From: an uncultured virus (IMG/VR IMGVR_UViG_3300025120_000023)
Lineage: Duplodnaviria; Heunggongvirae; Uroviricota; Caudoviricetes
DNA: 56,820 nt
Virus record (IMG/VR): IMGVR_UViG_3300025120_000023
Strand: one strand, 5' to 3'
Both the position numbers and the translations under genes were made by a program. The notes below the pieces were generated by a model. That model was not told where the DNA came from and ran no database searches. It saw nothing but the letters and a program-made list of their open reading frames with translations. Below, piece by piece: positions 1 to 56,820 of this stretch (the stretch's first letter is position 1; every line of letters begins with the position of its first letter).

Positions 1-12
1 GCCCACAATCCT

Positions 13-546
13 TTATTCTCCTTTAGGTTGTTCTTTTTGTTCATTAATTTTATCCTTTAACTCACCGACAACACCTTCTAACTTTTCGATTTCTTTATCT
101 ATCATGTCGCTAATTAGTGCGTTGTCTGGGTTAGCCCATTTTTCAATTTTTCCTTTTTCTGAAACATGTGTGTTCTCAGCTGAGCTTTCTTTAAACTCTT
201 GCAAGCCGGCTTTAACATCTCTCAAATACGATTTAGCATTTTCATACTTTTTCATCGCATTAAATTCTTTTTTTAACCCTTTTGCTCTCAACTTATGTTG
301 TTCATCAACAACACAATTAAAACACTTTCGATCAGTTTTCCAAAATTTGGCATCTAATCGATTGTTCATCTTCTTACCACAACATGGACATGCTAACGGG
401 ACTAAAAAGTCTTTTCTAGCTTTATCCATTCTTGTAACTGTTTTTTTTATGCCGTTTTTGATTGTCCACGTTTTACCGCTTTCCTCCCAAACATCACCCT
501 CATGACGCTCGACATATTTGTTTCTCGTAACCTTAATTTTTTTCAT
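13..546 (-). CDS. Hypothetical phage protein with Zn-finger and C-terminal coiled coil
   Basis: CPCC...CFNC motif pair; N-terminal EGDVWEESGKTWTIKNG; abuts the upstream gene. Confidence 0.7.
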   Translation of the reverse strand: MKKIKVTRNKYVERHEGDVWEESGKTWTIKNGIKKTVTRMDKARKDFLVPLACPCCGKKMNNRLDAKFWKTDRKCFNCVVDEQHKLRAKGLKKEFNAMKKYENAKSYLRDVKAGLQEFKESSAENTHVSEKGKIEKWANPDNALISDMIDKEIEKLEGVVGELKDKINEQKEQPKGE

Positions 547-845
547 TATCGTGCTTTTACATTAAATTTTTCTAACACCGCCTCTACTCTCTTGTCAAAC
601 TTTCTCAAAGCTCTACGTAGTTCTAATTTCATAGCTTCTGCAAGTTTCTTTTCTTCGTCCTTATTAGCTACTGTTCTGTAAAACTCTTTACCACCGACTG
701 ACGACATTGTTACGTCAAATGAGAATTCTGGTTTTCCATCCTCTCCTACTTCAGTGAACTGTGGGTCGTAGTGTAACGTCATATTTGTGTTTGGTGACGT
801 TGCGATTGCTTCTTTCTTTTCGCTTAAAAGTTTTTTTAATTCCAT
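546..845 (-). CDS. Hypothetical protein with leader-like N-terminus (MELKKLLSE)
   Basis: 99-aa ORF coupled to both neighbours by 1-nt stop/start overlaps. Confidence 0.7.
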   Translation of the reverse strand: MELKKLLSEKKEAIATSPNTNMTLHYDPQFTEVGEDGKPEFSFDVTMSSVGGKEFYRTVANKDEEKKLAEAMKLELRRALRKFDKRVEAVLEKFNVKAR

Positions 846-3118
846 TATCTTCCGAATTTTATGTATCCTATAATTTGATTGACTGGTGCAAAGGCTCCAG
901 TTAATTTGTATAATTTTCCTTTGTGTTTAAACACTATACCTTCTGATGGTACTATTGCATCGAATCCTCCAATCTTATCCAAGCGTTTAAGTTGTGCTTT
1001 GAGAAATCTCAAAGGTGCATCATCGTCTTGAAGTTTATCATTGTTTGCTTTTGCCTTTAATTGTTCGATAGAGCTTGCCAACTCTCTTTTCATTTTTGAA
1101 ATAGAATCGTTAGGGTTGATTGCTACTAATCCTTCTAAACTTTTCAATACAAAAACTCCTAATTTTAGAAAGATGTCTTCTACCGGTTCGACAGCTATCT
1201 TTTTTTGATCTCTAACACCACTTCCCTTATCCATAGTAGTAAACCACTCTAAGAATTCTGGATTGTCTATTGATTTTTTTAACTCTCGTAGATTTGGTTG
1301 TTTTTGACCAAAAGCCCATCTGTTAATGATATTCTGCAATACGTCGTCAGGCACTGCGTATTTGTAGGTTTTAGCATTATTTTTTATAAAAGCAGACCAA
1401 AAATTTTGAAAGTATAATCCTAACTTACTTTCCTTAGTTAGCTGGTACTTGCCTCTAACATTACCAAGATCTTTAAGTAGTTCTTGCTTTTGTTTTTCGT
1501 AATCTTTAGTTTGTTTAAGATCCACTAAGTCAGTGGCTCTTATTTCATACGTATCTTGTTTAGAAGCTTCTACTCGATCTAAGGCTTGTTGTATTTTAGT
1601 AGGTGCTTCACTATCACTTCCTATGACGTTTCCATTCTCATCATACTCCTGCACGTTGTGCATTCTTAGTTGAGTTACTCCGTAAGCAGCTACATTTTCA
1701 CTGGAAGGATGTAAGAGTTCCATGTTTATAAACTTGGTACCGTTTCCAAAAAACTCTTCTTTTTCGGTTGGATTAAGTTTGGATATCGCATCCGTCATAT
1801 CTTGCATTGCATCAAGAAATGCATTACGAACATTATCTGGTAAGTGCTGCATTGACTTTTCCATATCATTCTTAGTCATTGCTTTTTCAGCTGCATTCTT
1901 CAGTTGTCCTTTGTTTCTTGCTGAAAGCACTTTGCCGTCTTTATATGTTACCATAAGATTCTGTCCATCTAACTTCTCTTGAGCATACTCCACTTTTCCG
2001 GTTAAAGCTGCATCAATCATATCTTCGATATCATCAAAAGTCATATCCATATCTTCATACGGATGAGCCATGTGTCCAGCTGCTCCTCCCTCTTTTAAAA
2101 GATTGCGACCCTCACTGACAGCCATAAATTCTGCTGGAGTCTCTATATCTAGAAATGCTGAGGGTGTTAGTGTTTTTTTTAGTATTGGCAGACGAGCTAA
2201 GAGTAGGTAGATTACTCCTCCAGGTAACACAGATGCTGCTGTAAATCCAGCTAATTTCAAAACATCTTTCATTTGATCGCCAATCTCTTTTCTTTCGTGA
2301 TTTGGTAACTTTTGACCTTTCTTTACCGCGGAATACAGCTTTATAAATGCGTCTTTAGTTTCTTGCTTTTCAACCTTTAGTTTGTCAATAAAAGCTCCAA
2401 ACTTACTTTTTAATTGTTCAAATTGTTTACGTAAGACAGCAGGAATTTCTATCTCATCCAAAGTAGATTGGGAGAGGTCCTCCTTGATCTTTTTTTTTGA
2501 TAATAGATCGAATATGTCTCTAAGCTGTTGATCAGATTTTATGCTTGGATAATTTGTTTTAAAATTTTCAAAATCCTGAGCTGCTAAGTCAGATCGTAGC
2601 TGCGACGCTGAGGTTGGCTTACCGTTTTGATCATCAGTTCTATTTTTGTAGAATAATGGTTTTGATTTATCAAGTGGCAACTCAACAACACTCACACCAT
2701 CTTTATAATATTTTCCATCATTTTGGTGTTGATCTACAAAGCCACGAATACGATCGTAATCACTACCTTTGCTGCTTGACCCTAAAGCATACGATTCTCC
2801 TGATTGAGCTTTCTCTTCAATATATTTGTATGCAGTGAGTAGTGGACTTGGGTATCTTGATCTCTCTACTCTAATCTTTTTGGTTCCAGCTAGTAGTTTT
2901 TCCCATATTTTTTCGCTATCTTCAAGAGTAATACCATCACGTTCTTTTGGTCCTATTAGAATAACAACTTCTTTTACTTGTGGCATATCTTCATAACCCT
3001 TTGCAAGCATTAAGTGTCCTTCGTGTGGAGGTTTAAATCCACCAGGCAACATTACTGTAATTCCCTCTTCAACTTCGTTGAGAATACTATCAACTAGAAA
3101 TTTTGATAAATCGTTCAT
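845..3118 (-). CDS. Fusion of an HxGH cytidyltransferase-like nucleotidyltransferase, a helical middle domain and a ligase-like (KxDG) nucleotidyltransferase domain (DUF6267-like)
   Basis: N-terminal PGGFKPPHEGH and SASQLR (HxGH/SxSxxR). C-terminal EGGAAGHMAHPYED, QEKLDGQN (motif I), SEGIVFK (motif IV) and YKLTG (motif V). Confidence 0.75.
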   Translation of the reverse strand: MNDLSKFLVDSILNEVEEGITVMLPGGFKPPHEGHLMLAKGYEDMPQVKEVVILIGPKERDGITLEDSEKIWEKLLAGTKKIRVERSRYPSPLLTAYKYIEEKAQSGESYALGSSSKGSDYDRIRGFVDQHQNDGKYYKDGVSVVELPLDKSKPLFYKNRTDDQNGKPTSASQLRSDLAAQDFENFKTNYPSIKSDQQLRDIFDLLSKKKIKEDLSQSTLDEIEIPAVLRKQFEQLKSKFGAFIDKLKVEKQETKDAFIKLYSAVKKGQKLPNHERKEIGDQMKDVLKLAGFTAASVLPGGVIYLLLARLPILKKTLTPSAFLDIETPAEFMAVSEGRNLLKEGGAAGHMAHPYEDMDMTFDDIEDMIDAALTGKVEYAQEKLDGQNLMVTYKDGKVLSARNKGQLKNAAEKAMTKNDMEKSMQHLPDNVRNAFLDAMQDMTDAISKLNPTEKEEFFGNGTKFINMELLHPSSENVAAYGVTQLRMHNVQEYDENGNVIGSDSEAPTKIQQALDRVEASKQDTYEIRATDLVDLKQTKDYEKQKQELLKDLGNVRGKYQLTKESKLGLYFQNFWSAFIKNNAKTYKYAVPDDVLQNIINRWAFGQKQPNLRELKKSIDNPEFLEWFTTMDKGSGVRDQKKIAVEPVEDIFLKLGVFVLKSLEGLVAINPNDSISKMKRELASSIEQLKAKANNDKLQDDDAPLRFLKAQLKRLDKIGGFDAIVPSEGIVFKHKGKLYKLTGAFAPVNQIIGYIKFGR

Positions 3119-3658
3119 TTATAAAGAGTCTTTTGTATAAATAGGCTGCGTTTTCACTTTAGCCTTTAATTGTGCAACTTCTTTTGTGAGCTGATCAACT
3201 CTATCTAGCAGTTTTGTAATCACACTAGATAATGACTTGTGTTTTAAATTTTCATTCTTATATAAGTAAAGGTCTTCTAGGACTGCACTTCCGTTTACAA
3301 TTAACTTACACTGATCATACTCACCCTCTATTGTAGATTGTCCGACATAGAATTTTTCCATAACTCGTCTGGATATTATATCTCTGTTTTCAAGATCTTG
3401 TGTGATTGGATTGTAAGCGAGGTAGTGTGAAATAAAGTATATGTTGTCGGATTGAAGTTTAGCATCTGTGTTAGGTGTGCCTATTCTTACTAGATAGGGA
3501 TTAGTGTTATGCTTTGCTTTTATGTCAGACACACTCTCTCCATTCCAACTTGTATAAATATTCTTTAAGCGAATCTTACCCAAAGTTTCTCCAGTTGCTA
3601 ATCCTTCAATTGGTTTGAAAGGTGTTGTTGTGTTTCTTACTTTATTATTATTTATCAT
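3119..3658 (-). CDS. Hypothetical (probable virion) protein with C-terminal coiled coil
   Basis: 179-aa ORF; ATGA overlap with the upstream gene; ends LLDRVDQLTKEVAQLKAKV. Confidence 0.6.
   Translation of the reverse strand: MINNNKVRNTTTPFKPIEGLATGETLGKIRLKNIYTSWNGESVSDIKAKHNTNPYLVRIGTPNTDAKLQSDNIYFISHYLAYNPITQDLENRDIISRRVMEKFYVGQSTIEGEYDQCKLIVNGSAVLEDLYLYKNENLKHKSLSSVITKLLDRVDQLTKEVAQLKAKVKTQPIYTKDSL
3136..3144 (-). promoter_or_regulatory. Late-type promoter box CTATTTATA
   Basis: Core lies 18 nt upstream of the ATG at 3118, inside the 3' end of the previous gene; matches the 9 other upstream copies. Confidence 0.55.
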
Positions 3659-5121
3659 GATCTGTCTGCTGGAAATGCCACTTCATTTGTAATATTACCT
3701 CCAATCGTTGTCGGTGCTAGTAAGGATGGATCAGTTGCTACACCTACTTGGCAAAATTCAATATCATCAATAATACATCCAAAGTAAGAATCAGAATCTA
3801 AACTACCACTAGCTTCAAACACTATTTGAGCATCTAATCCATACTGCACAACGTTGATATTGAAAGATTCTAATTGGAATCCTGTCGCAGGGTTTATAAA
3901 AGACATTGCTGGATTAACGTTTTTTATTCTCACAATATTATTATCAGGTGGATAAAATCCCGCTGTTCCTGCTACTCGCTCACTTATAAGACCAACATTT
4001 GGTTGAATATTAAAAATGTAAATTAACAATTCACTACCTGCGCCTGTGTCAGGATACATATCTATATTAAGGTTTCTTTTTAGATTGAACTTAACATTAA
4101 AAATTCCTCCATTTGTATTAAAAATACCTCCAGTACTTTGAATTGGATTTGGAAGTGGATACATGTCGCTACAAAACCAATTCACTCCTGAGGACGGATC
4201 AGCAGTAATCGAATCATCTCTCGTTGCTGTTACAGTGGGGAAAAATAATCGTCGTCGTTTTAATTCGTTTGACAGGTTTATTTGAACAGCAGACGTTTGT
4301 AGATGGGATTGTGAAGCATATCCAGCTAAGGATGCACTCACATCTTGTCTTGAAATTCCAATACCTCCTGCAAGATCGTAGAACCTTCCATCAAACGATC
4401 CAGTTGAAGCATCTCCAAATGTTATCATGCCTGGATTAGTTCCGTTTGCTAATGGAACACCTCCTCCTAGAGTTACACCTCCTACTTCAGTGTATTTAGG
4501 AATACCTGCACTAAACGCTGATGGTTGAGCGTAAACGTCCGAGGGTGTTGGTTTGTTAATAGTAGCTGGATATTCTACGGTTCCACCTCCAACACTACTA
4601 GCAAATGTTTTATATATCATATTTGAAGCTGTCATTAAAGGCTCTACAGCTTTCCAGCTTGAAGTTATTGGATATTTTACAAAGCCATAATCACCTCGTA
4701 AGTCACCTCTAAAAAAACTAGCACTGTTATAGGTAAAAGTAAAAATCATAGTATTGTTAAAACTACCACCACCTCTGGCTGTTGAGTCAATACTAAATCC
4801 AGATTGAGTTGGTACAAGACAATTCCATAAATAATCTGCTGCAGGAGATCCCCACGGCAATGCTCCTGCACTACCAGATATAATTGCAGGTTCTCGTGTA
4901 AGAGCTGTGAGAGTGTCAAAGTCGAGCGAGGTGGCAATGGCGTTGTTGTAATAAGCATTTGATATACTTCGATTTTGTCCATCCCAATCTTCGTTTACAT
5001 TTGCCATGTTATTAGGCCATCCTCCAACTATTTTGTTGCTGCCAGTAGGACACCACTTATAATAAAAATCAAATGCATGACTATATGTCACTCTTTTATT
5101 TTTTAAATCTGTAAAACTCAT
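3655..5121 (-). CDS. Putative virion structural/tail protein
   Basis: 488-aa Gly/Ser/Thr-rich beta-type ORF with SGS/TGS/SAS motifs like the other structural genes here. Confidence 0.55.
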   Translation of the reverse strand: MSFTDLKNKRVTYSHAFDFYYKWCPTGSNKIVGGWPNNMANVNEDWDGQNRSISNAYYNNAIATSLDFDTLTALTREPAIISGSAGALPWGSPAADYLWNCLVPTQSGFSIDSTARGGGSFNNTMIFTFTYNSASFFRGDLRGDYGFVKYPITSSWKAVEPLMTASNMIYKTFASSVGGGTVEYPATINKPTPSDVYAQPSAFSAGIPKYTEVGGVTLGGGVPLANGTNPGMITFGDASTGSFDGRFYDLAGGIGISRQDVSASLAGYASQSHLQTSAVQINLSNELKRRRLFFPTVTATRDDSITADPSSGVNWFCSDMYPLPNPIQSTGGIFNTNGGIFNVKFNLKRNLNIDMYPDTGAGSELLIYIFNIQPNVGLISERVAGTAGFYPPDNNIVRIKNVNPAMSFINPATGFQLESFNINVVQYGLDAQIVFEASGSLDSDSYFGCIIDDIEFCQVGVATDPSLLAPTTIGGNITNEVAFPADRS

Positions 5122-5133
5122 ATTTTATATTTA

Positions 5134-7260
5134 TTAAAACGATCCACTCTCTATGGACTTAAAAGATTGGAATATAAAGTGGTTAGTTTGACAAGTGTTT
5201 GATGGTATTTCAGCTTTCACATTAACCGATAGATCATTTAAAAACGTTGTATATTCTGATTGCTCTCCTGTAAAGTTAAAGTACTCTATTTTAAAATCAA
5301 GGGACTGTGATATAGAAAGTATGTCGCCAATCTCTGTATTCATTGGAATTTGAAATTGTACTAAGTTTGGTGAAAATCCATTTATAGCTAAGGGTTTTAT
5401 GCTAATCTCACTGCAATAAGCACTTCCAGTCACATTAACAAAATCTATAGGTTTAACTCTAAAGACTGGTCCTCCTAATCCAGACGAGTCTGTTTTAAAA
5501 TCAAACTCAACTCTACCATAACCTTTCTTAACATCTCTATTGTTTTGCACCCTTCCAACAAACTTTCCAAAACGATTAACTCCTCCTCCGTATCTATCCT
5601 TCTCAAGATTGATATCTTTTAGAAATGCTTTAGGAGATGCGTTTGGAATTGCTGTGTTTGTGTTTAAAGGATCACTATTCATATACACTTCAAGTTCTGT
5701 ATTAGGTTCTAAGGTTAGGTTAAAACCTAATGTATATAATTGTTCTAAATTATAGTTTTGATCAAATTGTGTTGTAAACAAACCAGAGTGTGTAAAATCA
5801 GCTTCTATCTGTACACTCTCGTGCAACGATGAGCTGTTAATTGATGGAATTGTTCCTTGATATATAGCGTTTGGTGTTTCTACAAGATAGGACCAATAAC
5901 TATCTGCAATTTGCTGAGATGTGAAGTGACCTATTAGTCTAAAGTCTGAATCCCTTTTTGCATATGTAGTTTGGTTTGGGAATGCTGCATCTGTCAAGTA
6001 TTCGACAGGCTTAATTATAGAGTCATATATCACCTTAAAATCTCCAGTAGAAGTTCCTTTTCGATAGGATGTTTTAATTCTATAAACATCTCCACCTATA
6101 GGCTTCATATCAGAAAACGTAGTCTCTAAATAATTCATGTTTACAGTTGAGCTAGTTACAAACTCTTGATCAGACGGTAAATACGCAATGCTTGCAGTAA
6201 ATTTGCTTGTTTCACGAATTCGTTGAATTGTTGTTGATCCACCACTTAAAGCATTAGCGTTAAGTACAACCAACTCAATTGGTTTGCTAATTCTCATTTC
6301 TGTGTCAGTCATTATTTCTACAATGTTGGCTGTGAACAGTGTTAATTGATCTGATGTGCTGCCTGATATAGCAAAGTGGGATGGTAGTGTTGGTTTAAAT
6401 TCTGCAGGTGTACTGGCGGCATCAAAAAATTGAAATGTGCCTCCTAGAAAATCTTTTTGTATAGACTTATTTGCAGACTTAACCGTCGTACTAAATCTAG
6501 TTGTCAAATCTCTACGATATCCGTTTTGGATTTCAGAAATTTCTGATCGTAGTGAAGAGTTCACACTATTAACTGTTCGTGGTTTTTGTAGTGGGTTGAG
6601 TAATATTCTTTGAAGATTAACATCTAAAATCTCTTCGCTTGATTGGAAATCTAAGTCGTATCCTTTAAAATTAGGTGTCAGTATTGTAAAATCATCTGCA
6701 CTAGACGTGTATTGTAAAAACTGACTACCACTCAAAGCCGCAGCGTTTGTAAACTCTCTTTCTGGTGTTTGTACTTGTACAATGTCAATTAATGGTGGGT
6801 CGTTAAACACCAACTTAGAAGTGTTTCTTTCCATCGGAACAATATTAACAGCTCTTGACCATCTAACATTGTAATCTCTGTTGACTGTTTTTGGGATTGG
6901 ATTACCTTCCAAATCAACCACAGCTTCACCTACCAAATACACAACTGCTAGACCTTTTGCAGTAATATCGTACACTTCGATAGTTATGTAATAATCGTTA
7001 AAACGATCTACATAATTTGTAACTTCTGCAAACATATTATCACCATTTGCATCAATCACCTCTATATCGATATCACTATCTGCTCGAAGGTTTAGACCGT
7101 TTCCTTTTAATCTCATTATGTAGCGACCACCACCTAAAGTGTCAGAAAACTCTGTGATCTGAAAGTAGTTAGGTGAGTCAGGACTCGTATCTTCTATAAG
7201 ATAATCTCTCGTTGAGTATCCTCTCGGTTGTGGTTTTTTATAAAAAGAAACAAAGCTCAT
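5134..7260 (-). CDS. Putative virion structural (tail/baseplate) protein
   Basis: 708-aa beta-rich ORF directly after a late-type box. Confidence 0.6.
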   Translation of the reverse strand: MSFVSFYKKPQPRGYSTRDYLIEDTSPDSPNYFQITEFSDTLGGGRYIMRLKGNGLNLRADSDIDIEVIDANGDNMFAEVTNYVDRFNDYYITIEVYDITAKGLAVVYLVGEAVVDLEGNPIPKTVNRDYNVRWSRAVNIVPMERNTSKLVFNDPPLIDIVQVQTPEREFTNAAALSGSQFLQYTSSADDFTILTPNFKGYDLDFQSSEEILDVNLQRILLNPLQKPRTVNSVNSSLRSEISEIQNGYRRDLTTRFSTTVKSANKSIQKDFLGGTFQFFDAASTPAEFKPTLPSHFAISGSTSDQLTLFTANIVEIMTDTEMRISKPIELVVLNANALSGGSTTIQRIRETSKFTASIAYLPSDQEFVTSSTVNMNYLETTFSDMKPIGGDVYRIKTSYRKGTSTGDFKVIYDSIIKPVEYLTDAAFPNQTTYAKRDSDFRLIGHFTSQQIADSYWSYLVETPNAIYQGTIPSINSSSLHESVQIEADFTHSGLFTTQFDQNYNLEQLYTLGFNLTLEPNTELEVYMNSDPLNTNTAIPNASPKAFLKDINLEKDRYGGGVNRFGKFVGRVQNNRDVKKGYGRVEFDFKTDSSGLGGPVFRVKPIDFVNVTGSAYCSEISIKPLAINGFSPNLVQFQIPMNTEIGDILSISQSLDFKIEYFNFTGEQSEYTTFLNDLSVNVKAEIPSNTCQTNHFIFQSFKSIESGSF

Positions 7261-7265
7261 ATACT

Positions 7266-7274
7266 AATAAATAG
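7266..7274 (-). promoter_or_regulatory. Late-type promoter box CTATTTATT
   Basis: Intergenic; core 6 nt upstream of the ATG at 7260. Confidence 0.6.
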
Positions 7275-7279
7275 TATTG

Positions 7280-10200
7280 TTAACAGTTTATATACGACAA
7301 TTCGTTTTTTCTGTCTATTGTTATAATATTGTCAACCATATCTCTTACTACATCAATGTGTGAGATAACTAAACTAAACCTGAAAGTGTCCTTCATATTA
7401 GTAAATAGTGTGTGCATTGAGTTTAGATTGGTGCTATCTAAAACACCTAATCCCTCATCAATAGCAATAAAATCAGGCTTCGGTAGGTTTGTGATCTTAA
7501 TTAATGCTATACGCAAAGCTATAGAAGATAAGAATTTTTCCATCCCAGAACTCAACTCTAACGGCCACTTTTCGTCTTCATAACATATGAATCCATTTAT
7601 ATTCTTGCCATCTGTTTCTAATGCAATCTCAAAATCAATTATCTGATTTAGTATAGTGTTGGCGTGTTGCTCTATGAATGGAACAGCCTTTGATATAAGC
7701 TGAAATGGTATGCCATCCTTATACATAGCTTTGCAGTAGATATCATATATTGCTTGATCTTCTACTAACTGAGTCATGTGTTGGATTGTTTTTGTACTCT
7801 CTTCAATTGTCTCCTCAGCTACACACTTTTTACCATAGAAATCACGTACAGACTTGTTAGTTTTCTGTACGACTATAGTTTGTTTATTTTTTTCTATGTT
7901 CAACTTACTTAACTTGTCATTCGTTTTATTGTTACGTTCTATGACTTTTACAGCCTTGTTGTATTGTTTGATTTGCGATTCGGTTTCTGCAATATTGACT
8001 TCGCATGCTGCTATGTCTTTATTAAGACGTTCATACTCAGACTCAGCATCACCTTTATCAGCTCGTGCGCTATTATAGTCAGTTGCAATGTCTCTTATGT
8101 AGTCCGCTTGTGCTTGTATTTCTTTATTGTTTTCGATAAAATCAACGATTCGCATACGCTTTTGTAAAAAGTCAGCTACTGTTGTTTTATCTTCCTCAAG
8201 CTCTAGTTTCGTCTTCATTGCATCTTGTACAAACACATTTGACACGCAGTGCTTGCAGTTCGGATCATACTCATGTTTATTAAGTTTTTCAAGTTTTGAC
8301 AACTTGTTTTTGATTGTAATCTTTAACTCTCCCAACTCCGTATCTAGCTCAATCTTTTCTAGTACCTTTGCTTTGTGGGTAGTGTATAGATCCTGATCAA
8401 AGCTGTTCAATGCACGCTCCTTATCATACTCTAATCCAGTTAATCTCTTCTTAGACTCCTCCCACTTCTTTGTCGATACTTTTTTGTCTTCTTGCAAAGA
8501 TGTCAATTCTTGTTCGTATTCTTCAAGTGATTCTGATACATCAGAAATATCTATACTATCTTCTTCACACGGCTCCAATTGCTCAGATAACACTAACATT
8601 TTATCGATCTGATCATCAAGTATAGCTTTCTCTTTTTTATGCACCGCTATAGCATCGTCATGCTTTATAGTGTATTCATCTAAAGACTTTTCTGCATCAC
8701 CTAGTTTAGTTTCAAAGTCTTGCTTTTGGTACTCTTCTAGTATAATTGATGCATTTCTATTGCTTCTATTGGCAAGGTCATGGAGTTGATCAAATATAGT
8801 AACATCTAAGAAGTTGGCTAGCAGATCCTTTCTTTCGCTCTGAGTCTTGTCAATAAAGTTGGAGTTGTTCTGTTGCAGTGATAATGCAGTTAGGATAAAG
8901 TCATCAAACGTACCTACATAGGATTGTATGATCTTACCAGTGTCACGTCTCATCTCACCATTCAGTGACACCTTGTTTCCATCCTCGTTGATGTACCAAA
9001 AGTCAATCTCCACACGCAATCTACCCTTTAACGCACCACTACGGTACTTGAAGGCTTTTTTGTGAATGAAATAGTCCAATCCTTCGAGCTCAAAGTTGAA
9101 GGTACACTCGAATGATTCTTTCTTGCGATTAAGTACTTGGTCAGCTTTACTAGCTCTGAACGAGTGATCGAAGAGGCAGAAGCATAGAGCGTCTAATATG
9201 GCAGACTTGCCGGCATGGTTAGGTGCAAATATACCACAAGTACCCATCTTAGTGCTGAAGTCAATGGTGTTGTCCTCTCCATAGCTGAACATGTTGCTAA
9301 ACTCGAACTTCTTAGGTTTCCAGATTACACTGCGAGCTACCTCAGGCTGCTGCAACTCACCATTAAGCTTCTTATTGATTTCTAAAACTTTGGCAATCGA
9401 GTCTTCATCTACACCTTCATCGGTTAGGTATTCTGTTAGTAGTTGGTTTTGGTATTGTATGTTACGTACGTCTCCTTGGTCTAGTTGTGTACCTAGATGT
9501 TCATCACCGTTCCGGCCACCTTTGTCGAGTTTGATAACTATTGCATCTCGGTTTTTGTACTTCTTACGTATCGTTGCAAGAACACGCTTCATCTGAGCCG
9601 CATCTGTTTTCATTGTCTTGATGCGTAGTCTTGTGTGCTTTGTGATAGGTAGATTGTCTGGCAATACACCATCAGTAATCTCTAACGTATAATACCCGTA
9701 TTCGTTAGGTAAATCGTGAAACTCACATTTGATATCTTTTCGGTCTCGTACATCAATGATACCATATCCATGTCCTTCATACGCTTCTCCAAAGTTTTGT
9801 TGTACAGTTGAGCCTGGATAGAACATCAACGGATTTGCTGTAGATAATGTTTGACGTTTATGTATATCTCCTAGTGGTGCTACATCAAAACCAGCAAACG
9901 TATCCCAGCTCAATCCATGTTCAATATTCATACCACTATCCACTTTACTATTGGCAACTGTGCCATGATACAAAGCCATTAGTAAATCGTATTGGTCTGG
10001 ATTATCTATCTTATCGTATGTGATATATTTGTCAGTTTCACCTAATAAAGAAAATACACTGAGTCCTATTTTCTGATCTGGTGTGTATATATCATACAAT
10101 CCTGAGTCTCTTAGGTACCAAAGGTTTCGATGTTTCAGTCCTTGAACGATTGGAGTTAATGCATCTAATCTGTGTGGATTATTTAGGTTTGCATCGTGGT

Positions 10201-10471
10201 TTCCTGTGATCACAAATGTGGGTCTTCTATCTGCCAATCTTTTGAATAGGTAGGATACCATGCTGATAAGCTCTGGACTCATCTCTGTTTTAGCATGCAC
10301 AATATCACCTCCAACTGTTACGATGGTGTTAGGAGAACACTTGTCTAATTCCTCAAACATTCTGTCAAACACCTGCTTAAACTCTTTGTGCCGTTTCCAG
10401 TTCCTAATGTGTACATCAGCGATGTGAAAGATGTAATCAACATTGTTGGGTAGTGTAATTCCTTGGCTCAT
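7280..10471 (-). CDS. Fused Mre11/SbcD nuclease and Rad50/SbcC ATPase (T4 gp47-gp46-like recombination nuclease)
   Basis: Phosphoesterase motifs DVH, GDIVH, GNHD and GDIH; Walker A APNHAGKS; coiled coil with CKHC zinc hook; SSGME signature; Walker B IAIDEG; H-loop ISH. Confidence 0.92.
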   Translation of the reverse strand: MSQGITLPNNVDYIFHIADVHIRNWKRHKEFKQVFDRMFEELDKCSPNTIVTVGGDIVHAKTEMSPELISMVSYLFKRLADRRPTFVITGNHDANLNNPHRLDALTPIVQGLKHRNLWYLRDSGLYDIYTPDQKIGLSVFSLLGETDKYITYDKIDNPDQYDLLMALYHGTVANSKVDSGMNIEHGLSWDTFAGFDVAPLGDIHKRQTLSTANPLMFYPGSTVQQNFGEAYEGHGYGIIDVRDRKDIKCEFHDLPNEYGYYTLEITDGVLPDNLPITKHTRLRIKTMKTDAAQMKRVLATIRKKYKNRDAIVIKLDKGGRNGDEHLGTQLDQGDVRNIQYQNQLLTEYLTDEGVDEDSIAKVLEINKKLNGELQQPEVARSVIWKPKKFEFSNMFSYGEDNTIDFSTKMGTCGIFAPNHAGKSAILDALCFCLFDHSFRASKADQVLNRKKESFECTFNFELEGLDYFIHKKAFKYRSGALKGRLRVEIDFWYINEDGNKVSLNGEMRRDTGKIIQSYVGTFDDFILTALSLQQNNSNFIDKTQSERKDLLANFLDVTIFDQLHDLANRSNRNASIILEEYQKQDFETKLGDAEKSLDEYTIKHDDAIAVHKKEKAILDDQIDKMLVLSEQLEPCEEDSIDISDVSESLEEYEQELTSLQEDKKVSTKKWEESKKRLTGLEYDKERALNSFDQDLYTTHKAKVLEKIELDTELGELKITIKNKLSKLEKLNKHEYDPNCKHCVSNVFVQDAMKTKLELEEDKTTVADFLQKRMRIVDFIENNKEIQAQADYIRDIATDYNSARADKGDAESEYERLNKDIAACEVNIAETESQIKQYNKAVKVIERNNKTNDKLSKLNIEKNKQTIVVQKTNKSVRDFYGKKCVAEETIEESTKTIQHMTQLVEDQAIYDIYCKAMYKDGIPFQLISKAVPFIEQHANTILNQIIDFEIALETDGKNINGFICYEDEKWPLELSSGMEKFLSSIALRIALIKITNLPKPDFIAIDEGLGVLDSTNLNSMHTLFTNMKDTFRFSLVISHIDVVRDMVDNIITIDRKNELSYINC

Positions 10472-11391
10472 ATGTTCATTTTATATTTTATCAAATCAAA
10501 AAAGCTAAGCTGTTGAGCTTGCTCTAACATGCTTAGCATGCCTTTGTGTCCAGTTTCATTTGGATCTTTATCTTTCAAGTCTGTGTAGTACACCTCTATG
10601 CCATTGTTGATGAAGTACTCTATCTCTTCCAGACTATCCTTATATGCGTCTGGATCCAAGGCTAGGTAAAGCTTAGGAGGTCGCTCACTTAAAATACGTG
10701 ATCTTAGTGTTGGAAGTATCTTTTTACCAAACAATGGAATCACGTTACGCTTTGTTGATATTGCATCGAATGCACCCTCCACTATTACAATAGGCTCTTT
10801 CCAGTTTATATGGCTACCAAATCCAATAACATCCTTTGATACTGGAGGATTCTTGTGTTTATGGTCTGTATCATAGAAGCTTCTACCAGCATAGTAGTTT
10901 AGGAATCCATCTTCATCAAAGCTAGGCACTACTAACATGCCTCCATAAGGGCCATCTTCACAATATCCTATCTCATACTTGACTATATCAATAGGAGAAA
11001 GCCCTCTCTTATGTACTGCATAATGTATAGCGTTTCTATAGTGTGGAGTGTTCCTTTGGTTGTGTAGTGGTTTGTATTGCTCTGGCAAAGAGTATAGTTT
11101 GTTGGATTTCTTCTTTTGTGTTGTAACCTTTACATCACCATAGACTTCTCGTATTTTAGGGAAAACATACTCAGGAGCTTTGCTTTTCTTTAGAAGTGAG
11201 TTCACAGTCTGACCACGCGCATTGCATACCCAACAATGCCATTTTTGCGTCAAGATATTAACTTGCAGTTTCTTTTTGTGATGATTACAGAATGGACAAT
11301 GAAAGCTCTTTTCTCCATTTTTATGTGGCGTAGATCTTCCTAAATGTCCATGTAGTACCTTCATCACAACCTCAGTTTGTGATACATTCAT
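10468..11391 (-). CDS. dnaG: DNA primase (DnaG-type, Zn finger plus TOPRIM)
   Basis: CPFC...HCWVC zinc finger, YYAGR, VEGAFD and LDPD TOPRIM acidic motifs, KDPNE. Confidence 0.88.
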   Translation of the reverse strand: MNVSQTEVVMKVLHGHLGRSTPHKNGEKSFHCPFCNHHKKKLQVNILTQKWHCWVCNARGQTVNSLLKKSKAPEYVFPKIREVYGDVKVTTQKKKSNKLYSLPEQYKPLHNQRNTPHYRNAIHYAVHKRGLSPIDIVKYEIGYCEDGPYGGMLVVPSFDEDGFLNYYAGRSFYDTDHKHKNPPVSKDVIGFGSHINWKEPIVIVEGAFDAISTKRNVIPLFGKKILPTLRSRILSERPPKLYLALDPDAYKDSLEEIEYFINNGIEVYYTDLKDKDPNETGHKGMLSMLEQAQQLSFFDLIKYKMNI

Positions 11392-11397
11392 AGACTA

Positions 11398-11426
11398 AAT
11401 ATACGGAAAACTATTCGTTTAACCAA
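11398..11426 (-). promoter_or_regulatory. Sigma70-like early/middle promoter TTGGTT-N17-TATATT for the primase and Mre11-Rad50 genes
   Basis: Exact 17-nt spacer; the -10 ends 6 nt before the ATG; same architecture as 45584-45612. Confidence 0.6.
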
Positions 11427-11818
11427 CTATTTGGTATCTCTTTGTTACTGTAAATAAAGTTGTTTTTTACACACCAATCTGCGTATGTGGTTTTTGACCC
11501 TTTTCTAATCTTGTTGTTTGCATTTTGAAACACAAACCTTATATCTAACTCAGGATGCTGACTTTTTATTAAGACATGCTTCTGCCTATCTGCTAATACA
11601 AATCTACCCTTTGTCTCAATAAAAATTCCATTTGGAAGTTTGAAGTCGGGAGTGTATGTGTGGTTGGTAGCTGGTTTTGAGTATGATATTTTGTGTTGTT
11701 CATACTCACCACTGACACCACGACTCTTGAGTGATTTATCTATATCCTCCTCTAAGCCACTCCTAAACCCATGCTTCTTAGCTATTGCTCTTTTGCTTGA
11801 TTTTTTTCTTCTGGCCAT
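11411..11818 (-). CDS. T7 endonuclease I-like Holliday junction resolvase
   Basis: GFRSGLEE, YTPDF, IETKGRF and DIRFVF motifs of the phage endonuclease I family. Confidence 0.92.
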   Translation of the reverse strand: MARRKKSSKRAIAKKHGFRSGLEEDIDKSLKSRGVSGEYEQHKISYSKPATNHTYTPDFKLPNGIFIETKGRFVLADRQKHVLIKSQHPELDIRFVFQNANNKIRKGSKTTYADWCVKNNFIYSNKEIPNSWLNE

Positions 11819-12177
11819 AACTGTTTTATTTTGTAGTTTCGATCGAATAACTTAGCTGATGTTTCTTTCATTCCGTACAGACTGATTACCAAATCTATAC
11901 TATCCTTCTCGAAGGTCTTGCATGAATAAATATCTAGTTGATAGTCCAAACTATCGTCCCACGTATGTATAGCAATGTGTGATGTTGTAATGATACCAAC
12001 TCCAGATACTCCTGGATATTCGTTGGGTTCGTATCCTACAACTGGATTCATAGGCATTCCTTCTACATAACGCATATCAAGAGCTATTACCAATTTATCA
12101 ATCAAATCCTTCACTTGATCTGTTGTAAGCTTTTCGCTAAGCGTTCCCTTGGATATGAGGTGTTTGTGGTCTAACAT
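11782..12177 (-). CDS. speD: Pyruvoyl-dependent S-adenosylmethionine decarboxylase-family proenzyme
   Basis: GVSGVGIITTSHIAIHTW and LDIYSCK match the class 1 AdoMetDC motifs (SHxxxHTW, DxxxC); substrate uncertain. Confidence 0.8.
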   Translation of the reverse strand: MLDHKHLISKGTLSEKLTTDQVKDLIDKLVIALDMRYVEGMPMNPVVGYEPNEYPGVSGVGIITTSHIAIHTWDDSLDYQLDIYSCKTFEKDSIDLVISLYGMKETSAKLFDRNYKIKQLWPEEKNQAKEQ

Positions 12178-12178
12178 G

Positions 12179-12841
12179 TTAGTAAACTTTTAAAAATGAT
12201 AGCATTTTAGGTTCGTGCAAATATTCTAAGTGATCAATTCCAAAGTACTTTGCTTTAGTCTTGGACTGCTCATACTCGTCAAAACTGTCTTCCGCAATGA
12301 GTGGTTTGAGATCTGCATATACCTGCTCCCAATCTTGGTTAAGAATTAGATCTTCTAAAAAGACAACATGTTGCTTGTATAACTCAAAATCGTGAAAGTC
12401 GTGTTCGATGTGCATTAATTCAAAAACCTTGCCATCTTCTATCCAATCGATACAAAAGTCAGCCATATACTTAGGTTTAATGTTAACTAACTTTTGGAGA
12501 CGTTTGTTGTGTTTTGCAAACTCTTTAAGTTGTTCTAAAGCTTCGCCAGCGTATCCGTATCTGGTGTTTAGGTGGCAGTGGTCTAAGAAGATGTGTGCGT
12601 GTGGCACGTCTTGAGACATCCAGTCTTGAAAACATGCTGAGGCGTCTGTTGGACGTCCAGGTACGAGTATGTGTCCAGGAATGTTTGACTGTTTGTGATA
12701 CTCTCCCTCTACGTAAGTTAGCTCATAGCCAATACGATCGAAAAAGTCTGGAATAATCATTTTATCAAAGACGGTTTCATCTTCTAAAGGTTTTGTAATA
12801 TATGGATAATCGACTAGTTTGTAATTAAGTTTATTTATCAT
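12179..12841 (-). CDS. Hypothetical phage protein
   Basis: 220-aa ORF tightly packed between neighbours; no catalytic motif recognised with confidence. Confidence 0.65.
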   Translation of the reverse strand: MINKLNYKLVDYPYITKPLEDETVFDKMIIPDFFDRIGYELTYVEGEYHKQSNIPGHILVPGRPTDASACFQDWMSQDVPHAHIFLDHCHLNTRYGYAGEALEQLKEFAKHNKRLQKLVNIKPKYMADFCIDWIEDGKVFELMHIEHDFHDFELYKQHVVFLEDLILNQDWEQVYADLKPLIAEDSFDEYEQSKTKAKYFGIDHLEYLHEPKMLSFLKVY

Positions 12842-15767
12842 ATCTGACTATAAAGGTTGTATCTACGTTACTTGGTAATTTTAATGGGAATCCTAGTTTT
12901 GCAACTGCTAACATTTCTCCATACTCATTATATAATCCAATTGCTGTTACGTATGGTTTGAAGTCTGATCCAGTTGTGAATGGTCTAAACTCGTATTGGT
13001 TTGATGCAGGATTGTATTCTTGTACTGTTGGATTATTACTTCGATTAAACTCTCCTGCCCCAACTGTGCATGCTATTTCTTTTTCATAAATTGTATGAGT
13101 TCCTCTTGCTACGACTTCTTTTATGTCCATGTATCTTGATATAATTGATCCAAGTACCATTTGTCCGTGATTATAAAACACATTGCCTACAATTGTTGTA
13201 GCTCGTCCTAGTGTATGGTAAGATAAAAATCTATCGTTACTACTCATTAATCCAGCATACATTTTAATATTGTCAATTAACCCATCAAATCCTTGGTCCG
13301 CTGACACACTGTTACCTATGTGTATATCAGACTTATTAGAGCATGCAGCTCCATCTATAACATCAGGTGAGGTTGTTTGTAGTACGTTATCAATATACAT
13401 CATCAACGTAGAAGAGCTTAGTTGGCATGTTACGTGATGCAGTTGATTCAATGTTAAGCTACCAGAAACTTGGGCTTGTTCAAATAAATTATCGCGCTTA
13501 AAACGTAACATCGTACTTCCAGAATCCATAGTAATAGCATATGGTGTTCGATTGTCGCTTTTGTATGTGAAGACATTACCATTTATATCTACTCCATGAT
13601 TTTCAGAGGTGCCTTGTTTGTTTAAGATAGCAGACCCTGAAGGATGTATTGAGTGAGCGGTAGGTCTTATCATGAAAGTGATTGTAAAATCGTTATTCTC
13701 AAAATTGTAAGACTGTCTATAGTTTTGTACAGTTGAAGGTTGTATGTGTATGCTTGATGATAAGCTGCTACTAAACGTAGGAACAACTCCTAGTAAGTCA
13801 ATAGGTTGAGGTATTGGTATAGTGGCTCCAGCAATATCTGTGAATTTTATATTTTTGTAATGAGTTTCCATTACCCAATTACCGCGATTAAAGCTGCTAG
13901 TTAAGTTAATTGCACCTTTACCGTTGTATTTGTACAAATCTCGAGTAGGCCACTCTCCTACACTATTAATCGATAACGACTCGCTCACCCTTGTAGATGG
14001 AGATATTGGTGAAATTAATCCTCCAGACACAAAAAGATTACCACTTAGGTCGTCTTTTATTTCTATGGATTCATTATTACTACCACTTATATTGTAATTT
14101 GCTTTAATTGACAAAGAGGATTGCTGAATACCCTCTCCAAACTTTGTTTGTGCAAGATTAACAATATATGCTTGATCTTCTAAATCTCTAATTTGAGTGT
14201 TTATATTCCCATTACCAAATGCTGCTTTTGTGTTGCTATAAAAATCTTCATAAAATAAATGGTTTACAGATTTGTGTACAACACGTTGAAATTTTTTATT
14301 AACTGTAACGGGTTCGTAGTATTGGAAGTGTGGATTGCCTTGGTCGAATAGTGTGTTAAGGGGGTTGTAGCTTGGATGTGATGGTGTTGGATTGTAATCT
14401 GCTTTATACACAGAAAAGGTTGGTTCTGAGTTTACATCAAATTGAATAAACCTTTCGCTATATGATGAGCTAAATCCTATAAAAATATCTGAACTTGATG
14501 CATTAGTTTTTAATGTGGTTCCAATTTGCAAATCTCCTTTTGTAGCTCCAAAATGATCTGGGTCAGATATTGCATATGTGTCGGGGTTAATTGTGAAAAA
14601 CACAGACTCTTTCAAGCTGTTAGTAGATCCAGCAAATATTCCTATTGTTGCTGGTGTTTGATTGGTTTGGATTGTGGCTTTGACTTTGGGCTTTAATGCT
14701 ACCCACTGTCTTGCATCAATTACTTTATCAAATGACGCTACATTGTACGGTGTATCTACAGCATATAAATCAATACCAACTTGTCCATCATTATATACAA
14801 CATGCACTTTACTCTCTTGTAAAGTTGACGATCCAGAAATAAAGTTAGTTTTATCTATTAAAATGTCTGCAACGTTGGATGTTATTAGTTGAGATATTGC
14901 GGTGTCCTTAACACAAAACAATTTTCCGTCCTCAAACAATGCAAAATATCTATTCTGGGTTCCACAATATAAAAAGGTTTTGAGAGCTGTTGGTGTTGTA
15001 GCTCCATAAACACTTGCTCCATATACAGCGTATCCAAACGCACTACCTGGACTTACTGATGAGCTAAAGCTAGCTGTTAGAGCTTGTGGAAGTGATCCAG
15101 TAAATGATACGGCATAAGCTCCTAATGATCCGGAAGCTGCTATTGCTAACACTTTGTCGTTTATAGTTTTACCTTCTGCATTTACAGCACTAAACGACGC
15201 TGTTAAGCCTGCATCAATAGACGAAGGCATAATTAACCCTTCAACACCTCCAAAGTTTCCTGTGCTAACAGCAAAAGTCTTTGATGTTACACCTAGAGTT
15301 CCAGCAACAAAAACAGTATCTTTTGCTCCGCTGGATAACTCGCACACGGATATACTCTTTACGTCTGTTACCTTTGAGCTTGTGTATGGTGTTCCTTTTA
15401 CAAGTAGATTGTTGTATGGATCTACTGCTCCAAAACCATTTGCAGTTGCTGCTGCATGTATATATTGCTGTGTGTGCCCTATACCATAAGCAGTTACTCC
15501 GTTTGGATTTGGTGTTATTACATCGTTTAGAATTTCATAACCGTCATCCTGGTTTAGACGTAATAATCTGCTACTACTAACATCAGTGACGTAAAGTCCT
15601 CTAACTCCAGCCTTACTTGATCCTTCTAATGATCCAACACTAACTGGGCTAGCCTGAACATTTGAGTAATAGGTTTTATAGCAAACAGTGCTAAACCATT
15701 TCTTATGTGCTCGAAAAGGCGTAAGCCTTATATCGGATGCGTCTAAATTTTTAAAAACTCCTGCCAT
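12831..15767 (-). CDS. Virion structural protein with LamG/concanavalin-like domain and tail-collar-like C-terminus
   Basis: LamG motifs FTITFMIRP, LHHVT, MYIDN and FDGLIDNIKMY; C-terminus PYVTAIGLYN...LAVAKL is shared with 15845-16924. Confidence 0.72.
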   Translation of the reverse strand: MAGVFKNLDASDIRLTPFRAHKKWFSTVCYKTYYSNVQASPVSVGSLEGSSKAGVRGLYVTDVSSSRLLRLNQDDGYEILNDVITPNPNGVTAYGIGHTQQYIHAAATANGFGAVDPYNNLLVKGTPYTSSKVTDVKSISVCELSSGAKDTVFVAGTLGVTSKTFAVSTGNFGGVEGLIMPSSIDAGLTASFSAVNAEGKTINDKVLAIAASGSLGAYAVSFTGSLPQALTASFSSSVSPGSAFGYAVYGASVYGATTPTALKTFLYCGTQNRYFALFEDGKLFCVKDTAISQLITSNVADILIDKTNFISGSSTLQESKVHVVYNDGQVGIDLYAVDTPYNVASFDKVIDARQWVALKPKVKATIQTNQTPATIGIFAGSTNSLKESVFFTINPDTYAISDPDHFGATKGDLQIGTTLKTNASSSDIFIGFSSSYSERFIQFDVNSEPTFSVYKADYNPTPSHPSYNPLNTLFDQGNPHFQYYEPVTVNKKFQRVVHKSVNHLFYEDFYSNTKAAFGNGNINTQIRDLEDQAYIVNLAQTKFGEGIQQSSLSIKANYNISGSNNESIEIKDDLSGNLFVSGGLISPISPSTRVSESLSINSVGEWPTRDLYKYNGKGAINLTSSFNRGNWVMETHYKNIKFTDIAGATIPIPQPIDLLGVVPTFSSSLSSSIHIQPSTVQNYRQSYNFENNDFTITFMIRPTAHSIHPSGSAILNKQGTSENHGVDINGNVFTYKSDNRTPYAITMDSGSTMLRFKRDNLFEQAQVSGSLTLNQLHHVTCQLSSSTLMMYIDNVLQTTSPDVIDGAACSNKSDIHIGNSVSADQGFDGLIDNIKMYAGLMSSNDRFLSYHTLGRATTIVGNVFYNHGQMVLGSIISRYMDIKEVVARGTHTIYEKEIACTVGAGEFNRSNNPTVQEYNPASNQYEFRPFTTGSDFKPYVTAIGLYNEYGEMLAVAKLGFPLKLPSNVDTTFIVRYDK

Positions 15768-15771
15768 TACA

Positions 15772-15780
15772 TATAAATAT
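15772..15780 (-). promoter_or_regulatory. Late-type promoter box ATATTTATA
   Basis: Intergenic; core 5 nt upstream of the ATG at 15767, just downstream of a hairpin. Confidence 0.6.
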
Positions 15781-15786
15781 GTCGAT

Positions 15787-15820
15787 AAAGCAAATCCCTT
15801 CCATTATGTTGAAAGGGATT
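15787..15820 (-). terminator. Putative intrinsic terminator hairpin
   Basis: Minus strand AATCCCTTTC-AACATAAT-GGAAGGGATT (10-bp stem with one G.U pair), followed by TGCTTT; intergenic after 15845. The U-tract is weak. Confidence 0.5.
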
Positions 15821-15844
15821 ATTGGCTAGTTTGATTATGTGATT

Positions 15845-16924
15845 TTAGTAGTCTAGCTTAACCTTCACTAACGCCTCTCTGTTAAAGCTTTTTAGTAATG
15901 GTTTGCTTAATTTAGCTACAGCTACCAGTCTATTATTGTCATCGTACATTCCGATTGTTGTAACATATACACTTGGATTTCTCAACATGCTTGCATGTTT
16001 AAATTGGCCAGTGCTTCCAGATACAAAGGTTGGATTGTTTGAAAAATTAAAATTCTTATTCGTTACACGGACAAAGTAGTGTGTAGACGTTATTTTCTCT
16101 TCGCTTCTTGCGGCAAAGTATGTAGATGCTGAGATGTACATTGAAGCAGTTACAGAGTTTTTAGGTTGTGTTCCAGCTGCTGATAATGTTGTTGCATTAC
16201 CAGTATTAAAGTCCATCCCTGTCTCTGTTTTTAGTCTTGTTGCGTTAAACACTAACACACCATGATCTGGATAAAATAATCCATACTGAGTATTAGATGC
16301 TGTTACAGCTCCGGAGCCACTAAAAATACCAACTACACGTCCAGCTTCGTTTACTGTAGGTGTTTCTTCTTCTCCACTATTATCAATAAATGTTAGGTAT
16401 GAGTTGATTCCATTAAAAGCAGTTAAGGCTTCTGATGCAGATGCTATTCTTAACTCCCAGTTTCCTGGATCAATTTTTTGTCTGAATCTAGCTCTAGCAA
16501 CATTAATTACTAAAATATCGTCAGGTGTATCACTTCCAAAAGTAAATGCAGTATCTGTGGGTGGTAAGAGTTGGTTTCGGTATTGTGAGTATATTGCTCT
16601 GGTAGGAGTATCGTTTGCGTTTTGTCCTACAGTATTAGGATCTCCAAAAGACCCGCTTCCTAGTCTGTTTCCATAAGCTACAGCAAACTGGACAGCTGCA
16701 GTAGCTGACTCATTCGTGTCTTGTGGATTTCTGTGAAATGTATTTACATAATAATCACCAGACTGCGACACCTGTGCTGATGATGTAAAGAACCCTATTC
16801 CATAGGATCCACCGTAAGACTGTGAATATGGATTCATATTTTCAGACCATACTGGTTGTGACACTGTTTGAGTATCTCCAGGTACTATGTCATCTCCTTG
16901 AAAATCTTTATATATTTCTGCCAT
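15845..16924 (-). CDS. Virion structural (baseplate/tail) protein
   Basis: C-terminus YVTTIGMYDDNNRLVAVAKLSKP is paralogous to the end of 12831-15767; lies in the baseplate block. Confidence 0.7.
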   Translation of the reverse strand: MAEIYKDFQGDDIVPGDTQTVSQPVWSENMNPYSQSYGGSYGIGFFTSSAQVSQSGDYYVNTFHRNPQDTNESATAAVQFAVAYGNRLGSGSFGDPNTVGQNANDTPTRAIYSQYRNQLLPPTDTAFTFGSDTPDDILVINVARARFRQKIDPGNWELRIASASEALTAFNGINSYLTFIDNSGEEETPTVNEAGRVVGIFSGSGAVTASNTQYGLFYPDHGVLVFNATRLKTETGMDFNTGNATTLSAAGTQPKNSVTASMYISASTYFAARSEEKITSTHYFVRVTNKNFNFSNNPTFVSGSTGQFKHASMLRNPSVYVTTIGMYDDNNRLVAVAKLSKPLLKSFNREALVKVKLDY

Positions 16925-16935
16925 TTTGTTTTTAT

Positions 16936-17682
16936 TTATCTAATAGATGTTGCTGTAGTGATGTCTAATGTTGTGAATTGAGTTGGATCTACAGTCACAA
17001 CTACTGTTTTAAATCCACCAGTTTCGTTTCCTACAATTGTAAGTAATGCTTTTACGGTTTTGGTTGTATCAGCTTGTGGCTTAGCTTTAATAATAAACTT
17101 GCTTCCAGTTCTAGTAATTGTTTTACCAGTCGTTGAGGTGCCAGTAATTTCGTCATCTATAAAGCTAGTTGCTGCTGCTGATAAATCTGCGTTTCCTGGA
17201 TTGCTTCCAATAGCTGATGTTTGTCTTCGTGCTTTAGATACGGCACCATCTGGAGCTACTTCTAAAGTTGCAACAGTATCGTCGCTTAGAATACAAGTGT
17301 ATCCATTTGTAGAATTAGCACCTTGCAAGTTTAGTGTGCTTGGCGCAACAGTTATCTCTTGTGTTAGAGATGTGAATGTTACAGCTGATGGTGTAACACT
17401 AATGACTGGAATACCGATAACATCCTTAGGCAAAGTAATTAGCTTGTATCGCAACATTTGCGTTTCATCGGGAAGTGCTTCTAAAACTGGCATGTCTTCT
17501 ATAACTTTGCCATAAAAATTAGTCCCTAATGTATGAGCTGGATTCCATAAATCGTAATCTACTTCGTCATCTGATAATGCGAATTTTACGATGTTTAGTC
17601 GGCCTCCTGCCGCCAGGATCTCTCGTCCTTTATTGGTTAAGATTGCGTCTACTGTGACGGTTGTATTATCTAAATATCCCAC
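16936..17682 (-). CDS. Virion structural protein with tail-collar-fibre-like N-terminus
   Basis: GTG start; ILTNKGREILA...IVKFALSD resembles the start of phage tail-collar fibre (DUF3751-type) domains. Confidence 0.65.
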   Translation of the reverse strand: MGYLDNTTVTVDAILTNKGREILAAGGRLNIVKFALSDDEVDYDLWNPAHTLGTNFYGKVIEDMPVLEALPDETQMLRYKLITLPKDVIGIPVISVTPSAVTFTSLTQEITVAPSTLNLQGANSTNGYTCILSDDTVATLEVAPDGAVSKARRQTSAIGSNPGNADLSAAATSFIDDEITGTSTTGKTITRTGSKFIIKAKPQADTTKTVKALLTIVGNETGGFKTVVVTVDPTQFTTLDITTATSIR

Positions 17683-17707
17683 GTGTAATAAGTTTTATCT
17701 TGTTTTA

Positions 17708-17716
17708 TATAAATAT
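17708..17716 (-). promoter_or_regulatory. Late-type promoter box ATATTTATA
   Basis: Intergenic; core 26 nt upstream of the GTG at 17682. Confidence 0.55.
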
Positions 17717-17735
17717 GCAGTTATTAAGAAAAACG

Positions 17736-20700
17736 TTATCTAATATCAAACGTACCTGCCTGCTTTCCTGGTTTAACTGCTAATTGTTTTCCTCCACCTT
17801 CTGTTATTGTAATTACCGGTCCTCCATCTACTGTATCTGGACTATCTACATTATAATCTGTAGATGTTAGTTTACATCCTTCGTATCGAGCATTCACCAT
17901 TCCTTTAGCATTCCATAAGTGGTAATCTTGCACAGATTCGAAGTAGTTTAGTGGTTGCACATGAAGATCTTTGACCACAACAAATCCAGCTCCTATTTTT
18001 CTTGTTTCGATTGTAATTACTAAATTTGGCCCATCTGCTTGTGTTATAAAATTAAAAGATCCTGTTCCTGATGTCACTGCAAAATTTAAGTCGCTAATGC
18101 TTACAGCTTTTGTATATTGTGATCCTTCTTTTCCAAACTGGAATGTTACTACTGCATTGTCATTACCTCCGCCAGTAGCTGAAGTTCTAAAGTTTCCGGA
18201 AACTCTGTAGCGGTAATCTTTTGTAGATGCATCTTGTCTTTCACTAAAAAAGCTATTAAGCAAAACTGATCCAGTAAAGCGTCCACTAGTGGTGTTTCTA
18301 AAATTTAATCCGTTATAAGGTCCGTTGTTTGGATCTACACCACTTCGGGATCCACTTAATTGCCAGTACGTTGTAGTGTTAAATGGCGAAGCATATTGTG
18401 TAATATTATCGTAAGAGCTTGATAATCGTAAGCCAAAATTAGTTATCCATACATTTTTATCGACATCAGCTGAAGATGTGAGTAGTGTGTTAATGCTTGC
18501 TGTTACTATTCCGCTATATGCTACGGGATACAATTGTTCAAGTGCTTTGTAGCTCCAAATGTCTTTTTGATATTTAGCTTCGTCTGGAGAGCTTCGTTCG
18601 CTAAATCGACTTGTTAATATTGTTGGGTTTATTGCTTCCCAAGCGTCATAACGACTTGCTGTTACAGATCTCAATACTCGAGGATTACTACCACTCGAAT
18701 TGTAAGTCATATAAATATACTTACTTCCTTCGTATCGTGAGTTGTGGCCTGCACCATTAGTTCCTAAATCTACAGCAGTACCGTCTACCATTTCAAAGAA
18801 TGTTCCAGTAGGTTCACCGGTCATATCAATAGGAGGAGTGGTTTCTGCAACTACACCGTATATGCCTGTTGGTTTTAGTATGTTGAGATCAATAGAAGCT
18901 GTATTTTGCTTTGGCAATAAATCTTGTGCTGTTCCTTCAATTTCTAAATAATCAGATAGATCACCTCCTATGGTTGCTGCAGCCACATAATGAGTTAGTG
19001 GTTGGTTTGTTGGATCTTCTACCTCACCTTTTATAGGAAACACTTTTTCTGGACTTAAATCTAAAGATGCTGTTAGTAGTAAATCTTCAGCTACCGGGGG
19101 TGGAGTTGGTAATTTACTACGCTCTAAGATTGTAGGCTCAATTAACAGTCCAGTTTGTGTGTTTGCTCTATATGGAACGAACTGCTTAATTAGCTTAAAC
19201 AGTGCTGCATTGTAGTGTTGTAGTAGTCGAATATATTCGTTTGGTTTATTTGTTCCTTTGTATTTTTTAGAATAAACTCTGGCTAATGATTGCAAATCTG
19301 TATAGTCATCTAAGCCTAGTTGTGCTGGATTACCTATAAAATCATCAATGCTAATTCCACCAAATTGCTCTGCAATGTCTTGGTTGACTTCGTTTGTTGG
19401 TGATAAGAATACACCTAACTTTGAATTGTCGGGAGGGTTGTTATCGGTAAGAGGTTTTTCTACTTTATTGTCTTTAAATAATTGATTGCCAGCTAAAGTA
19501 GTGTTGTCGATGCGAATTTTTGTGGAAACACTTCTGTTTGCTCCTAAGTCAGGCCATTCTAGTGAGTTTTGTTCTATTACTCTAAAGTAAGCTGAGCTTG
19601 TTACGTTGTAAAAAGATGCTGATGGTTGTACTAAATTTTGATTAGGATGCTGAGAGTTAAAGCTGCTAGTTGTTGGATAATAATCATCTAGCGTTGTTTT
19701 ATTGTCTGTACCTAATGTTAATCTATATAGTAAGCTGTCAAAACTTGAAGTGCTTCCAGTAAACACGCCATCAGTATTACCTTGAAAGCTAGTTGGTGTT
19801 AGTGTGTGATTGTCTAAAATTGCATCTTGCAACTCTGATGACCACATTCTAAATTCCTGAACACTACCTGATAGGATATTCATTGAATGCGAGTCTGCTA
19901 ATTCAAAACTTCCAGATCCAGGTATCCACAAAGATCCGGTGGTTAGAAAGCTTCCATTATACGATTCAGATGTATTTCCGTCAATAAACAAAGAAGCAGT
20001 TGTTGTTGATGTTATTTTATTGTATCGTGACGTTTTGACAATTAAAGTGTATGTTTGATCACTTCCAGATAATTCAGTTTGGTTCTCTCTACGTAACGCT
20101 ACATGATGCCATCTTGTGTCTTGATCGGTGTATGGGTCTTCTGTGTTAGTATCGTATATTGATGAACTTACACTTGCAGTAGCCCATTGATTTGCAGCTC
20201 CACTTCCGCTTAAGAAAATTCCTATATGCTTTTTGCTTGCGCTCTGAAATGCTTCAATTTTCCACTTGCCAGGAACCTCCATAATGGTTTGATTCTTGGT
20301 TTGATTGTCAGCCATGCGGACACGCATTTCAATAGTTTGTGCAAACTTACTACTACCACTTAATGGTTGCCACGGTACTTCAATTTGTTGCGCTGGTAGT
20401 CCTGAGGTTTGTCTATTGTATCCAGCTACAAAAGCGTAATAGAAACGATCATATACAAGATCTGATTTTTTATCAAAACCTCCCTCATGTCCTCCATATT
20501 CTTTTATACGTAGGATTGTTTCTGGGATTCCAAAACACGTAATTAAAGCTCGTAAACACCTTTCGGTACCTTTAGTTCGTACAAGAAAAGGAAGGTTGTT
20601 AATTAAACGCTTCCAAGTCTCTTTCATGGTATCTTCTGTGGACGTTTGGTATAGTGTGCTTACGCTACCCGTTGCATCTGTACCTAATGTATAATTCCAC

Positions 20701-22397
20701 AAATCATCTAAAGCAGCTCCATTTTCAAACTCAAACCCTAAGTTTTGACCTATAAGGTACAATAAATCCTTACTTAAACCAGCTGATAGTTCTTGACTTT
20801 TATTATATTGATTTGTATATTCGTCAATGTAAGGAATTATGTCATCAAAATAATGACCTGCTAGTTTTACAACTTGATTAAAAGTTTCGTTATCCGAATC
20901 CTCCACGATGTGTGCAGGTACATTTCGTAACAAAGAATTTGTATTATTGCCGTCGTATAGGCTTGCTGATGAAATAGCTCCATTATACCACTCAACAGCT
21001 TCCGATGAAGTTACTGGCAAATTTGTGAATGGCTTTGTTGAGTTGGATTTTGGCCATGTTGATGGGTAAAATTCACCATAAGAGCTAGTTTCATAGCTAG
21101 CTGATTCATAATACAAATATCGTTCGTAAGCATCAAAGCCACCAATAACAGAACTTTTACGCTTAGCGTTTATTAGTATGTTTGTTTGTGCTGCGTTGCT
21201 TGCAGATGTTGATGAGTTTGGTAATCCGTTTAAGTCGGTAGTCAGAGCTGCTACTCGAGCATCATAGGATTCAATTAATCTAAGTTTGTATCTAAAATTA
21301 AATAACCGAGACTCGGCATTAGAATAAGTTATGAAATTTTCATATTTGCGAAAATCAACATTCATACTTATATTCTCTACTAGAGAGCTACTTGAAATTC
21401 TATCTTGCAACTGATAGTAAACACTGTTGAGTGATCCAGATTCAGCTCCTACAAGGGCTTCTTTACCTTTATATTCAGTCGAAATCCCAGTCCTAACTCT
21501 AGCTAATATATCAAAATTTGGTGAGGCAATTTCTAAAGTTGTAGGTTTTAGATCAGGTGGTATTAGTGTTATGTCTGTGGTAAAATCTCCACTAACTTCT
21601 TGCGCTAACCACAACTCATCTCCAACTACAATGGATGGAGGAATAGGAGCAGCAAGTTTAAATATTATACTGTACGGAGAGGAGTTTACAGTAAATTTAT
21701 CTTGCACATAGTCAAAAACTGGGAAGAATAAATTGGCTTCTCTAAATAAGTAAAGGTTGCTTAGCAATTCGCTTTTTGGAGTGACAAACAAACCAGTTTC
21801 AAATTGGTTCAAAAAGCTGGTATTATCTAAAGTGGATGATAGTATTGGTCGTACTCTTACCTCTAGTCCGTTTGAACTTATCTCTTGTACAACAATTTTA
21901 TGACCATCTCCAGATCCTAATATGTTTCTGTGAAACTTGTATACTGGTTTATATCTTCCAGCAATGTATCCTAACTCTTGTATATCTTCCTCTACGTTGA
22001 GTAGTACGGATACGTTTGGTGATGGATCATTTGAAAGGCTAGACTGTCTACCCTCCTCCTTAAATCTTTCAATTGTAAAGTCTGGTACGCGGTAATTCGT
22101 TCCAAGATAATTAAGTGTATTTCCGTTTTGGTCTGCATTAAAAAGGTCTAACCTAACTACATCATTTGGATAGTTAGCTAGTGTTTGTGGTTTGGTACCA
22201 AACGCCTGTACTGGACGTGTGTTGTCCTGTTGCGGGATTTCGCGGTCACGTGACGAGGTCACTACCGCTGTAGCTTTTATTGAAGTATCTCCTGATGTTG
22301 GTGGAGGTGTTAAGGGTACTCGCTCTTGTTGCTTTACAGCTTGTGAAGGTGAAGCACCTCTAACAATTTGACTAATATTTTTAGATCCGTATGCCAC
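17736..22397 (-). CDS. Large baseplate wedge-like structural protein with LamG-like domain
   Basis: 1553 aa, GTG start; RTKGTERCLRALITCFG...IKEY resembles P2 gpI/baseplate wedge segments; WHHVAL and SGSVQEFRMW are LamG-like. Confidence 0.65.
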   Translation of the reverse strand: MAYGSKNISQIVRGASPSQAVKQQERVPLTPPPTSGDTSIKATAVVTSSRDREIPQQDNTRPVQAFGTKPQTLANYPNDVVRLDLFNADQNGNTLNYLGTNYRVPDFTIERFKEEGRQSSLSNDPSPNVSVLLNVEEDIQELGYIAGRYKPVYKFHRNILGSGDGHKIVVQEISSNGLEVRVRPILSSTLDNTSFLNQFETGLFVTPKSELLSNLYLFREANLFFPVFDYVQDKFTVNSSPYSIIFKLAAPIPPSIVVGDELWLAQEVSGDFTTDITLIPPDLKPTTLEIASPNFDILARVRTGISTEYKGKEALVGAESGSLNSVYYQLQDRISSSSLVENISMNVDFRKYENFITYSNAESRLFNFRYKLRLIESYDARVAALTTDLNGLPNSSTSASNAAQTNILINAKRKSSVIGGFDAYERYLYYESASYETSSYGEFYPSTWPKSNSTKPFTNLPVTSSEAVEWYNGAISSASLYDGNNTNSLLRNVPAHIVEDSDNETFNQVVKLAGHYFDDIIPYIDEYTNQYNKSQELSAGLSKDLLYLIGQNLGFEFENGAALDDLWNYTLGTDATGSVSTLYQTSTEDTMKETWKRLINNLPFLVRTKGTERCLRALITCFGIPETILRIKEYGGHEGGFDKKSDLVYDRFYYAFVAGYNRQTSGLPAQQIEVPWQPLSGSSKFAQTIEMRVRMADNQTKNQTIMEVPGKWKIEAFQSASKKHIGIFLSGSGAANQWATASVSSSIYDTNTEDPYTDQDTRWHHVALRRENQTELSGSDQTYTLIVKTSRYNKITSTTTASLFIDGNTSESYNGSFLTTGSLWIPGSGSFELADSHSMNILSGSVQEFRMWSSELQDAILDNHTLTPTSFQGNTDGVFTGSTSSFDSLLYRLTLGTDNKTTLDDYYPTTSSFNSQHPNQNLVQPSASFYNVTSSAYFRVIEQNSLEWPDLGANRSVSTKIRIDNTTLAGNQLFKDNKVEKPLTDNNPPDNSKLGVFLSPTNEVNQDIAEQFGGISIDDFIGNPAQLGLDDYTDLQSLARVYSKKYKGTNKPNEYIRLLQHYNAALFKLIKQFVPYRANTQTGLLIEPTILERSKLPTPPPVAEDLLLTASLDLSPEKVFPIKGEVEDPTNQPLTHYVAAATIGGDLSDYLEIEGTAQDLLPKQNTASIDLNILKPTGIYGVVAETTPPIDMTGEPTGTFFEMVDGTAVDLGTNGAGHNSRYEGSKYIYMTYNSSGSNPRVLRSVTASRYDAWEAINPTILTSRFSERSSPDEAKYQKDIWSYKALEQLYPVAYSGIVTASINTLLTSSADVDKNVWITNFGLRLSSSYDNITQYASPFNTTTYWQLSGSRSGVDPNNGPYNGLNFRNTTSGRFTGSVLLNSFFSERQDASTKDYRYRVSGNFRTSATGGGNDNAVVTFQFGKEGSQYTKAVSISDLNFAVTSGTGSFNFITQADGPNLVITIETRKIGAGFVVVKDLHVQPLNYFESVQDYHLWNAKGMVNARYEGCKLTSTDYNVDSPDTVDGGPVITITEGGGKQLAVKPGKQAGTFDIR

Positions 22398-22411
22398 TTA
22401 GTTGTCTTTTA

Positions 22412-22420
22412 TATAAATAG
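22412..22420 (-). promoter_or_regulatory. Late-type promoter box CTATTTATA
   Basis: Intergenic; core 15 nt upstream of the GTG at 22397. Confidence 0.6.
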
Positions 22421-22434
22421 GTGTGTTAAATAAT

Positions 22435-24903
22435 TTACGGATCTTCTATGTCCACATCTCCCTTATCAAAATCAATACCTTCTTGATTAATCTGAGCTTC
22501 TCCGAGATCTGCTTCTTCTTTTGGAGAGAATCGTGAAGGTGGGTTTGTATATTCGCCCAAGTTTCCTGCGTCTATTGCATCTGTGTAATCTTGTTTTCCG
22601 CTCTCAACCGTATCTAGTGTTGGTTGTGGCGATGCAGGAAGGGGTTGTGGTTGTATGAGTTTGTATTTGAATTCTGATTTGCCTGCTGTATTCCATAAAG
22701 GTTGCTGTATTAGATTTTTTGCTATTCCAGCTACAGTAACATTATTTGGTGGTATTGTGAATGTTGAGTGTTTTTCGGATGCTATGTCTCTATTTGGTAC
22801 TAGCTGTAGTTTCATTTTTGTGATAGCACACCTTGGCTCACCATATGCAAAGTATGGTTGAGGTACATTTTGTGCAGTACCCTCTACACTAAATAAATTG
22901 TTGTATATGTCTGTTCGGTTCCAGTTTTTAGAAGTGGCAGAATTGTCATTTCTAGACGGTGTATCGTTTTTAAACTTTACTGTTATAGATATTTGTCGGG
23001 TTCCTAATGGAATATCAATATCTCTTCCAACAGCAAAAAACGCTTCAGCTCCAGCACCTTGATCAACTGCAAGTCCTTTACGCTTATCATCTACTATATC
23101 AATATACCAAGGTTGTACGGATGCATCATTTGAATCAGTTTCTTTGATCCACGTACTTTTGGGATATGCTTTGTTCCATTGTGAATAAAATGATCCATAT
23201 CTCTTTGCTAAAAATCTAATATTAATGTCATCAATGTTGGGAGATATTACTCCAGTAAACTGTCCAGCTGTACCACCTCCTGGACCAGTGGAGTTGCTTA
23301 TTACGGCATCATTAAACATTCCTAAACCACTCTCAGCTTCCTCTGACAAAAGTTTAAATAACGCTCTTGTGTTTGTGTACTTTTGACCATAGATTAGTAT
23401 ATCATGACCCGAATCGTTATCGTCATCATCATCAAAAAAAGCATATATTGGAAATAACATTAACCCAATATCTACCTTCTCTTTTACTGCCCACAAATCA
23501 ATAGCTTCAGGTCCTTTTAGGATTTCTTCGCTACTCTCTGCTAATTCTTGATCAAAATACTTAATACTAATTTCTGTTGTGTCGTCTGTACATGGTATTA
23601 TTTCAATAGGTGTTAATGGATCACAAGTAATAGGAGATACTCCTCCTCCAGCTAAAAAGCTTTTATAGCTTTCGTAATCATAAACAAGCCATGGATACTC
23701 TACAACATCTCCGTCTCGTATTACTCTAATTTTGTATCTACTTAACGCAATTCCAACATATGAAAAGAATTGTGCTGTCATGTAGTCAACACCCCCCACC
23801 TGCCCATCGATCAAACTAGCCGCTTCACTAATGTCAATTGTTTGTGTAAACTCATGCTCTTCATCTTCATTAAACTCAATTAAATCTCTTGTAAAATAGC
23901 TTGTTGGTCTAACTCCCTTCTTTAACTCCTCTTCTAATGGAAAAAAGCCTTTTTGAGTGTTTCCATTTCTGTTGTAGCGATCAATAAAAGCTGGCGCAGG
24001 GAAAAATCCTTGAGGTGTGTTTTCATTGTTGATATCTTCATTTGGAATAATGCTTACACGTCGGCTAATACTAGTGTAGTGGTACCAATTAGCTAACTTA
24101 GCTTTCATTGCGTCAGATGTTGGTATATCTAAATTGAGCAAATCTGGCTCTGAATTAACCCATGTATTATACATTGGATAAAATAACTGCCATTTGTTAG
24201 TTTGAGTGCTAAATCTAAAAGGTAGTGGTGGCGTGTATTCTGGATCGTTAATTGGAATGACTGGATAATCAGACAAGTATCTTGTCATTGTGTTAGGATT
24301 ATATCTTTTTGAGGTATTGCTAACAACTGATAAAATTTTGCCACTTGCACTTGTCCAATGTTCTAACCCCAATTCTCCATCACCATTTTTAACTAGATTG
24401 GTATACAAAAATCCACTACTATCTAAATCCAGTACATTTAATGTAAAAGGTACAGTTTGAGATGTGCCAAACTCGTTTGATATCTCACACACATATTCAC
24501 CTTCAATTTCGCCGGTGCATTGATCTTCTGAGAATTCTATAGTAGTTGTGCCAAGTCCATCGTTTTGATTATTGATTGTGAATAAGGAGTTTCCATCTCT
24601 TTTCCATACAAATTGCAAACTTGAAATATCATTTATATTGTTAACATTAGATGGATCAACACAAAAGAATTCAAACCTAACTCGTGTACCCTTTCTCACA
24701 GTAAACACATCAAATATAGGATTAACCTCTTTAAATGCTAGACCACCATCTGGCAATACGGATGCCCATGTTAATTGAGAAAAGTTACGTATTGGGTGTG
24801 AGGTGATTACCGGTGGTTGTGGATTATCCGGTAATAAAGCAAAATCTCCTACACGTAATGCGTCGTCTGGCTTAGCTGTTTTTATATTTACTCTTTGCTT
24901 CAT
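22435..24903 (-). CDS. Virion protein with Ig-like domain and carbohydrate-binding (FBA-like) domain
   Basis: Ig motifs FVWKRDG...GEYVCEISNEFG, then YTNLVKNGDGELGLEHW and FTQTIDI; paralogue of 24912-28244. Confidence 0.6.
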   Translation of the reverse strand: MKQRVNIKTAKPDDALRVGDFALLPDNPQPPVITSHPIRNFSQLTWASVLPDGGLAFKEVNPIFDVFTVRKGTRVRFEFFCVDPSNVNNINDISSLQFVWKRDGNSLFTINNQNDGLGTTTIEFSEDQCTGEIEGEYVCEISNEFGTSQTVPFTLNVLDLDSSGFLYTNLVKNGDGELGLEHWTSASGKILSVVSNTSKRYNPNTMTRYLSDYPVIPINDPEYTPPLPFRFSTQTNKWQLFYPMYNTWVNSEPDLLNLDIPTSDAMKAKLANWYHYTSISRRVSIIPNEDINNENTPQGFFPAPAFIDRYNRNGNTQKGFFPLEEELKKGVRPTSYFTRDLIEFNEDEEHEFTQTIDISEAASLIDGQVGGVDYMTAQFFSYVGIALSRYKIRVIRDGDVVEYPWLVYDYESYKSFLAGGGVSPITCDPLTPIEIIPCTDDTTEISIKYFDQELAESSEEILKGPEAIDLWAVKEKVDIGLMLFPIYAFFDDDDDNDSGHDILIYGQKYTNTRALFKLLSEEAESGLGMFNDAVISNSTGPGGGTAGQFTGVISPNIDDINIRFLAKRYGSFYSQWNKAYPKSTWIKETDSNDASVQPWYIDIVDDKRKGLAVDQGAGAEAFFAVGRDIDIPLGTRQISITVKFKNDTPSRNDNSATSKNWNRTDIYNNLFSVEGTAQNVPQPYFAYGEPRCAITKMKLQLVPNRDIASEKHSTFTIPPNNVTVAGIAKNLIQQPLWNTAGKSEFKYKLIQPQPLPASPQPTLDTVESGKQDYTDAIDAGNLGEYTNPPSRFSPKEEADLGEAQINQEGIDFDKGDVDIEDP

Positions 24904-24911
24904 ATGTTGTT

Positions 24912-27900
24912 TTAAGGCTCTCCTATTGACGGAGTATATCCGCTGTAATTTAAGAGTGGATCTTCCTCGCTTCCTTCTTGATAATCAACTCGGTCTATTT
25001 TAATGTTTTTTACTAGGTAGTTTATGTTTCGAGATGCATCACTACCTGCCAAAGGTGTTCCTACAAATGTATCAGTAAGCAGTACATCACTTCCGTTATC
25101 AGCTTCTGTAAATCCTTCTATCTTATTAGCTAGTGTTGCAGGCCGTACTCCGTATAAGCATACAAAATAATTTGAAGCAGGACCCATTGAGCCACTTCCA
25201 TCTATATCCTCCATAGGTATGCCTAAACCTCCTTGAAGTCTTGAACGAGTTAAAAACTCATCAGGTAATCTTATTGTAGCTGTTTTTATATTTGATCCCG
25301 CTGTTTTACCTATATCTATTACAACGGGCTTCATGTTAATAGACGCACTACCAAACGACTTATATACTTTTGTACCACCATCAGTCGTATTGTTTTCTGG
25401 AGTTAATCCTTGCACTGCAAATGCGGTGTTGGCGTTTGGATTAGCAAGATTAGTAATATCGTTTTCTGATGGATACTCAAACTTATCAAAACTTGGCAAA
25501 TACTCAACACCTCCTAGGTTTGGTGTTTTGTGTATAATAGCTTGATCTGGTTTGCAGTCTAAATAATAATTATCTACAGCAAATAAACTTCCGGTATTAT
25601 CTACACTCTCACTGACATAATGCACACCTAATGTTATAATGAATCTACTCTCCTGCATCCAAGTAGTTTCTTTTTCATCCATCTTAGGCTTAAAGAAACC
25701 TTGACCCGGTGAAAAAGGCCCGTTATTCCAGTTTTGTATATATTGTCCGTAGTTGAGATCTGAACCCGGGACAGCCCAGTATGTGTATTTTTCTAAAGCA
25801 CCGGTTGTTACAGATCCTGTTTCGTATATGTTTATCTTATCCTCATCTTTAAGAGTGTACCAGTATATTGGAAACCTTGGAGCTATTGTTGGATTTGGAT
25901 CAAATAGTCTATTTGTTACTCCTTTGTCTAGAGTTTGAGTGTGTAGCTGCGTATATCTAGTTTGGAGTGGATCGTCTATAGGTTGTATGTATATTGGGGA
26001 CAATAAACCGTTTGTTTTTGTCATGTTATTAAACAATCCTCCAGGAGGGTTGGTGTTTAGATTATCACCTCCTTGTATTGTGGGAGCGGACGGTAGTGTT
26101 GTTGTTGAGCTTGGTAGGAATGGAAATAATCCTGCTATATACTGTTCTACCTCTTTATTAGATGGTTTACTTGGATCATAACTCTCAACTTTTACATTAA
26201 TAATACTAGTGAATTTGTCTAAACCAAAACTCACATCAATATGTTTATATTTTGTTTGTTCAGTGGCAGTAGTGTCTTCTATTGGACCAGGTACAAGTGC
26301 TTTTACTGTTTGGTTTTGTGTATATATGTTATCTACAGTTGCTCTTATTTCTGCCTCTTTTCCTGTTTCATTGGGGATTAAACATAAGTTGAATCCCGTC
26401 GCAAACGCTTTTGATGATGGTGATTTTGGTAATCGTTGTTCTACCGAATTAGGCCAAGATGCGCTTGTTCTGTATTCGTTTTTTATGACATCAATAATTC
26501 TACGCTCCGAGGATGGTTGATTTGTCTTATTGGATGGACTGTTTTGAGCAAATGTGCCCTGCCAACCAGGTTGAGCAAACACGCCACTTCGTAAAGATGT
26601 GACTGGTAATCCTATTTTCGTTTCTTGCATTACAAATCCAAGATCACCCATTACTTCAATAGTAAAATTAATACGAATTTTGTTAGTTTTAGGATTCAAG
26701 AACGGAAGTTCTATTTTGTGAAATTCGGCATACTGACCATAGGTATAGCGATCTGCTGGGTTTGGATTCAATTCATCTATAACATACAGATGTTGATCCC
26801 GGCTATCACCGTCTATTGAAGCAGGTCTTCCATCTTCTTCAGGATCAGCAAAGTATCTTTGATTGTAATATTTTGGAATACGACTATTCCATGGATCAAC
26901 TATACGATCTAATGTTTTTCGTGGATTACCAGTTGGATCTAAACTAAGTAATCTTTCTTCACGATCATATTCTTCAATTTCAACATAAATTCTTTCTTGC
27001 ACAAAACCCGGACCCATCCTTCTAAAGTTGAAATAACCCATTCTTGGATTATTAATGTCGTAGTTTTCGATGTCTGTTGCTGCGTCAGGAGTAATGTTTG
27101 GCCATGCTGGGATAAAGTTGTGTACAGCCATTCCTAGGTAAAAGGAAATTATTGCTCGAACGCCACCTACTCCATAAATAGATCCATTTATTTGATTTCG
27201 TATGTCTATTAGATCGATATCTTGATACACTTCTAAAGTGGTTGATCCACCGTTAAGAATATATTCATGATTTTCTTTAGCAAAGTAAGAATCAATTCGT
27301 TTTAGAGGATTGTTTTGTAAGACACCTCCTTCAAGTTGATATGGCTTAGGGTGTAGCATCTCTTTAGTCCAACGAAAATCTGGATTCATAGAATCTACAG
27401 CTATTCTCTTGTCGCGAAATCCATTACTTTTTTGTATTAATTTTCGTGAAATAACATCACCACCTACAGTATTCCAATTATCTGCTGAAAGCTCACCTCC
27501 TACTCTACCATTAGGATTTTGTATAAGGTTGGTATAAAAAAAACTATCAAGGTCTGAGTTGAATACCTCTAGGTTAATAGAACCACCATCTGTTGCACCT
27601 ATGTCATTAGAGACTATGCATCCATAAGTGCCAGCAAATTGTGGACAAATATTTTTAATTGTAAGCGTGTTGCCATTTACTATCCTTGATGATCGCAAGT
27701 CTGGTACTGCATCATTGGCAACAATATTATCACCGTCTAAATTCCATCTATAAGTGAGTTCTGTTTTAGGTGGAATTATCTTTAACACTCCGTTTTCAAC
27801 ATTAAATACATCAGGTTGTTCAGCTTCAATTCTCAACACAATTGTAGTTCCAGCATGAACTTTAACAGTTCCGTCAGGAAACTGGTACATGTGATTTCCT

Positions 27901-28244
27901 TTTAGTGAAGTTTTTGCAGCTGCATAAGGTTTTACAGATGGAGTTGATGCGTTTGTAATTGGGTTTGTTATAATGGGAGGTTTATTTACTAGCACGGGTA
28001 GCAAATCATACACTGTGTTGTTTTCGTTTAAATCCGTGTTTGGTGAAGTAGTTTCGAGAGGATCCGAATTCACTGTTCGTCTGTTTGTAAATAACACAAT
28101 CACCTCAGAAGTGTCAGAGTGTCCAGTTCCGGTCATAAGAGCTCCAGATGGCATCTTATGAAAAGCGCCAATGTAAGGTTGGCCAGTTAGTGTAACGTAC
28201 TCGCCTTCCTTTGCATAGAATATGTTTTGTTGATTGTATTCCAT
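24912..28244 (-). CDS. Virion protein with Ig-like domain and carbohydrate-binding (FBA-like) domain
   Basis: YRWNLDG...TLTIKN...GTYGCIVSNDIG, then FYTNLIQNPNG and VYQDIDL. Confidence 0.6.
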   Translation of the reverse strand: MEYNQQNIFYAKEGEYVTLTGQPYIGAFHKMPSGALMTGTGHSDTSEVIVLFTNRRTVNSDPLETTSPNTDLNENNTVYDLLPVLVNKPPIITNPITNASTPSVKPYAAAKTSLKGNHMYQFPDGTVKVHAGTTIVLRIEAEQPDVFNVENGVLKIIPPKTELTYRWNLDGDNIVANDAVPDLRSSRIVNGNTLTIKNICPQFAGTYGCIVSNDIGATDGGSINLEVFNSDLDSFFYTNLIQNPNGRVGGELSADNWNTVGGDVISRKLIQKSNGFRDKRIAVDSMNPDFRWTKEMLHPKPYQLEGGVLQNNPLKRIDSYFAKENHEYILNGGSTTLEVYQDIDLIDIRNQINGSIYGVGGVRAIISFYLGMAVHNFIPAWPNITPDAATDIENYDINNPRMGYFNFRRMGPGFVQERIYVEIEEYDREERLLSLDPTGNPRKTLDRIVDPWNSRIPKYYNQRYFADPEEDGRPASIDGDSRDQHLYVIDELNPNPADRYTYGQYAEFHKIELPFLNPKTNKIRINFTIEVMGDLGFVMQETKIGLPVTSLRSGVFAQPGWQGTFAQNSPSNKTNQPSSERRIIDVIKNEYRTSASWPNSVEQRLPKSPSSKAFATGFNLCLIPNETGKEAEIRATVDNIYTQNQTVKALVPGPIEDTTATEQTKYKHIDVSFGLDKFTSIINVKVESYDPSKPSNKEVEQYIAGLFPFLPSSTTTLPSAPTIQGGDNLNTNPPGGLFNNMTKTNGLLSPIYIQPIDDPLQTRYTQLHTQTLDKGVTNRLFDPNPTIAPRFPIYWYTLKDEDKINIYETGSVTTGALEKYTYWAVPGSDLNYGQYIQNWNNGPFSPGQGFFKPKMDEKETTWMQESRFIITLGVHYVSESVDNTGSLFAVDNYYLDCKPDQAIIHKTPNLGGVEYLPSFDKFEYPSENDITNLANPNANTAFAVQGLTPENNTTDGGTKVYKSFGSASINMKPVVIDIGKTAGSNIKTATIRLPDEFLTRSRLQGGLGIPMEDIDGSGSMGPASNYFVCLYGVRPATLANKIEGFTEADNGSDVLLTDTFVGTPLAGSDASRNINYLVKNIKIDRVDYQEGSEEDPLLNYSGYTPSIGEP

Positions 28245-28253
28245 GCTTTGGTT

Positions 28254-29375
28254 TTACTGTCTTTCTATTTTGAATATAAAATTATGATCCCGTACTTCGT
28301 AGCTTACATTATCGTCTTCTGGCACTTTAATCATTATTCGATAATATCTTTCAGGTTGAAAACTGTCAAGATGCAATCTAAAAAAGCTTCCTCTACTATC
28401 AGATGCCATATAGGTGTATTCAGAAAATGGGATTACTGCATCATCGGAATTTGCATAATACACAGCATATTGCGATCCAGTTGGAAGTCTGTAAGAGTCT
28501 AAGAATAGTGAGGATGTCTGAAATAATAAAGCTGGATACCTGTATCGCGGAGCGAAGTTAAATTTTGGTCTAGCTGTTTCTTTATAAACTTCTCTTAAAT
28601 TTGTACATACTAAATTATAATCTTCTTCTGTATCTAATACTGTGAGCGATCCGGTGTTGGTTTGATAATTTGATTCGTCAAACCGTGCTTCAAGTACCGG
28701 TGCATATATTGTATGCGTCTCCTTACTGTAGAAGCTTAGGTTTCCAAACTTAGTTAGAGATTTTTCGTCAGTATCTGTCTTTTTTATTATAATTCCATTG
28801 AAATCTACAGCTCCACTTTGCACTTCACGAATAATGCTTGTAATGTCCATATCAACGTCAGTCGTTGTGTAACTAAACGATTGTGATGCTTGACTCGATG
28901 TGTACCATGTACCACCTCCTGGATTCACAGACCAAGAGCCAGTTGATAATTCTGCAAATGATTCAGTCAGCCACGCAGTGGTTGGTGTTGTTTTCCCTTG
29001 TCTATAATACCAACTACAACCCTCTGTCGTTGCAGGAGTTGTTCCTTTTTTGCCAATTCCCATATTCCATGATTGTGATATAGGAAAAGCTTCTAGGGAG
29101 TAGTCTAAAGGAATTTCAGATGCTTCTGTAGCGTATAGTTTTACACCAAAATCAAAAGTATTTGGATCATATCCCAAATCTACAATACTCTTTGAAACTG
29201 CAGTATAATCAAAATCCAACAATATTCTCGAGTTAAAACTTGATGTAGCTGCTGCTCCAGTTGATCCGGTAGCTGCTGCTTTGGATATATCTAATACACT
29301 ATCTAACCCAGCGTTTGTTTCTGGTGAGTTTTCGTATATTGTTGTGTCTTTTTTTGGATAGAATCTTAGTATCAT
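28254..29375 (-). CDS. Virion structural protein with DNRLRE-like domain
   Basis: KDTTIYE...NAG...SRILLDFD...FYSKE...PVLE pattern; baseplate context. Confidence 0.55.
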   Translation of the reverse strand: MILRFYPKKDTTIYENSPETNAGLDSVLDISKAAATGSTGAAATSSFNSRILLDFDYTAVSKSIVDLGYDPNTFDFGVKLYATEASEIPLDYSLEAFPISQSWNMGIGKKGTTPATTEGCSWYYRQGKTTPTTAWLTESFAELSTGSWSVNPGGGTWYTSSQASQSFSYTTTDVDMDITSIIREVQSGAVDFNGIIIKKTDTDEKSLTKFGNLSFYSKETHTIYAPVLEARFDESNYQTNTGSLTVLDTEEDYNLVCTNLREVYKETARPKFNFAPRYRYPALLFQTSSLFLDSYRLPTGSQYAVYYANSDDAVIPFSEYTYMASDSRGSFFRLHLDSFQPERYYRIMIKVPEDDNVSYEVRDHNFIFKIERQ

Positions 29376-29376
29376 A

Positions 29377-31323
29377 TTAATAATTTACTACTCGTCCTTT
29401 AATATTGTTAGATGGAAATTTTACTTCAAATATCATTGGGTCAAGGCTTGGGTATATAATTCCATTTCTAGTTGAATCTTGTATGTTGTAAGCAATATTG
29501 CTATATCCTAAACTTGAATCATTAAGGTTATTGATTATAACATTTGTTACTGTCTGTACACCAGGTACTTGCAGAAGTGTGTTGTAAATATCTGTATATT
29601 GTATCGGCTGGTTTATTTGCCATTTATCAATATTAAAAAAGTCTTGTACTTTATTAATACAATTAAGCAGTACTTCGTTTGCATTACGATCTCTCAAGGG
29701 TATAATGTCAAAGTTTACTTGTATATTTACAACAAAAGCGTCACGTAAGTTAATGCTGTCAGTCAACATTCGGTATTGGGAAAGATATGTTTTAAGATTC
29801 TCTTTGATAGCATTGTTTGTTGTCATTAAGCTTTTATTGCTATTATAACCTAACACATACATATTCATTGCAAGAGGGTTTGACACCGTATCACCTACAT
29901 CACTTGTTAGTAGGTTATTTTGTTCGTCTGGGGTGATGAAAACTTTGCTAACGCTTCCAAATTTTGGAGGCATAGTCATCGCTCTTATTAAATAATCGTC
30001 TCGCGTTACTGCTCTATTTTGTGTTGAAAGCTGCTTAATGGCGTTTTGTCGAACCTCTTCTAAAGTCTCTTGCGATCTTCCTCCAACAGCTGGGGTTGGA
30101 TTGTTGCATGCAATTGAGTTTAACACTGTTGTGTTTAACATTCCAGTGGTTATAGGAAAACTATCAGTATTTGTATCTACAGCTGTCAGGTTTGTTATCT
30201 GATCACTAGCTATATTTGATTTTATACCTCCTCCAGTCAAATAAGTTACAGTAAGGGTTGTGTTAGATGGTGCAATACCATAAGCTTTTGTAATTCCAGG
30301 TGAGTTGGGATCAATAGCTTGGTCTATATCTATTTTTCCAGTTGGTAAATTCAATCCTATGTTTTCTGGAGTTGGTAGCAATTCTTCATCTGCTGAGTTA
30401 CTTATCCCACTACCAAACTGTATCTCAATACCGTCGTCTAGTATTCGTGTAACAAATCGTCGTGGTACTTTTTTTAGCTTTAGAAGATAAGGAATCTCAT
30501 CGCTATATACAGCTGCATCTGGATCGTTTAATGCTGTATTGGTTACAGCTTCAAATATTGTGTCTTGAGCTAAGTATGGAACTTCTGTCCATGTGTTTCC
30601 GTCTGAATCTATGATCGAATCTATTCCAATAAAGTTAGGATTGTTTATATCGTTAAAAGGTATTTTGAATTTATAAAACTTTTTAACTGAACCTACCTCT
30701 TCTTCATATACTTGAGGAGTTGCGGACACAGCTTTAACAGTTTTTTTAGCTAAAAAGTATTCGTAATTTCCAGTTCCATCTATGCTATAAACTTGAAATT
30801 CAATTGGATCGTCTGCTGTATTGATTGAAAAATCAACCGCTTCTTGAACATAAAAATCTACTACATTAGATTGGTCTGTACTATTAGCATTGTAAGAGTT
30901 CTCGATGAGTTGAGATAGCACAGCTTGAGCTTGCATGCCAGGCTGTATCTTTAAAGCATATCTTGTGTCTGGGACTGCGTTGTCTCCAGTTCCTGTAGAA
31001 GGCATTAGTTGAAACACGTCTAAATCTACAGTAGCAGGAACACTGATTAACGGCTTATATCCCATAGCAGCTGCGATTGCTAGTACGTTTCTTCTTTCAG
31101 TTGCTTGAAGGAGTTGGGATTCTTTAAATTGAGAATCTATATAATAATTTAATGTATCTCCAACATAGGCTATCAACTCAAGAAACATCATACCAGGCGA
31201 TGCTTCGTTAAAATCATTAGCTGTGTTAGGGTAGTAGTTTTTGACAAACTCTACCAATCCTTCTTTGATCGTATCAAAGTCTCTTCCTAAATATTGTATA
31301 TTTTTTGATGGCTCTGTTGGCAT
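29377..31323 (-). CDS. Baseplate wedge subunit (T4 gp6/baseplate J-like)
   Basis: RDFDTIK...DFNEASPGMMFLELIAYVGDTLNYY and GGRSQETLEEVR...QNRAVTRDDY motifs. Confidence 0.88.
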   Translation of the reverse strand: MPTEPSKNIQYLGRDFDTIKEGLVEFVKNYYPNTANDFNEASPGMMFLELIAYVGDTLNYYIDSQFKESQLLQATERRNVLAIAAAMGYKPLISVPATVDLDVFQLMPSTGTGDNAVPDTRYALKIQPGMQAQAVLSQLIENSYNANSTDQSNVVDFYVQEAVDFSINTADDPIEFQVYSIDGTGNYEYFLAKKTVKAVSATPQVYEEEVGSVKKFYKFKIPFNDINNPNFIGIDSIIDSDGNTWTEVPYLAQDTIFEAVTNTALNDPDAAVYSDEIPYLLKLKKVPRRFVTRILDDGIEIQFGSGISNSADEELLPTPENIGLNLPTGKIDIDQAIDPNSPGITKAYGIAPSNTTLTVTYLTGGGIKSNIASDQITNLTAVDTNTDSFPITTGMLNTTVLNSIACNNPTPAVGGRSQETLEEVRQNAIKQLSTQNRAVTRDDYLIRAMTMPPKFGSVSKVFITPDEQNNLLTSDVGDTVSNPLAMNMYVLGYNSNKSLMTTNNAIKENLKTYLSQYRMLTDSINLRDAFVVNIQVNFDIIPLRDRNANEVLLNCINKVQDFFNIDKWQINQPIQYTDIYNTLLQVPGVQTVTNVIINNLNDSSLGYSNIAYNIQDSTRNGIIYPSLDPMIFEVKFPSNNIKGRVVNY

Positions 31324-31325
31324 GC

Positions 31326-31769
31326 TTAGTAGTTTGTTGGTGTTTCACTATCATTATCAAACGTAACATCTATCTGTCTTGTATCGAATTCGTTTCCAAT
31401 TAAATTTATACTTAATGAAATGCCTAATAAGTTTGGATTAGTTTCTGATCTTAATACTTCTAGTTTTTGAATATTAATATACGGCAATTGCACCTTAAAA
31501 CTCTCACGAATTAATTCATCTATTTCTTCTACAAATTCATCTGTATTATTGTTAAATAAAACTCCTCGCAAATTACAACCAAAAGTTGGACGCATAGGTC
31601 TTTCGCCATGGTTGGTGAGTAGTAGATTTTTAGCATTAGCCACCGCTTGATCTAGTGATGTGTAATTTAGAGCAAAACCAGACCCGCGGGATGAATTCAT
31701 AGGTAAATCAAAACCTATTGCTACATCTCGTTCAAAATCTAATGCTGGTTGGTTTATCTCTATTGCCAT
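31326..31769 (-). CDS. Baseplate wedge/sheath initiator (T4 gp25/GPW family)
   Basis: NLLLTNHGERPMRPTFGCNL signature; adjacent to the gp6-like gene. Confidence 0.9.
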   Translation of the reverse strand: MAIEINQPALDFERDVAIGFDLPMNSSRGSGFALNYTSLDQAVANAKNLLLTNHGERPMRPTFGCNLRGVLFNNNTDEFVEEIDELIRESFKVQLPYINIQKLEVLRSETNPNLLGISLSINLIGNEFDTRQIDVTFDNDSETPTNY

Positions 31770-32203
31770 TATCTATTATACTTTTTATCGTGTATTGCTT
31801 CTGCTGACTTCATAATTGATGAGTAGTCTTTAACAAAAGCGTCTGTTCCAGATGGAGGCATAGCTGTCTGTTGGCTAGCCATGTGTCCAAATCCTTGCGC
31901 TTGATCAGCTGTAAATTGTGGTGCCATTTCTGGATATGCTCCATCATCACCAAGTGGAGCTGCTTGACCATTTCTCATGGCATTTGCAGTTTCCATTAAT
32001 ATTCCATCCAAACTAGCATTTCCAGTCTTGTGAATTGGTTGCTGAGTTACTGGAGCGTGTGTGGTGCTATGTATATCATTAGCGCGCTCTTTGATTGGTT
32101 GTTTGTTTGTTTTTAGTGCTTCTCGTAACTCTTGTCGTATAACCGTTCGCACTTCCTTTCTGATAATCTCCTTTAGGAGTTTTGCAAAATCTATTGCTTT
32201 CAT
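31769..32203 (-). CDS. Hypothetical protein with leader-like N-terminus (LLKEIIRKEVR)
   Basis: 144-aa ORF after a late box; repeated (L/I)xE motifs. Confidence 0.65.
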   Translation of the reverse strand: MKAIDFAKLLKEIIRKEVRTVIRQELREALKTNKQPIKERANDIHSTTHAPVTQQPIHKTGNASLDGILMETANAMRNGQAAPLGDDGAYPEMAPQFTADQAQGFGHMASQQTAMPPSGTDAFVKDYSSIMKSAEAIHDKKYNR

Positions 32204-32221
32204 AATAATAGTGTTGTTTTA

Positions 32222-32230
32222 TATAAATAG
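32222..32230 (-). promoter_or_regulatory. Late-type promoter box CTATTTATA
   Basis: Intergenic; core 19 nt upstream of the ATG at 32203. Confidence 0.6.
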
Positions 32231-32238
32231 GCAAGTTT

Positions 32239-35200
32239 TTATTTATATCCAGTAAATGGAAACGGAGGAATTCCAGTTGCTGGATTAGGGATACATAATC
32301 CTTGCATTTGTGTTAATTGTGATTCAAAGTTTTTTGCTAACTCTCTTACTGATGGAGCTGTTCCCTCTAATCGTCCATCAATTCTTAGTTTTTTAAACGG
32401 TGGAATAGTGATTACTTGAAAAGTCGCTCCAGTTGTATTTGTCCACACAGCTCCAGTCCAAAACAATAATGACGCTATGTTGTAAGTTATAGATTGAGGA
32501 ATTAAGTCGTTTTGTAGTTTCTTTTTGAGGATAGCTTGCAGTCGATCTTCGTATTGCTTTTTTTCTTTATCAACTCTTCCTTTGACTTCTTTTTTTATAA
32601 AAGAAACAACTTTATCTATTTGTGTACGTACAAACACCTCAAAGCGTTCGAGTAGTTCTGTTATTTTTTCTATTAAAAATATTACAAACGAACCTCTGCC
32701 TTCATTTAGAATTTTATACATATCTCGTAGCACTTTGTACATTTTATTATCAGCAAGCTTTTCTCTTGCGGCTTGCAATTTTCTTTCCTTTGCCTCTTGC
32801 TTGTTTTTAAAACTGCTAGTAATCAGTCCTTCGTTAGTTCGATCTTCTTCCTTCTGCTCCTCTTCTTCAGGCTCTACAGCTCCTATCATTTGAGCTAGTA
32901 ACTTTTTGACTTTTATTAAATATTTTTGTTCTAAATTCATTAGAGGTGGGCCAAAGGATACTGGTTTAATCACCTCACTTAACAATCGTCCTTTAAGTTC
33001 AGTTTTCATATCTGTTATAGTAGCAATAAGTCCTTTTGGATTATTAGTTGGTCCTTCTATAAAATTTCTAAGAATTTCAAACGATTTATCAACTCCGCTT
33101 TGCGCTGCACCAGTTAAATCAATCTGTGGTTGATTTTGGATTCTTTTCACTAATAATTCTAAATCACGTTTGAGTTCTTCAACAAAATTTGTTGGTCCAT
33201 TTGCAATTTTAGTAGGATTATCTTTCAAACCTTTAAGAGTTAGAGTTGCAATAGATACCAATGTTTCAATTTGTTTTAAAGTAGTAATTTCTTTTAAAAA
33301 ACGCTTTTTGTCATCTTCTTGTTTTTTGTATGTAGCACTTTTAGCATCTACACCTACAGTAAAGAATTGGAATTTGGCATTAGCAATTTTTTGCAGAGGT
33401 TGTTCGTTTGAGGCGGAAGAAAAATCCTTTCCTGCTAGATTCTGTCCTATTAATACTGCGTTAGATGCTAGTAATGCACTTGCTTGTATTTTTTGTTTTG
33501 TTTGTTGTAATTTTACTTTATACTGCTTGATTGTTTCTTTTTTTTCTTCTATTGCAGCTCTTCTAGTTTCAACATCTTTTAACTCTTCTGGAATAGGTAG
33601 TGAGTTGATTATTGCAATTTCAATTTGTTTTGCTAGCACCTTTGCTTTTGCTATCTGCTCGTTAGCGAATTTTTCGGCTCGTTGCAGTTGTTTGTTCATA
33701 AAAATTTTTAGACGTAGCAATAATACATCTAGCTTTTGTAAAACAGTTATAAGTGTGTTTCTAGCTCTACGCTCTCTTTTAGTTTTTGTTCGTGCTGGTC
33801 TTTGTTTTTTGGGGAGGTTTTGTAACTCTCTTACTGCGTTTTCAATTTTTATAAACTGATCTTCTAACGAAAATATTTTATCCTCATATTGATCGTATTT
33901 GTTATCTGTTTTTTCTAGCAATTTTCTTATATCGATAAAATCAATTGTCAAAGATCCTACCGCTGCATTTATTGGTTGGTAAACTTGCTCAAGTCCACGT
34001 TTTGTTAGATAAGATCTCAATCGACCTGATGTATTTGAGCCAGACAAACTTATACTCTTAACCTCTTCAACATCGTTTTTAGTACGTTCTGCTATTGTTT
34101 TAAACTCTGTCTTTAGGGTTTCAACTTCATTTATAACATCTTCTGTCAATTTTGTACCTGCTGCTAATATTGCGGTTCCTTCCTTTGCTATGGTTGCTAC
34201 TAGCTTTATTGTTTTTTTAGCCTTAATAATATTAGCTTCATTTTCTTTTTTTAACCGCTTGGCATCGTCTATATATTTTTCAAACAACTTCACTCTCTCA
34301 GACTTCAGCTTTTTTCCAGTTATTTCACTAGCTTTTTTAGCAATTGCTTCTTTTTGTGCATCAAGTTGTTTGTTAATTCTAGTCTTTATGTTTGTTTTTT
34401 GGATTTCTATTTTTTTCTTTAATACTGCTATTTGAGGCTCTACAATAAATTTAATAAACTTAATAGCTTCTACAGCTTGATCAGCTTGTCTTAGTCTTTT
34501 TTTTGTAGCTTCAGTTATATATGATTTGTCAGCTATAAATTCAGTCATAATATCACTAAAGCTCTCAGGCTCTATTAATGATGTTACAATTTTTACAATT
34601 TTTTGAGCTGCTGTTGATAGTCGTTTTTTTATATATCTTTTAGTTTCGTTTTCGTTAGACGCTACACGATTAGCTTTCTCTATATACTGCGTAACAGTTA
34701 AAATATTATTGAAGGTTTGACGAATTTCATCAATTGAGCTAGCTTTAAATTCTAGATTTTTTAAGGTTTCTATCACGGCATACTCTTCTGGAAAGGTGTC
34801 TTTGAAGCTAACATTAACATCAATGTCGGATGCGGCAATTTGTTCTATCTCGTCAACGACTTTTAGTAAATCTGCTTTATATGATGCATACATTTCTTTA
34901 GCAGTATCACCCAATTCTTTTATGTAGATTGGAAGTTCTTTCACTTTTTGAGTTAAAGTCTTAATCAGAGTTATCTGACCTTGTATTAATTCTTTTTGAT
35001 ACTTTGCTTTTCTTATAATACCCTCTAATGCTCTCTTTTTCTGTTCTAAATTTCCTTTTTGTAATATTAGTTCTTTTGTATTGAAATAAGCAAACACAGC
35101 TCTATTAAACTTTTGCTTACTAACATCGTTAAACGGTAATCGAAAGCTGTCACCGGTACCGGTTCCTACTGGAGCAGGGGCTCCGGATGCTGCTGGTGCT

Positions 35201-35358
35201 GGAAGTGTTGGTGGTATTCCTATTGGTGCTCCTTTTTCTATTGTTCGCACATAATACTTAGTTACACCATTTGCAAAATCCTCAACGTCTTTAAAGCTGC
35301 CGTTTTGCAGATCTTTTAATAAAGGCTGGACAAAATCTAGTTCAAAGTTAATTGGCAT
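32239..35358 (-). CDS. Long Lys/Glu-rich coiled-coil protein in the baseplate block
   Basis: 1039 aa; helical K/E/Q-rich core flanked by short globular Pro/Gly-rich ends. Confidence 0.7.
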   Translation of the reverse strand: MPINFELDFVQPLLKDLQNGSFKDVEDFANGVTKYYVRTIEKGAPIGIPPTLPAPAASGAPAPVGTGTGDSFRLPFNDVSKQKFNRAVFAYFNTKELILQKGNLEQKKRALEGIIRKAKYQKELIQGQITLIKTLTQKVKELPIYIKELGDTAKEMYASYKADLLKVVDEIEQIAASDIDVNVSFKDTFPEEYAVIETLKNLEFKASSIDEIRQTFNNILTVTQYIEKANRVASNENETKRYIKKRLSTAAQKIVKIVTSLIEPESFSDIMTEFIADKSYITEATKKRLRQADQAVEAIKFIKFIVEPQIAVLKKKIEIQKTNIKTRINKQLDAQKEAIAKKASEITGKKLKSERVKLFEKYIDDAKRLKKENEANIIKAKKTIKLVATIAKEGTAILAAGTKLTEDVINEVETLKTEFKTIAERTKNDVEEVKSISLSGSNTSGRLRSYLTKRGLEQVYQPINAAVGSLTIDFIDIRKLLEKTDNKYDQYEDKIFSLEDQFIKIENAVRELQNLPKKQRPARTKTKRERRARNTLITVLQKLDVLLLRLKIFMNKQLQRAEKFANEQIAKAKVLAKQIEIAIINSLPIPEELKDVETRRAAIEEKKETIKQYKVKLQQTKQKIQASALLASNAVLIGQNLAGKDFSSASNEQPLQKIANAKFQFFTVGVDAKSATYKKQEDDKKRFLKEITTLKQIETLVSIATLTLKGLKDNPTKIANGPTNFVEELKRDLELLVKRIQNQPQIDLTGAAQSGVDKSFEILRNFIEGPTNNPKGLIATITDMKTELKGRLLSEVIKPVSFGPPLMNLEQKYLIKVKKLLAQMIGAVEPEEEEQKEEDRTNEGLITSSFKNKQEAKERKLQAAREKLADNKMYKVLRDMYKILNEGRGSFVIFLIEKITELLERFEVFVRTQIDKVVSFIKKEVKGRVDKEKKQYEDRLQAILKKKLQNDLIPQSITYNIASLLFWTGAVWTNTTGATFQVITIPPFKKLRIDGRLEGTAPSVRELAKNFESQLTQMQGLCIPNPATGIPPFPFTGYK

Positions 35359-36779
35359 TATATTGGTATATTATCTAGTCCAAGATCTGAGTACCACAAC
35401 TTTGTACACTTGGCTTTTGGTCCTTTCAATGCCATTTGAGGTCTATATTCAAAGTGCCATTCCTCCGAGTTTACTGTTCTTATAAATCCAAATTTATGAG
35501 CATTAAACGCTAACCATTTATAAACAGCTACATTAAGAGATCCTCCAAATCCGGTACGAGAGCCGGTGTTAAAATCTAAAGAGATTCCACTACCATGGTT
35601 TGATCTTCCTGGAGGAGCAGTTGCTGCAATGAATGCACCTGACGTAGCATACCATATAAAAGCCTCTTTGCCGCTTTTTGGACCAAACAATCCGCTAGCG
35701 CCTACACTTCCATTATTGGTTACGTATTTTGTCCAGTGTGGGTGGAGTGGTTTAGTTACGGTTTTACCTTTACTATTTTTATATGTTGAGCCATCCTTCC
35801 ATCTACCAGGATCTCTTCTTAAACTTTCTTGTGTTGTAAATTTACCATTTACTCCACTATCTGATACCCATTTTACACTTGGACCTGCTGCCGGTCGGAA
35901 ACCTGAGTTGCACGTCAAGGTTACACCTGCTGCTTTTGCAGCTACATTCATTCTTTGGAATGCTGTAATGGTTTCCTTAGTTCCAGATTGTTTGTTTATT
36001 CGATATAATATACTGAAAGCCTTTCCGTTATTGTCTTGTACCGATGAGCCACCTAATCTTATTGGATCCAAGTCTCCAGATACTGGATCTTTTGCTGCTT
36101 GAATTGCTGAAGATTTTAGTTGAATTGCTGATGCTGGTATTGCTGTTTGTTGGAATCTATTTACTAGATTAATAATAGCTGTTGTGCTAGTTGCTTGCTC
36201 TTTTGTTTGCTTAAATCCTATGTAGTATAATCCAACATTTCCATAGAAAGTTAAGCCATATAGTAGAGCATTGTTTTGTAACCATTTTTTTATTGCACCA
36301 TCATACTCTTCAATCATAATAATACGACCATGTCGTCTTGGGTCTAAGTCTGTTGTGTTGGGTACACTATACACATTTGCAGGAGCTGCGCTTCCGCTTG
36401 CTGCAGATTTGAAAGGAACAGCTAGTGGTGGATCAAACGCTCCTTTTGCTTTAGTGACACAATCGTTAATATACGTTTCTAGTTTTGAGTAGTCCGATCC
36501 TTGTGCAATCTCCAACATCTCTTTTGCTGGATCTAATAATGGGGACAATGCAGCATCAAAACTCTCCACTCCTGGAGGTGCTGCTGTTTTAAACTCATCT
36601 CGCAGTTTTTTGCGGAGATCATCAACTACCTCAAACTTTGATAAGTAGCTTGGTTGCAGCACCAACTCTTTTGTAGTGCTTTCTCGTAGTTTTGCATTTA
36701 GTGCTTGAAAATAGTCATATGCTTCTCTAAATACTACATTATCTCCAAATTGTGCTAATTTTCCTTCTAATGATGCCAT
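35358..36779 (-). CDS. Virion-associated M15B (VanY-like) zinc peptidase
   Basis: SGFR, PPGRSNHGSGISLD (H and D ligands), WLAFNAHKFGF and EEWH motifs. Confidence 0.82.
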   Translation of the reverse strand: MASLEGKLAQFGDNVVFREAYDYFQALNAKLRESTTKELVLQPSYLSKFEVVDDLRKKLRDEFKTAAPPGVESFDAALSPLLDPAKEMLEIAQGSDYSKLETYINDCVTKAKGAFDPPLAVPFKSAASGSAAPANVYSVPNTTDLDPRRHGRIIMIEEYDGAIKKWLQNNALLYGLTFYGNVGLYYIGFKQTKEQATSTTAIINLVNRFQQTAIPASAIQLKSSAIQAAKDPVSGDLDPIRLGGSSVQDNNGKAFSILYRINKQSGTKETITAFQRMNVAAKAAGVTLTCNSGFRPAAGPSVKWVSDSGVNGKFTTQESLRRDPGRWKDGSTYKNSKGKTVTKPLHPHWTKYVTNNGSVGASGLFGPKSGKEAFIWYATSGAFIAATAPPGRSNHGSGISLDFNTGSRTGFGGSLNVAVYKWLAFNAHKFGFIRTVNSEEWHFEYRPQMALKGPKAKCTKLWYSDLGLDNIPI

Positions 36780-36783
36780 AATA

Positions 36784-37740
36784 TTAACTTAATTCATCTC
36801 CATACAGTGGTGATGCAGGTGTATCGTAAAATCCTGGAACTGCTGCCATTGGGTTAGTTACTGGATTTGGTGGTGGTCCTGCTTGTCCAGGTCCTCCAGG
36901 TCCAACTGTACCCGTAGTTACTCCAGTTAAAGTTCTTGGTGGAACATAATCTTTAGCTTTTTCTTTGGCTGCTTTTACAGTCTTCAATCTCTCTGCATCA
37001 ACTGTTCCATGAGTTAAACCGTCTATATATCCATATTCACTTATGATTTCAGGTAATCTAGTTTTTAATAACTCAAACTCTGCCAAAGATGATGGTTGAA
37101 ATACTCCATTACCTAATGGTCCAGCTATTTCTGAATTTTCTAGGGTTACAATAAAGTCTTCTAGAAAATTAATAAGTTTAATGCCTAAGGCTAAAGGCTC
37201 GTATAATTCGTCTGGTGTTGGATCTCCTACCGACTTTCCTGGATCTCTTGCTTTGCTCAAGTCTTCGGTTATTTCCTTGCCTCGATTAGGAACACCTATA
37301 AACACCTGCTCATGACCAAATAATGTTATAGCTTTTCCAGAATCAACATTAACTGCTTCTGGTGATGCTATTGCTACTCCTTTTTTTCCAAACATCATTG
37401 CGTAATCGTCTTTAGCGTTTATAACAACACGACTACTGTTTAAAAATATGCTACCGCCAACTGCTCCAGGAGCGTATGTATTAAAGCTTCGTTCGTTTAT
37501 TCCAAGAAGCTTTTCTACATCTTGCGCTGTTCCTTTGACTTTTAGATCGAAGGTTGTGTCAGATTCTTCAGCAAAGGAAAGAGCCATTACTTCGTCTTGA
37601 TACTTACCTATATCAATAGTCGTCTTTCCGGTGAATTGTTGACCAGGTTGTGGTGCTGTCACGGTAGCTGCTATGGCAGGAGGCAGTCCTCCATTTTGAG
37701 CGACAATCTGCTTTATCTGATCGTAAGTGTATACTGCCAT
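36784..37740 (-). CDS. Baseplate spike-like protein (gp5 C-terminal beta-repeat part)
   Basis: IFLNSSRVVINAKDD followed by short beta repeats and ALGIKL; baseplate context. Confidence 0.5.
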   Translation of the reverse strand: MAVYTYDQIKQIVAQNGGLPPAIAATVTAPQPGQQFTGKTTIDIGKYQDEVMALSFAEESDTTFDLKVKGTAQDVEKLLGINERSFNTYAPGAVGGSIFLNSSRVVINAKDDYAMMFGKKGVAIASPEAVNVDSGKAITLFGHEQVFIGVPNRGKEITEDLSKARDPGKSVGDPTPDELYEPLALGIKLINFLEDFIVTLENSEIAGPLGNGVFQPSSLAEFELLKTRLPEIISEYGYIDGLTHGTVDAERLKTVKAAKEKAKDYVPPRTLTGVTTGTVGPGGPGQAGPPPNPVTNPMAAVPGFYDTPASPLYGDELS

Positions 37741-38876
37741 TAGTCTCCTATTTCGAGTTTGAATTGAGCAGCTAACGCAGCTGCCATTGCTTTCATTCTA
37801 GCTCCACATTTGGGTGAGTATTGAAATTCATTTGCTCCATTATTGTGAACGCGCTCATTTATTATGATTAGCATATTAACAAGCGATTTTGGATTCTTGA
37901 AAAATCTATCAAACCACCCCTGATAAAAATCTTTGTTTTCGTTTGTTTTTTGTGCTTGTATCCATTTGTATTGTGCTTGTATAGCTGCTACGCAACATCC
38001 TATACTCTTTACATCATGAGATGTAGGACTATCATTAAATGTAAACTTATTTGAATCAAATGGAAAGATACTAAACGATTTTTTTTCTTCTGCTTGGATA
38101 CCTCTTTTAATTAAAGCAGTATCACCTCCATTCCAACCAATCATCATATTAAAATAACCCAAATATGAATTTAGATTAGCACCTGTCAGTATTGGACGTC
38201 CTAGTGTGGGATTGTTTCCGTATTGGCTAATCCACCAAACCTTTGCTGCTTGTTCGGTTGTAAACACTTCTTGCAGAAATGCTTTAGTTTTGGATTGATC
38301 TACATCTCCTGCATTACTAGATGTTCCTGACTTATTATCAAACGCTGTCTTAGGCGTGTATCGTGTGTAAGACTTGGTCCACATCATTATTTCAGTATAC
38401 GCTTGTGTAAGGTCACTAAAGTATCCTGCTTCTAAAGGTGCAAAAGCAAAGTCTAATTTTCTAGCATAAGGTTTTCCACGACCACTGCTGTGCATCTTCA
38501 TCACAGTTTTCATAGCAATTCCTCTCATAGAGGTCAGCTCCTTTGCTGTTGGATGATCTACTAATGCCACATCAACTTCCTTAATACTAGGCCACCAAAC
38601 TCCATCAACAATTTTCCACATTGTATCTGGATCAATTCCGTTTATATCTTCTGTTTGGTACCTTGCTTTATTCTTTGCAATAATTTCTTGGATTCTTGTG
38701 TTTAGAACATCCTTAGCAGTTGCAGGTCCCGCTCTTAACACTTTTAAATAATCTGCCCATAAGGTAGAATTAGTTCCAGCTACAATACGAATCACATGAG
38801 CACGCGCAAGCTCATCACCCTTCTCAGTTATGAGTCCGTTAAACTTATCAATTGTATCTTTTGGTATTGCTCCCAT
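37740..38876 (-). CDS. Divergent GH108-like lysozyme with PG-binding C-terminus
   Basis: KEVDVALVDHP...TSMRGI, TTEQAAKVWW...Y, WNGG and FYQGWFDR follow the GH108/PG_binding_3 motif order. Confidence 0.5.
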   Translation of the reverse strand: MGAIPKDTIDKFNGLITEKGDELARAHVIRIVAGTNSTLWADYLKVLRAGPATAKDVLNTRIQEIIAKNKARYQTEDINGIDPDTMWKIVDGVWWPSIKEVDVALVDHPTAKELTSMRGIAMKTVMKMHSSGRGKPYARKLDFAFAPLEAGYFSDLTQAYTEIMMWTKSYTRYTPKTAFDNKSGTSSNAGDVDQSKTKAFLQEVFTTEQAAKVWWISQYGNNPTLGRPILTGANLNSYLGYFNMMIGWNGGDTALIKRGIQAEEKKSFSIFPFDSNKFTFNDSPTSHDVKSIGCCVAAIQAQYKWIQAQKTNENKDFYQGWFDRFFKNPKSLVNMLIIINERVHNNGANEFQYSPKCGARMKAMAAALAAQFKLEIGD

Positions 38877-38878
38877 AA

Positions 38879-40054
38879 TTAATCTTGTGCTCCACTTAAA
38901 CCAGTTTGACCTTGTGTATAGAATCCGTTGTATCCTTCGCTAGCTGGGTCATTTGATTCTCCATCTGAAATTGGTGTTTCGTCTTGAGAAGTTGTATCGT
39001 CTGGTGATGGTTGTTCTGAGGGTGGCTCTTCGTTTACTTTAACATCCTCGCCCTTGTTTCCCTCCTTCGGTGCTGTTTTATTTGCTCCACTCCTAGCATC
39101 CTCTCCATCCTTAGCTTTGTTAGCAGTTTTTTTGACATCAGTGGAAAGCTCAATACCATATGTATTAGCCCAAGAAGCTAATGGATGAGCTAAATCATTT
39201 CCATCAGGTAAGGCTAATTTTATTGGTATTTGTTGTGTAGAAGTTAAGTACATTGAAGTTGCATCAACATTAACATCTTCTGATTGGTATGATTTGTTTT
39301 CACTCTCAGACGCTGTGTTTTTATCATTATCTACTCGCATAAGGATAATAGGATCTCCAGGCACTCCAGCTTCTGTTTGAGCAAATTGTTGCTCTTTTAT
39401 TACCTTAGTAAGGTTTGCAGGGTCGGGTGTTCCTGCAAATCTGATACTTCCTCCAAACCGACCTTGCAATACAAAATCACCCTCATTCAATGCTACTTGC
39501 TTATGTACAATAGATTTGTTTTGGTTGTTTTTAAATGCGCCTAAACTTTTAATTTTTTTATCAAATCTGCGAGACAACTCTCCTACTGTTCTCTGTCCTG
39601 GAAGGAATGGATTAATCCTATCAGGATCAATTCCAATAAATGGTGCAGAGTTTGATGTGATGTTAGCACTAGTACCAACTACTGGACCGTAGAAGGTTTC
39701 TGTAGTCATGAATACGTCAGGGCCATCAAGTTTGCTTGATTTAGCATCAAAGATTAAAACCTGCTCTCCCGGTAACGGTACTTTAAAATTACTACGATCG
39801 AGCGGATTTGCTTGTCGTGCTAACAAAGCTTCCATGAAACTAAAAGAAGTTCCTCCAGGTGACGCAAAAGCGTTTCGATAAAATACAGTACCTATTATTC
39901 TGTTTTGATCTGGATCATAGGAGGGGTGATTTTCATTTAGGATAACATCCAACACATGACCCACTCCAGACCGATTAAATGGTAAATACGGTTGAGGTGG
40001 TACTGGTGCTGGCGATGCTTTAAGAGCGCCAAATAATCCGCTGAAAAATCCCAT
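38879..40054 (-). CDS. Baseplate hub/spike protein (gp5 N-terminal OB-fold-like part)
   Basis: VPLPGEQVLI (PxxGexV motif of gp5/VgrG OB folds) and EGDFVLQGRFGGSIRF. Confidence 0.55.
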   Translation of the reverse strand: MGFFSGLFGALKASPAPVPPQPYLPFNRSGVGHVLDVILNENHPSYDPDQNRIIGTVFYRNAFASPGGTSFSFMEALLARQANPLDRSNFKVPLPGEQVLIFDAKSSKLDGPDVFMTTETFYGPVVGTSANITSNSAPFIGIDPDRINPFLPGQRTVGELSRRFDKKIKSLGAFKNNQNKSIVHKQVALNEGDFVLQGRFGGSIRFAGTPDPANLTKVIKEQQFAQTEAGVPGDPIILMRVDNDKNTASESENKSYQSEDVNVDATSMYLTSTQQIPIKLALPDGNDLAHPLASWANTYGIELSTDVKKTANKAKDGEDARSGANKTAPKEGNKGEDVKVNEEPPSEQPSPDDTTSQDETPISDGESNDPASEGYNGFYTQGQTGLSGAQD

Positions 40055-40057
40055 ATT

Positions 40058-40399
40058 CTATCCTTTATCTAGTAAATCTTGTGCTGCATCCATTAATTGT
40101 TGCTTTTCAGCCTCAGACAACATGCCATCATCTGTGTTAGTATTCTTATTGCTGGATACTAGCAATCGTTGCACAATCGCTGTCAATTTCACTAAATTGT
40201 CATCGTTTTTCACTGAGACCTCAAGATACTCTTTAACTAAAGGAACCATCATAGATGCATCAGTCATATTACGAATCATTGGTTTGAGTTGATTGATCAG
40301 CTCAGTGATTTGCTTCTCTTTCTTTTTAGTGTTATTGTAAATGTCTGCTAAAAGATCAGAAAAGTTTTTATTATCAAATAGTGGTGAATCTTTATCCAT
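40058..40399 (-). CDS. Hypothetical helical phage protein (start revised to 40399)
   Basis: The ATG at 40399 (MDKDSPLF) follows a late box; the longer track start runs through the promoter and overlaps the upstream gene. Confidence 0.7.
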   Translation of the reverse strand: MDKDSPLFDNKNFSDLLADIYNNTKKKEKQITELINQLKPMIRNMTDASMMVPLVKEYLEVSVKNDDNLVKLTAIVQRLLVSSNKNTNTDDGMLSEAEKQQLMDAAQDLLDKG

Positions 40400-40410
40400 A
40401 GTGCTTTTTA

Positions 40411-40419
40411 TATAAATAG
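40411..40419 (-). promoter_or_regulatory. Late-type promoter box CTATTTATA heading the baseplate operon
   Basis: Core 12 nt upstream of the ATG at 40399. Confidence 0.6.
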
Positions 40420-40433
40420 GTGAAAAGTAAGTT

Positions 40434-40676
40434 TTACGAAACTCCTCTACTTTCAATATCCTCTAAATACTCATACAACTTCTTGATGCGAATACCAGCT
40501 GTCCAAGCTATTCTATTTTCATAGAATCCCAACTCTGTTAACTTACCCTCTATGTCTGGCTCTAAAGGATCAAACTCAAATGCGTGCAAGTTTGGTGTAC
40601 CACAAACATCTTCCCATGCTTTGATTTCATCTAAAATAAAATCTCGAATATAGTCTTGAGATACGTTTATTAACAC
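40434..40676 (-). CDS. Hypothetical acidic protein
   Basis: 80 aa; the GTG start overlaps the stop of the sigma-like gene. Confidence 0.55.
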   Translation of the reverse strand: MLINVSQDYIRDFILDEIKAWEDVCGTPNLHAFEFDPLEPDIEGKLTELGFYENRIAWTAGIRIKKLYEYLEDIESRGVS

Positions 40677-41410
40677 TACCTTTCAATTTCGTATATTTTT
40701 TCTTTAGGGATGTAGCCTTTTTCTAAGAAATCACTATACATATGCTTCCAACGCAATTTCATGTCTTTTACAACTTTGGTGATTTGCTGAGTGTTAGCGT
40801 TGGTCATCTCGCGAATATAAACGTACAATGCTTTTTTGTTAAAAATTTCAATTCTATCTCTCTTTCTAAACAATTCCAATACTGCTTCTGCTAACCTTTG
40901 ATCACGCTCTTTTTTGTAGTATAATTCAACCTTATCATCCCAATACTCTAAATACTTTTCAAAAAACTTTTCTAAATCTGGACCTTCTTCATCTGCTGTA
41001 GGTGTTGAATCTGCAATCTCTATGGAGAGGTCATAATCAATACGTTTTGTTTCGATTAACTTTTTATAGTTTTTTCTATTCTTTAAAATGCAGTAATTTT
41101 TTGCAACCATGCTGAAATAACTGAACGCTTTGCTTCCCTTCTCTGGTTTGAATTTACCTAGCTTTTCACATAAAAAAGATACAACTTCATGTTGAACTTC
41201 ATGCAACGGAACATTGTCGGTGTAATAAAACTTGAAGGTGTGAATGATGTTTTCAACCAACTTCTCCATTGGTTTTCTAATACCTCTTTCGTATATTCTA
41301 CTCTTTACTTCTGTATCCTCTGTTGCGTTATATTCGATTATAGCCACATCAACCTCAGGACCGAAATATTGTTTTTTACTTTTTCTCGCTCTTTTCTTCT
41401 TTTGCATCAT
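40676..41410 (-). CDS. Phage RNA polymerase sigma factor (T4 gp55-like late sigma)
   Basis: YF...AIIEYN and KFKPEKGSKAFSYFSMVAKNY match sigma region 2 as in gp55-type FDPEK..(P/A)FxYF. Confidence 0.72.
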   Translation of the reverse strand: MMQKKKRARKSKKQYFGPEVDVAIIEYNATEDTEVKSRIYERGIRKPMEKLVENIIHTFKFYYTDNVPLHEVQHEVVSFLCEKLGKFKPEKGSKAFSYFSMVAKNYCILKNRKNYKKLIETKRIDYDLSIEIADSTPTADEEGPDLEKFFEKYLEYWDDKVELYYKKERDQRLAEAVLELFRKRDRIEIFNKKALYVYIREMTNANTQQITKVVKDMKLRWKHMYSDFLEKGYIPKEKIYEIER

Positions 41411-41687
41411 TGCTTATGTATTTTTTAACAAACTCATCTAAGTCTGTGGTTGCTGCTTTTATCTCTTGAAATATATATCCAGTTTCGTCGTCAGCTTCAA
41501 ATGAACCTAAACGATCAATTTCCTGCATTCTCTTGTATGCTTTATCAGTACGAAGTGCTATGACAGATAACATTCTGACATACAATTCAAGAAATCCCAT
41601 TAATTTTTCTGATTTTTTAAACTGAACGATTAGAAGCCATAATGCTACGGCTAACAATACAGACAGTGTTATAACTACTACTAACAT
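41376..41687 (-). CDS. Hypothetical membrane-anchored protein
   Basis: N-terminal hydrophobic helix; GSFEADDETGYIF motif. Confidence 0.65.
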   Translation of the reverse strand: MLVVVITLSVLLAVALWLLIVQFKKSEKLMGFLELYVRMLSVIALRTDKAYKRMQEIDRLGSFEADDETGYIFQEIKAATTDLDEFVKKYISNDAKEEKSEKK

Positions 41688-41688
41688 A

Positions 41689-42432
41689 TTATTTGAATAA
41701 TTTATCGAATGTATTTTTCAGATTATCTTTATCTGAGTCTGTGATGCTTCCTTTTTTCTTAGCAGTTTTCTTTTCTGGAAAAGTAGTTACCGGTTCTTCT
41801 TTCATCATATTAGATTCAATACGAGCTGCCATTGCATCCGCTTGATGTAACACGTAAGGAAGATTAGTACGTAAGGCGCTGTCTGGATTCCAACTAACAT
41901 AATATGGCTTGTTAGATTCTTCATACATACCATCATGTAATTTAATTCCAAACCATTCATTGTCAGTAATAGTAATACCTCTATCGTAAAGAAGTTTTAA
42001 TCCTCTATCTGGAACAGTCATAAAAGCATTTACCGGATTGTTAGTGTACAGCTTTCCTTGATTCTTTCTATGCCAATCAGACGGATTATGAATATACTGC
42101 TCAGCTTCTTCTGTTCCTATCTTTCCTAAGTCATGATTCATTGCAGAAAAGATTAATTCTTCTGTAGTGTAATCTTTTGTTGCTCCATGCTTACTCCAAA
42201 GCTTATCTACATCCAATGCACACTCCATAACACGTATAACGTGATCCACATAACCACCAATAAAGCAATTGTGGTAGTGAGCTGTGCCTGAGGCAGGCAT
42301 CATCATAATACGCTCCTCATGATCTTGATATAACTTCTTTAACTTTTCTTTTCTATCTCCTGTGACGTACTCGTCTATAAAAGACAAAAACTTTTTATAA
42401 TTATCTTGTAATTCTTCTGCTGTGTAACTCAT
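41689..42432 (-). CDS. HD-domain phosphohydrolase (YhaM-like)
   Basis: HYHN..GGYVDH, HDLGKIG, HDG and LHQAD motifs. Confidence 0.85.
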   Translation of the reverse strand: MSYTAEELQDNYKKFLSFIDEYVTGDRKEKLKKLYQDHEERIMMMPASGTAHYHNCFIGGYVDHVIRVMECALDVDKLWSKHGATKDYTTEELIFSAMNHDLGKIGTEEAEQYIHNPSDWHRKNQGKLYTNNPVNAFMTVPDRGLKLLYDRGITITDNEWFGIKLHDGMYEESNKPYYVSWNPDSALRTNLPYVLHQADAMAARIESNMMKEEPVTTFPEKKTAKKKGSITDSDKDNLKNTFDKLFK

Positions 42433-42848
42433 AACTGCTTGCTTAGTTTTTTTAACTGTGATTCTAATTTACGTCTGTATGTAACGCGTTTCTCTTTTTT
42501 AATTTGCTTTTTTAACTTACTTATATTGACAAGAAGTTCTTGATGATCTCGCCTTTTTTGAGATTTACTTCTTGTGTCTTTTTTAGGTTCTTTTCTAGGC
42601 GTTGCAGGCAGTGTTCCTTTTAATTTAGGCTGCTCCACTCCTTTATAATACACTGTGCCATTCTCATGCACAAACACCTTCATAAACTTCCATCCTCTAT
42701 GGAATCCGGAAGGTCTTTTAGGTTTTGGAAGATCATTTGGATCCCACATCTCTCTTACGCAATCAGAACAGTGTTTTAGTATAGTACCTGGAGTAATCTG
42801 ATCTCTGTACTCCATTTGTCCGCAATTTTGACATTCTAAATAAGGCAT
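42429..42848 (-). CDS. Hypothetical basic Zn-ribbon protein
   Basis: CQNC...CSDC; Lys/Arg-rich C-terminus. Confidence 0.65.
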   Translation of the reverse strand: MPYLECQNCGQMEYRDQITPGTILKHCSDCVREMWDPNDLPKPKRPSGFHRGWKFMKVFVHENGTVYYKGVEQPKLKGTLPATPRKEPKKDTRSKSQKRRDHQELLVNISKLKKQIKKEKRVTYRRKLESQLKKLSKQL

Positions 42849-42906
42849 AGCTTTCTACTTGTGTGACTATTATAGTAGTAACTATACAACTTTTTTCTCA
42901 AAAATG

Positions 42907-43356
42907 CTAATTTTCACTAATAGGTTGGAAGGGAAACACAGTCCAAGTTAAACAAAACCATAAAAACTGGCCATTTACCTTACGTTTTGTAACGTAATAT
43001 GGCAACATTCCTTGCTCTTTAAAATCTAAATTAATCGATTTTTTTATGGATTTTTTGTGAGGACTCACGTATATAAGGATATCAAACGCGTTCAAAACCA
43101 TGATATCATGCTCTTTGTCGAGTTCATCTAAGTGATCAGTAATATGATCAAAAAGAGATAATTCCTCGCACAGATAGTCAAAATCCAGCTTCTTTTCACT
43201 GCGACTAAAATGCCACATCCACTCACCTTTGACATTTTCTATAGATGGTGATTCCCCGAAAGCATTTAGGTCTAGACTAGCAGCTGCTTTTGTTATTTGA
43301 TGCTTTGCCTTTGACAAAAAACCATTATCCACTAAAGCATCGTAGTAGCTATTCAT
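42907..43356 (-). CDS. Hypothetical protein
   Basis: 149-aa ORF coupled to the upstream gene. Confidence 0.6.
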   Translation of the reverse strand: MNSYYDALVDNGFLSKAKHQITKAAASLDLNAFGESPSIENVKGEWMWHFSRSEKKLDFDYLCEELSLFDHITDHLDELDKEHDIMVLNAFDILIYVSPHKKSIKKSINLDFKEQGMLPYYVTKRKVNGQFLWFCLTWTVFPFQPISEN

Positions 43357-43357
43357 A

Positions 43358-43624
43358 CTACTTTTTTGATTTTTTAGAAGAGCGTCTTGTTGGTTTTTTA
43401 TTCGTTGCAGGCTTCACTGGCTTATCCATATTAGCTACATGCTCGAGAAGAGAATTTCTTGTTTCTTCTAGCTTTGCTATTTTTTGGTAAGCTTGGTCAG
43501 CCCACCCTTGTATGGCTTTAACCTTGAATTGTAAATCTTTAGTATTTGTATTATTTCTATATAAGACAATAGCTAGCCCTATATTAACAAATACACTAGT
43601 AATTAATAATGAAGTAAATAACAT
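43358..43624 (-). CDS. Hypothetical membrane-anchored coiled-coil protein
   Basis: N-terminal TM helix, short coiled coil and basic tail. Confidence 0.6.
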   Translation of the reverse strand: MLFTSLLITSVFVNIGLAIVLYRNNTNTKDLQFKVKAIQGWADQAYQKIAKLEETRNSLLEHVANMDKPVKPATNKKPTRRSSKKSKK

Positions 43625-43661
43625 AGTATTATGTGTTTTTAAATGTTAATGTATAAACTTT

Positions 43662-43690
43662 AATATCAGAAAAATAATCCAGAAAGTCAA
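43662..43690 (-). promoter_or_regulatory. Sigma70-like promoter TTGACT-N17-GATATT
   Basis: Intergenic with a 17-nt spacer; shares the AGTTG start and pre-minus-10 T-run with 11398-11426 and 45584-45612. Confidence 0.5.
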
Positions 43691-43716
43691 CTATTTTGTC
43701 AGATAAATTTAATTTA

Positions 43717-45033
43717 TTATGATATTGCGCCACCAAAGTAACACAACCATCTGAGGTCAGTATACTTTGTTACTACTAAAACTGCACCTGCAGGCACTGT
43801 TGCTGGGCCGTTGGTAGGTAGCATTGGTAGTAAGTTATCATCCACTCCAGGATACACTTCTAATGTTCTATTACTAACAGTATTGTGAATAGTGTATGTT
43901 GTTCCACGTGAAACTGCCGACACTAACGGAAGCTTGACACCTTTAGAATTATCAGCAGATGTAACAAACACTCTTGACATACCTGCAGCAATCTGAGTAG
44001 CACTATCTTGATTATTTCCAGCAGCTGCAACATCTTGAACCGCTTCTACATATCTAGCGGCTGAAATCTCAACACTTGCAGATATGTTTGGAGCAGTAAT
44101 AAAGCCTGATGCTGTTACGTGAGTTGTTTTTACATTGGCTAGAGCACCAACAGTTAACACACCACTTTGAATGCCTGGATTAAAGGAGAGGCTACTAGTT
44201 ACATTAACTCCATCATTTCCAGACGTAGCATTTCCAAAGTGTATGTTGAAAGCAGCATTTGAATTTTCTGTAGTTATAGCTACGTTAGTTGCGTTAGTTG
44301 CAGTTGTAGCAGTAATTGCATTTCCAGTTAAATCTCCAATAAAACCAACCGACGCACTTATAATGGAAGCTGTTACGTTTCCATTTAAAAATTGAAAACT
44401 TTGATTACTGTCTTTTACTTTAAATATAGTCTCAGCTGAAGCTCCATCTACATCTCCAATATCTACATCAAAGTTTGTTGCTCCTGCATTTAGTTTTATG
44501 GATGGATCATCAGCACCCACTGAATAAATAGAATCTTTAATAAATAAGTCATCTATTACAGTTATATCAGTACCTACTATATTACCACTCGCACTCACAT
44601 TACCTGAGGCTGTCATGTGGCCAACTACATCTAAGTTATCAAGGACTTGTAAAACACTTGTAGCACTCTTTACGATTGGGGTCGTAATTGATATGTCTGC
44701 CGTTACTTTCCCAACAGTATCAAAATTAGCTGCTGTTATGTCTCCACTTGAACTTATATTACCAGATGCTGTCAGATTAGCTGTAATAACTAACGATCCA
44801 GTAATCTGTGCGTTACCGTTATGGGTGCCATCCCACTCAGCAGTTACTCCAGTTATGTTTGTTCCGTCTCCCGAAAAGTCTCCAACGTGAGATCCAGTAA
44901 ATGATCCAGAAAAAGATCCAGAAGCTACTACTTCAGTGGCTGTTGCACCGTCTAGCGCATCAATGATTCGTGTAATATGCTCTGCGTCGATTGTTGAAGT
45001 ATTGCTAATACCAGTTCTTGAAATTGTTGCCAT
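43717..45033 (-). CDS. Tail fibre/spike-like protein
   Basis: Repeated TASGN(I/V)S(S/A)SG beta-repeats, Ala/Thr-rich stretches and a C-terminal knob (GVKLP...YTIHN); follows a late box. Confidence 0.6.
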   Translation of the reverse strand: MATISRTGISNTSTIDAEHITRIIDALDGATATEVVASGSFSGSFTGSHVGDFSGDGTNITGVTAEWDGTHNGNAQITGSLVITANLTASGNISSSGDITAANFDTVGKVTADISITTPIVKSATSVLQVLDNLDVVGHMTASGNVSASGNIVGTDITVIDDLFIKDSIYSVGADDPSIKLNAGATNFDVDIGDVDGASAETIFKVKDSNQSFQFLNGNVTASIISASVGFIGDLTGNAITATTATNATNVAITTENSNAAFNIHFGNATSGNDGVNVTSSLSFNPGIQSGVLTVGALANVKTTHVTASGFITAPNISASVEISAARYVEAVQDVAAAGNNQDSATQIAAGMSRVFVTSADNSKGVKLPLVSAVSRGTTYTIHNTVSNRTLEVYPGVDDNLLPMLPTNGPATVPAGAVLVVTKYTDLRWLCYFGGAIS

Positions 45034-45049
45034 TTATGTACGTGTTTAT

Positions 45050-45058
45050 TATAAATAG
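45050..45058 (-). promoter_or_regulatory. Late-type promoter box CTATTTATA
   Basis: Intergenic; core 17 nt upstream of the ATG at 45033. Confidence 0.6.
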
Positions 45059-45070
45059 CTTGGAATATAA

Positions 45071-45577
45071 TTAAACTTGGAAAATAGAGTCGCTTAATCT
45101 TCCTAATCCATCCGGATGATCCATGCCATACCCAAACACCCACTCATCTTGTAGAGTGTATCCGCAAAAGTCTAGCTCCATTGGACAGTCATGTCTCTTT
45201 AATAAAGTTGCTTTGTAAACGTGTTTTGCTCCTCTATCGTAAGCGAGTTTTTCTAAATATGCCATCGTCTTTCCAGAGTCACAAATATCATCTACCAACC
45301 AAACATCCTTATCTGCCAAATTAATATTCCAATCTTTATATAAGTTAATCTCACCTCTAGCTTGACCTTTATATGACTCAACTCCTACACAATCCACATA
45401 AGCGTCGAATAGTAGGTTTTTAGCTACATCCTGAAAGAATGTAATACCTCCTTGCAGGATTGGTGTTAATACTGGATACAGTGCTTTTGGTTCGTCTGGA
45501 TAAAGACCGTTCATTTTTTCTGCCAGCTCTAAAACTTTGTCCTCTATTGCATGAGGACCAAATAATATTTTTTCCAT
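45071..45577 (-). CDS. hpt: Hypoxanthine phosphoribosyltransferase
   Basis: ILQGG, VESY, PRPP-binding loop LVDDICDSGKT, LLKR and WVFGYGMD. Confidence 0.9.
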   Translation of the reverse strand: MEKILFGPHAIEDKVLELAEKMNGLYPDEPKALYPVLTPILQGGITFFQDVAKNLLFDAYVDCVGVESYKGQARGEINLYKDWNINLADKDVWLVDDICDSGKTMAYLEKLAYDRGAKHVYKATLLKRHDCPMELDFCGYTLQDEWVFGYGMDHPDGLGRLSDSIFQV

Positions 45578-45583
45578 ACACTT

Positions 45584-45612
45584 AATATACGAAAATTATA
45601 TTATACTTTCAA
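45584..45612 (-). promoter_or_regulatory. Sigma70-like promoter TTGAAA-N17-TATATT for hpt
   Basis: Exact 17-nt spacer; the -10 ends 6 nt before the ATG. Confidence 0.62.
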
Positions 45613-45987
45613 CTTTTTACCCGATGTTTTAAAATTAAGTTTACGCATAACTGTTTTAGATATTAAGTCCAGTTTTTTGGTTCTAGGATTGAATCTAAGA
45701 ACAAACGGTACGTTAATATTAGATTCCATATCAGTGATTACAGCCTCTCCACTAGCTCCTAAACTCTTTATCTCCTGTCCGTGATCCTCATATGTCTTTG
45801 TAAACAGATCCTCAATCTCTTCTGGCTCTATTGATTTACGATTACGTATATCGTTTACTCGATCCATAAAATGTCTTGTGAATTCTATATCAATTCCAAT
45901 AGCAGCAAACATCTTATCTAAGTAAGCTTCCACTTCATCTAATTCAGCTTGGTTTACTGATTCTAATATTTGTTGTAGCTTAATCAT
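45601..45987 (-). CDS. Small protein, possible BECR/RelE-like RNase fold, with leader (start revised to 45987)
   Basis: The MIKLQQILE start lies 1 nt after the upstream stop; FTRHFMDR..D.R and terminal KTVMRK pattern. The ORF is solid, the function speculative. Confidence 0.5.
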   Translation of the reverse strand: MIKLQQILESVNQAELDEVEAYLDKMFAAIGIDIEFTRHFMDRVNDIRNRKSIEPEEIEDLFTKTYEDHGQEIKSLGASGEAVITDMESNINVPFVLRFNPRTKKLDLISKTVMRKLNFKTSGKKLKV

Positions 45988-45988
45988 G

Positions 45989-46987
45989 TTATCCTGGTAC
46001 ATCTTCTTCAAACACTATTCCCTCTCCGGTGAGTGTACCATTAACACTACCTACCTGATCAGTTACTGTTGTTCCAGTACCTCCATCATTATCACCCATT
46101 CTATAATAATGTTGGATAGCTATAAATTGGTTACTATAATCAATGCTAGTAGCATCTGTAGGAACACCACTATTATATAAGTTACTTACATCAGATTGAG
46201 CCAAAGATCCAGTAAAGTATACAAATTCATCTATATTGCCGTTCATAAAATCACTTGCACCATTACGTGAACCAATGTGGAATGGTGTTGTGTCATTGGT
46301 AGAAGATCCTGGAGTCATGTTGCTGGTATCAAATGATTCCGCGTGTGTCCCATTTGATGATTGTGATACACGACTAATACCATTTACATATATATCCATT
46401 CCAGAACTACTAAAATTTCCATTATATGTTACTACCAGATGATACCAACCAAGTGATGCGTTTGGAATAATATTACCTCCTCCAGCATTGTCTGATCCAC
46501 TGTGTACAGCAGATCTTACAGTTAATCCCTTAGGATTGTTGGTGACGGGCTCCCGTCCTTGAATTAAAACTTTTACTCCACTAAAACTATCTACAGTTAA
46601 ACTTAATCCTTTATATTCTACACCTCGACCTGAAGCTACTTTACTAGCAATTCTAACTCCGCTTTCTCCTGGATTTGAATCATGTTTTACCCATGTACTT
46701 ATACTAAAAGAACTGGAAGGTGAGATTACCATATTATCACCAAACCCTATAGTACTATCCGCTACATCTCCATCAAATTTAGCAGAGTAGGTGTTTGTAA
46801 AACCACTGGCTGCAGCTGTTCCAGTATTACTACCGTAAGCCTGTAGATGTTGTTGATATCGCAAAAAAGCCTCTTTCCTTCTTCTTTGATCTTGTTTCTT
46901 TTTAGCTTTAAACGCTCCTTCCTCCTGCAACTTTTGTTTTTTTGCTAACTCACGAATATAATCTGCATTCCTTAGAAAATCTTTCAT
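45989..46987 (-). CDS. LamG/concanavalin A-like domain virion protein
   Basis: FSISTWVK, WYHLVVTY, IYVNG, FMNGNIDE and YYRMGD motifs. Confidence 0.82.
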   Translation of the reverse strand: MKDFLRNADYIRELAKKQKLQEEGAFKAKKKQDQRRRKEAFLRYQQHLQAYGSNTGTAAASGFTNTYSAKFDGDVADSTIGFGDNMVISPSSSFSISTWVKHDSNPGESGVRIASKVASGRGVEYKGLSLTVDSFSGVKVLIQGREPVTNNPKGLTVRSAVHSGSDNAGGGNIIPNASLGWYHLVVTYNGNFSSSGMDIYVNGISRVSQSSNGTHAESFDTSNMTPGSSTNDTTPFHIGSRNGASDFMNGNIDEFVYFTGSLAQSDVSNLYNSGVPTDATSIDYSNQFIAIQHYYRMGDNDGGTGTTVTDQVGSVNGTLTGEGIVFEEDVPG

Positions 46988-47856
46988 TTATCTGTAGTAG
47001 TTTCTATTGTAACTTGTATTTTTGGTTCATATCCTTGTGGTAATTTATTTACCAATCCTTTAAAAGTGGAGTTGCCAGCATCATGTCTAAACTCAAATTT
47101 AAGATTACTAAGATCCATCATCACTTGTGAAGATGTTGTAAATCCAAAACTATTATCTCGTCTATACGGATTCATCCACTTATCACTATCATGTTGCTTC
47201 GATAGAGCATCCAATACCTGCTCTTGCGATGAAATATCCGACAATGCATCGTAAGCTATTTGTTGCCTAGACAAAGAAGATTTTCTTTTTAATCCACCCG
47301 TATAACCAGTATCAGGATACTCAACTCCATGGTTAGTTCTTGTCACTACTTCATCAGGACCTATTCGCTTTATTATAGGAACATGTTGTGAAGTCATTTC
47401 AATAATATAGCTATGCTTAGCGTTTGATACAATTGTAAGCCCCTTGACCCCAACATCATCTTCATCATCACCTCTAAAATTAATCACCGATCTCATAGAT
47501 TGTGATAATTTAGATTGTTGTAATGCGGTTCTGATTTTTAATCCATCATAAGAAGGCTTACCATTCTTACCTTTTTTAGCTTTATCTTTTGCTAAATCTC
47601 CCTCTTTTTCATCAAAACCAACCATTAAAGATGCATTTACTACACCAATACCCTTCTCATTTAGACCTTCACTCCAATCGGTTAAGACGTCTCGCATATA
47701 AACCATCTCTATACCATTCACAATTTCGTGCACTACTTCAAGATCTGGAGCATACATTCTATCGCGGTTCTTTGCCAAAACTACATTGCCATCAACACGG
47801 CAGCGCGCAATCACACACTCGTTTAATTCGTGAAGAAGGTTACGTAATTTTATCAT
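46984..47856 (-). CDS. Cys-nucleophile Ntn hydrolase (C45/C59/C69-like) with a 13-residue propeptide
   Basis: C14-VIA...LAKNRD, EGLNEKG and RTNH motifs of choloylglycine-hydrolase-like Ntn enzymes. Confidence 0.75.
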   Translation of the reverse strand: MIKLRNLLHELNECVIARCRVDGNVVLAKNRDRMYAPDLEVVHEIVNGIEMVYMRDVLTDWSEGLNEKGIGVVNASLMVGFDEKEGDLAKDKAKKGKNGKPSYDGLKIRTALQQSKLSQSMRSVINFRGDDEDDVGVKGLTIVSNAKHSYIIEMTSQHVPIIKRIGPDEVVTRTNHGVEYPDTGYTGGLKRKSSLSRQQIAYDALSDISSQEQVLDALSKQHDSDKWMNPYRRDNSFGFTTSSQVMMDLSNLKFEFRHDAGNSTFKGLVNKLPQGYEPKIQVTIETTTDK

Positions 47857-47868
47857 GACAGGCTTTCT

Positions 47869-47877
47869 AATAAATAG
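47869..47877 (-). promoter_or_regulatory. Late-type promoter box CTATTTATT
   Basis: Intergenic; core 13 nt upstream of the ATG at 47856. Confidence 0.6.
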
Positions 47878-47881
47878 TCAA

Positions 47882-48289
47882 CTATTCTTTAGTTTCCTTA
47901 TGCTGATCAATCTTTTCTAGTATTTTCTTGAAGAGGTCTGTTTTTATCCATCCACTCAGCGACGCATTCTTTAATGCGCTAACTATTTGGAAAATTAAAA
48001 ATGGCACAATAACTGTTTCACTTAACCAAGAGGTTCCTACAAAACTCTTCTCTATAGAAAGGAGTACACCTAATATAACCCACCACAAAGCTAAAGTTCT
48101 TAAAACTTTTATTGCTTTATATGTTCTAAATCCTTCTCTTTTAACACCTGCTATAACACCAAAAAAGCCATCCAATAATACAACACAACCTACTGATAAA
48201 AATTGTTCTGCATTATCCATAGCAAGACCTAGGAAGTAAGAACACACAAAGGCGCATGTAGTTGTTATTGAGATTACTGCAGTTTTCAT
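47882..48289 (-). CDS. Holin (phage holin 4-like family)
   Basis: Several TM helices, LDGFFG motif, SALKN and a charged C-terminal tail; overlaps the endolysin stop. Confidence 0.75.
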   Translation of the reverse strand: MKTAVISITTTCAFVCSYFLGLAMDNAEQFLSVGCVVLLDGFFGVIAGVKREGFRTYKAIKVLRTLALWWVILGVLLSIEKSFVGTSWLSETVIVPFLIFQIVSALKNASLSGWIKTDLFKKILEKIDQHKETKE

Positions 48290-49257
48290 AAAGCTTTAAG
48301 CATATCAACTAATTCTAATTGTGGAAAGCAATCAAACTTATCTTTACGAACATTTGTGTGAGTCCATAATCCAAATTGCTTTGCATTATAAGCATCTGAG
48401 TTAAACTCAAAAGCATCTTTAGGATGTACTCCCTCTTTTAGGAGTTTAGGTAATCCATTAACCAGATCCATTTTTGGATAAATGTCTTTAAGATGTAATA
48501 TAAGCAATCGAAGAGCTTCAATCTGCTTTTCTGTATAAGCATGCCAGTATTGGTGTCCTCTAAACTTATAACCTAAATCACAAACAAATTCCGGTTTAAC
48601 TTCTGTATTAACATATGTGTAATATTTGTCTCCAGAGGTCGAAGGTTTCTTAGTTAGGTATCCAAAGTTATTAAGCTCTACTCCTCCAGACATCTTTGAA
48701 ATTGCAAACTTACCCACTTTACCTAAGTGCCAACCTACGTAATTATTAGGAAAACACTCTACGACAGTTCCGTCGTATTTAGCTTCTTTACCCTTTACAT
48801 TAGAACCTCCAATACAGTACTGAGTAGCTACTCTTCCTCGCTTATCCTTGTTCCAGCTGTGTATGGTGTTGTATGGATTGTCCCAACCAGCAGTGTGATG
48901 TATAAAGAATCCTAACGGTTCAATCTTGCCATAATCTCTTACATACTCATCAGAATCCAAATACACCTTATCAATCACAAGACCACCTTTAGTTGTGTAT
49001 GTTCCGTGTTTTGCTAACTTATCATCCTTATCATACGCTGTATCTTCAGCCGTAGTGTCCTTAGTGTTATCTGTGTCAATTCCTGCAGCTTCCCATGTTG
49101 CTCGACCAACAATTCCATCTGCTACCAAGCCATTTTTCTTTTGCCACTCAACTGTCAACTTCTCTGTACCTGCACCAAATATTCCATCTGCTGGCGTACC
49201 TATCACCTTCTGCCACTCCTTTACTTCTAAACCTCTACTTCCTTTTTTTAACAACAT
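48286..49257 (-). CDS. Endolysin: PG-binding domain plus N-acetylmuramoyl-L-alanine amidase (Amidase_2)
   Basis: LKKGSRG..VKEWQ and two DGIxG repeats; IHHTAG, WHLG, GVEL and TH....KFDC zinc-amidase motifs. Confidence 0.9.
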   Translation of the reverse strand: MLLKKGSRGLEVKEWQKVIGTPADGIFGAGTEKLTVEWQKKNGLVADGIVGRATWEAAGIDTDNTKDTTAEDTAYDKDDKLAKHGTYTTKGGLVIDKVYLDSDEYVRDYGKIEPLGFFIHHTAGWDNPYNTIHSWNKDKRGRVATQYCIGGSNVKGKEAKYDGTVVECFPNNYVGWHLGKVGKFAISKMSGGVELNNFGYLTKKPSTSGDKYYTYVNTEVKPEFVCDLGYKFRGHQYWHAYTEKQIEALRLLILHLKDIYPKMDLVNGLPKLLKEGVHPKDAFEFNSDAYNAKQFGLWTHTNVRKDKFDCFPQLELVDMLKAL

Positions 49258-49271
49258 ATTTTATTTTTTTA

Positions 49272-49601
49272 TTAGAAATCACTCATCATAGACTCATCCA
49301 CAAACTCTTGCACATCTTCTTGCTTTGCATCAATTTGCATCATAATATTAGCCTGATATCTTTTCTTTTCCTCTCCATCAACAAACACTATTATAGTAGG
49401 TAATACCACTATTTTATATTTTGTTTTTAGTTTAGGATATTTGGTAAGATCATAATACTTAACACTGCAGTCTGTTAACTTTCCGAGCCAAGCTACCTTA
49501 TTAGCATCATTCCACGAAGCATTAAAATGTTTAACAACCACTTGAGAATAACTCTTCGTAGCACACAAACATATTAACGCAAACATCAATATTAATCTCA
49601 T
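49272..49601 (-). CDS. Exported thioredoxin-fold protein lacking CxxC
   Basis: Signal peptide ending SYS|Q; HFNASWN replaces FxAxWCxxC; YKIVVLPTIIVFVDGEE cis-Pro motif. Confidence 0.7.
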   Translation of the reverse strand: MRLILMFALICLCATKSYSQVVVKHFNASWNDANKVAWLGKLTDCSVKYYDLTKYPKLKTKYKIVVLPTIIVFVDGEEKKRYQANIMMQIDAKQEDVQEFVDESMMSDF

Positions 49602-49606
49602 AGCTT

Positions 49607-49891
49607 TTATCTTAGTTTGTCAATTTTTTCCTCTATACGATCCATATCTTCCTTCAACTCTGTGACATCTTCTTGAGTTGTCATAATAGTTTGTCGAACC
49701 AACTGATCTTTCATATCGTACTCCATCCGTGTCACTTCAGGATCTGGAGGGATCGGAAGCTCTTTTGCTTCTTGTATATCTGCTTGTAATGCAAACCACA
49801 TTCCTACTATGGTCGCAATTGCAAAAGCAAGACCTACCAAAGTTTTGATACTTATCTTAAAACCTGTATCCTCATTTAACTCTTTTGCCAT
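49607..49891 (-). CDS. Single-TM protein with C-terminal coiled coil (i-spanin-like topology)
   Basis: TM segment LVGLAFAIATIVGMWFAL followed by heptads VTELKEDMDRIEEKIDKL. Confidence 0.6.
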   Translation of the reverse strand: MAKELNEDTGFKISIKTLVGLAFAIATIVGMWFALQADIQEAKELPIPPDPEVTRMEYDMKDQLVRQTIMTTQEDVTELKEDMDRIEEKIDKLR

Positions 49892-49893
49892 TT

Positions 49894-50958
49894 TTAAAAA
49901 ATTATGTAATTGACACCAACACTAAAGTTGTGCCAACTACGATTCCAGTACTTGTTATATTTGCCTTCTAGGAACACTCCTAAGCTTTTATTGAACTTGT
50001 AACCGAAAATTAATCCTCCAGAATAGTCGATCCACTGACCGCTGTTAAAGTTGTGATATGAGTAATCACCATCTGCCTTTAGGTGCACTGGCATTACATT
50101 ACCCCATGAGTGCAACCAAAAATCTTTAGTATAATGATAGAAGTCAAACCCTATAACAAGGGAATGATTCCACTGTAAAGGTAGAGCACTTCGCTCTTCC
50201 TCTGTGTATTTTGCTAACACTTCTGGAACAACAACCGCTTCCCACACTTGAGTGTTTTCTGCTACTAACTCTCCTGCTGGATCAAAATATGTAACACCAC
50301 CAAAACCATCAAATTCAACTGAATACCCTTCTTGTATTGCTAACTGAGTGTAGTGCAGATTACCATCGGATAACAACCAACTTTCTAATGGATTGTATCC
50401 ATATGGCTCCGATATACGCTGTACTGCTCCTATATTAAACGACAACTTATCGCCTACTTTTTGTCTATATCTTTCTGAAGATTCAAAATATTGAATATCT
50501 GCAAATCCATCTTGGACATACTCAACCTTAGCTATCCAATGATTAGCTACATATCGTAAAAAATGATCTTGATTAAAAAACGACGTTCCTTGCTGTCTAG
50601 TCCAATCTGCCTCAAATAAAAATTCAAAGCCATTTATTTTTCCAATTGTAGCAGCGTCTCCGTATGATTTTTCTGTACCGTCATAAAACACATTAGCTCG
50701 ATTTTCATAACCAAATCTAGCAATCTTTCTCACACCTATTGCAATAGAATAATCAAAAGGTGTTTTAACTGTGTTTGTCTGCAATCCATCTGTCACTGAA
50801 AATACATCGACATCTGAAATTGAGTTACCACCCGAGACTGCTCCATAAAACGTAGAGTATTTGACTAACTTTTTAACAGTCTTAGAGAATTTAGATTGCT
50901 CTTCTTGACCGAATAATATTGTTGGTATTAGTAAGAATAGTATTAAAAGCTGCTTCAT
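49894..50958 (-). CDS. Outer-membrane beta-barrel-like protein
   Basis: Signal peptide ending LFG|Q; alternating aromatic beta strands; C-terminal FSVGVNYIIF ending in Phe (BAM beta-signal). Confidence 0.68.
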   Translation of the reverse strand: MKQLLILFLLIPTILFGQEEQSKFSKTVKKLVKYSTFYGAVSGGNSISDVDVFSVTDGLQTNTVKTPFDYSIAIGVRKIARFGYENRANVFYDGTEKSYGDAATIGKINGFEFLFEADWTRQQGTSFFNQDHFLRYVANHWIAKVEYVQDGFADIQYFESSERYRQKVGDKLSFNIGAVQRISEPYGYNPLESWLLSDGNLHYTQLAIQEGYSVEFDGFGGVTYFDPAGELVAENTQVWEAVVVPEVLAKYTEEERSALPLQWNHSLVIGFDFYHYTKDFWLHSWGNVMPVHLKADGDYSYHNFNSGQWIDYSGGLIFGYKFNKSLGVFLEGKYNKYWNRSWHNFSVGVNYIIF

Positions 50959-53357
50959 TGTTTTATAATTCTTTTAGTAAATCTCTTTTCTTCATGTATT
51001 AGTGTTAAGAGATATACACCGGTTTCATATATACCCAACTCTAAACGATTATCCTTTCCAGTCAACATTAGTTTACCCATCATATCTCTCAACTCATAAT
51101 TAAATGTTAGATGTGTTTCAATAGTGACGGTGTTGTCTGTTGGGTTTGGATATACGAGAATTCCATTAATATCCATCTCGTCAATACCCACTGGCCACCC
51201 TTGTTGACAGTAATCATACATAGATTGACATGATGCATCCCATTCATTTTCACAACAATAAACATCTACATCTATTACCCAAGCATAGCATCCATCATTT
51301 AACCAGTAAGGGTTTCCAGGACCACCTACACATCCTGCGTCATATAGACAAGCTAATGAGTCTGTTACATTTGCTGTTGGATCATAATTAAATGCATTTG
51401 GATCTGTACATCCAGCAACTGGCAATATACATGTCCCATTATCTGTATTAGCTAGGGGATCGAAGTTTAATGCTGTTGAGTCTATACACCCAAAAGTGAC
51501 TGGTATACAAGATCCATTATCCGTATTGGCTAATGGATCGTAATTAAATTGTGTAGGGTCCATACAACCATAAATAACATCTATACAGCTTCCATTGTCG
51601 GTGTTTGCGTTTGGATCGTAATTAAAGGCGTTAGGATCTGTACATCCATATATTGGATAAATACATGTACCATTATCGACGTTTGCTGTAGTGTCATAAT
51701 TTAGAGCAGTTGAGTCTGTGCATCCAAAATATATACAAGAACCGTCATCAACATTAGCAAGAGAATTGTAGTTGTAAGATATAGAATCCATACAACCATA
51801 TACTGTAGCAATACATGAACCATCATCAACGTTTGCATTTGGATTATAGTTAAATGCTAGGTTATTTGTACAACCTTCTATGATTGCAATACATGAACCA
51901 TCATCGGTATTGGCTAATGAATCGTAATTAAATGAAGTAGAATCCATACAACCATATATTTTAGGTTCACAATAATCTCCACAGAATGGCAATGCAGAAT
52001 ATGTAATCCATGTTGGTTCTTCAAAAGGCTGTAATGCTCCTTGTCCATTATTTGCAAATGGATTAGCACCTTCTTCTAACAGCACAACACCATCTGCATT
52101 TTCTAACTTAAATGAATTATGCCAGGTCTGGAATTGTACTTGAGAAGGTGGTTGTTGTGGTCCACCTACTTCAAAGTAATATACCTTGACTGGTTTATCA
52201 GTATCTAATTGTAATGGAAAGGTTTGGCTAGATGCACCTGGTCCCATAGTATAAGTCCATAAATTTGTTCCTTGAGCAACACCTAAATAAGAATTACCCC
52301 ATCCATCACTAGCATCATCTTCTATTGTTAGTGTGTAGTTACAAGTTGGAATTATAGCTTGCATTGTAGCATTAGAGTCATAATTAAATGCTGCAGTATC
52401 AATACACCCATACACGTGCAGATTAGCACATGTACCATCATCTATATTAGCTAGCGAATCAAATTCTTGATATGCAGGATCTGTACATCCTAACACAGGA
52501 GTTATACCGCTACAAGGAACACCAAATACTGGTCCCGAATATGCTGTAGAACCGAAGTTAGGATTACCTAATTGCCATAAGACACTACCATTGCAATCAT
52601 ATATAGTAATATCACCATCAACCGTACCGCCAGTAGTTGATCCAGCTAAACCATCACCATAAGAATCACTAAATATTAACTCTGCACCTGCAGGATCAAC
52701 ACATACAGTATAGCTGTAGGTTTGTCCTATATCATTAAAATCGTAAGTACCTTGTCCATTGTTTTCGAGCTGATTCCCGTTTGACAGGTCTACTAATATC
52801 CACGAAGTTTCGCTTGGATAGCTGTCTAAAGTTACCTCTACTGTTATTTCAAAATCTCCAGGATCACAGCCACTACTCCCACCTCCACCAACACAAGAAC
52901 CATCATCTTCTGTCGCCCATGGATTATATGCTATAGAGTTAACATCCATACATCCAGGTATACAAGCAGATGGAGTGTATGCTATAGTATCGGATTGTGT
53001 TCCGTTAGAATAATTTAAAATTAGATAATGTTCTACAGACCAGTTTGGAGGCATATTCGGTGTTCCGGCAAATACACCAAAGTTGCCTTGAGGTGAACTT
53101 GAAGGATATCCTATTGGATATATAAATGGTCCAACTCCTGCGGCAGTTGAATACTCTACCGAAACAACATCCTCATTGCAATTAGCAGTAGTATCGTTAA
53201 ACCATTCAAATATAATAATTACTTGACTTCCACCATTAATGCATTGTTGATATGCATTTGAACTTATAAAGTTGCAAGGTGTTTGCGCAATAGAAATTAT
53301 TGGCAATAAAACCGCTAACAGAAACGCACTAAAACTCTTCGTCAGAAACTTCTTCAT
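50955..53357 (-). CDS. T9SS type A sorting domain-containing protein with Cys-rich repeats (start revised to 53357)
   Basis: Signal peptide MKKFL...SIA|Q; 11 GCxD..A.NY..A..D.G(S/T)C-type repeats; C-terminal VYPNP...GVYLL...TKRIIK. Confidence 0.88.
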   Translation of the reverse strand: MKKFLTKSFSAFLLAVLLPIISIAQTPCNFISSNAYQQCINGGSQVIIIFEWFNDTTANCNEDVVSVEYSTAAGVGPFIYPIGYPSSSPQGNFGVFAGTPNMPPNWSVEHYLILNYSNGTQSDTIAYTPSACIPGCMDVNSIAYNPWATEDDGSCVGGGGSSGCDPGDFEITVEVTLDSYPSETSWILVDLSNGNQLENNGQGTYDFNDIGQTYSYTVCVDPAGAELIFSDSYGDGLAGSTTGGTVDGDITIYDCNGSVLWQLGNPNFGSTAYSGPVFGVPCSGITPVLGCTDPAYQEFDSLANIDDGTCANLHVYGCIDTAAFNYDSNATMQAIIPTCNYTLTIEDDASDGWGNSYLGVAQGTNLWTYTMGPGASSQTFPLQLDTDKPVKVYYFEVGGPQQPPSQVQFQTWHNSFKLENADGVVLLEEGANPFANNGQGALQPFEEPTWITYSALPFCGDYCEPKIYGCMDSTSFNYDSLANTDDGSCIAIIEGCTNNLAFNYNPNANVDDGSCIATVYGCMDSISYNYNSLANVDDGSCIYFGCTDSTALNYDTTANVDNGTCIYPIYGCTDPNAFNYDPNANTDNGSCIDVIYGCMDPTQFNYDPLANTDNGSCIPVTFGCIDSTALNFDPLANTDNGTCILPVAGCTDPNAFNYDPTANVTDSLACLYDAGCVGGPGNPYWLNDGCYAWVIDVDVYCCENEWDASCQSMYDYCQQGWPVGIDEMDINGILVYPNPTDNTVTIETHLTFNYELRDMMGKLMLTGKDNRLELGIYETGVYLLTLIHEEKRFTKRIIKQ
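51348..51959 (-). repeat. Eight tandem coding repeats of about 23-27 aa (GCxDxxAxNYxxxAxxDxGxC)
   Basis: Visible in the translation and as degenerate DNA repeats; three more dispersed copies lie upstream in the same gene. Confidence 0.85.
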
Positions 53358-53667
53358 TTTTATTGTTACTTTTGTTGTTACTAAACACCTTACCAATCTC
53401 AGCAATACCAAAACTACCTAAGGTTACTATTAAAAATGAGTTATAAATAAACTCCGAAATAACTAGATGGTTACCTAACACACCAGTTATAATGTCTGTG
53501 ATTGCAAATATTGCCATCATACCAAATGAAAGAAAACCAACTATAGTTTTCTCATTGATACCATTATCGTCTTTGAAAATATCTCTAAAAGCCATAAATT
53601 TTCTATTTAAGAACATCACAATTCTTGAAACCTTTATAGCATTATATAACCTCTTAAAGATGCTCAT
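53329..53667 (-). CDS. Small two-TM membrane protein
   Basis: Two hydrophobic segments (IVGFLSFGMMAIFAI and FLIVTLGSFGI); first gene after a late box; alternative ATG at 53595. Confidence 0.65.
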   Translation of the reverse strand: MSIFKRLYNAIKVSRIVMFLNRKFMAFRDIFKDDNGINEKTIVGFLSFGMMAIFAITDIITGVLGNHLVISEFIYNSFLIVTLGSFGIAEIGKVFSNNKSNNKNEEVSDEEF

Positions 53668-53673
53668 GTTAAT

Positions 53674-53682
53674 TATAAATAG
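53674..53682 (-). promoter_or_regulatory. Late-type promoter box CTATTTATA heading the envelope and lysis operon
   Basis: Core 7 nt upstream of the ATG at 53667, right after a terminator. Confidence 0.62.
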
Positions 53683-53687
53683 CTCTG

Positions 53688-53718
53688 AAAAATAGAAAAT
53701 GCCGGTCTTGCCGGCATT
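53688..53718 (-). terminator. Rho-independent terminator
   Basis: Minus strand AATGCCGG-CAAGA-CCGGCATT perfect 8-bp stem followed by TTCTATTTTT; 21 nt after the stop at 53740. Confidence 0.8.
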
Positions 53719-53739
53719 AACTTTAAGCTGTTTATTGTT

Positions 53740-54723
53740 TTATAAAATAAATTCTTGAATATTAAACGCGTTCTTAATCTCTCGCACTTCTTGCATGAAA
53801 TCTCGTCGATTTTCATCGGGTAACTGTTTAGAAATGTGCAATATAAGAGCGGTACTTGTCTTGAATTTTTTCGTAATTTTTTTGTCAAATCCATTAGCCT
53901 CAGCCACCTCACATATCGTGTTAAAAACACCTAAATCCATCGGATTTTTGGTGATTTCTGCCATCGTATCTTGCGCATCAAAAAGCTTTTTTAGAAAGTC
54001 TTTAAAGGTAGGATCGGTGGTTTTTACTTGCGGAAACTCTTGCTGAACTTTACCTAAAAATTCGTTAAAATCACTCGATTCATCCGCTAAAATGTCTAAT
54101 TCTGAAAATGCTCCTTCGTCTAGCTTTATTGCATATCTACCTAGATTCTCTTTAAGATCATCCTTACGCATATACCCTTGAACCACAGTACGAGGATTAG
54201 CTATACTCTTCATTTTATCAAGAAATTTCAATCTCTCACCTAACACGTTTTGCATGAGCTCTATCGTTTCAGAATCGAATTCATCATTAACATATGCAAC
54301 GAACTCCTTAGCTGTGAATTTGGGTGCTGCCCCTTCATTAACTGATTCTTTCTCATAAATCTCTACAGCATCATCGCCATATTGTTTTATCTTCCAGCCT
54401 CTCAGTTTTCCAAGCCTCATAACAGATTTTACAAATAGAGTTTTGTCGCTAGCTGATATATTAGTATCATCTATGTTTAGCATCCAACCTTCACCATCAC
54501 CATCAGCAGATCCACCACTTCTTGCAAACATGTTGTTATCTAAATCAATAGCAGGTCGACCAGTAATTTTCGTAAATAGAGTCTCTACTTCTTCGTAGTC
54601 ACCACTATCGTATTTGAATGCAGCTTCGTTAACTGACTTATACATCTTTACTTCTTCCTTAACGATGGTACGGATTTTCGATACCTCTTCGTTTACAATA
54701 CTACTTATGTCTGCTTTTTTCAT
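53740..54723 (-). CDS. Acidic multi-segment protein, putative processed internal head protein
   Basis: Repeated VNE/VKE/LKE/LDE motifs separate short segments. Confidence 0.6.
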   Translation of the reverse strand: MKKADISSIVNEEVSKIRTIVKEEVKMYKSVNEAAFKYDSGDYEEVETLFTKITGRPAIDLDNNMFARSGGSADGDGEGWMLNIDDTNISASDKTLFVKSVMRLGKLRGWKIKQYGDDAVEIYEKESVNEGAAPKFTAKEFVAYVNDEFDSETIELMQNVLGERLKFLDKMKSIANPRTVVQGYMRKDDLKENLGRYAIKLDEGAFSELDILADESSDFNEFLGKVQQEFPQVKTTDPTFKDFLKKLFDAQDTMAEITKNPMDLGVFNTICEVAEANGFDKKITKKFKTSTALILHISKQLPDENRRDFMQEVREIKNAFNIQEFIL

Positions 54724-54724
54724 A

Positions 54725-55057
54725 TTAATATTTTCGTATTACCATTTCGCCCTGAGGTCCTTTGAATACACCTTCTTTCCACATATTAGAAAGCATAATT
54801 GACAAACGCGTTCCTTTTTGAATGTGAGTAGTCAATGCTTCAGCTAGTGTTTTTTCAAACGTGTTTATGCTATTTGGAGAAGCTATCATATCTGGATTAA
54901 TTTGTAATCCTCCAACTTGTAGAGCTTTCATAATATCATCAATGGTTACTTCCATTGTCATAATGATCTTATCTTCCGGCTTCCAGCTCTGTGCCTCATT
55001 AACAAACGGATTGTTAATAGCAGCTAGTTCCATTAATCGTTGTTTAGTTGTCTTCAT
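54725..55057 (-). CDS. Small protein with RLMELAAI leader (putative internal head protein)
   Basis: MKTTKQRLMELAAINNPFVNE; paralogous N-terminus to 55580-55930. Confidence 0.65.
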   Translation of the reverse strand: MKTTKQRLMELAAINNPFVNEAQSWKPEDKIIMTMEVTIDDIMKALQVGGLQINPDMIASPNSINTFEKTLAEALTTHIQKGTRLSIMLSNMWKEGVFKGPQGEMVIRKY

Positions 55058-55059
55058 AA

Positions 55060-55416
55060 TTAAGAGAAATCATCAATTAAATCAATAACGGCTTTATCTC
55101 TAGCACTATCACTCTTACCGTCTTCAAAGTAAGGACCTTCGTAATCGCTATCACCTCTAAGCTCAACCTCACCCTCATGAGATTTGCCTGCTGCATCCAT
55201 ATAGATGAATTCTATCTTGGTACCCATAGCGTATTTGTCTTCAGCCATCTCTAATGCATCAGCATAAATATCATTATCTAATTCCTGACCGTTAGGAAAC
55301 TGCATATCCCTATTTCCGTTATCCATGCGTGTGACTAAAACTGTGTTTGGTTGGGCTACTGCCTCTTTGAGACCAGCCATTTCCATTAGTCTCTTTCTGT
55401 TAAAGTATTTACTCAT
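55060..55416 (-). CDS. Small acidic protein with RLMEMAGLKE leader (putative internal head protein)
   Basis: Shared leader motif; tightly packed. Confidence 0.65.
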   Translation of the reverse strand: MSKYFNRKRLMEMAGLKEAVAQPNTVLVTRMDNGNRDMQFPNGQELDNDIYADALEMAEDKYAMGTKIEFIYMDAAGKSHEGEVELRGDSDYEGPYFEDGKSDSARDKAVIDLIDDFS

Positions 55417-55418
55417 TT

Positions 55419-55568
55419 TTATATATCTTCTTTTTTAACGTATATTAGTTTTTCACGAATCTTATCCCAGATCGTGTAATCCAGTTTATCTTTAGGTAAT
55501 CCATCCAGATAGCCTTTCAGCCATGTTACGAATTCTTCTGGAGTAATATCGGTTGTATTGTTTGCCAT
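55419..55568 (-). CDS. Small 49-aa hypothetical protein missing from the ORF track
   Basis: Manual translation MANNTTDITPEEFVTWLKGYLDGLPKDKLDYTIWDKIREKLIYVKKEDI*; fills the gap between two genes. Confidence 0.7.
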   Translation of the reverse strand: MANNTTDITPEEFVTWLKGYLDGLPKDKLDYTIWDKIREKLIYVKKEDI

Positions 55569-55579
55569 TGTTTCTAGGT

Positions 55580-55930
55580 TTAACGTGATCCAAGTCCAGT
55601 ATCTAAATCATCATACACATCGTAGTTCATGCCATCCTCTATCCATTGAGCACCATTATTGCCTAACCAATTCTCGAGATCATCTCGCATTAATTCTGCC
55701 ATTTTTTGTTGCGTGCTTGCATCATTCAAATCAACTGACAATCCCATCTCTTCAGCTGCTTCTTCGAAATACTTAATAGCATTTTCAAAGGTTACTGTCA
55801 TTTGAATATCACCTCCTGCTGCAGAAGGAATAACTTTAACATCAGCTTCCTTTATTGTTTCTTTTTTAGATTCAATAAAAGGATTGTTGATAGCGGCTAA
55901 TTCTTGTAGCCTTGTTTTAGTTGTTTTCAT
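55580..55930 (-). CDS. Small acidic protein with RLQELAAI leader (putative internal head protein)
   Basis: MKTTKTRLQELAAINNPFIE...TIKE. Confidence 0.65.
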   Translation of the reverse strand: MKTTKTRLQELAAINNPFIESKKETIKEADVKVIPSAAGGDIQMTVTFENAIKYFEEAAEEMGLSVDLNDASTQQKMAELMRDDLENWLGNNGAQWIEDGMNYDVYDDLDTGLGSR

Positions 55931-55932
55931 AA

Positions 55933-56277
55933 TTAATTGTTCTGTTTAAAGGTGTTTAATTGCATACGCAAGTGATCGAGGAATTGATCGAAATTATGTG
56001 CTCCATATCCATCCTCCAACATCAACGCTACAGCATCAGCAAGAATCTTATAATTCATATTCTCGTCTATTCTGAAAATTGCCTCAGAGATTGCTTGATG
56101 CAGCTTGTTAGCCTTAGGATCCATGTTAGTGATAGACTCTCCTAAAGGTCGACCTTCATCATCATACCCTCCAGGCATATCCTCTTCATCGTGCTTCTGC
56201 TCCTTATCTGCATCATAGAACTTGTCCTCTTCTTTGAGACCAGCTCTTTCCATTAATGTTTGTCTATTCAGTTTCAT
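55933..56277 (-). CDS. Small acidic protein with TLMERAGLKE leader (putative internal head protein)
   Basis: Shared leader motif. Confidence 0.65.
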   Translation of the reverse strand: MKLNRQTLMERAGLKEEDKFYDADKEQKHDEEDMPGGYDDEGRPLGESITNMDPKANKLHQAISEAIFRIDENMNYKILADAVALMLEDGYGAHNFDQFLDHLRMQLNTFKQNN

Positions 56278-56279
56278 AA

Positions 56280-56678
56280 TTACATTTTTACTTTAGGTAG
56301 GAACGAGCTTTCAATAGTATCATCCATTGCTTTGAACAACTCTATCTCCTTCATGAGTGCACCAAGTGCATCATTGTCTTCAGTGTACCACTCTTCCATT
56401 TCATCATACGCGTTCTCTAATAGACTCCTCATTGCGATAAGAGCCTTGTCCAACGTTTGGTACTGCTTCTTGATTTGTTGAGCCGTGGCGCGTTGTATGC
56501 CGCGCGTGTGATTTGGCTTCTCCCCAAATCCGTTATCCGTTAGGAACGCTTTATTCAATTGGAGCTCTCTGTCCCCATCCTGTGAGTCCCGATTGGTACT
56601 AATACCAGCTCCCGCTTGTTGGAATTGAGTTTCGTATTCCTTAATACCCGCTAGCTCTTGTAGTCTGCTTTTCTTCAT
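56280..56678 (-). CDS. Small protein with RLQELAGIKE leader (putative internal head protein)
   Basis: Shared leader motif. Confidence 0.65.
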   Translation of the reverse strand: MKKSRLQELAGIKEYETQFQQAGAGISTNRDSQDGDRELQLNKAFLTDNGFGEKPNHTRGIQRATAQQIKKQYQTLDKALIAMRSLLENAYDEMEEWYTEDNDALGALMKEIELFKAMDDTIESSFLPKVKM

Positions 56679-56681
56679 ATC

Positions 56682-56819
56682 TTATAGTACTGATCCAATG
56701 GCACTCTCACCAATTAATGCTTGAATACCTTTGTATATTTTTAACTCGTTTTGTAATGCACCTATTTGATCCATATCCTTAGGATTGATCTTTGCATGCA
56801 CCTTAATAGCTTTTTGGAT
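56682..56819 (-). CDS. 3' end of a gene truncated by the window edge
   Basis: Open frame ...IQKAIKVHAKINPKDMDQIGALQNELKIYKGIQALIGESAIGSVL*, ending 3 nt before the next ATG. Confidence 0.6.
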   Translation of the reverse strand: MQKAIKVHAKINPKDMDQIGALQNELKIYKGIQALIGESAIGSVL

Positions 56820-56820
56820 A

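Follow-up and report, generated by a model that had tools for sequence, protein, structure and literature searches.

A T4-like phage of marine Bacteroidota probably loads an amide-cutting enzyme into its head and switches it on during maturation

In an uncultured T4-like phage of marine Bacteroidota, head maturation probably both loads and switches on an amide-cutting enzyme. The enzyme is a Cys-Ntn hydrolase whose nucleophile follows a leader that it shares with unrelated proteins of the same phage, and the last residues of this leader form a site of the kind cut by the T4 prohead protease gp21. We hold it somewhat better than even that the hydrolase is a zymogen, loaded into the head by its leader and cut there after Glu13 by the prohead protease. 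Ntn hydrolases are the textbook case of an enzyme creating its own catalytic residue. To our knowledge the Cys-Ntn class is known only as self-activating, so activation in trans would be novel, and a search of one literature collection found no paper pairing an Ntn hydrolase with a prohead protease.

The hydrolase, its fold and its neighbours

The gene was studied in a stretch of 56,820 nucleotides (IMG/VR record IMGVR_UViG_3300025120_000023), the whole of which we call the window and in which every large open reading frame lies on the minus strand. The features on which the argument rests are the following.

546..845, minus strand: 99-residue protein whose N-terminus, MELKKLLSE, is likewise CTS-like (the same gene as 111686-111985 of the virus record G001, described below)
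45601..45987, minus strand: 128-residue protein starting MIKLQQILE, another bearer of the leader and a recurrent neighbour of the hydrolase
45989..46987: Laminin_G_3 protein, downstream of the hydrolase
46984..47856, minus strand: open reading frame of the Cys-Ntn hydrolase, 290 residues, a distant relative of peptidase C45 / AAT
47815..47817, minus strand: TGT codon of Cys14, the predicted N-terminal nucleophile, invariant in 61 aligned homologues
47818..47820, minus strand: GAG codon of Glu13
47818..47856, minus strand: 13-residue leader MIKLRNLLHELNE, with CTS-like L4, L7, L8 and E10 and a second site, L-N-E, flush with Cys14
47869..47878, minus-strand sense: box ACTATTTATT, common to structural genes, a putative late promoter element
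47882..48289: holin (Phage_holin_4_1), upstream of the hydrolase
48286..49257: endolysin (PG_binding_1 and Amidase_2), upstream of the hydrolase
50955..53411: protein with a type-9-secretion sorting domain, which points to a Bacteroidota host

Besides the Laminin_G_3 protein, a small protein is encoded downstream of the hydrolase. Translation of the open reading frame bears out the motifs that the first-pass annotation had listed: MIKLRNLLHELNE is followed by Cys14-VIARC, KNRD stands at residues 29-32, EGLNEKG at 63-69 and RTNH at 173-176. The start codon is unambiguous, because an in-frame stop lies 20 codons 5' of Cys14 and only 7 codons 5' of the sole ATG (in the identical copies L012-L015). 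The 128-residue neighbour has tblastn matches in 17 of 160 related loci, where in the distant ones it forms the C-terminus of larger open reading frames.

That the protein is a Cys-Ntn hydrolase with Cys14 at the nucleophile position follows from its predicted structure, which upholds the fold assigned at first from short motifs. The AF2 model, built with 61 homologues, has a mean pLDDT of 89.6 and a pTM of 0.88, with only residues 1-10 below 50, and shows the four-layer alpha-beta-beta-alpha Ntn fold, the first beta strand of which (14-21) opens at Cys14. Foldseek returned 92 PDB matches at E <= 0.001, the best of them IAT (2x1c, E 5.7e-9), and further matches include CV2077, bile salt hydrolases, penicillin V acylase, NAAA, acid ceramidase, TANGO2 and a phospholipase-B-like protein. 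VIA Z scores to CV2077, NAAA, IAT, acid ceramidase and BSH are 16-20.5, with an rmsd of 2.8-3.2 over 197-227 residues. Residue 14 of the model falls on the residue that opens each mature chain (NAAA C126, IAT C103, acid ceramidase C143, BSH C2, PVA C1), and is thus predicted to be an N-terminal nucleophile; in the alignment of 61 homologues, N30-R31-D32-R33, R173, N175, H176 and R232 are as invariant as Cys14 itself. Ntn catalysis needs a free amino group on the nucleophilic residue.

By sequence the protein stands apart from the described families. It scores 20.4 bits against Pfam AAT (PF03417, cut-off 23.2) and 35.1 bits against NCBIfam NF040521 C45_proenzyme (cut-off 85), and since it falls under both curated cut-offs we treat it as a distant C45 relative and not as a member. 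PHROGs gave no family for it, and searching PDB sequences with a profile of the 61 homologues brought up no chain of the family; the sole match, isocitrate dehydrogenase at E 0.038, is a chance one. The likeness to IAT (PF03417, NF040521) lies in the fold and in a Cys nucleophile placed where the first strand begins, whereas IAT cleaves itself and carries a pro-region of about 100 residues that ends in Gly-Cys, in place of which the phage hydrolase has a 13-residue leader ending in Glu-Cys. NAAA, acid ceramidase, BSH and PVA match with Z 16-20, yet they share only 11-18% sequence identity with the phage protein and are cellular or lysosomal self-activating enzymes.

The box ACTATTTATT ends 12 nt ahead of the hydrolase ATG and is a real element, as had been supposed, since its motif also stands ahead of structural genes. 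In the sequence of G001 plus the window, the motif [ACT][CAT]TATTTAT[AT] has 41 sense against 13 antisense matches, and 25 of the 41 sense matches lie at most 40 nt upstream of a called start; the genes so preceded include those for the tail tube, sheath, portal and terminase as well as several tail genes. From these genes we infer that the box is a late promoter and that the hydrolase is expressed late.

The place of the hydrolase gene beside holin and endolysin could also point to a role in lysis. Acting in the producing cell late in infection, and not as virion cargo, the enzyme would then cut an amide of the cell envelope, for instance in a peptidoglycan stem peptide or in an N-acyl lipid; we regard this as quite improbable. 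The order endolysin, holin, hydrolase is kept in the window and in 9-10 close relatives, and NAAA and acid ceramidase, the closest structural relatives, cut lipid amides. Of 38 representative loci (window included, L032 left out), 4 have a peptidoglycan hydrolase at most two genes away, a weak enrichment made up of three Pfam families (Amidase_2 twice, GH19 once and Phage_lysozyme once). In the other 34 of these loci, however, the hydrolase gene is flanked by genes for DNA metabolism or the tail or by unknown ones, and lysis genes are already absent at 73% identity (L020). Furthermore, the hydrolase gene has a late-type box of its own, and its product, as read from the sequence, has neither a signal peptide nor a membrane segment. 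A role in lysis would also leave the leader unexplained.

A shared leader and a T4-type prohead protease

Most of the window is matched by a larger phage genome: its positions 1..54469 are 99.98% identical to 111141..165609 of the virus record G001, which is 165.6 kb long and 98% complete, and the genome-wide statements made here rest on G001 plus the last 2351 bases of the window. Among the products of G001 are a gp23 major capsid protein (254 bits), a gp20 portal, a T4-type terminase, a tail tube and a sheath; the nearest cultured relatives by capsid protein are Flavobacterium phage vB_FspM_immuto and Microcystis phage Mel-JY01, with Rhodothermus phage RM378 more distant. The T4-type prohead protease on which the first-pass annotation had counted is encoded in G001, outside the window, as a Peptidase_S77 gene (101586-102200, 91 bits). 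Its product aligns to the T4 gp21 structure 5JBL (E 5.7e-15) and has His and Ser where the crystallised chain has Ala, which we take to be the catalytic pair of a gp21-type protease.

The leader of the hydrolase turns out to be one copy of a tag, which the first-pass annotation did not know. Searching for hydrophobic residues at positions 4, 7 and 8 with Glu at 10, or all of these shifted by one, we found CTS-like N-termini on 12 of the 207 called proteins of G001 and the window tail, against 0.75 expected (maximum 3.1) from internal control windows of the proteins. The typical leader in G001 is MIKLKDILxE, and looser versions stand on three more proteins. Nine leader genes are consecutive at 8.6-14.4 kb of G001, behind a late-type box, and the proteins that follow the leader are mutually unrelated: one is HAD-like and most belong to no family. 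Similar leaders also occur in distant phages, on gene clusters beside the hydrolase gene.

Could the shared N-terminus be a feature of the DNA, spread by repeated recombination or acting as a translation-start element, and not a functional peptide? The nine carriers are adjacent and tandem duplication could account for them. The DNA upstream of the leader genes is, however, not conserved, and the Ile, Lys, Leu and Asp codons vary synonymously among the copies while the peptide is kept, which argues for selection on the peptide; together with the leaders in distant phages, this makes a DNA-level origin barely credible.

The tag resembles the capsid-targeting sequence of T4. According to PMC9026906, gp21 cuts after L/I-X-E; within the ten-residue CTS, positions 4 and 7 determine targeting while positions 8 and 10 determine processing, and cutting is blocked by Asp at position 10. 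The hydrolase leader has the spacing of the T4 CTS and holds two L/I-x-E sites, LHE-10 and LNE-13. The resemblance to the T4 internal proteins IPI, IPII, IPIII and Alt takes in a short N-terminal leader that unrelated proteins of a single phage have in common, its hydrophobic residues (4, 7 and 8) and its Glu (10), an L/I-x-E site and a gp21-type protease. Enzymes are among the T4 cargo as well: according to PMC5694885, Alt is an injected ADP-ribosyltransferase that loses only six residues, at ITE-6, which shows short leaders to be a known substrate. The difference lies in what the cut does, since in T4 it only frees the cargo from the core, whereas here it would create the catalytic N-terminus and the protease would be an activator.

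Residues ahead of the cysteine across the family

The hydrolase belongs to a sizeable family. A word-indexed search found 181 relatives and an exhaustive profile search 588 representatives, of which 255 at E <= 1e-30, many of the latter search's relatives being domains of proteins 500-2800 residues long; in IMG/VR, at least 473 and 487 stretches encode matches to the two profiles used. The first-pass annotation had proposed to look for Glu before Cys in phage homologues, and within the clade it is nearly invariant: among the 120 closest homologues, 9 are N-terminally truncated or without the motif, and the other 111 have Glu before Cys in 110 cases and Asp in one, so that the L-x-E-C arrangement is not a matter of chance. 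Across the wider family, the residue before Cys is visible in 350 proteins after removal of duplicates, and 330 distinct members have a leader of at least three residues, which allows the first and third residues before Cys to be tabulated together.

Residue before Cys (350 proteins)
Glu: 247
Ala: 64
initiator Met: 20
Ser: 10
Gly: 6
Asp, Gln, Val: 1 each

Motif before Cys (330 members)
(L/I/V/M)-x-E: 237
(K/R)-x-(A/S/G): 80
other-x-E: 10
remaining combinations: 3
mixed, (L/I/V/M)-x-(A/S/G) or (K/R)-x-E: 0

The two positions therefore vary together. The third residue before Cys is L or I in 218 of the 247 proteins of the Glu class (L, I, V or M in 237), and K or R in all 80 of the Ala/Ser/Gly class. 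Leader length varies between 4 and 433 residues, with the Glu always flush with Cys; in many relatives the leader is no longer than 4-5 residues, as in MINE-C and MKLSE-C.

A FastTree phylogeny of 192 rows (all non-Glu rows and 90 random Glu rows, with SH-like supports) divides the two motif classes into two clades. Within the K/R-x-A clade, I/L-x-E is found in at least two lineages (P0173 with P0176, and P0175), which implies that both positions switched together. The label Met-Cys, where the initiator Met directly precedes the nucleophile, changes five times on the tree, and the starred branches force at least four changes. Such Met-Cys forms, which mirror BSH with its exposure by Met removal, are found in phages that also encode a prohead protease. 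S77 is present in 8 of 8 records at least 90% complete with a Glu-Cys or Met-Cys form of the hydrolase and in 15 of 32 records overall, the remaining records being fragments; as this is expected for related phages, it speaks for consistency and is not independent proof. In the (K/R)-x-A-C class, neither S77 nor S78 was found in five viral contigs, these being only 6-27% complete.

The family appears to be confined to phages. With the first profile, no cellular relatives turned up in a pattern-limited scan across 185,579 species genomes, and the second profile matched two metagenome-bin contigs, one with RVASRH...REA-C and one with Met-Cys. The comparison with cellular Met-Cys enzymes that had been suggested is thus impossible with close relatives, no close cellular homologues having been found. 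Among named phages, a search with a protein of the K/R-x-A class found the domain solely in two Chryseobacterium phages. In the Chryseobacterium phages MA9V-1 and MA9V-2, ...FLNE directly precedes Cys.

Cleavage by the enzyme itself or by the prohead protease

The ordinary course for an Ntn hydrolase would be autoprocessing, in which the folded precursor breaks the Glu13-Cys14 bond through an N-to-S acyl shift and so sheds its own leader, as those of IAT, PVA, NAAA and acid ceramidase do. The two motifs would then be two structural ways of keeping that bond in place for catalysis, and the leader might still tag the enzyme for the capsid or simply delay its activity. Self-cleavage is the norm for Cys-Ntn hydrolases with a propeptide, and NCBIfam names the nearest family "C45 family autoproteolytic acyltransferase/hydrolase". 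IAT, NAAA, acid ceramidase and PVA have been solved both as precursors and in mature form, and the four related precursors align with the phage protein through the end of its leader (model 6..279 to IAT 95..349; model 10..261 to the NAAA precursor 122..356). In their brevity, the leaders of 4-5 residues are like the PVA propeptide (precursor 2iwm). Small residues before Cys are typical of self-cleaving Ntn enzymes, and the Ala, Ser or Gly of the second class accordingly looks like a classic site of that kind; the conserved acidic residue of the first class could likewise serve self-cleavage, for which glycosylasparaginase offers an analogy. Finally, an Ntn domain inside a polyprotein has to be released with Cys as its very first residue, and self-cleavage by its nature cuts at that point.

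Nevertheless, autoprocessing leaves three things unexplained: that the motif follows the gp21 rule in phages with a gp21 homologue, that the first and third residues co-vary perfectly, with no mixed motif among the 330 members, and that the first ten residues copy the tag of proteins without the Cys. A tag is also presumably needed until the prohead is built, so fast self-cleavage would strip it before assembly and defeat it. On balance we consider autoprocessing less likely than not.

Cleavage in trans by the prohead protease is favoured because the motif before Cys is that of the gp21 rule, because its two positions co-vary and because it is anchored to Cys and not to the tag. It is weakened by the leaders of 4-5 residues, which are too short for a targeting tag, and by the Met-Cys forms, which indicate that arming by the protease is dispensable and that an enzyme active on synthesis is tolerated in phages with the protease. 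Every test of the first-pass reading that could be run, on the fold, the Glu, the protease gene and the tag, came out in its favour; the Met-Cys forms weaken one part of it, the requirement that the enzyme be inactive up to maturation.

We therefore propose, at the strength given above for protease cleavage, the following course. The hydrolase would be made as a zymogen whose leader is a capsid-targeting tag extended by three residues, and this extension would set the L-N-E site of a gp21-type protease against the catalytic Cys. After late expression, the tag would carry the hydrolase into the prohead core, where the prohead protease would cut after Glu13, possibly after Glu10 first. The cut would leave a free amino group on Cys14 and so an active enzyme, which would stay in the head, enter the next cell along with the ejected DNA and there hydrolyse an amide bond of some host molecule. 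Of published virion work, the accessible part of the MA9V-1 paper describes an SDS-PAGE gel only and no virion proteomics.

A wider reading covers both motif classes, and we put it forward tentatively, leaning away from it though less so than from autoprocessing. Head-maturation proteases would activate a phage-only Ntn family in two dialects, (L/I)-x-E-C in T4-like phages and (K/R)-x-(A/S/G)-C in mostly huge phages, the second group with cargo polyproteins and an RVASR-type leader of its own. The zymogen would be unable to arm itself; it would be armed in the capsid and shot into the next host, where the host amide would be cut before phage genes are expressed.

As to function, we infer that the enzyme, once ejected, works as an amidase on a host molecule, with the lysis role discussed above as the alternative. 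Its nearest relatives by structure hydrolyse amides of lipids or of small molecules. In 55 longer relatives the fusion partners are topoisomerase IB (9), DUF5661 (6), LigT/2'-5' RNA ligase (5), the PolyA_pol head domain (4), GGACT (3), RNA ligase (2), HAD_SAK_1 (2), a Zeta-toxin-like kinase (2), and superoxide dismutase, GNAT and a cytidylyltransferase-like domain (1 each). In one locus (L113), a GGACT gene lies directly upstream of the hydrolase gene. From their domains, a CCA-adding-type one among them, the fusion proteins of 500-2800 residues look like cargo polyproteins.

They also recall the polyvalent proteins of phages and conjugative elements (PMC5512222), in that the Ntn domain of these other phages is a module within multi-enzyme proteins of great length. 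The likeness extends to RNA-repair modules and, in one relative, to an ART-PolyVal-like stretch below the cut-off. Polyvalent proteins have several domains, whereas the hydrolase of the window is a single domain of 290 residues and only its relatives are fused. For the processing of polyvalent proteins, zincin-type metallopeptidases have been proposed (PMC5512222), and a term search of that text found none of "N-terminal nucleophile", "acylase" or "hydrolase fold".

If the proposed course is true, an Ntn family has handed its activation to a viral maturation protease, which would be a new form of zymogen control, and capsid proteases would switch cargo on besides trimming it. The leader and the cut site together make a readable code for likely head cargo in uncultured marine and lake phages. 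Here the code marks about a dozen proteins, mostly without known function, and these form a shortlist of candidate enzymes for early host takeover or counter-defence.

Hydrolase variants and a recurrent neighbour

Some relatives of the hydrolase carry far more sequence ahead of the predicted nucleophile Cys than its own 13-residue leader.

Loci L022-L026, L031-L032 and L037 (proteins P0030-P0074): long hydrolase forms

These proteins are about 365-390 aa long, and one ORF has 334 residues ahead of the Cys. From the N-terminus they consist of an extra domain of ~90 residues, for which no Pfam family was found when P0030 was scanned, then a ...LIKIFTH... stretch and then (L/I)NE directly before the Cys.

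Another leader-bearing protein recurs close to the hydrolase gene:

Window 45601..45987 (-): 128-aa leader-bearing protein

Of 160 related loci, 17 encode this protein at a distance of 0.2-3 kb downstream of the hydrolase gene. Distant phages have it as the C-terminal portion of 440-660-aa proteins. It is possible that the hydrolase and the 128-aa protein are partners.

Leaders and a possible cut site beyond the hydrolase

G001, the 165.6-kb virus record almost identical to most of the window, encodes a capsid protein with a possible L/I-x-E cut site and holds a run of leader-bearing genes.

G001 97172-98803: gp23 homologue (capsid protein), L-K-E at residues 53-55
G001 8609-14438 (locus L003, outside the window): nine consecutive leader genes, all starting M(I)KLKDILxE

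The L-K-E of the capsid protein stands where length would place the T4 propeptide cut, and it is consistent with L/I-x-E specificity. The nine-gene run, which has a late-type box ahead of it, encodes products of 81-360 aa that diverge wholly after their common start; one is HAD-like, one has a weak YfbR-like stretch and the others are without a family. The run has the look of a cassette for internal proteins or cargo.

Two other N-terminal patterns were found.

P0143, P0148, P0168, P0198, P0208, P0247, P0251, P0254; locus L172: RVA(S/A)R(Y/F/H)
Window 55933..56277 (-), G001 64372-65529 and G001 65591-66187: MKL(N/T)R(K/Q)(R/T)LME(V/M/R)AGL

The former is a second conserved leader element, ~10-15 residues ahead of the Cys, in many family members with (K/R)-x-(A/S/G) before that Cys; a looser form occurs in 11 of 45 leaders (those of at least 15 residues being counted), and possibly a different phage group uses the element as its tag. 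The latter, a different N-terminus common to three proteins, may represent a second leader family.

Upstream motifs and the host

Across the intergenic regions of the whole of G001 and the window, two motifs recur upstream of genes besides the late-type CTATTTATA box:

CCGTATATT(A/T)A
GTTGCA...CCTGAYCTTTACWATGTAAAG

These two motifs probably stand for promoters of the early or middle class.

Window 50955..53411 (-): 818-aa phage protein, C-terminal Por_Secre_tail (type 9 secretion) sorting domain

This domain at the end of the 818-aa protein points to a member of the Bacteroidota as host, and it suggests that the phage exploits the secretion route of that host.
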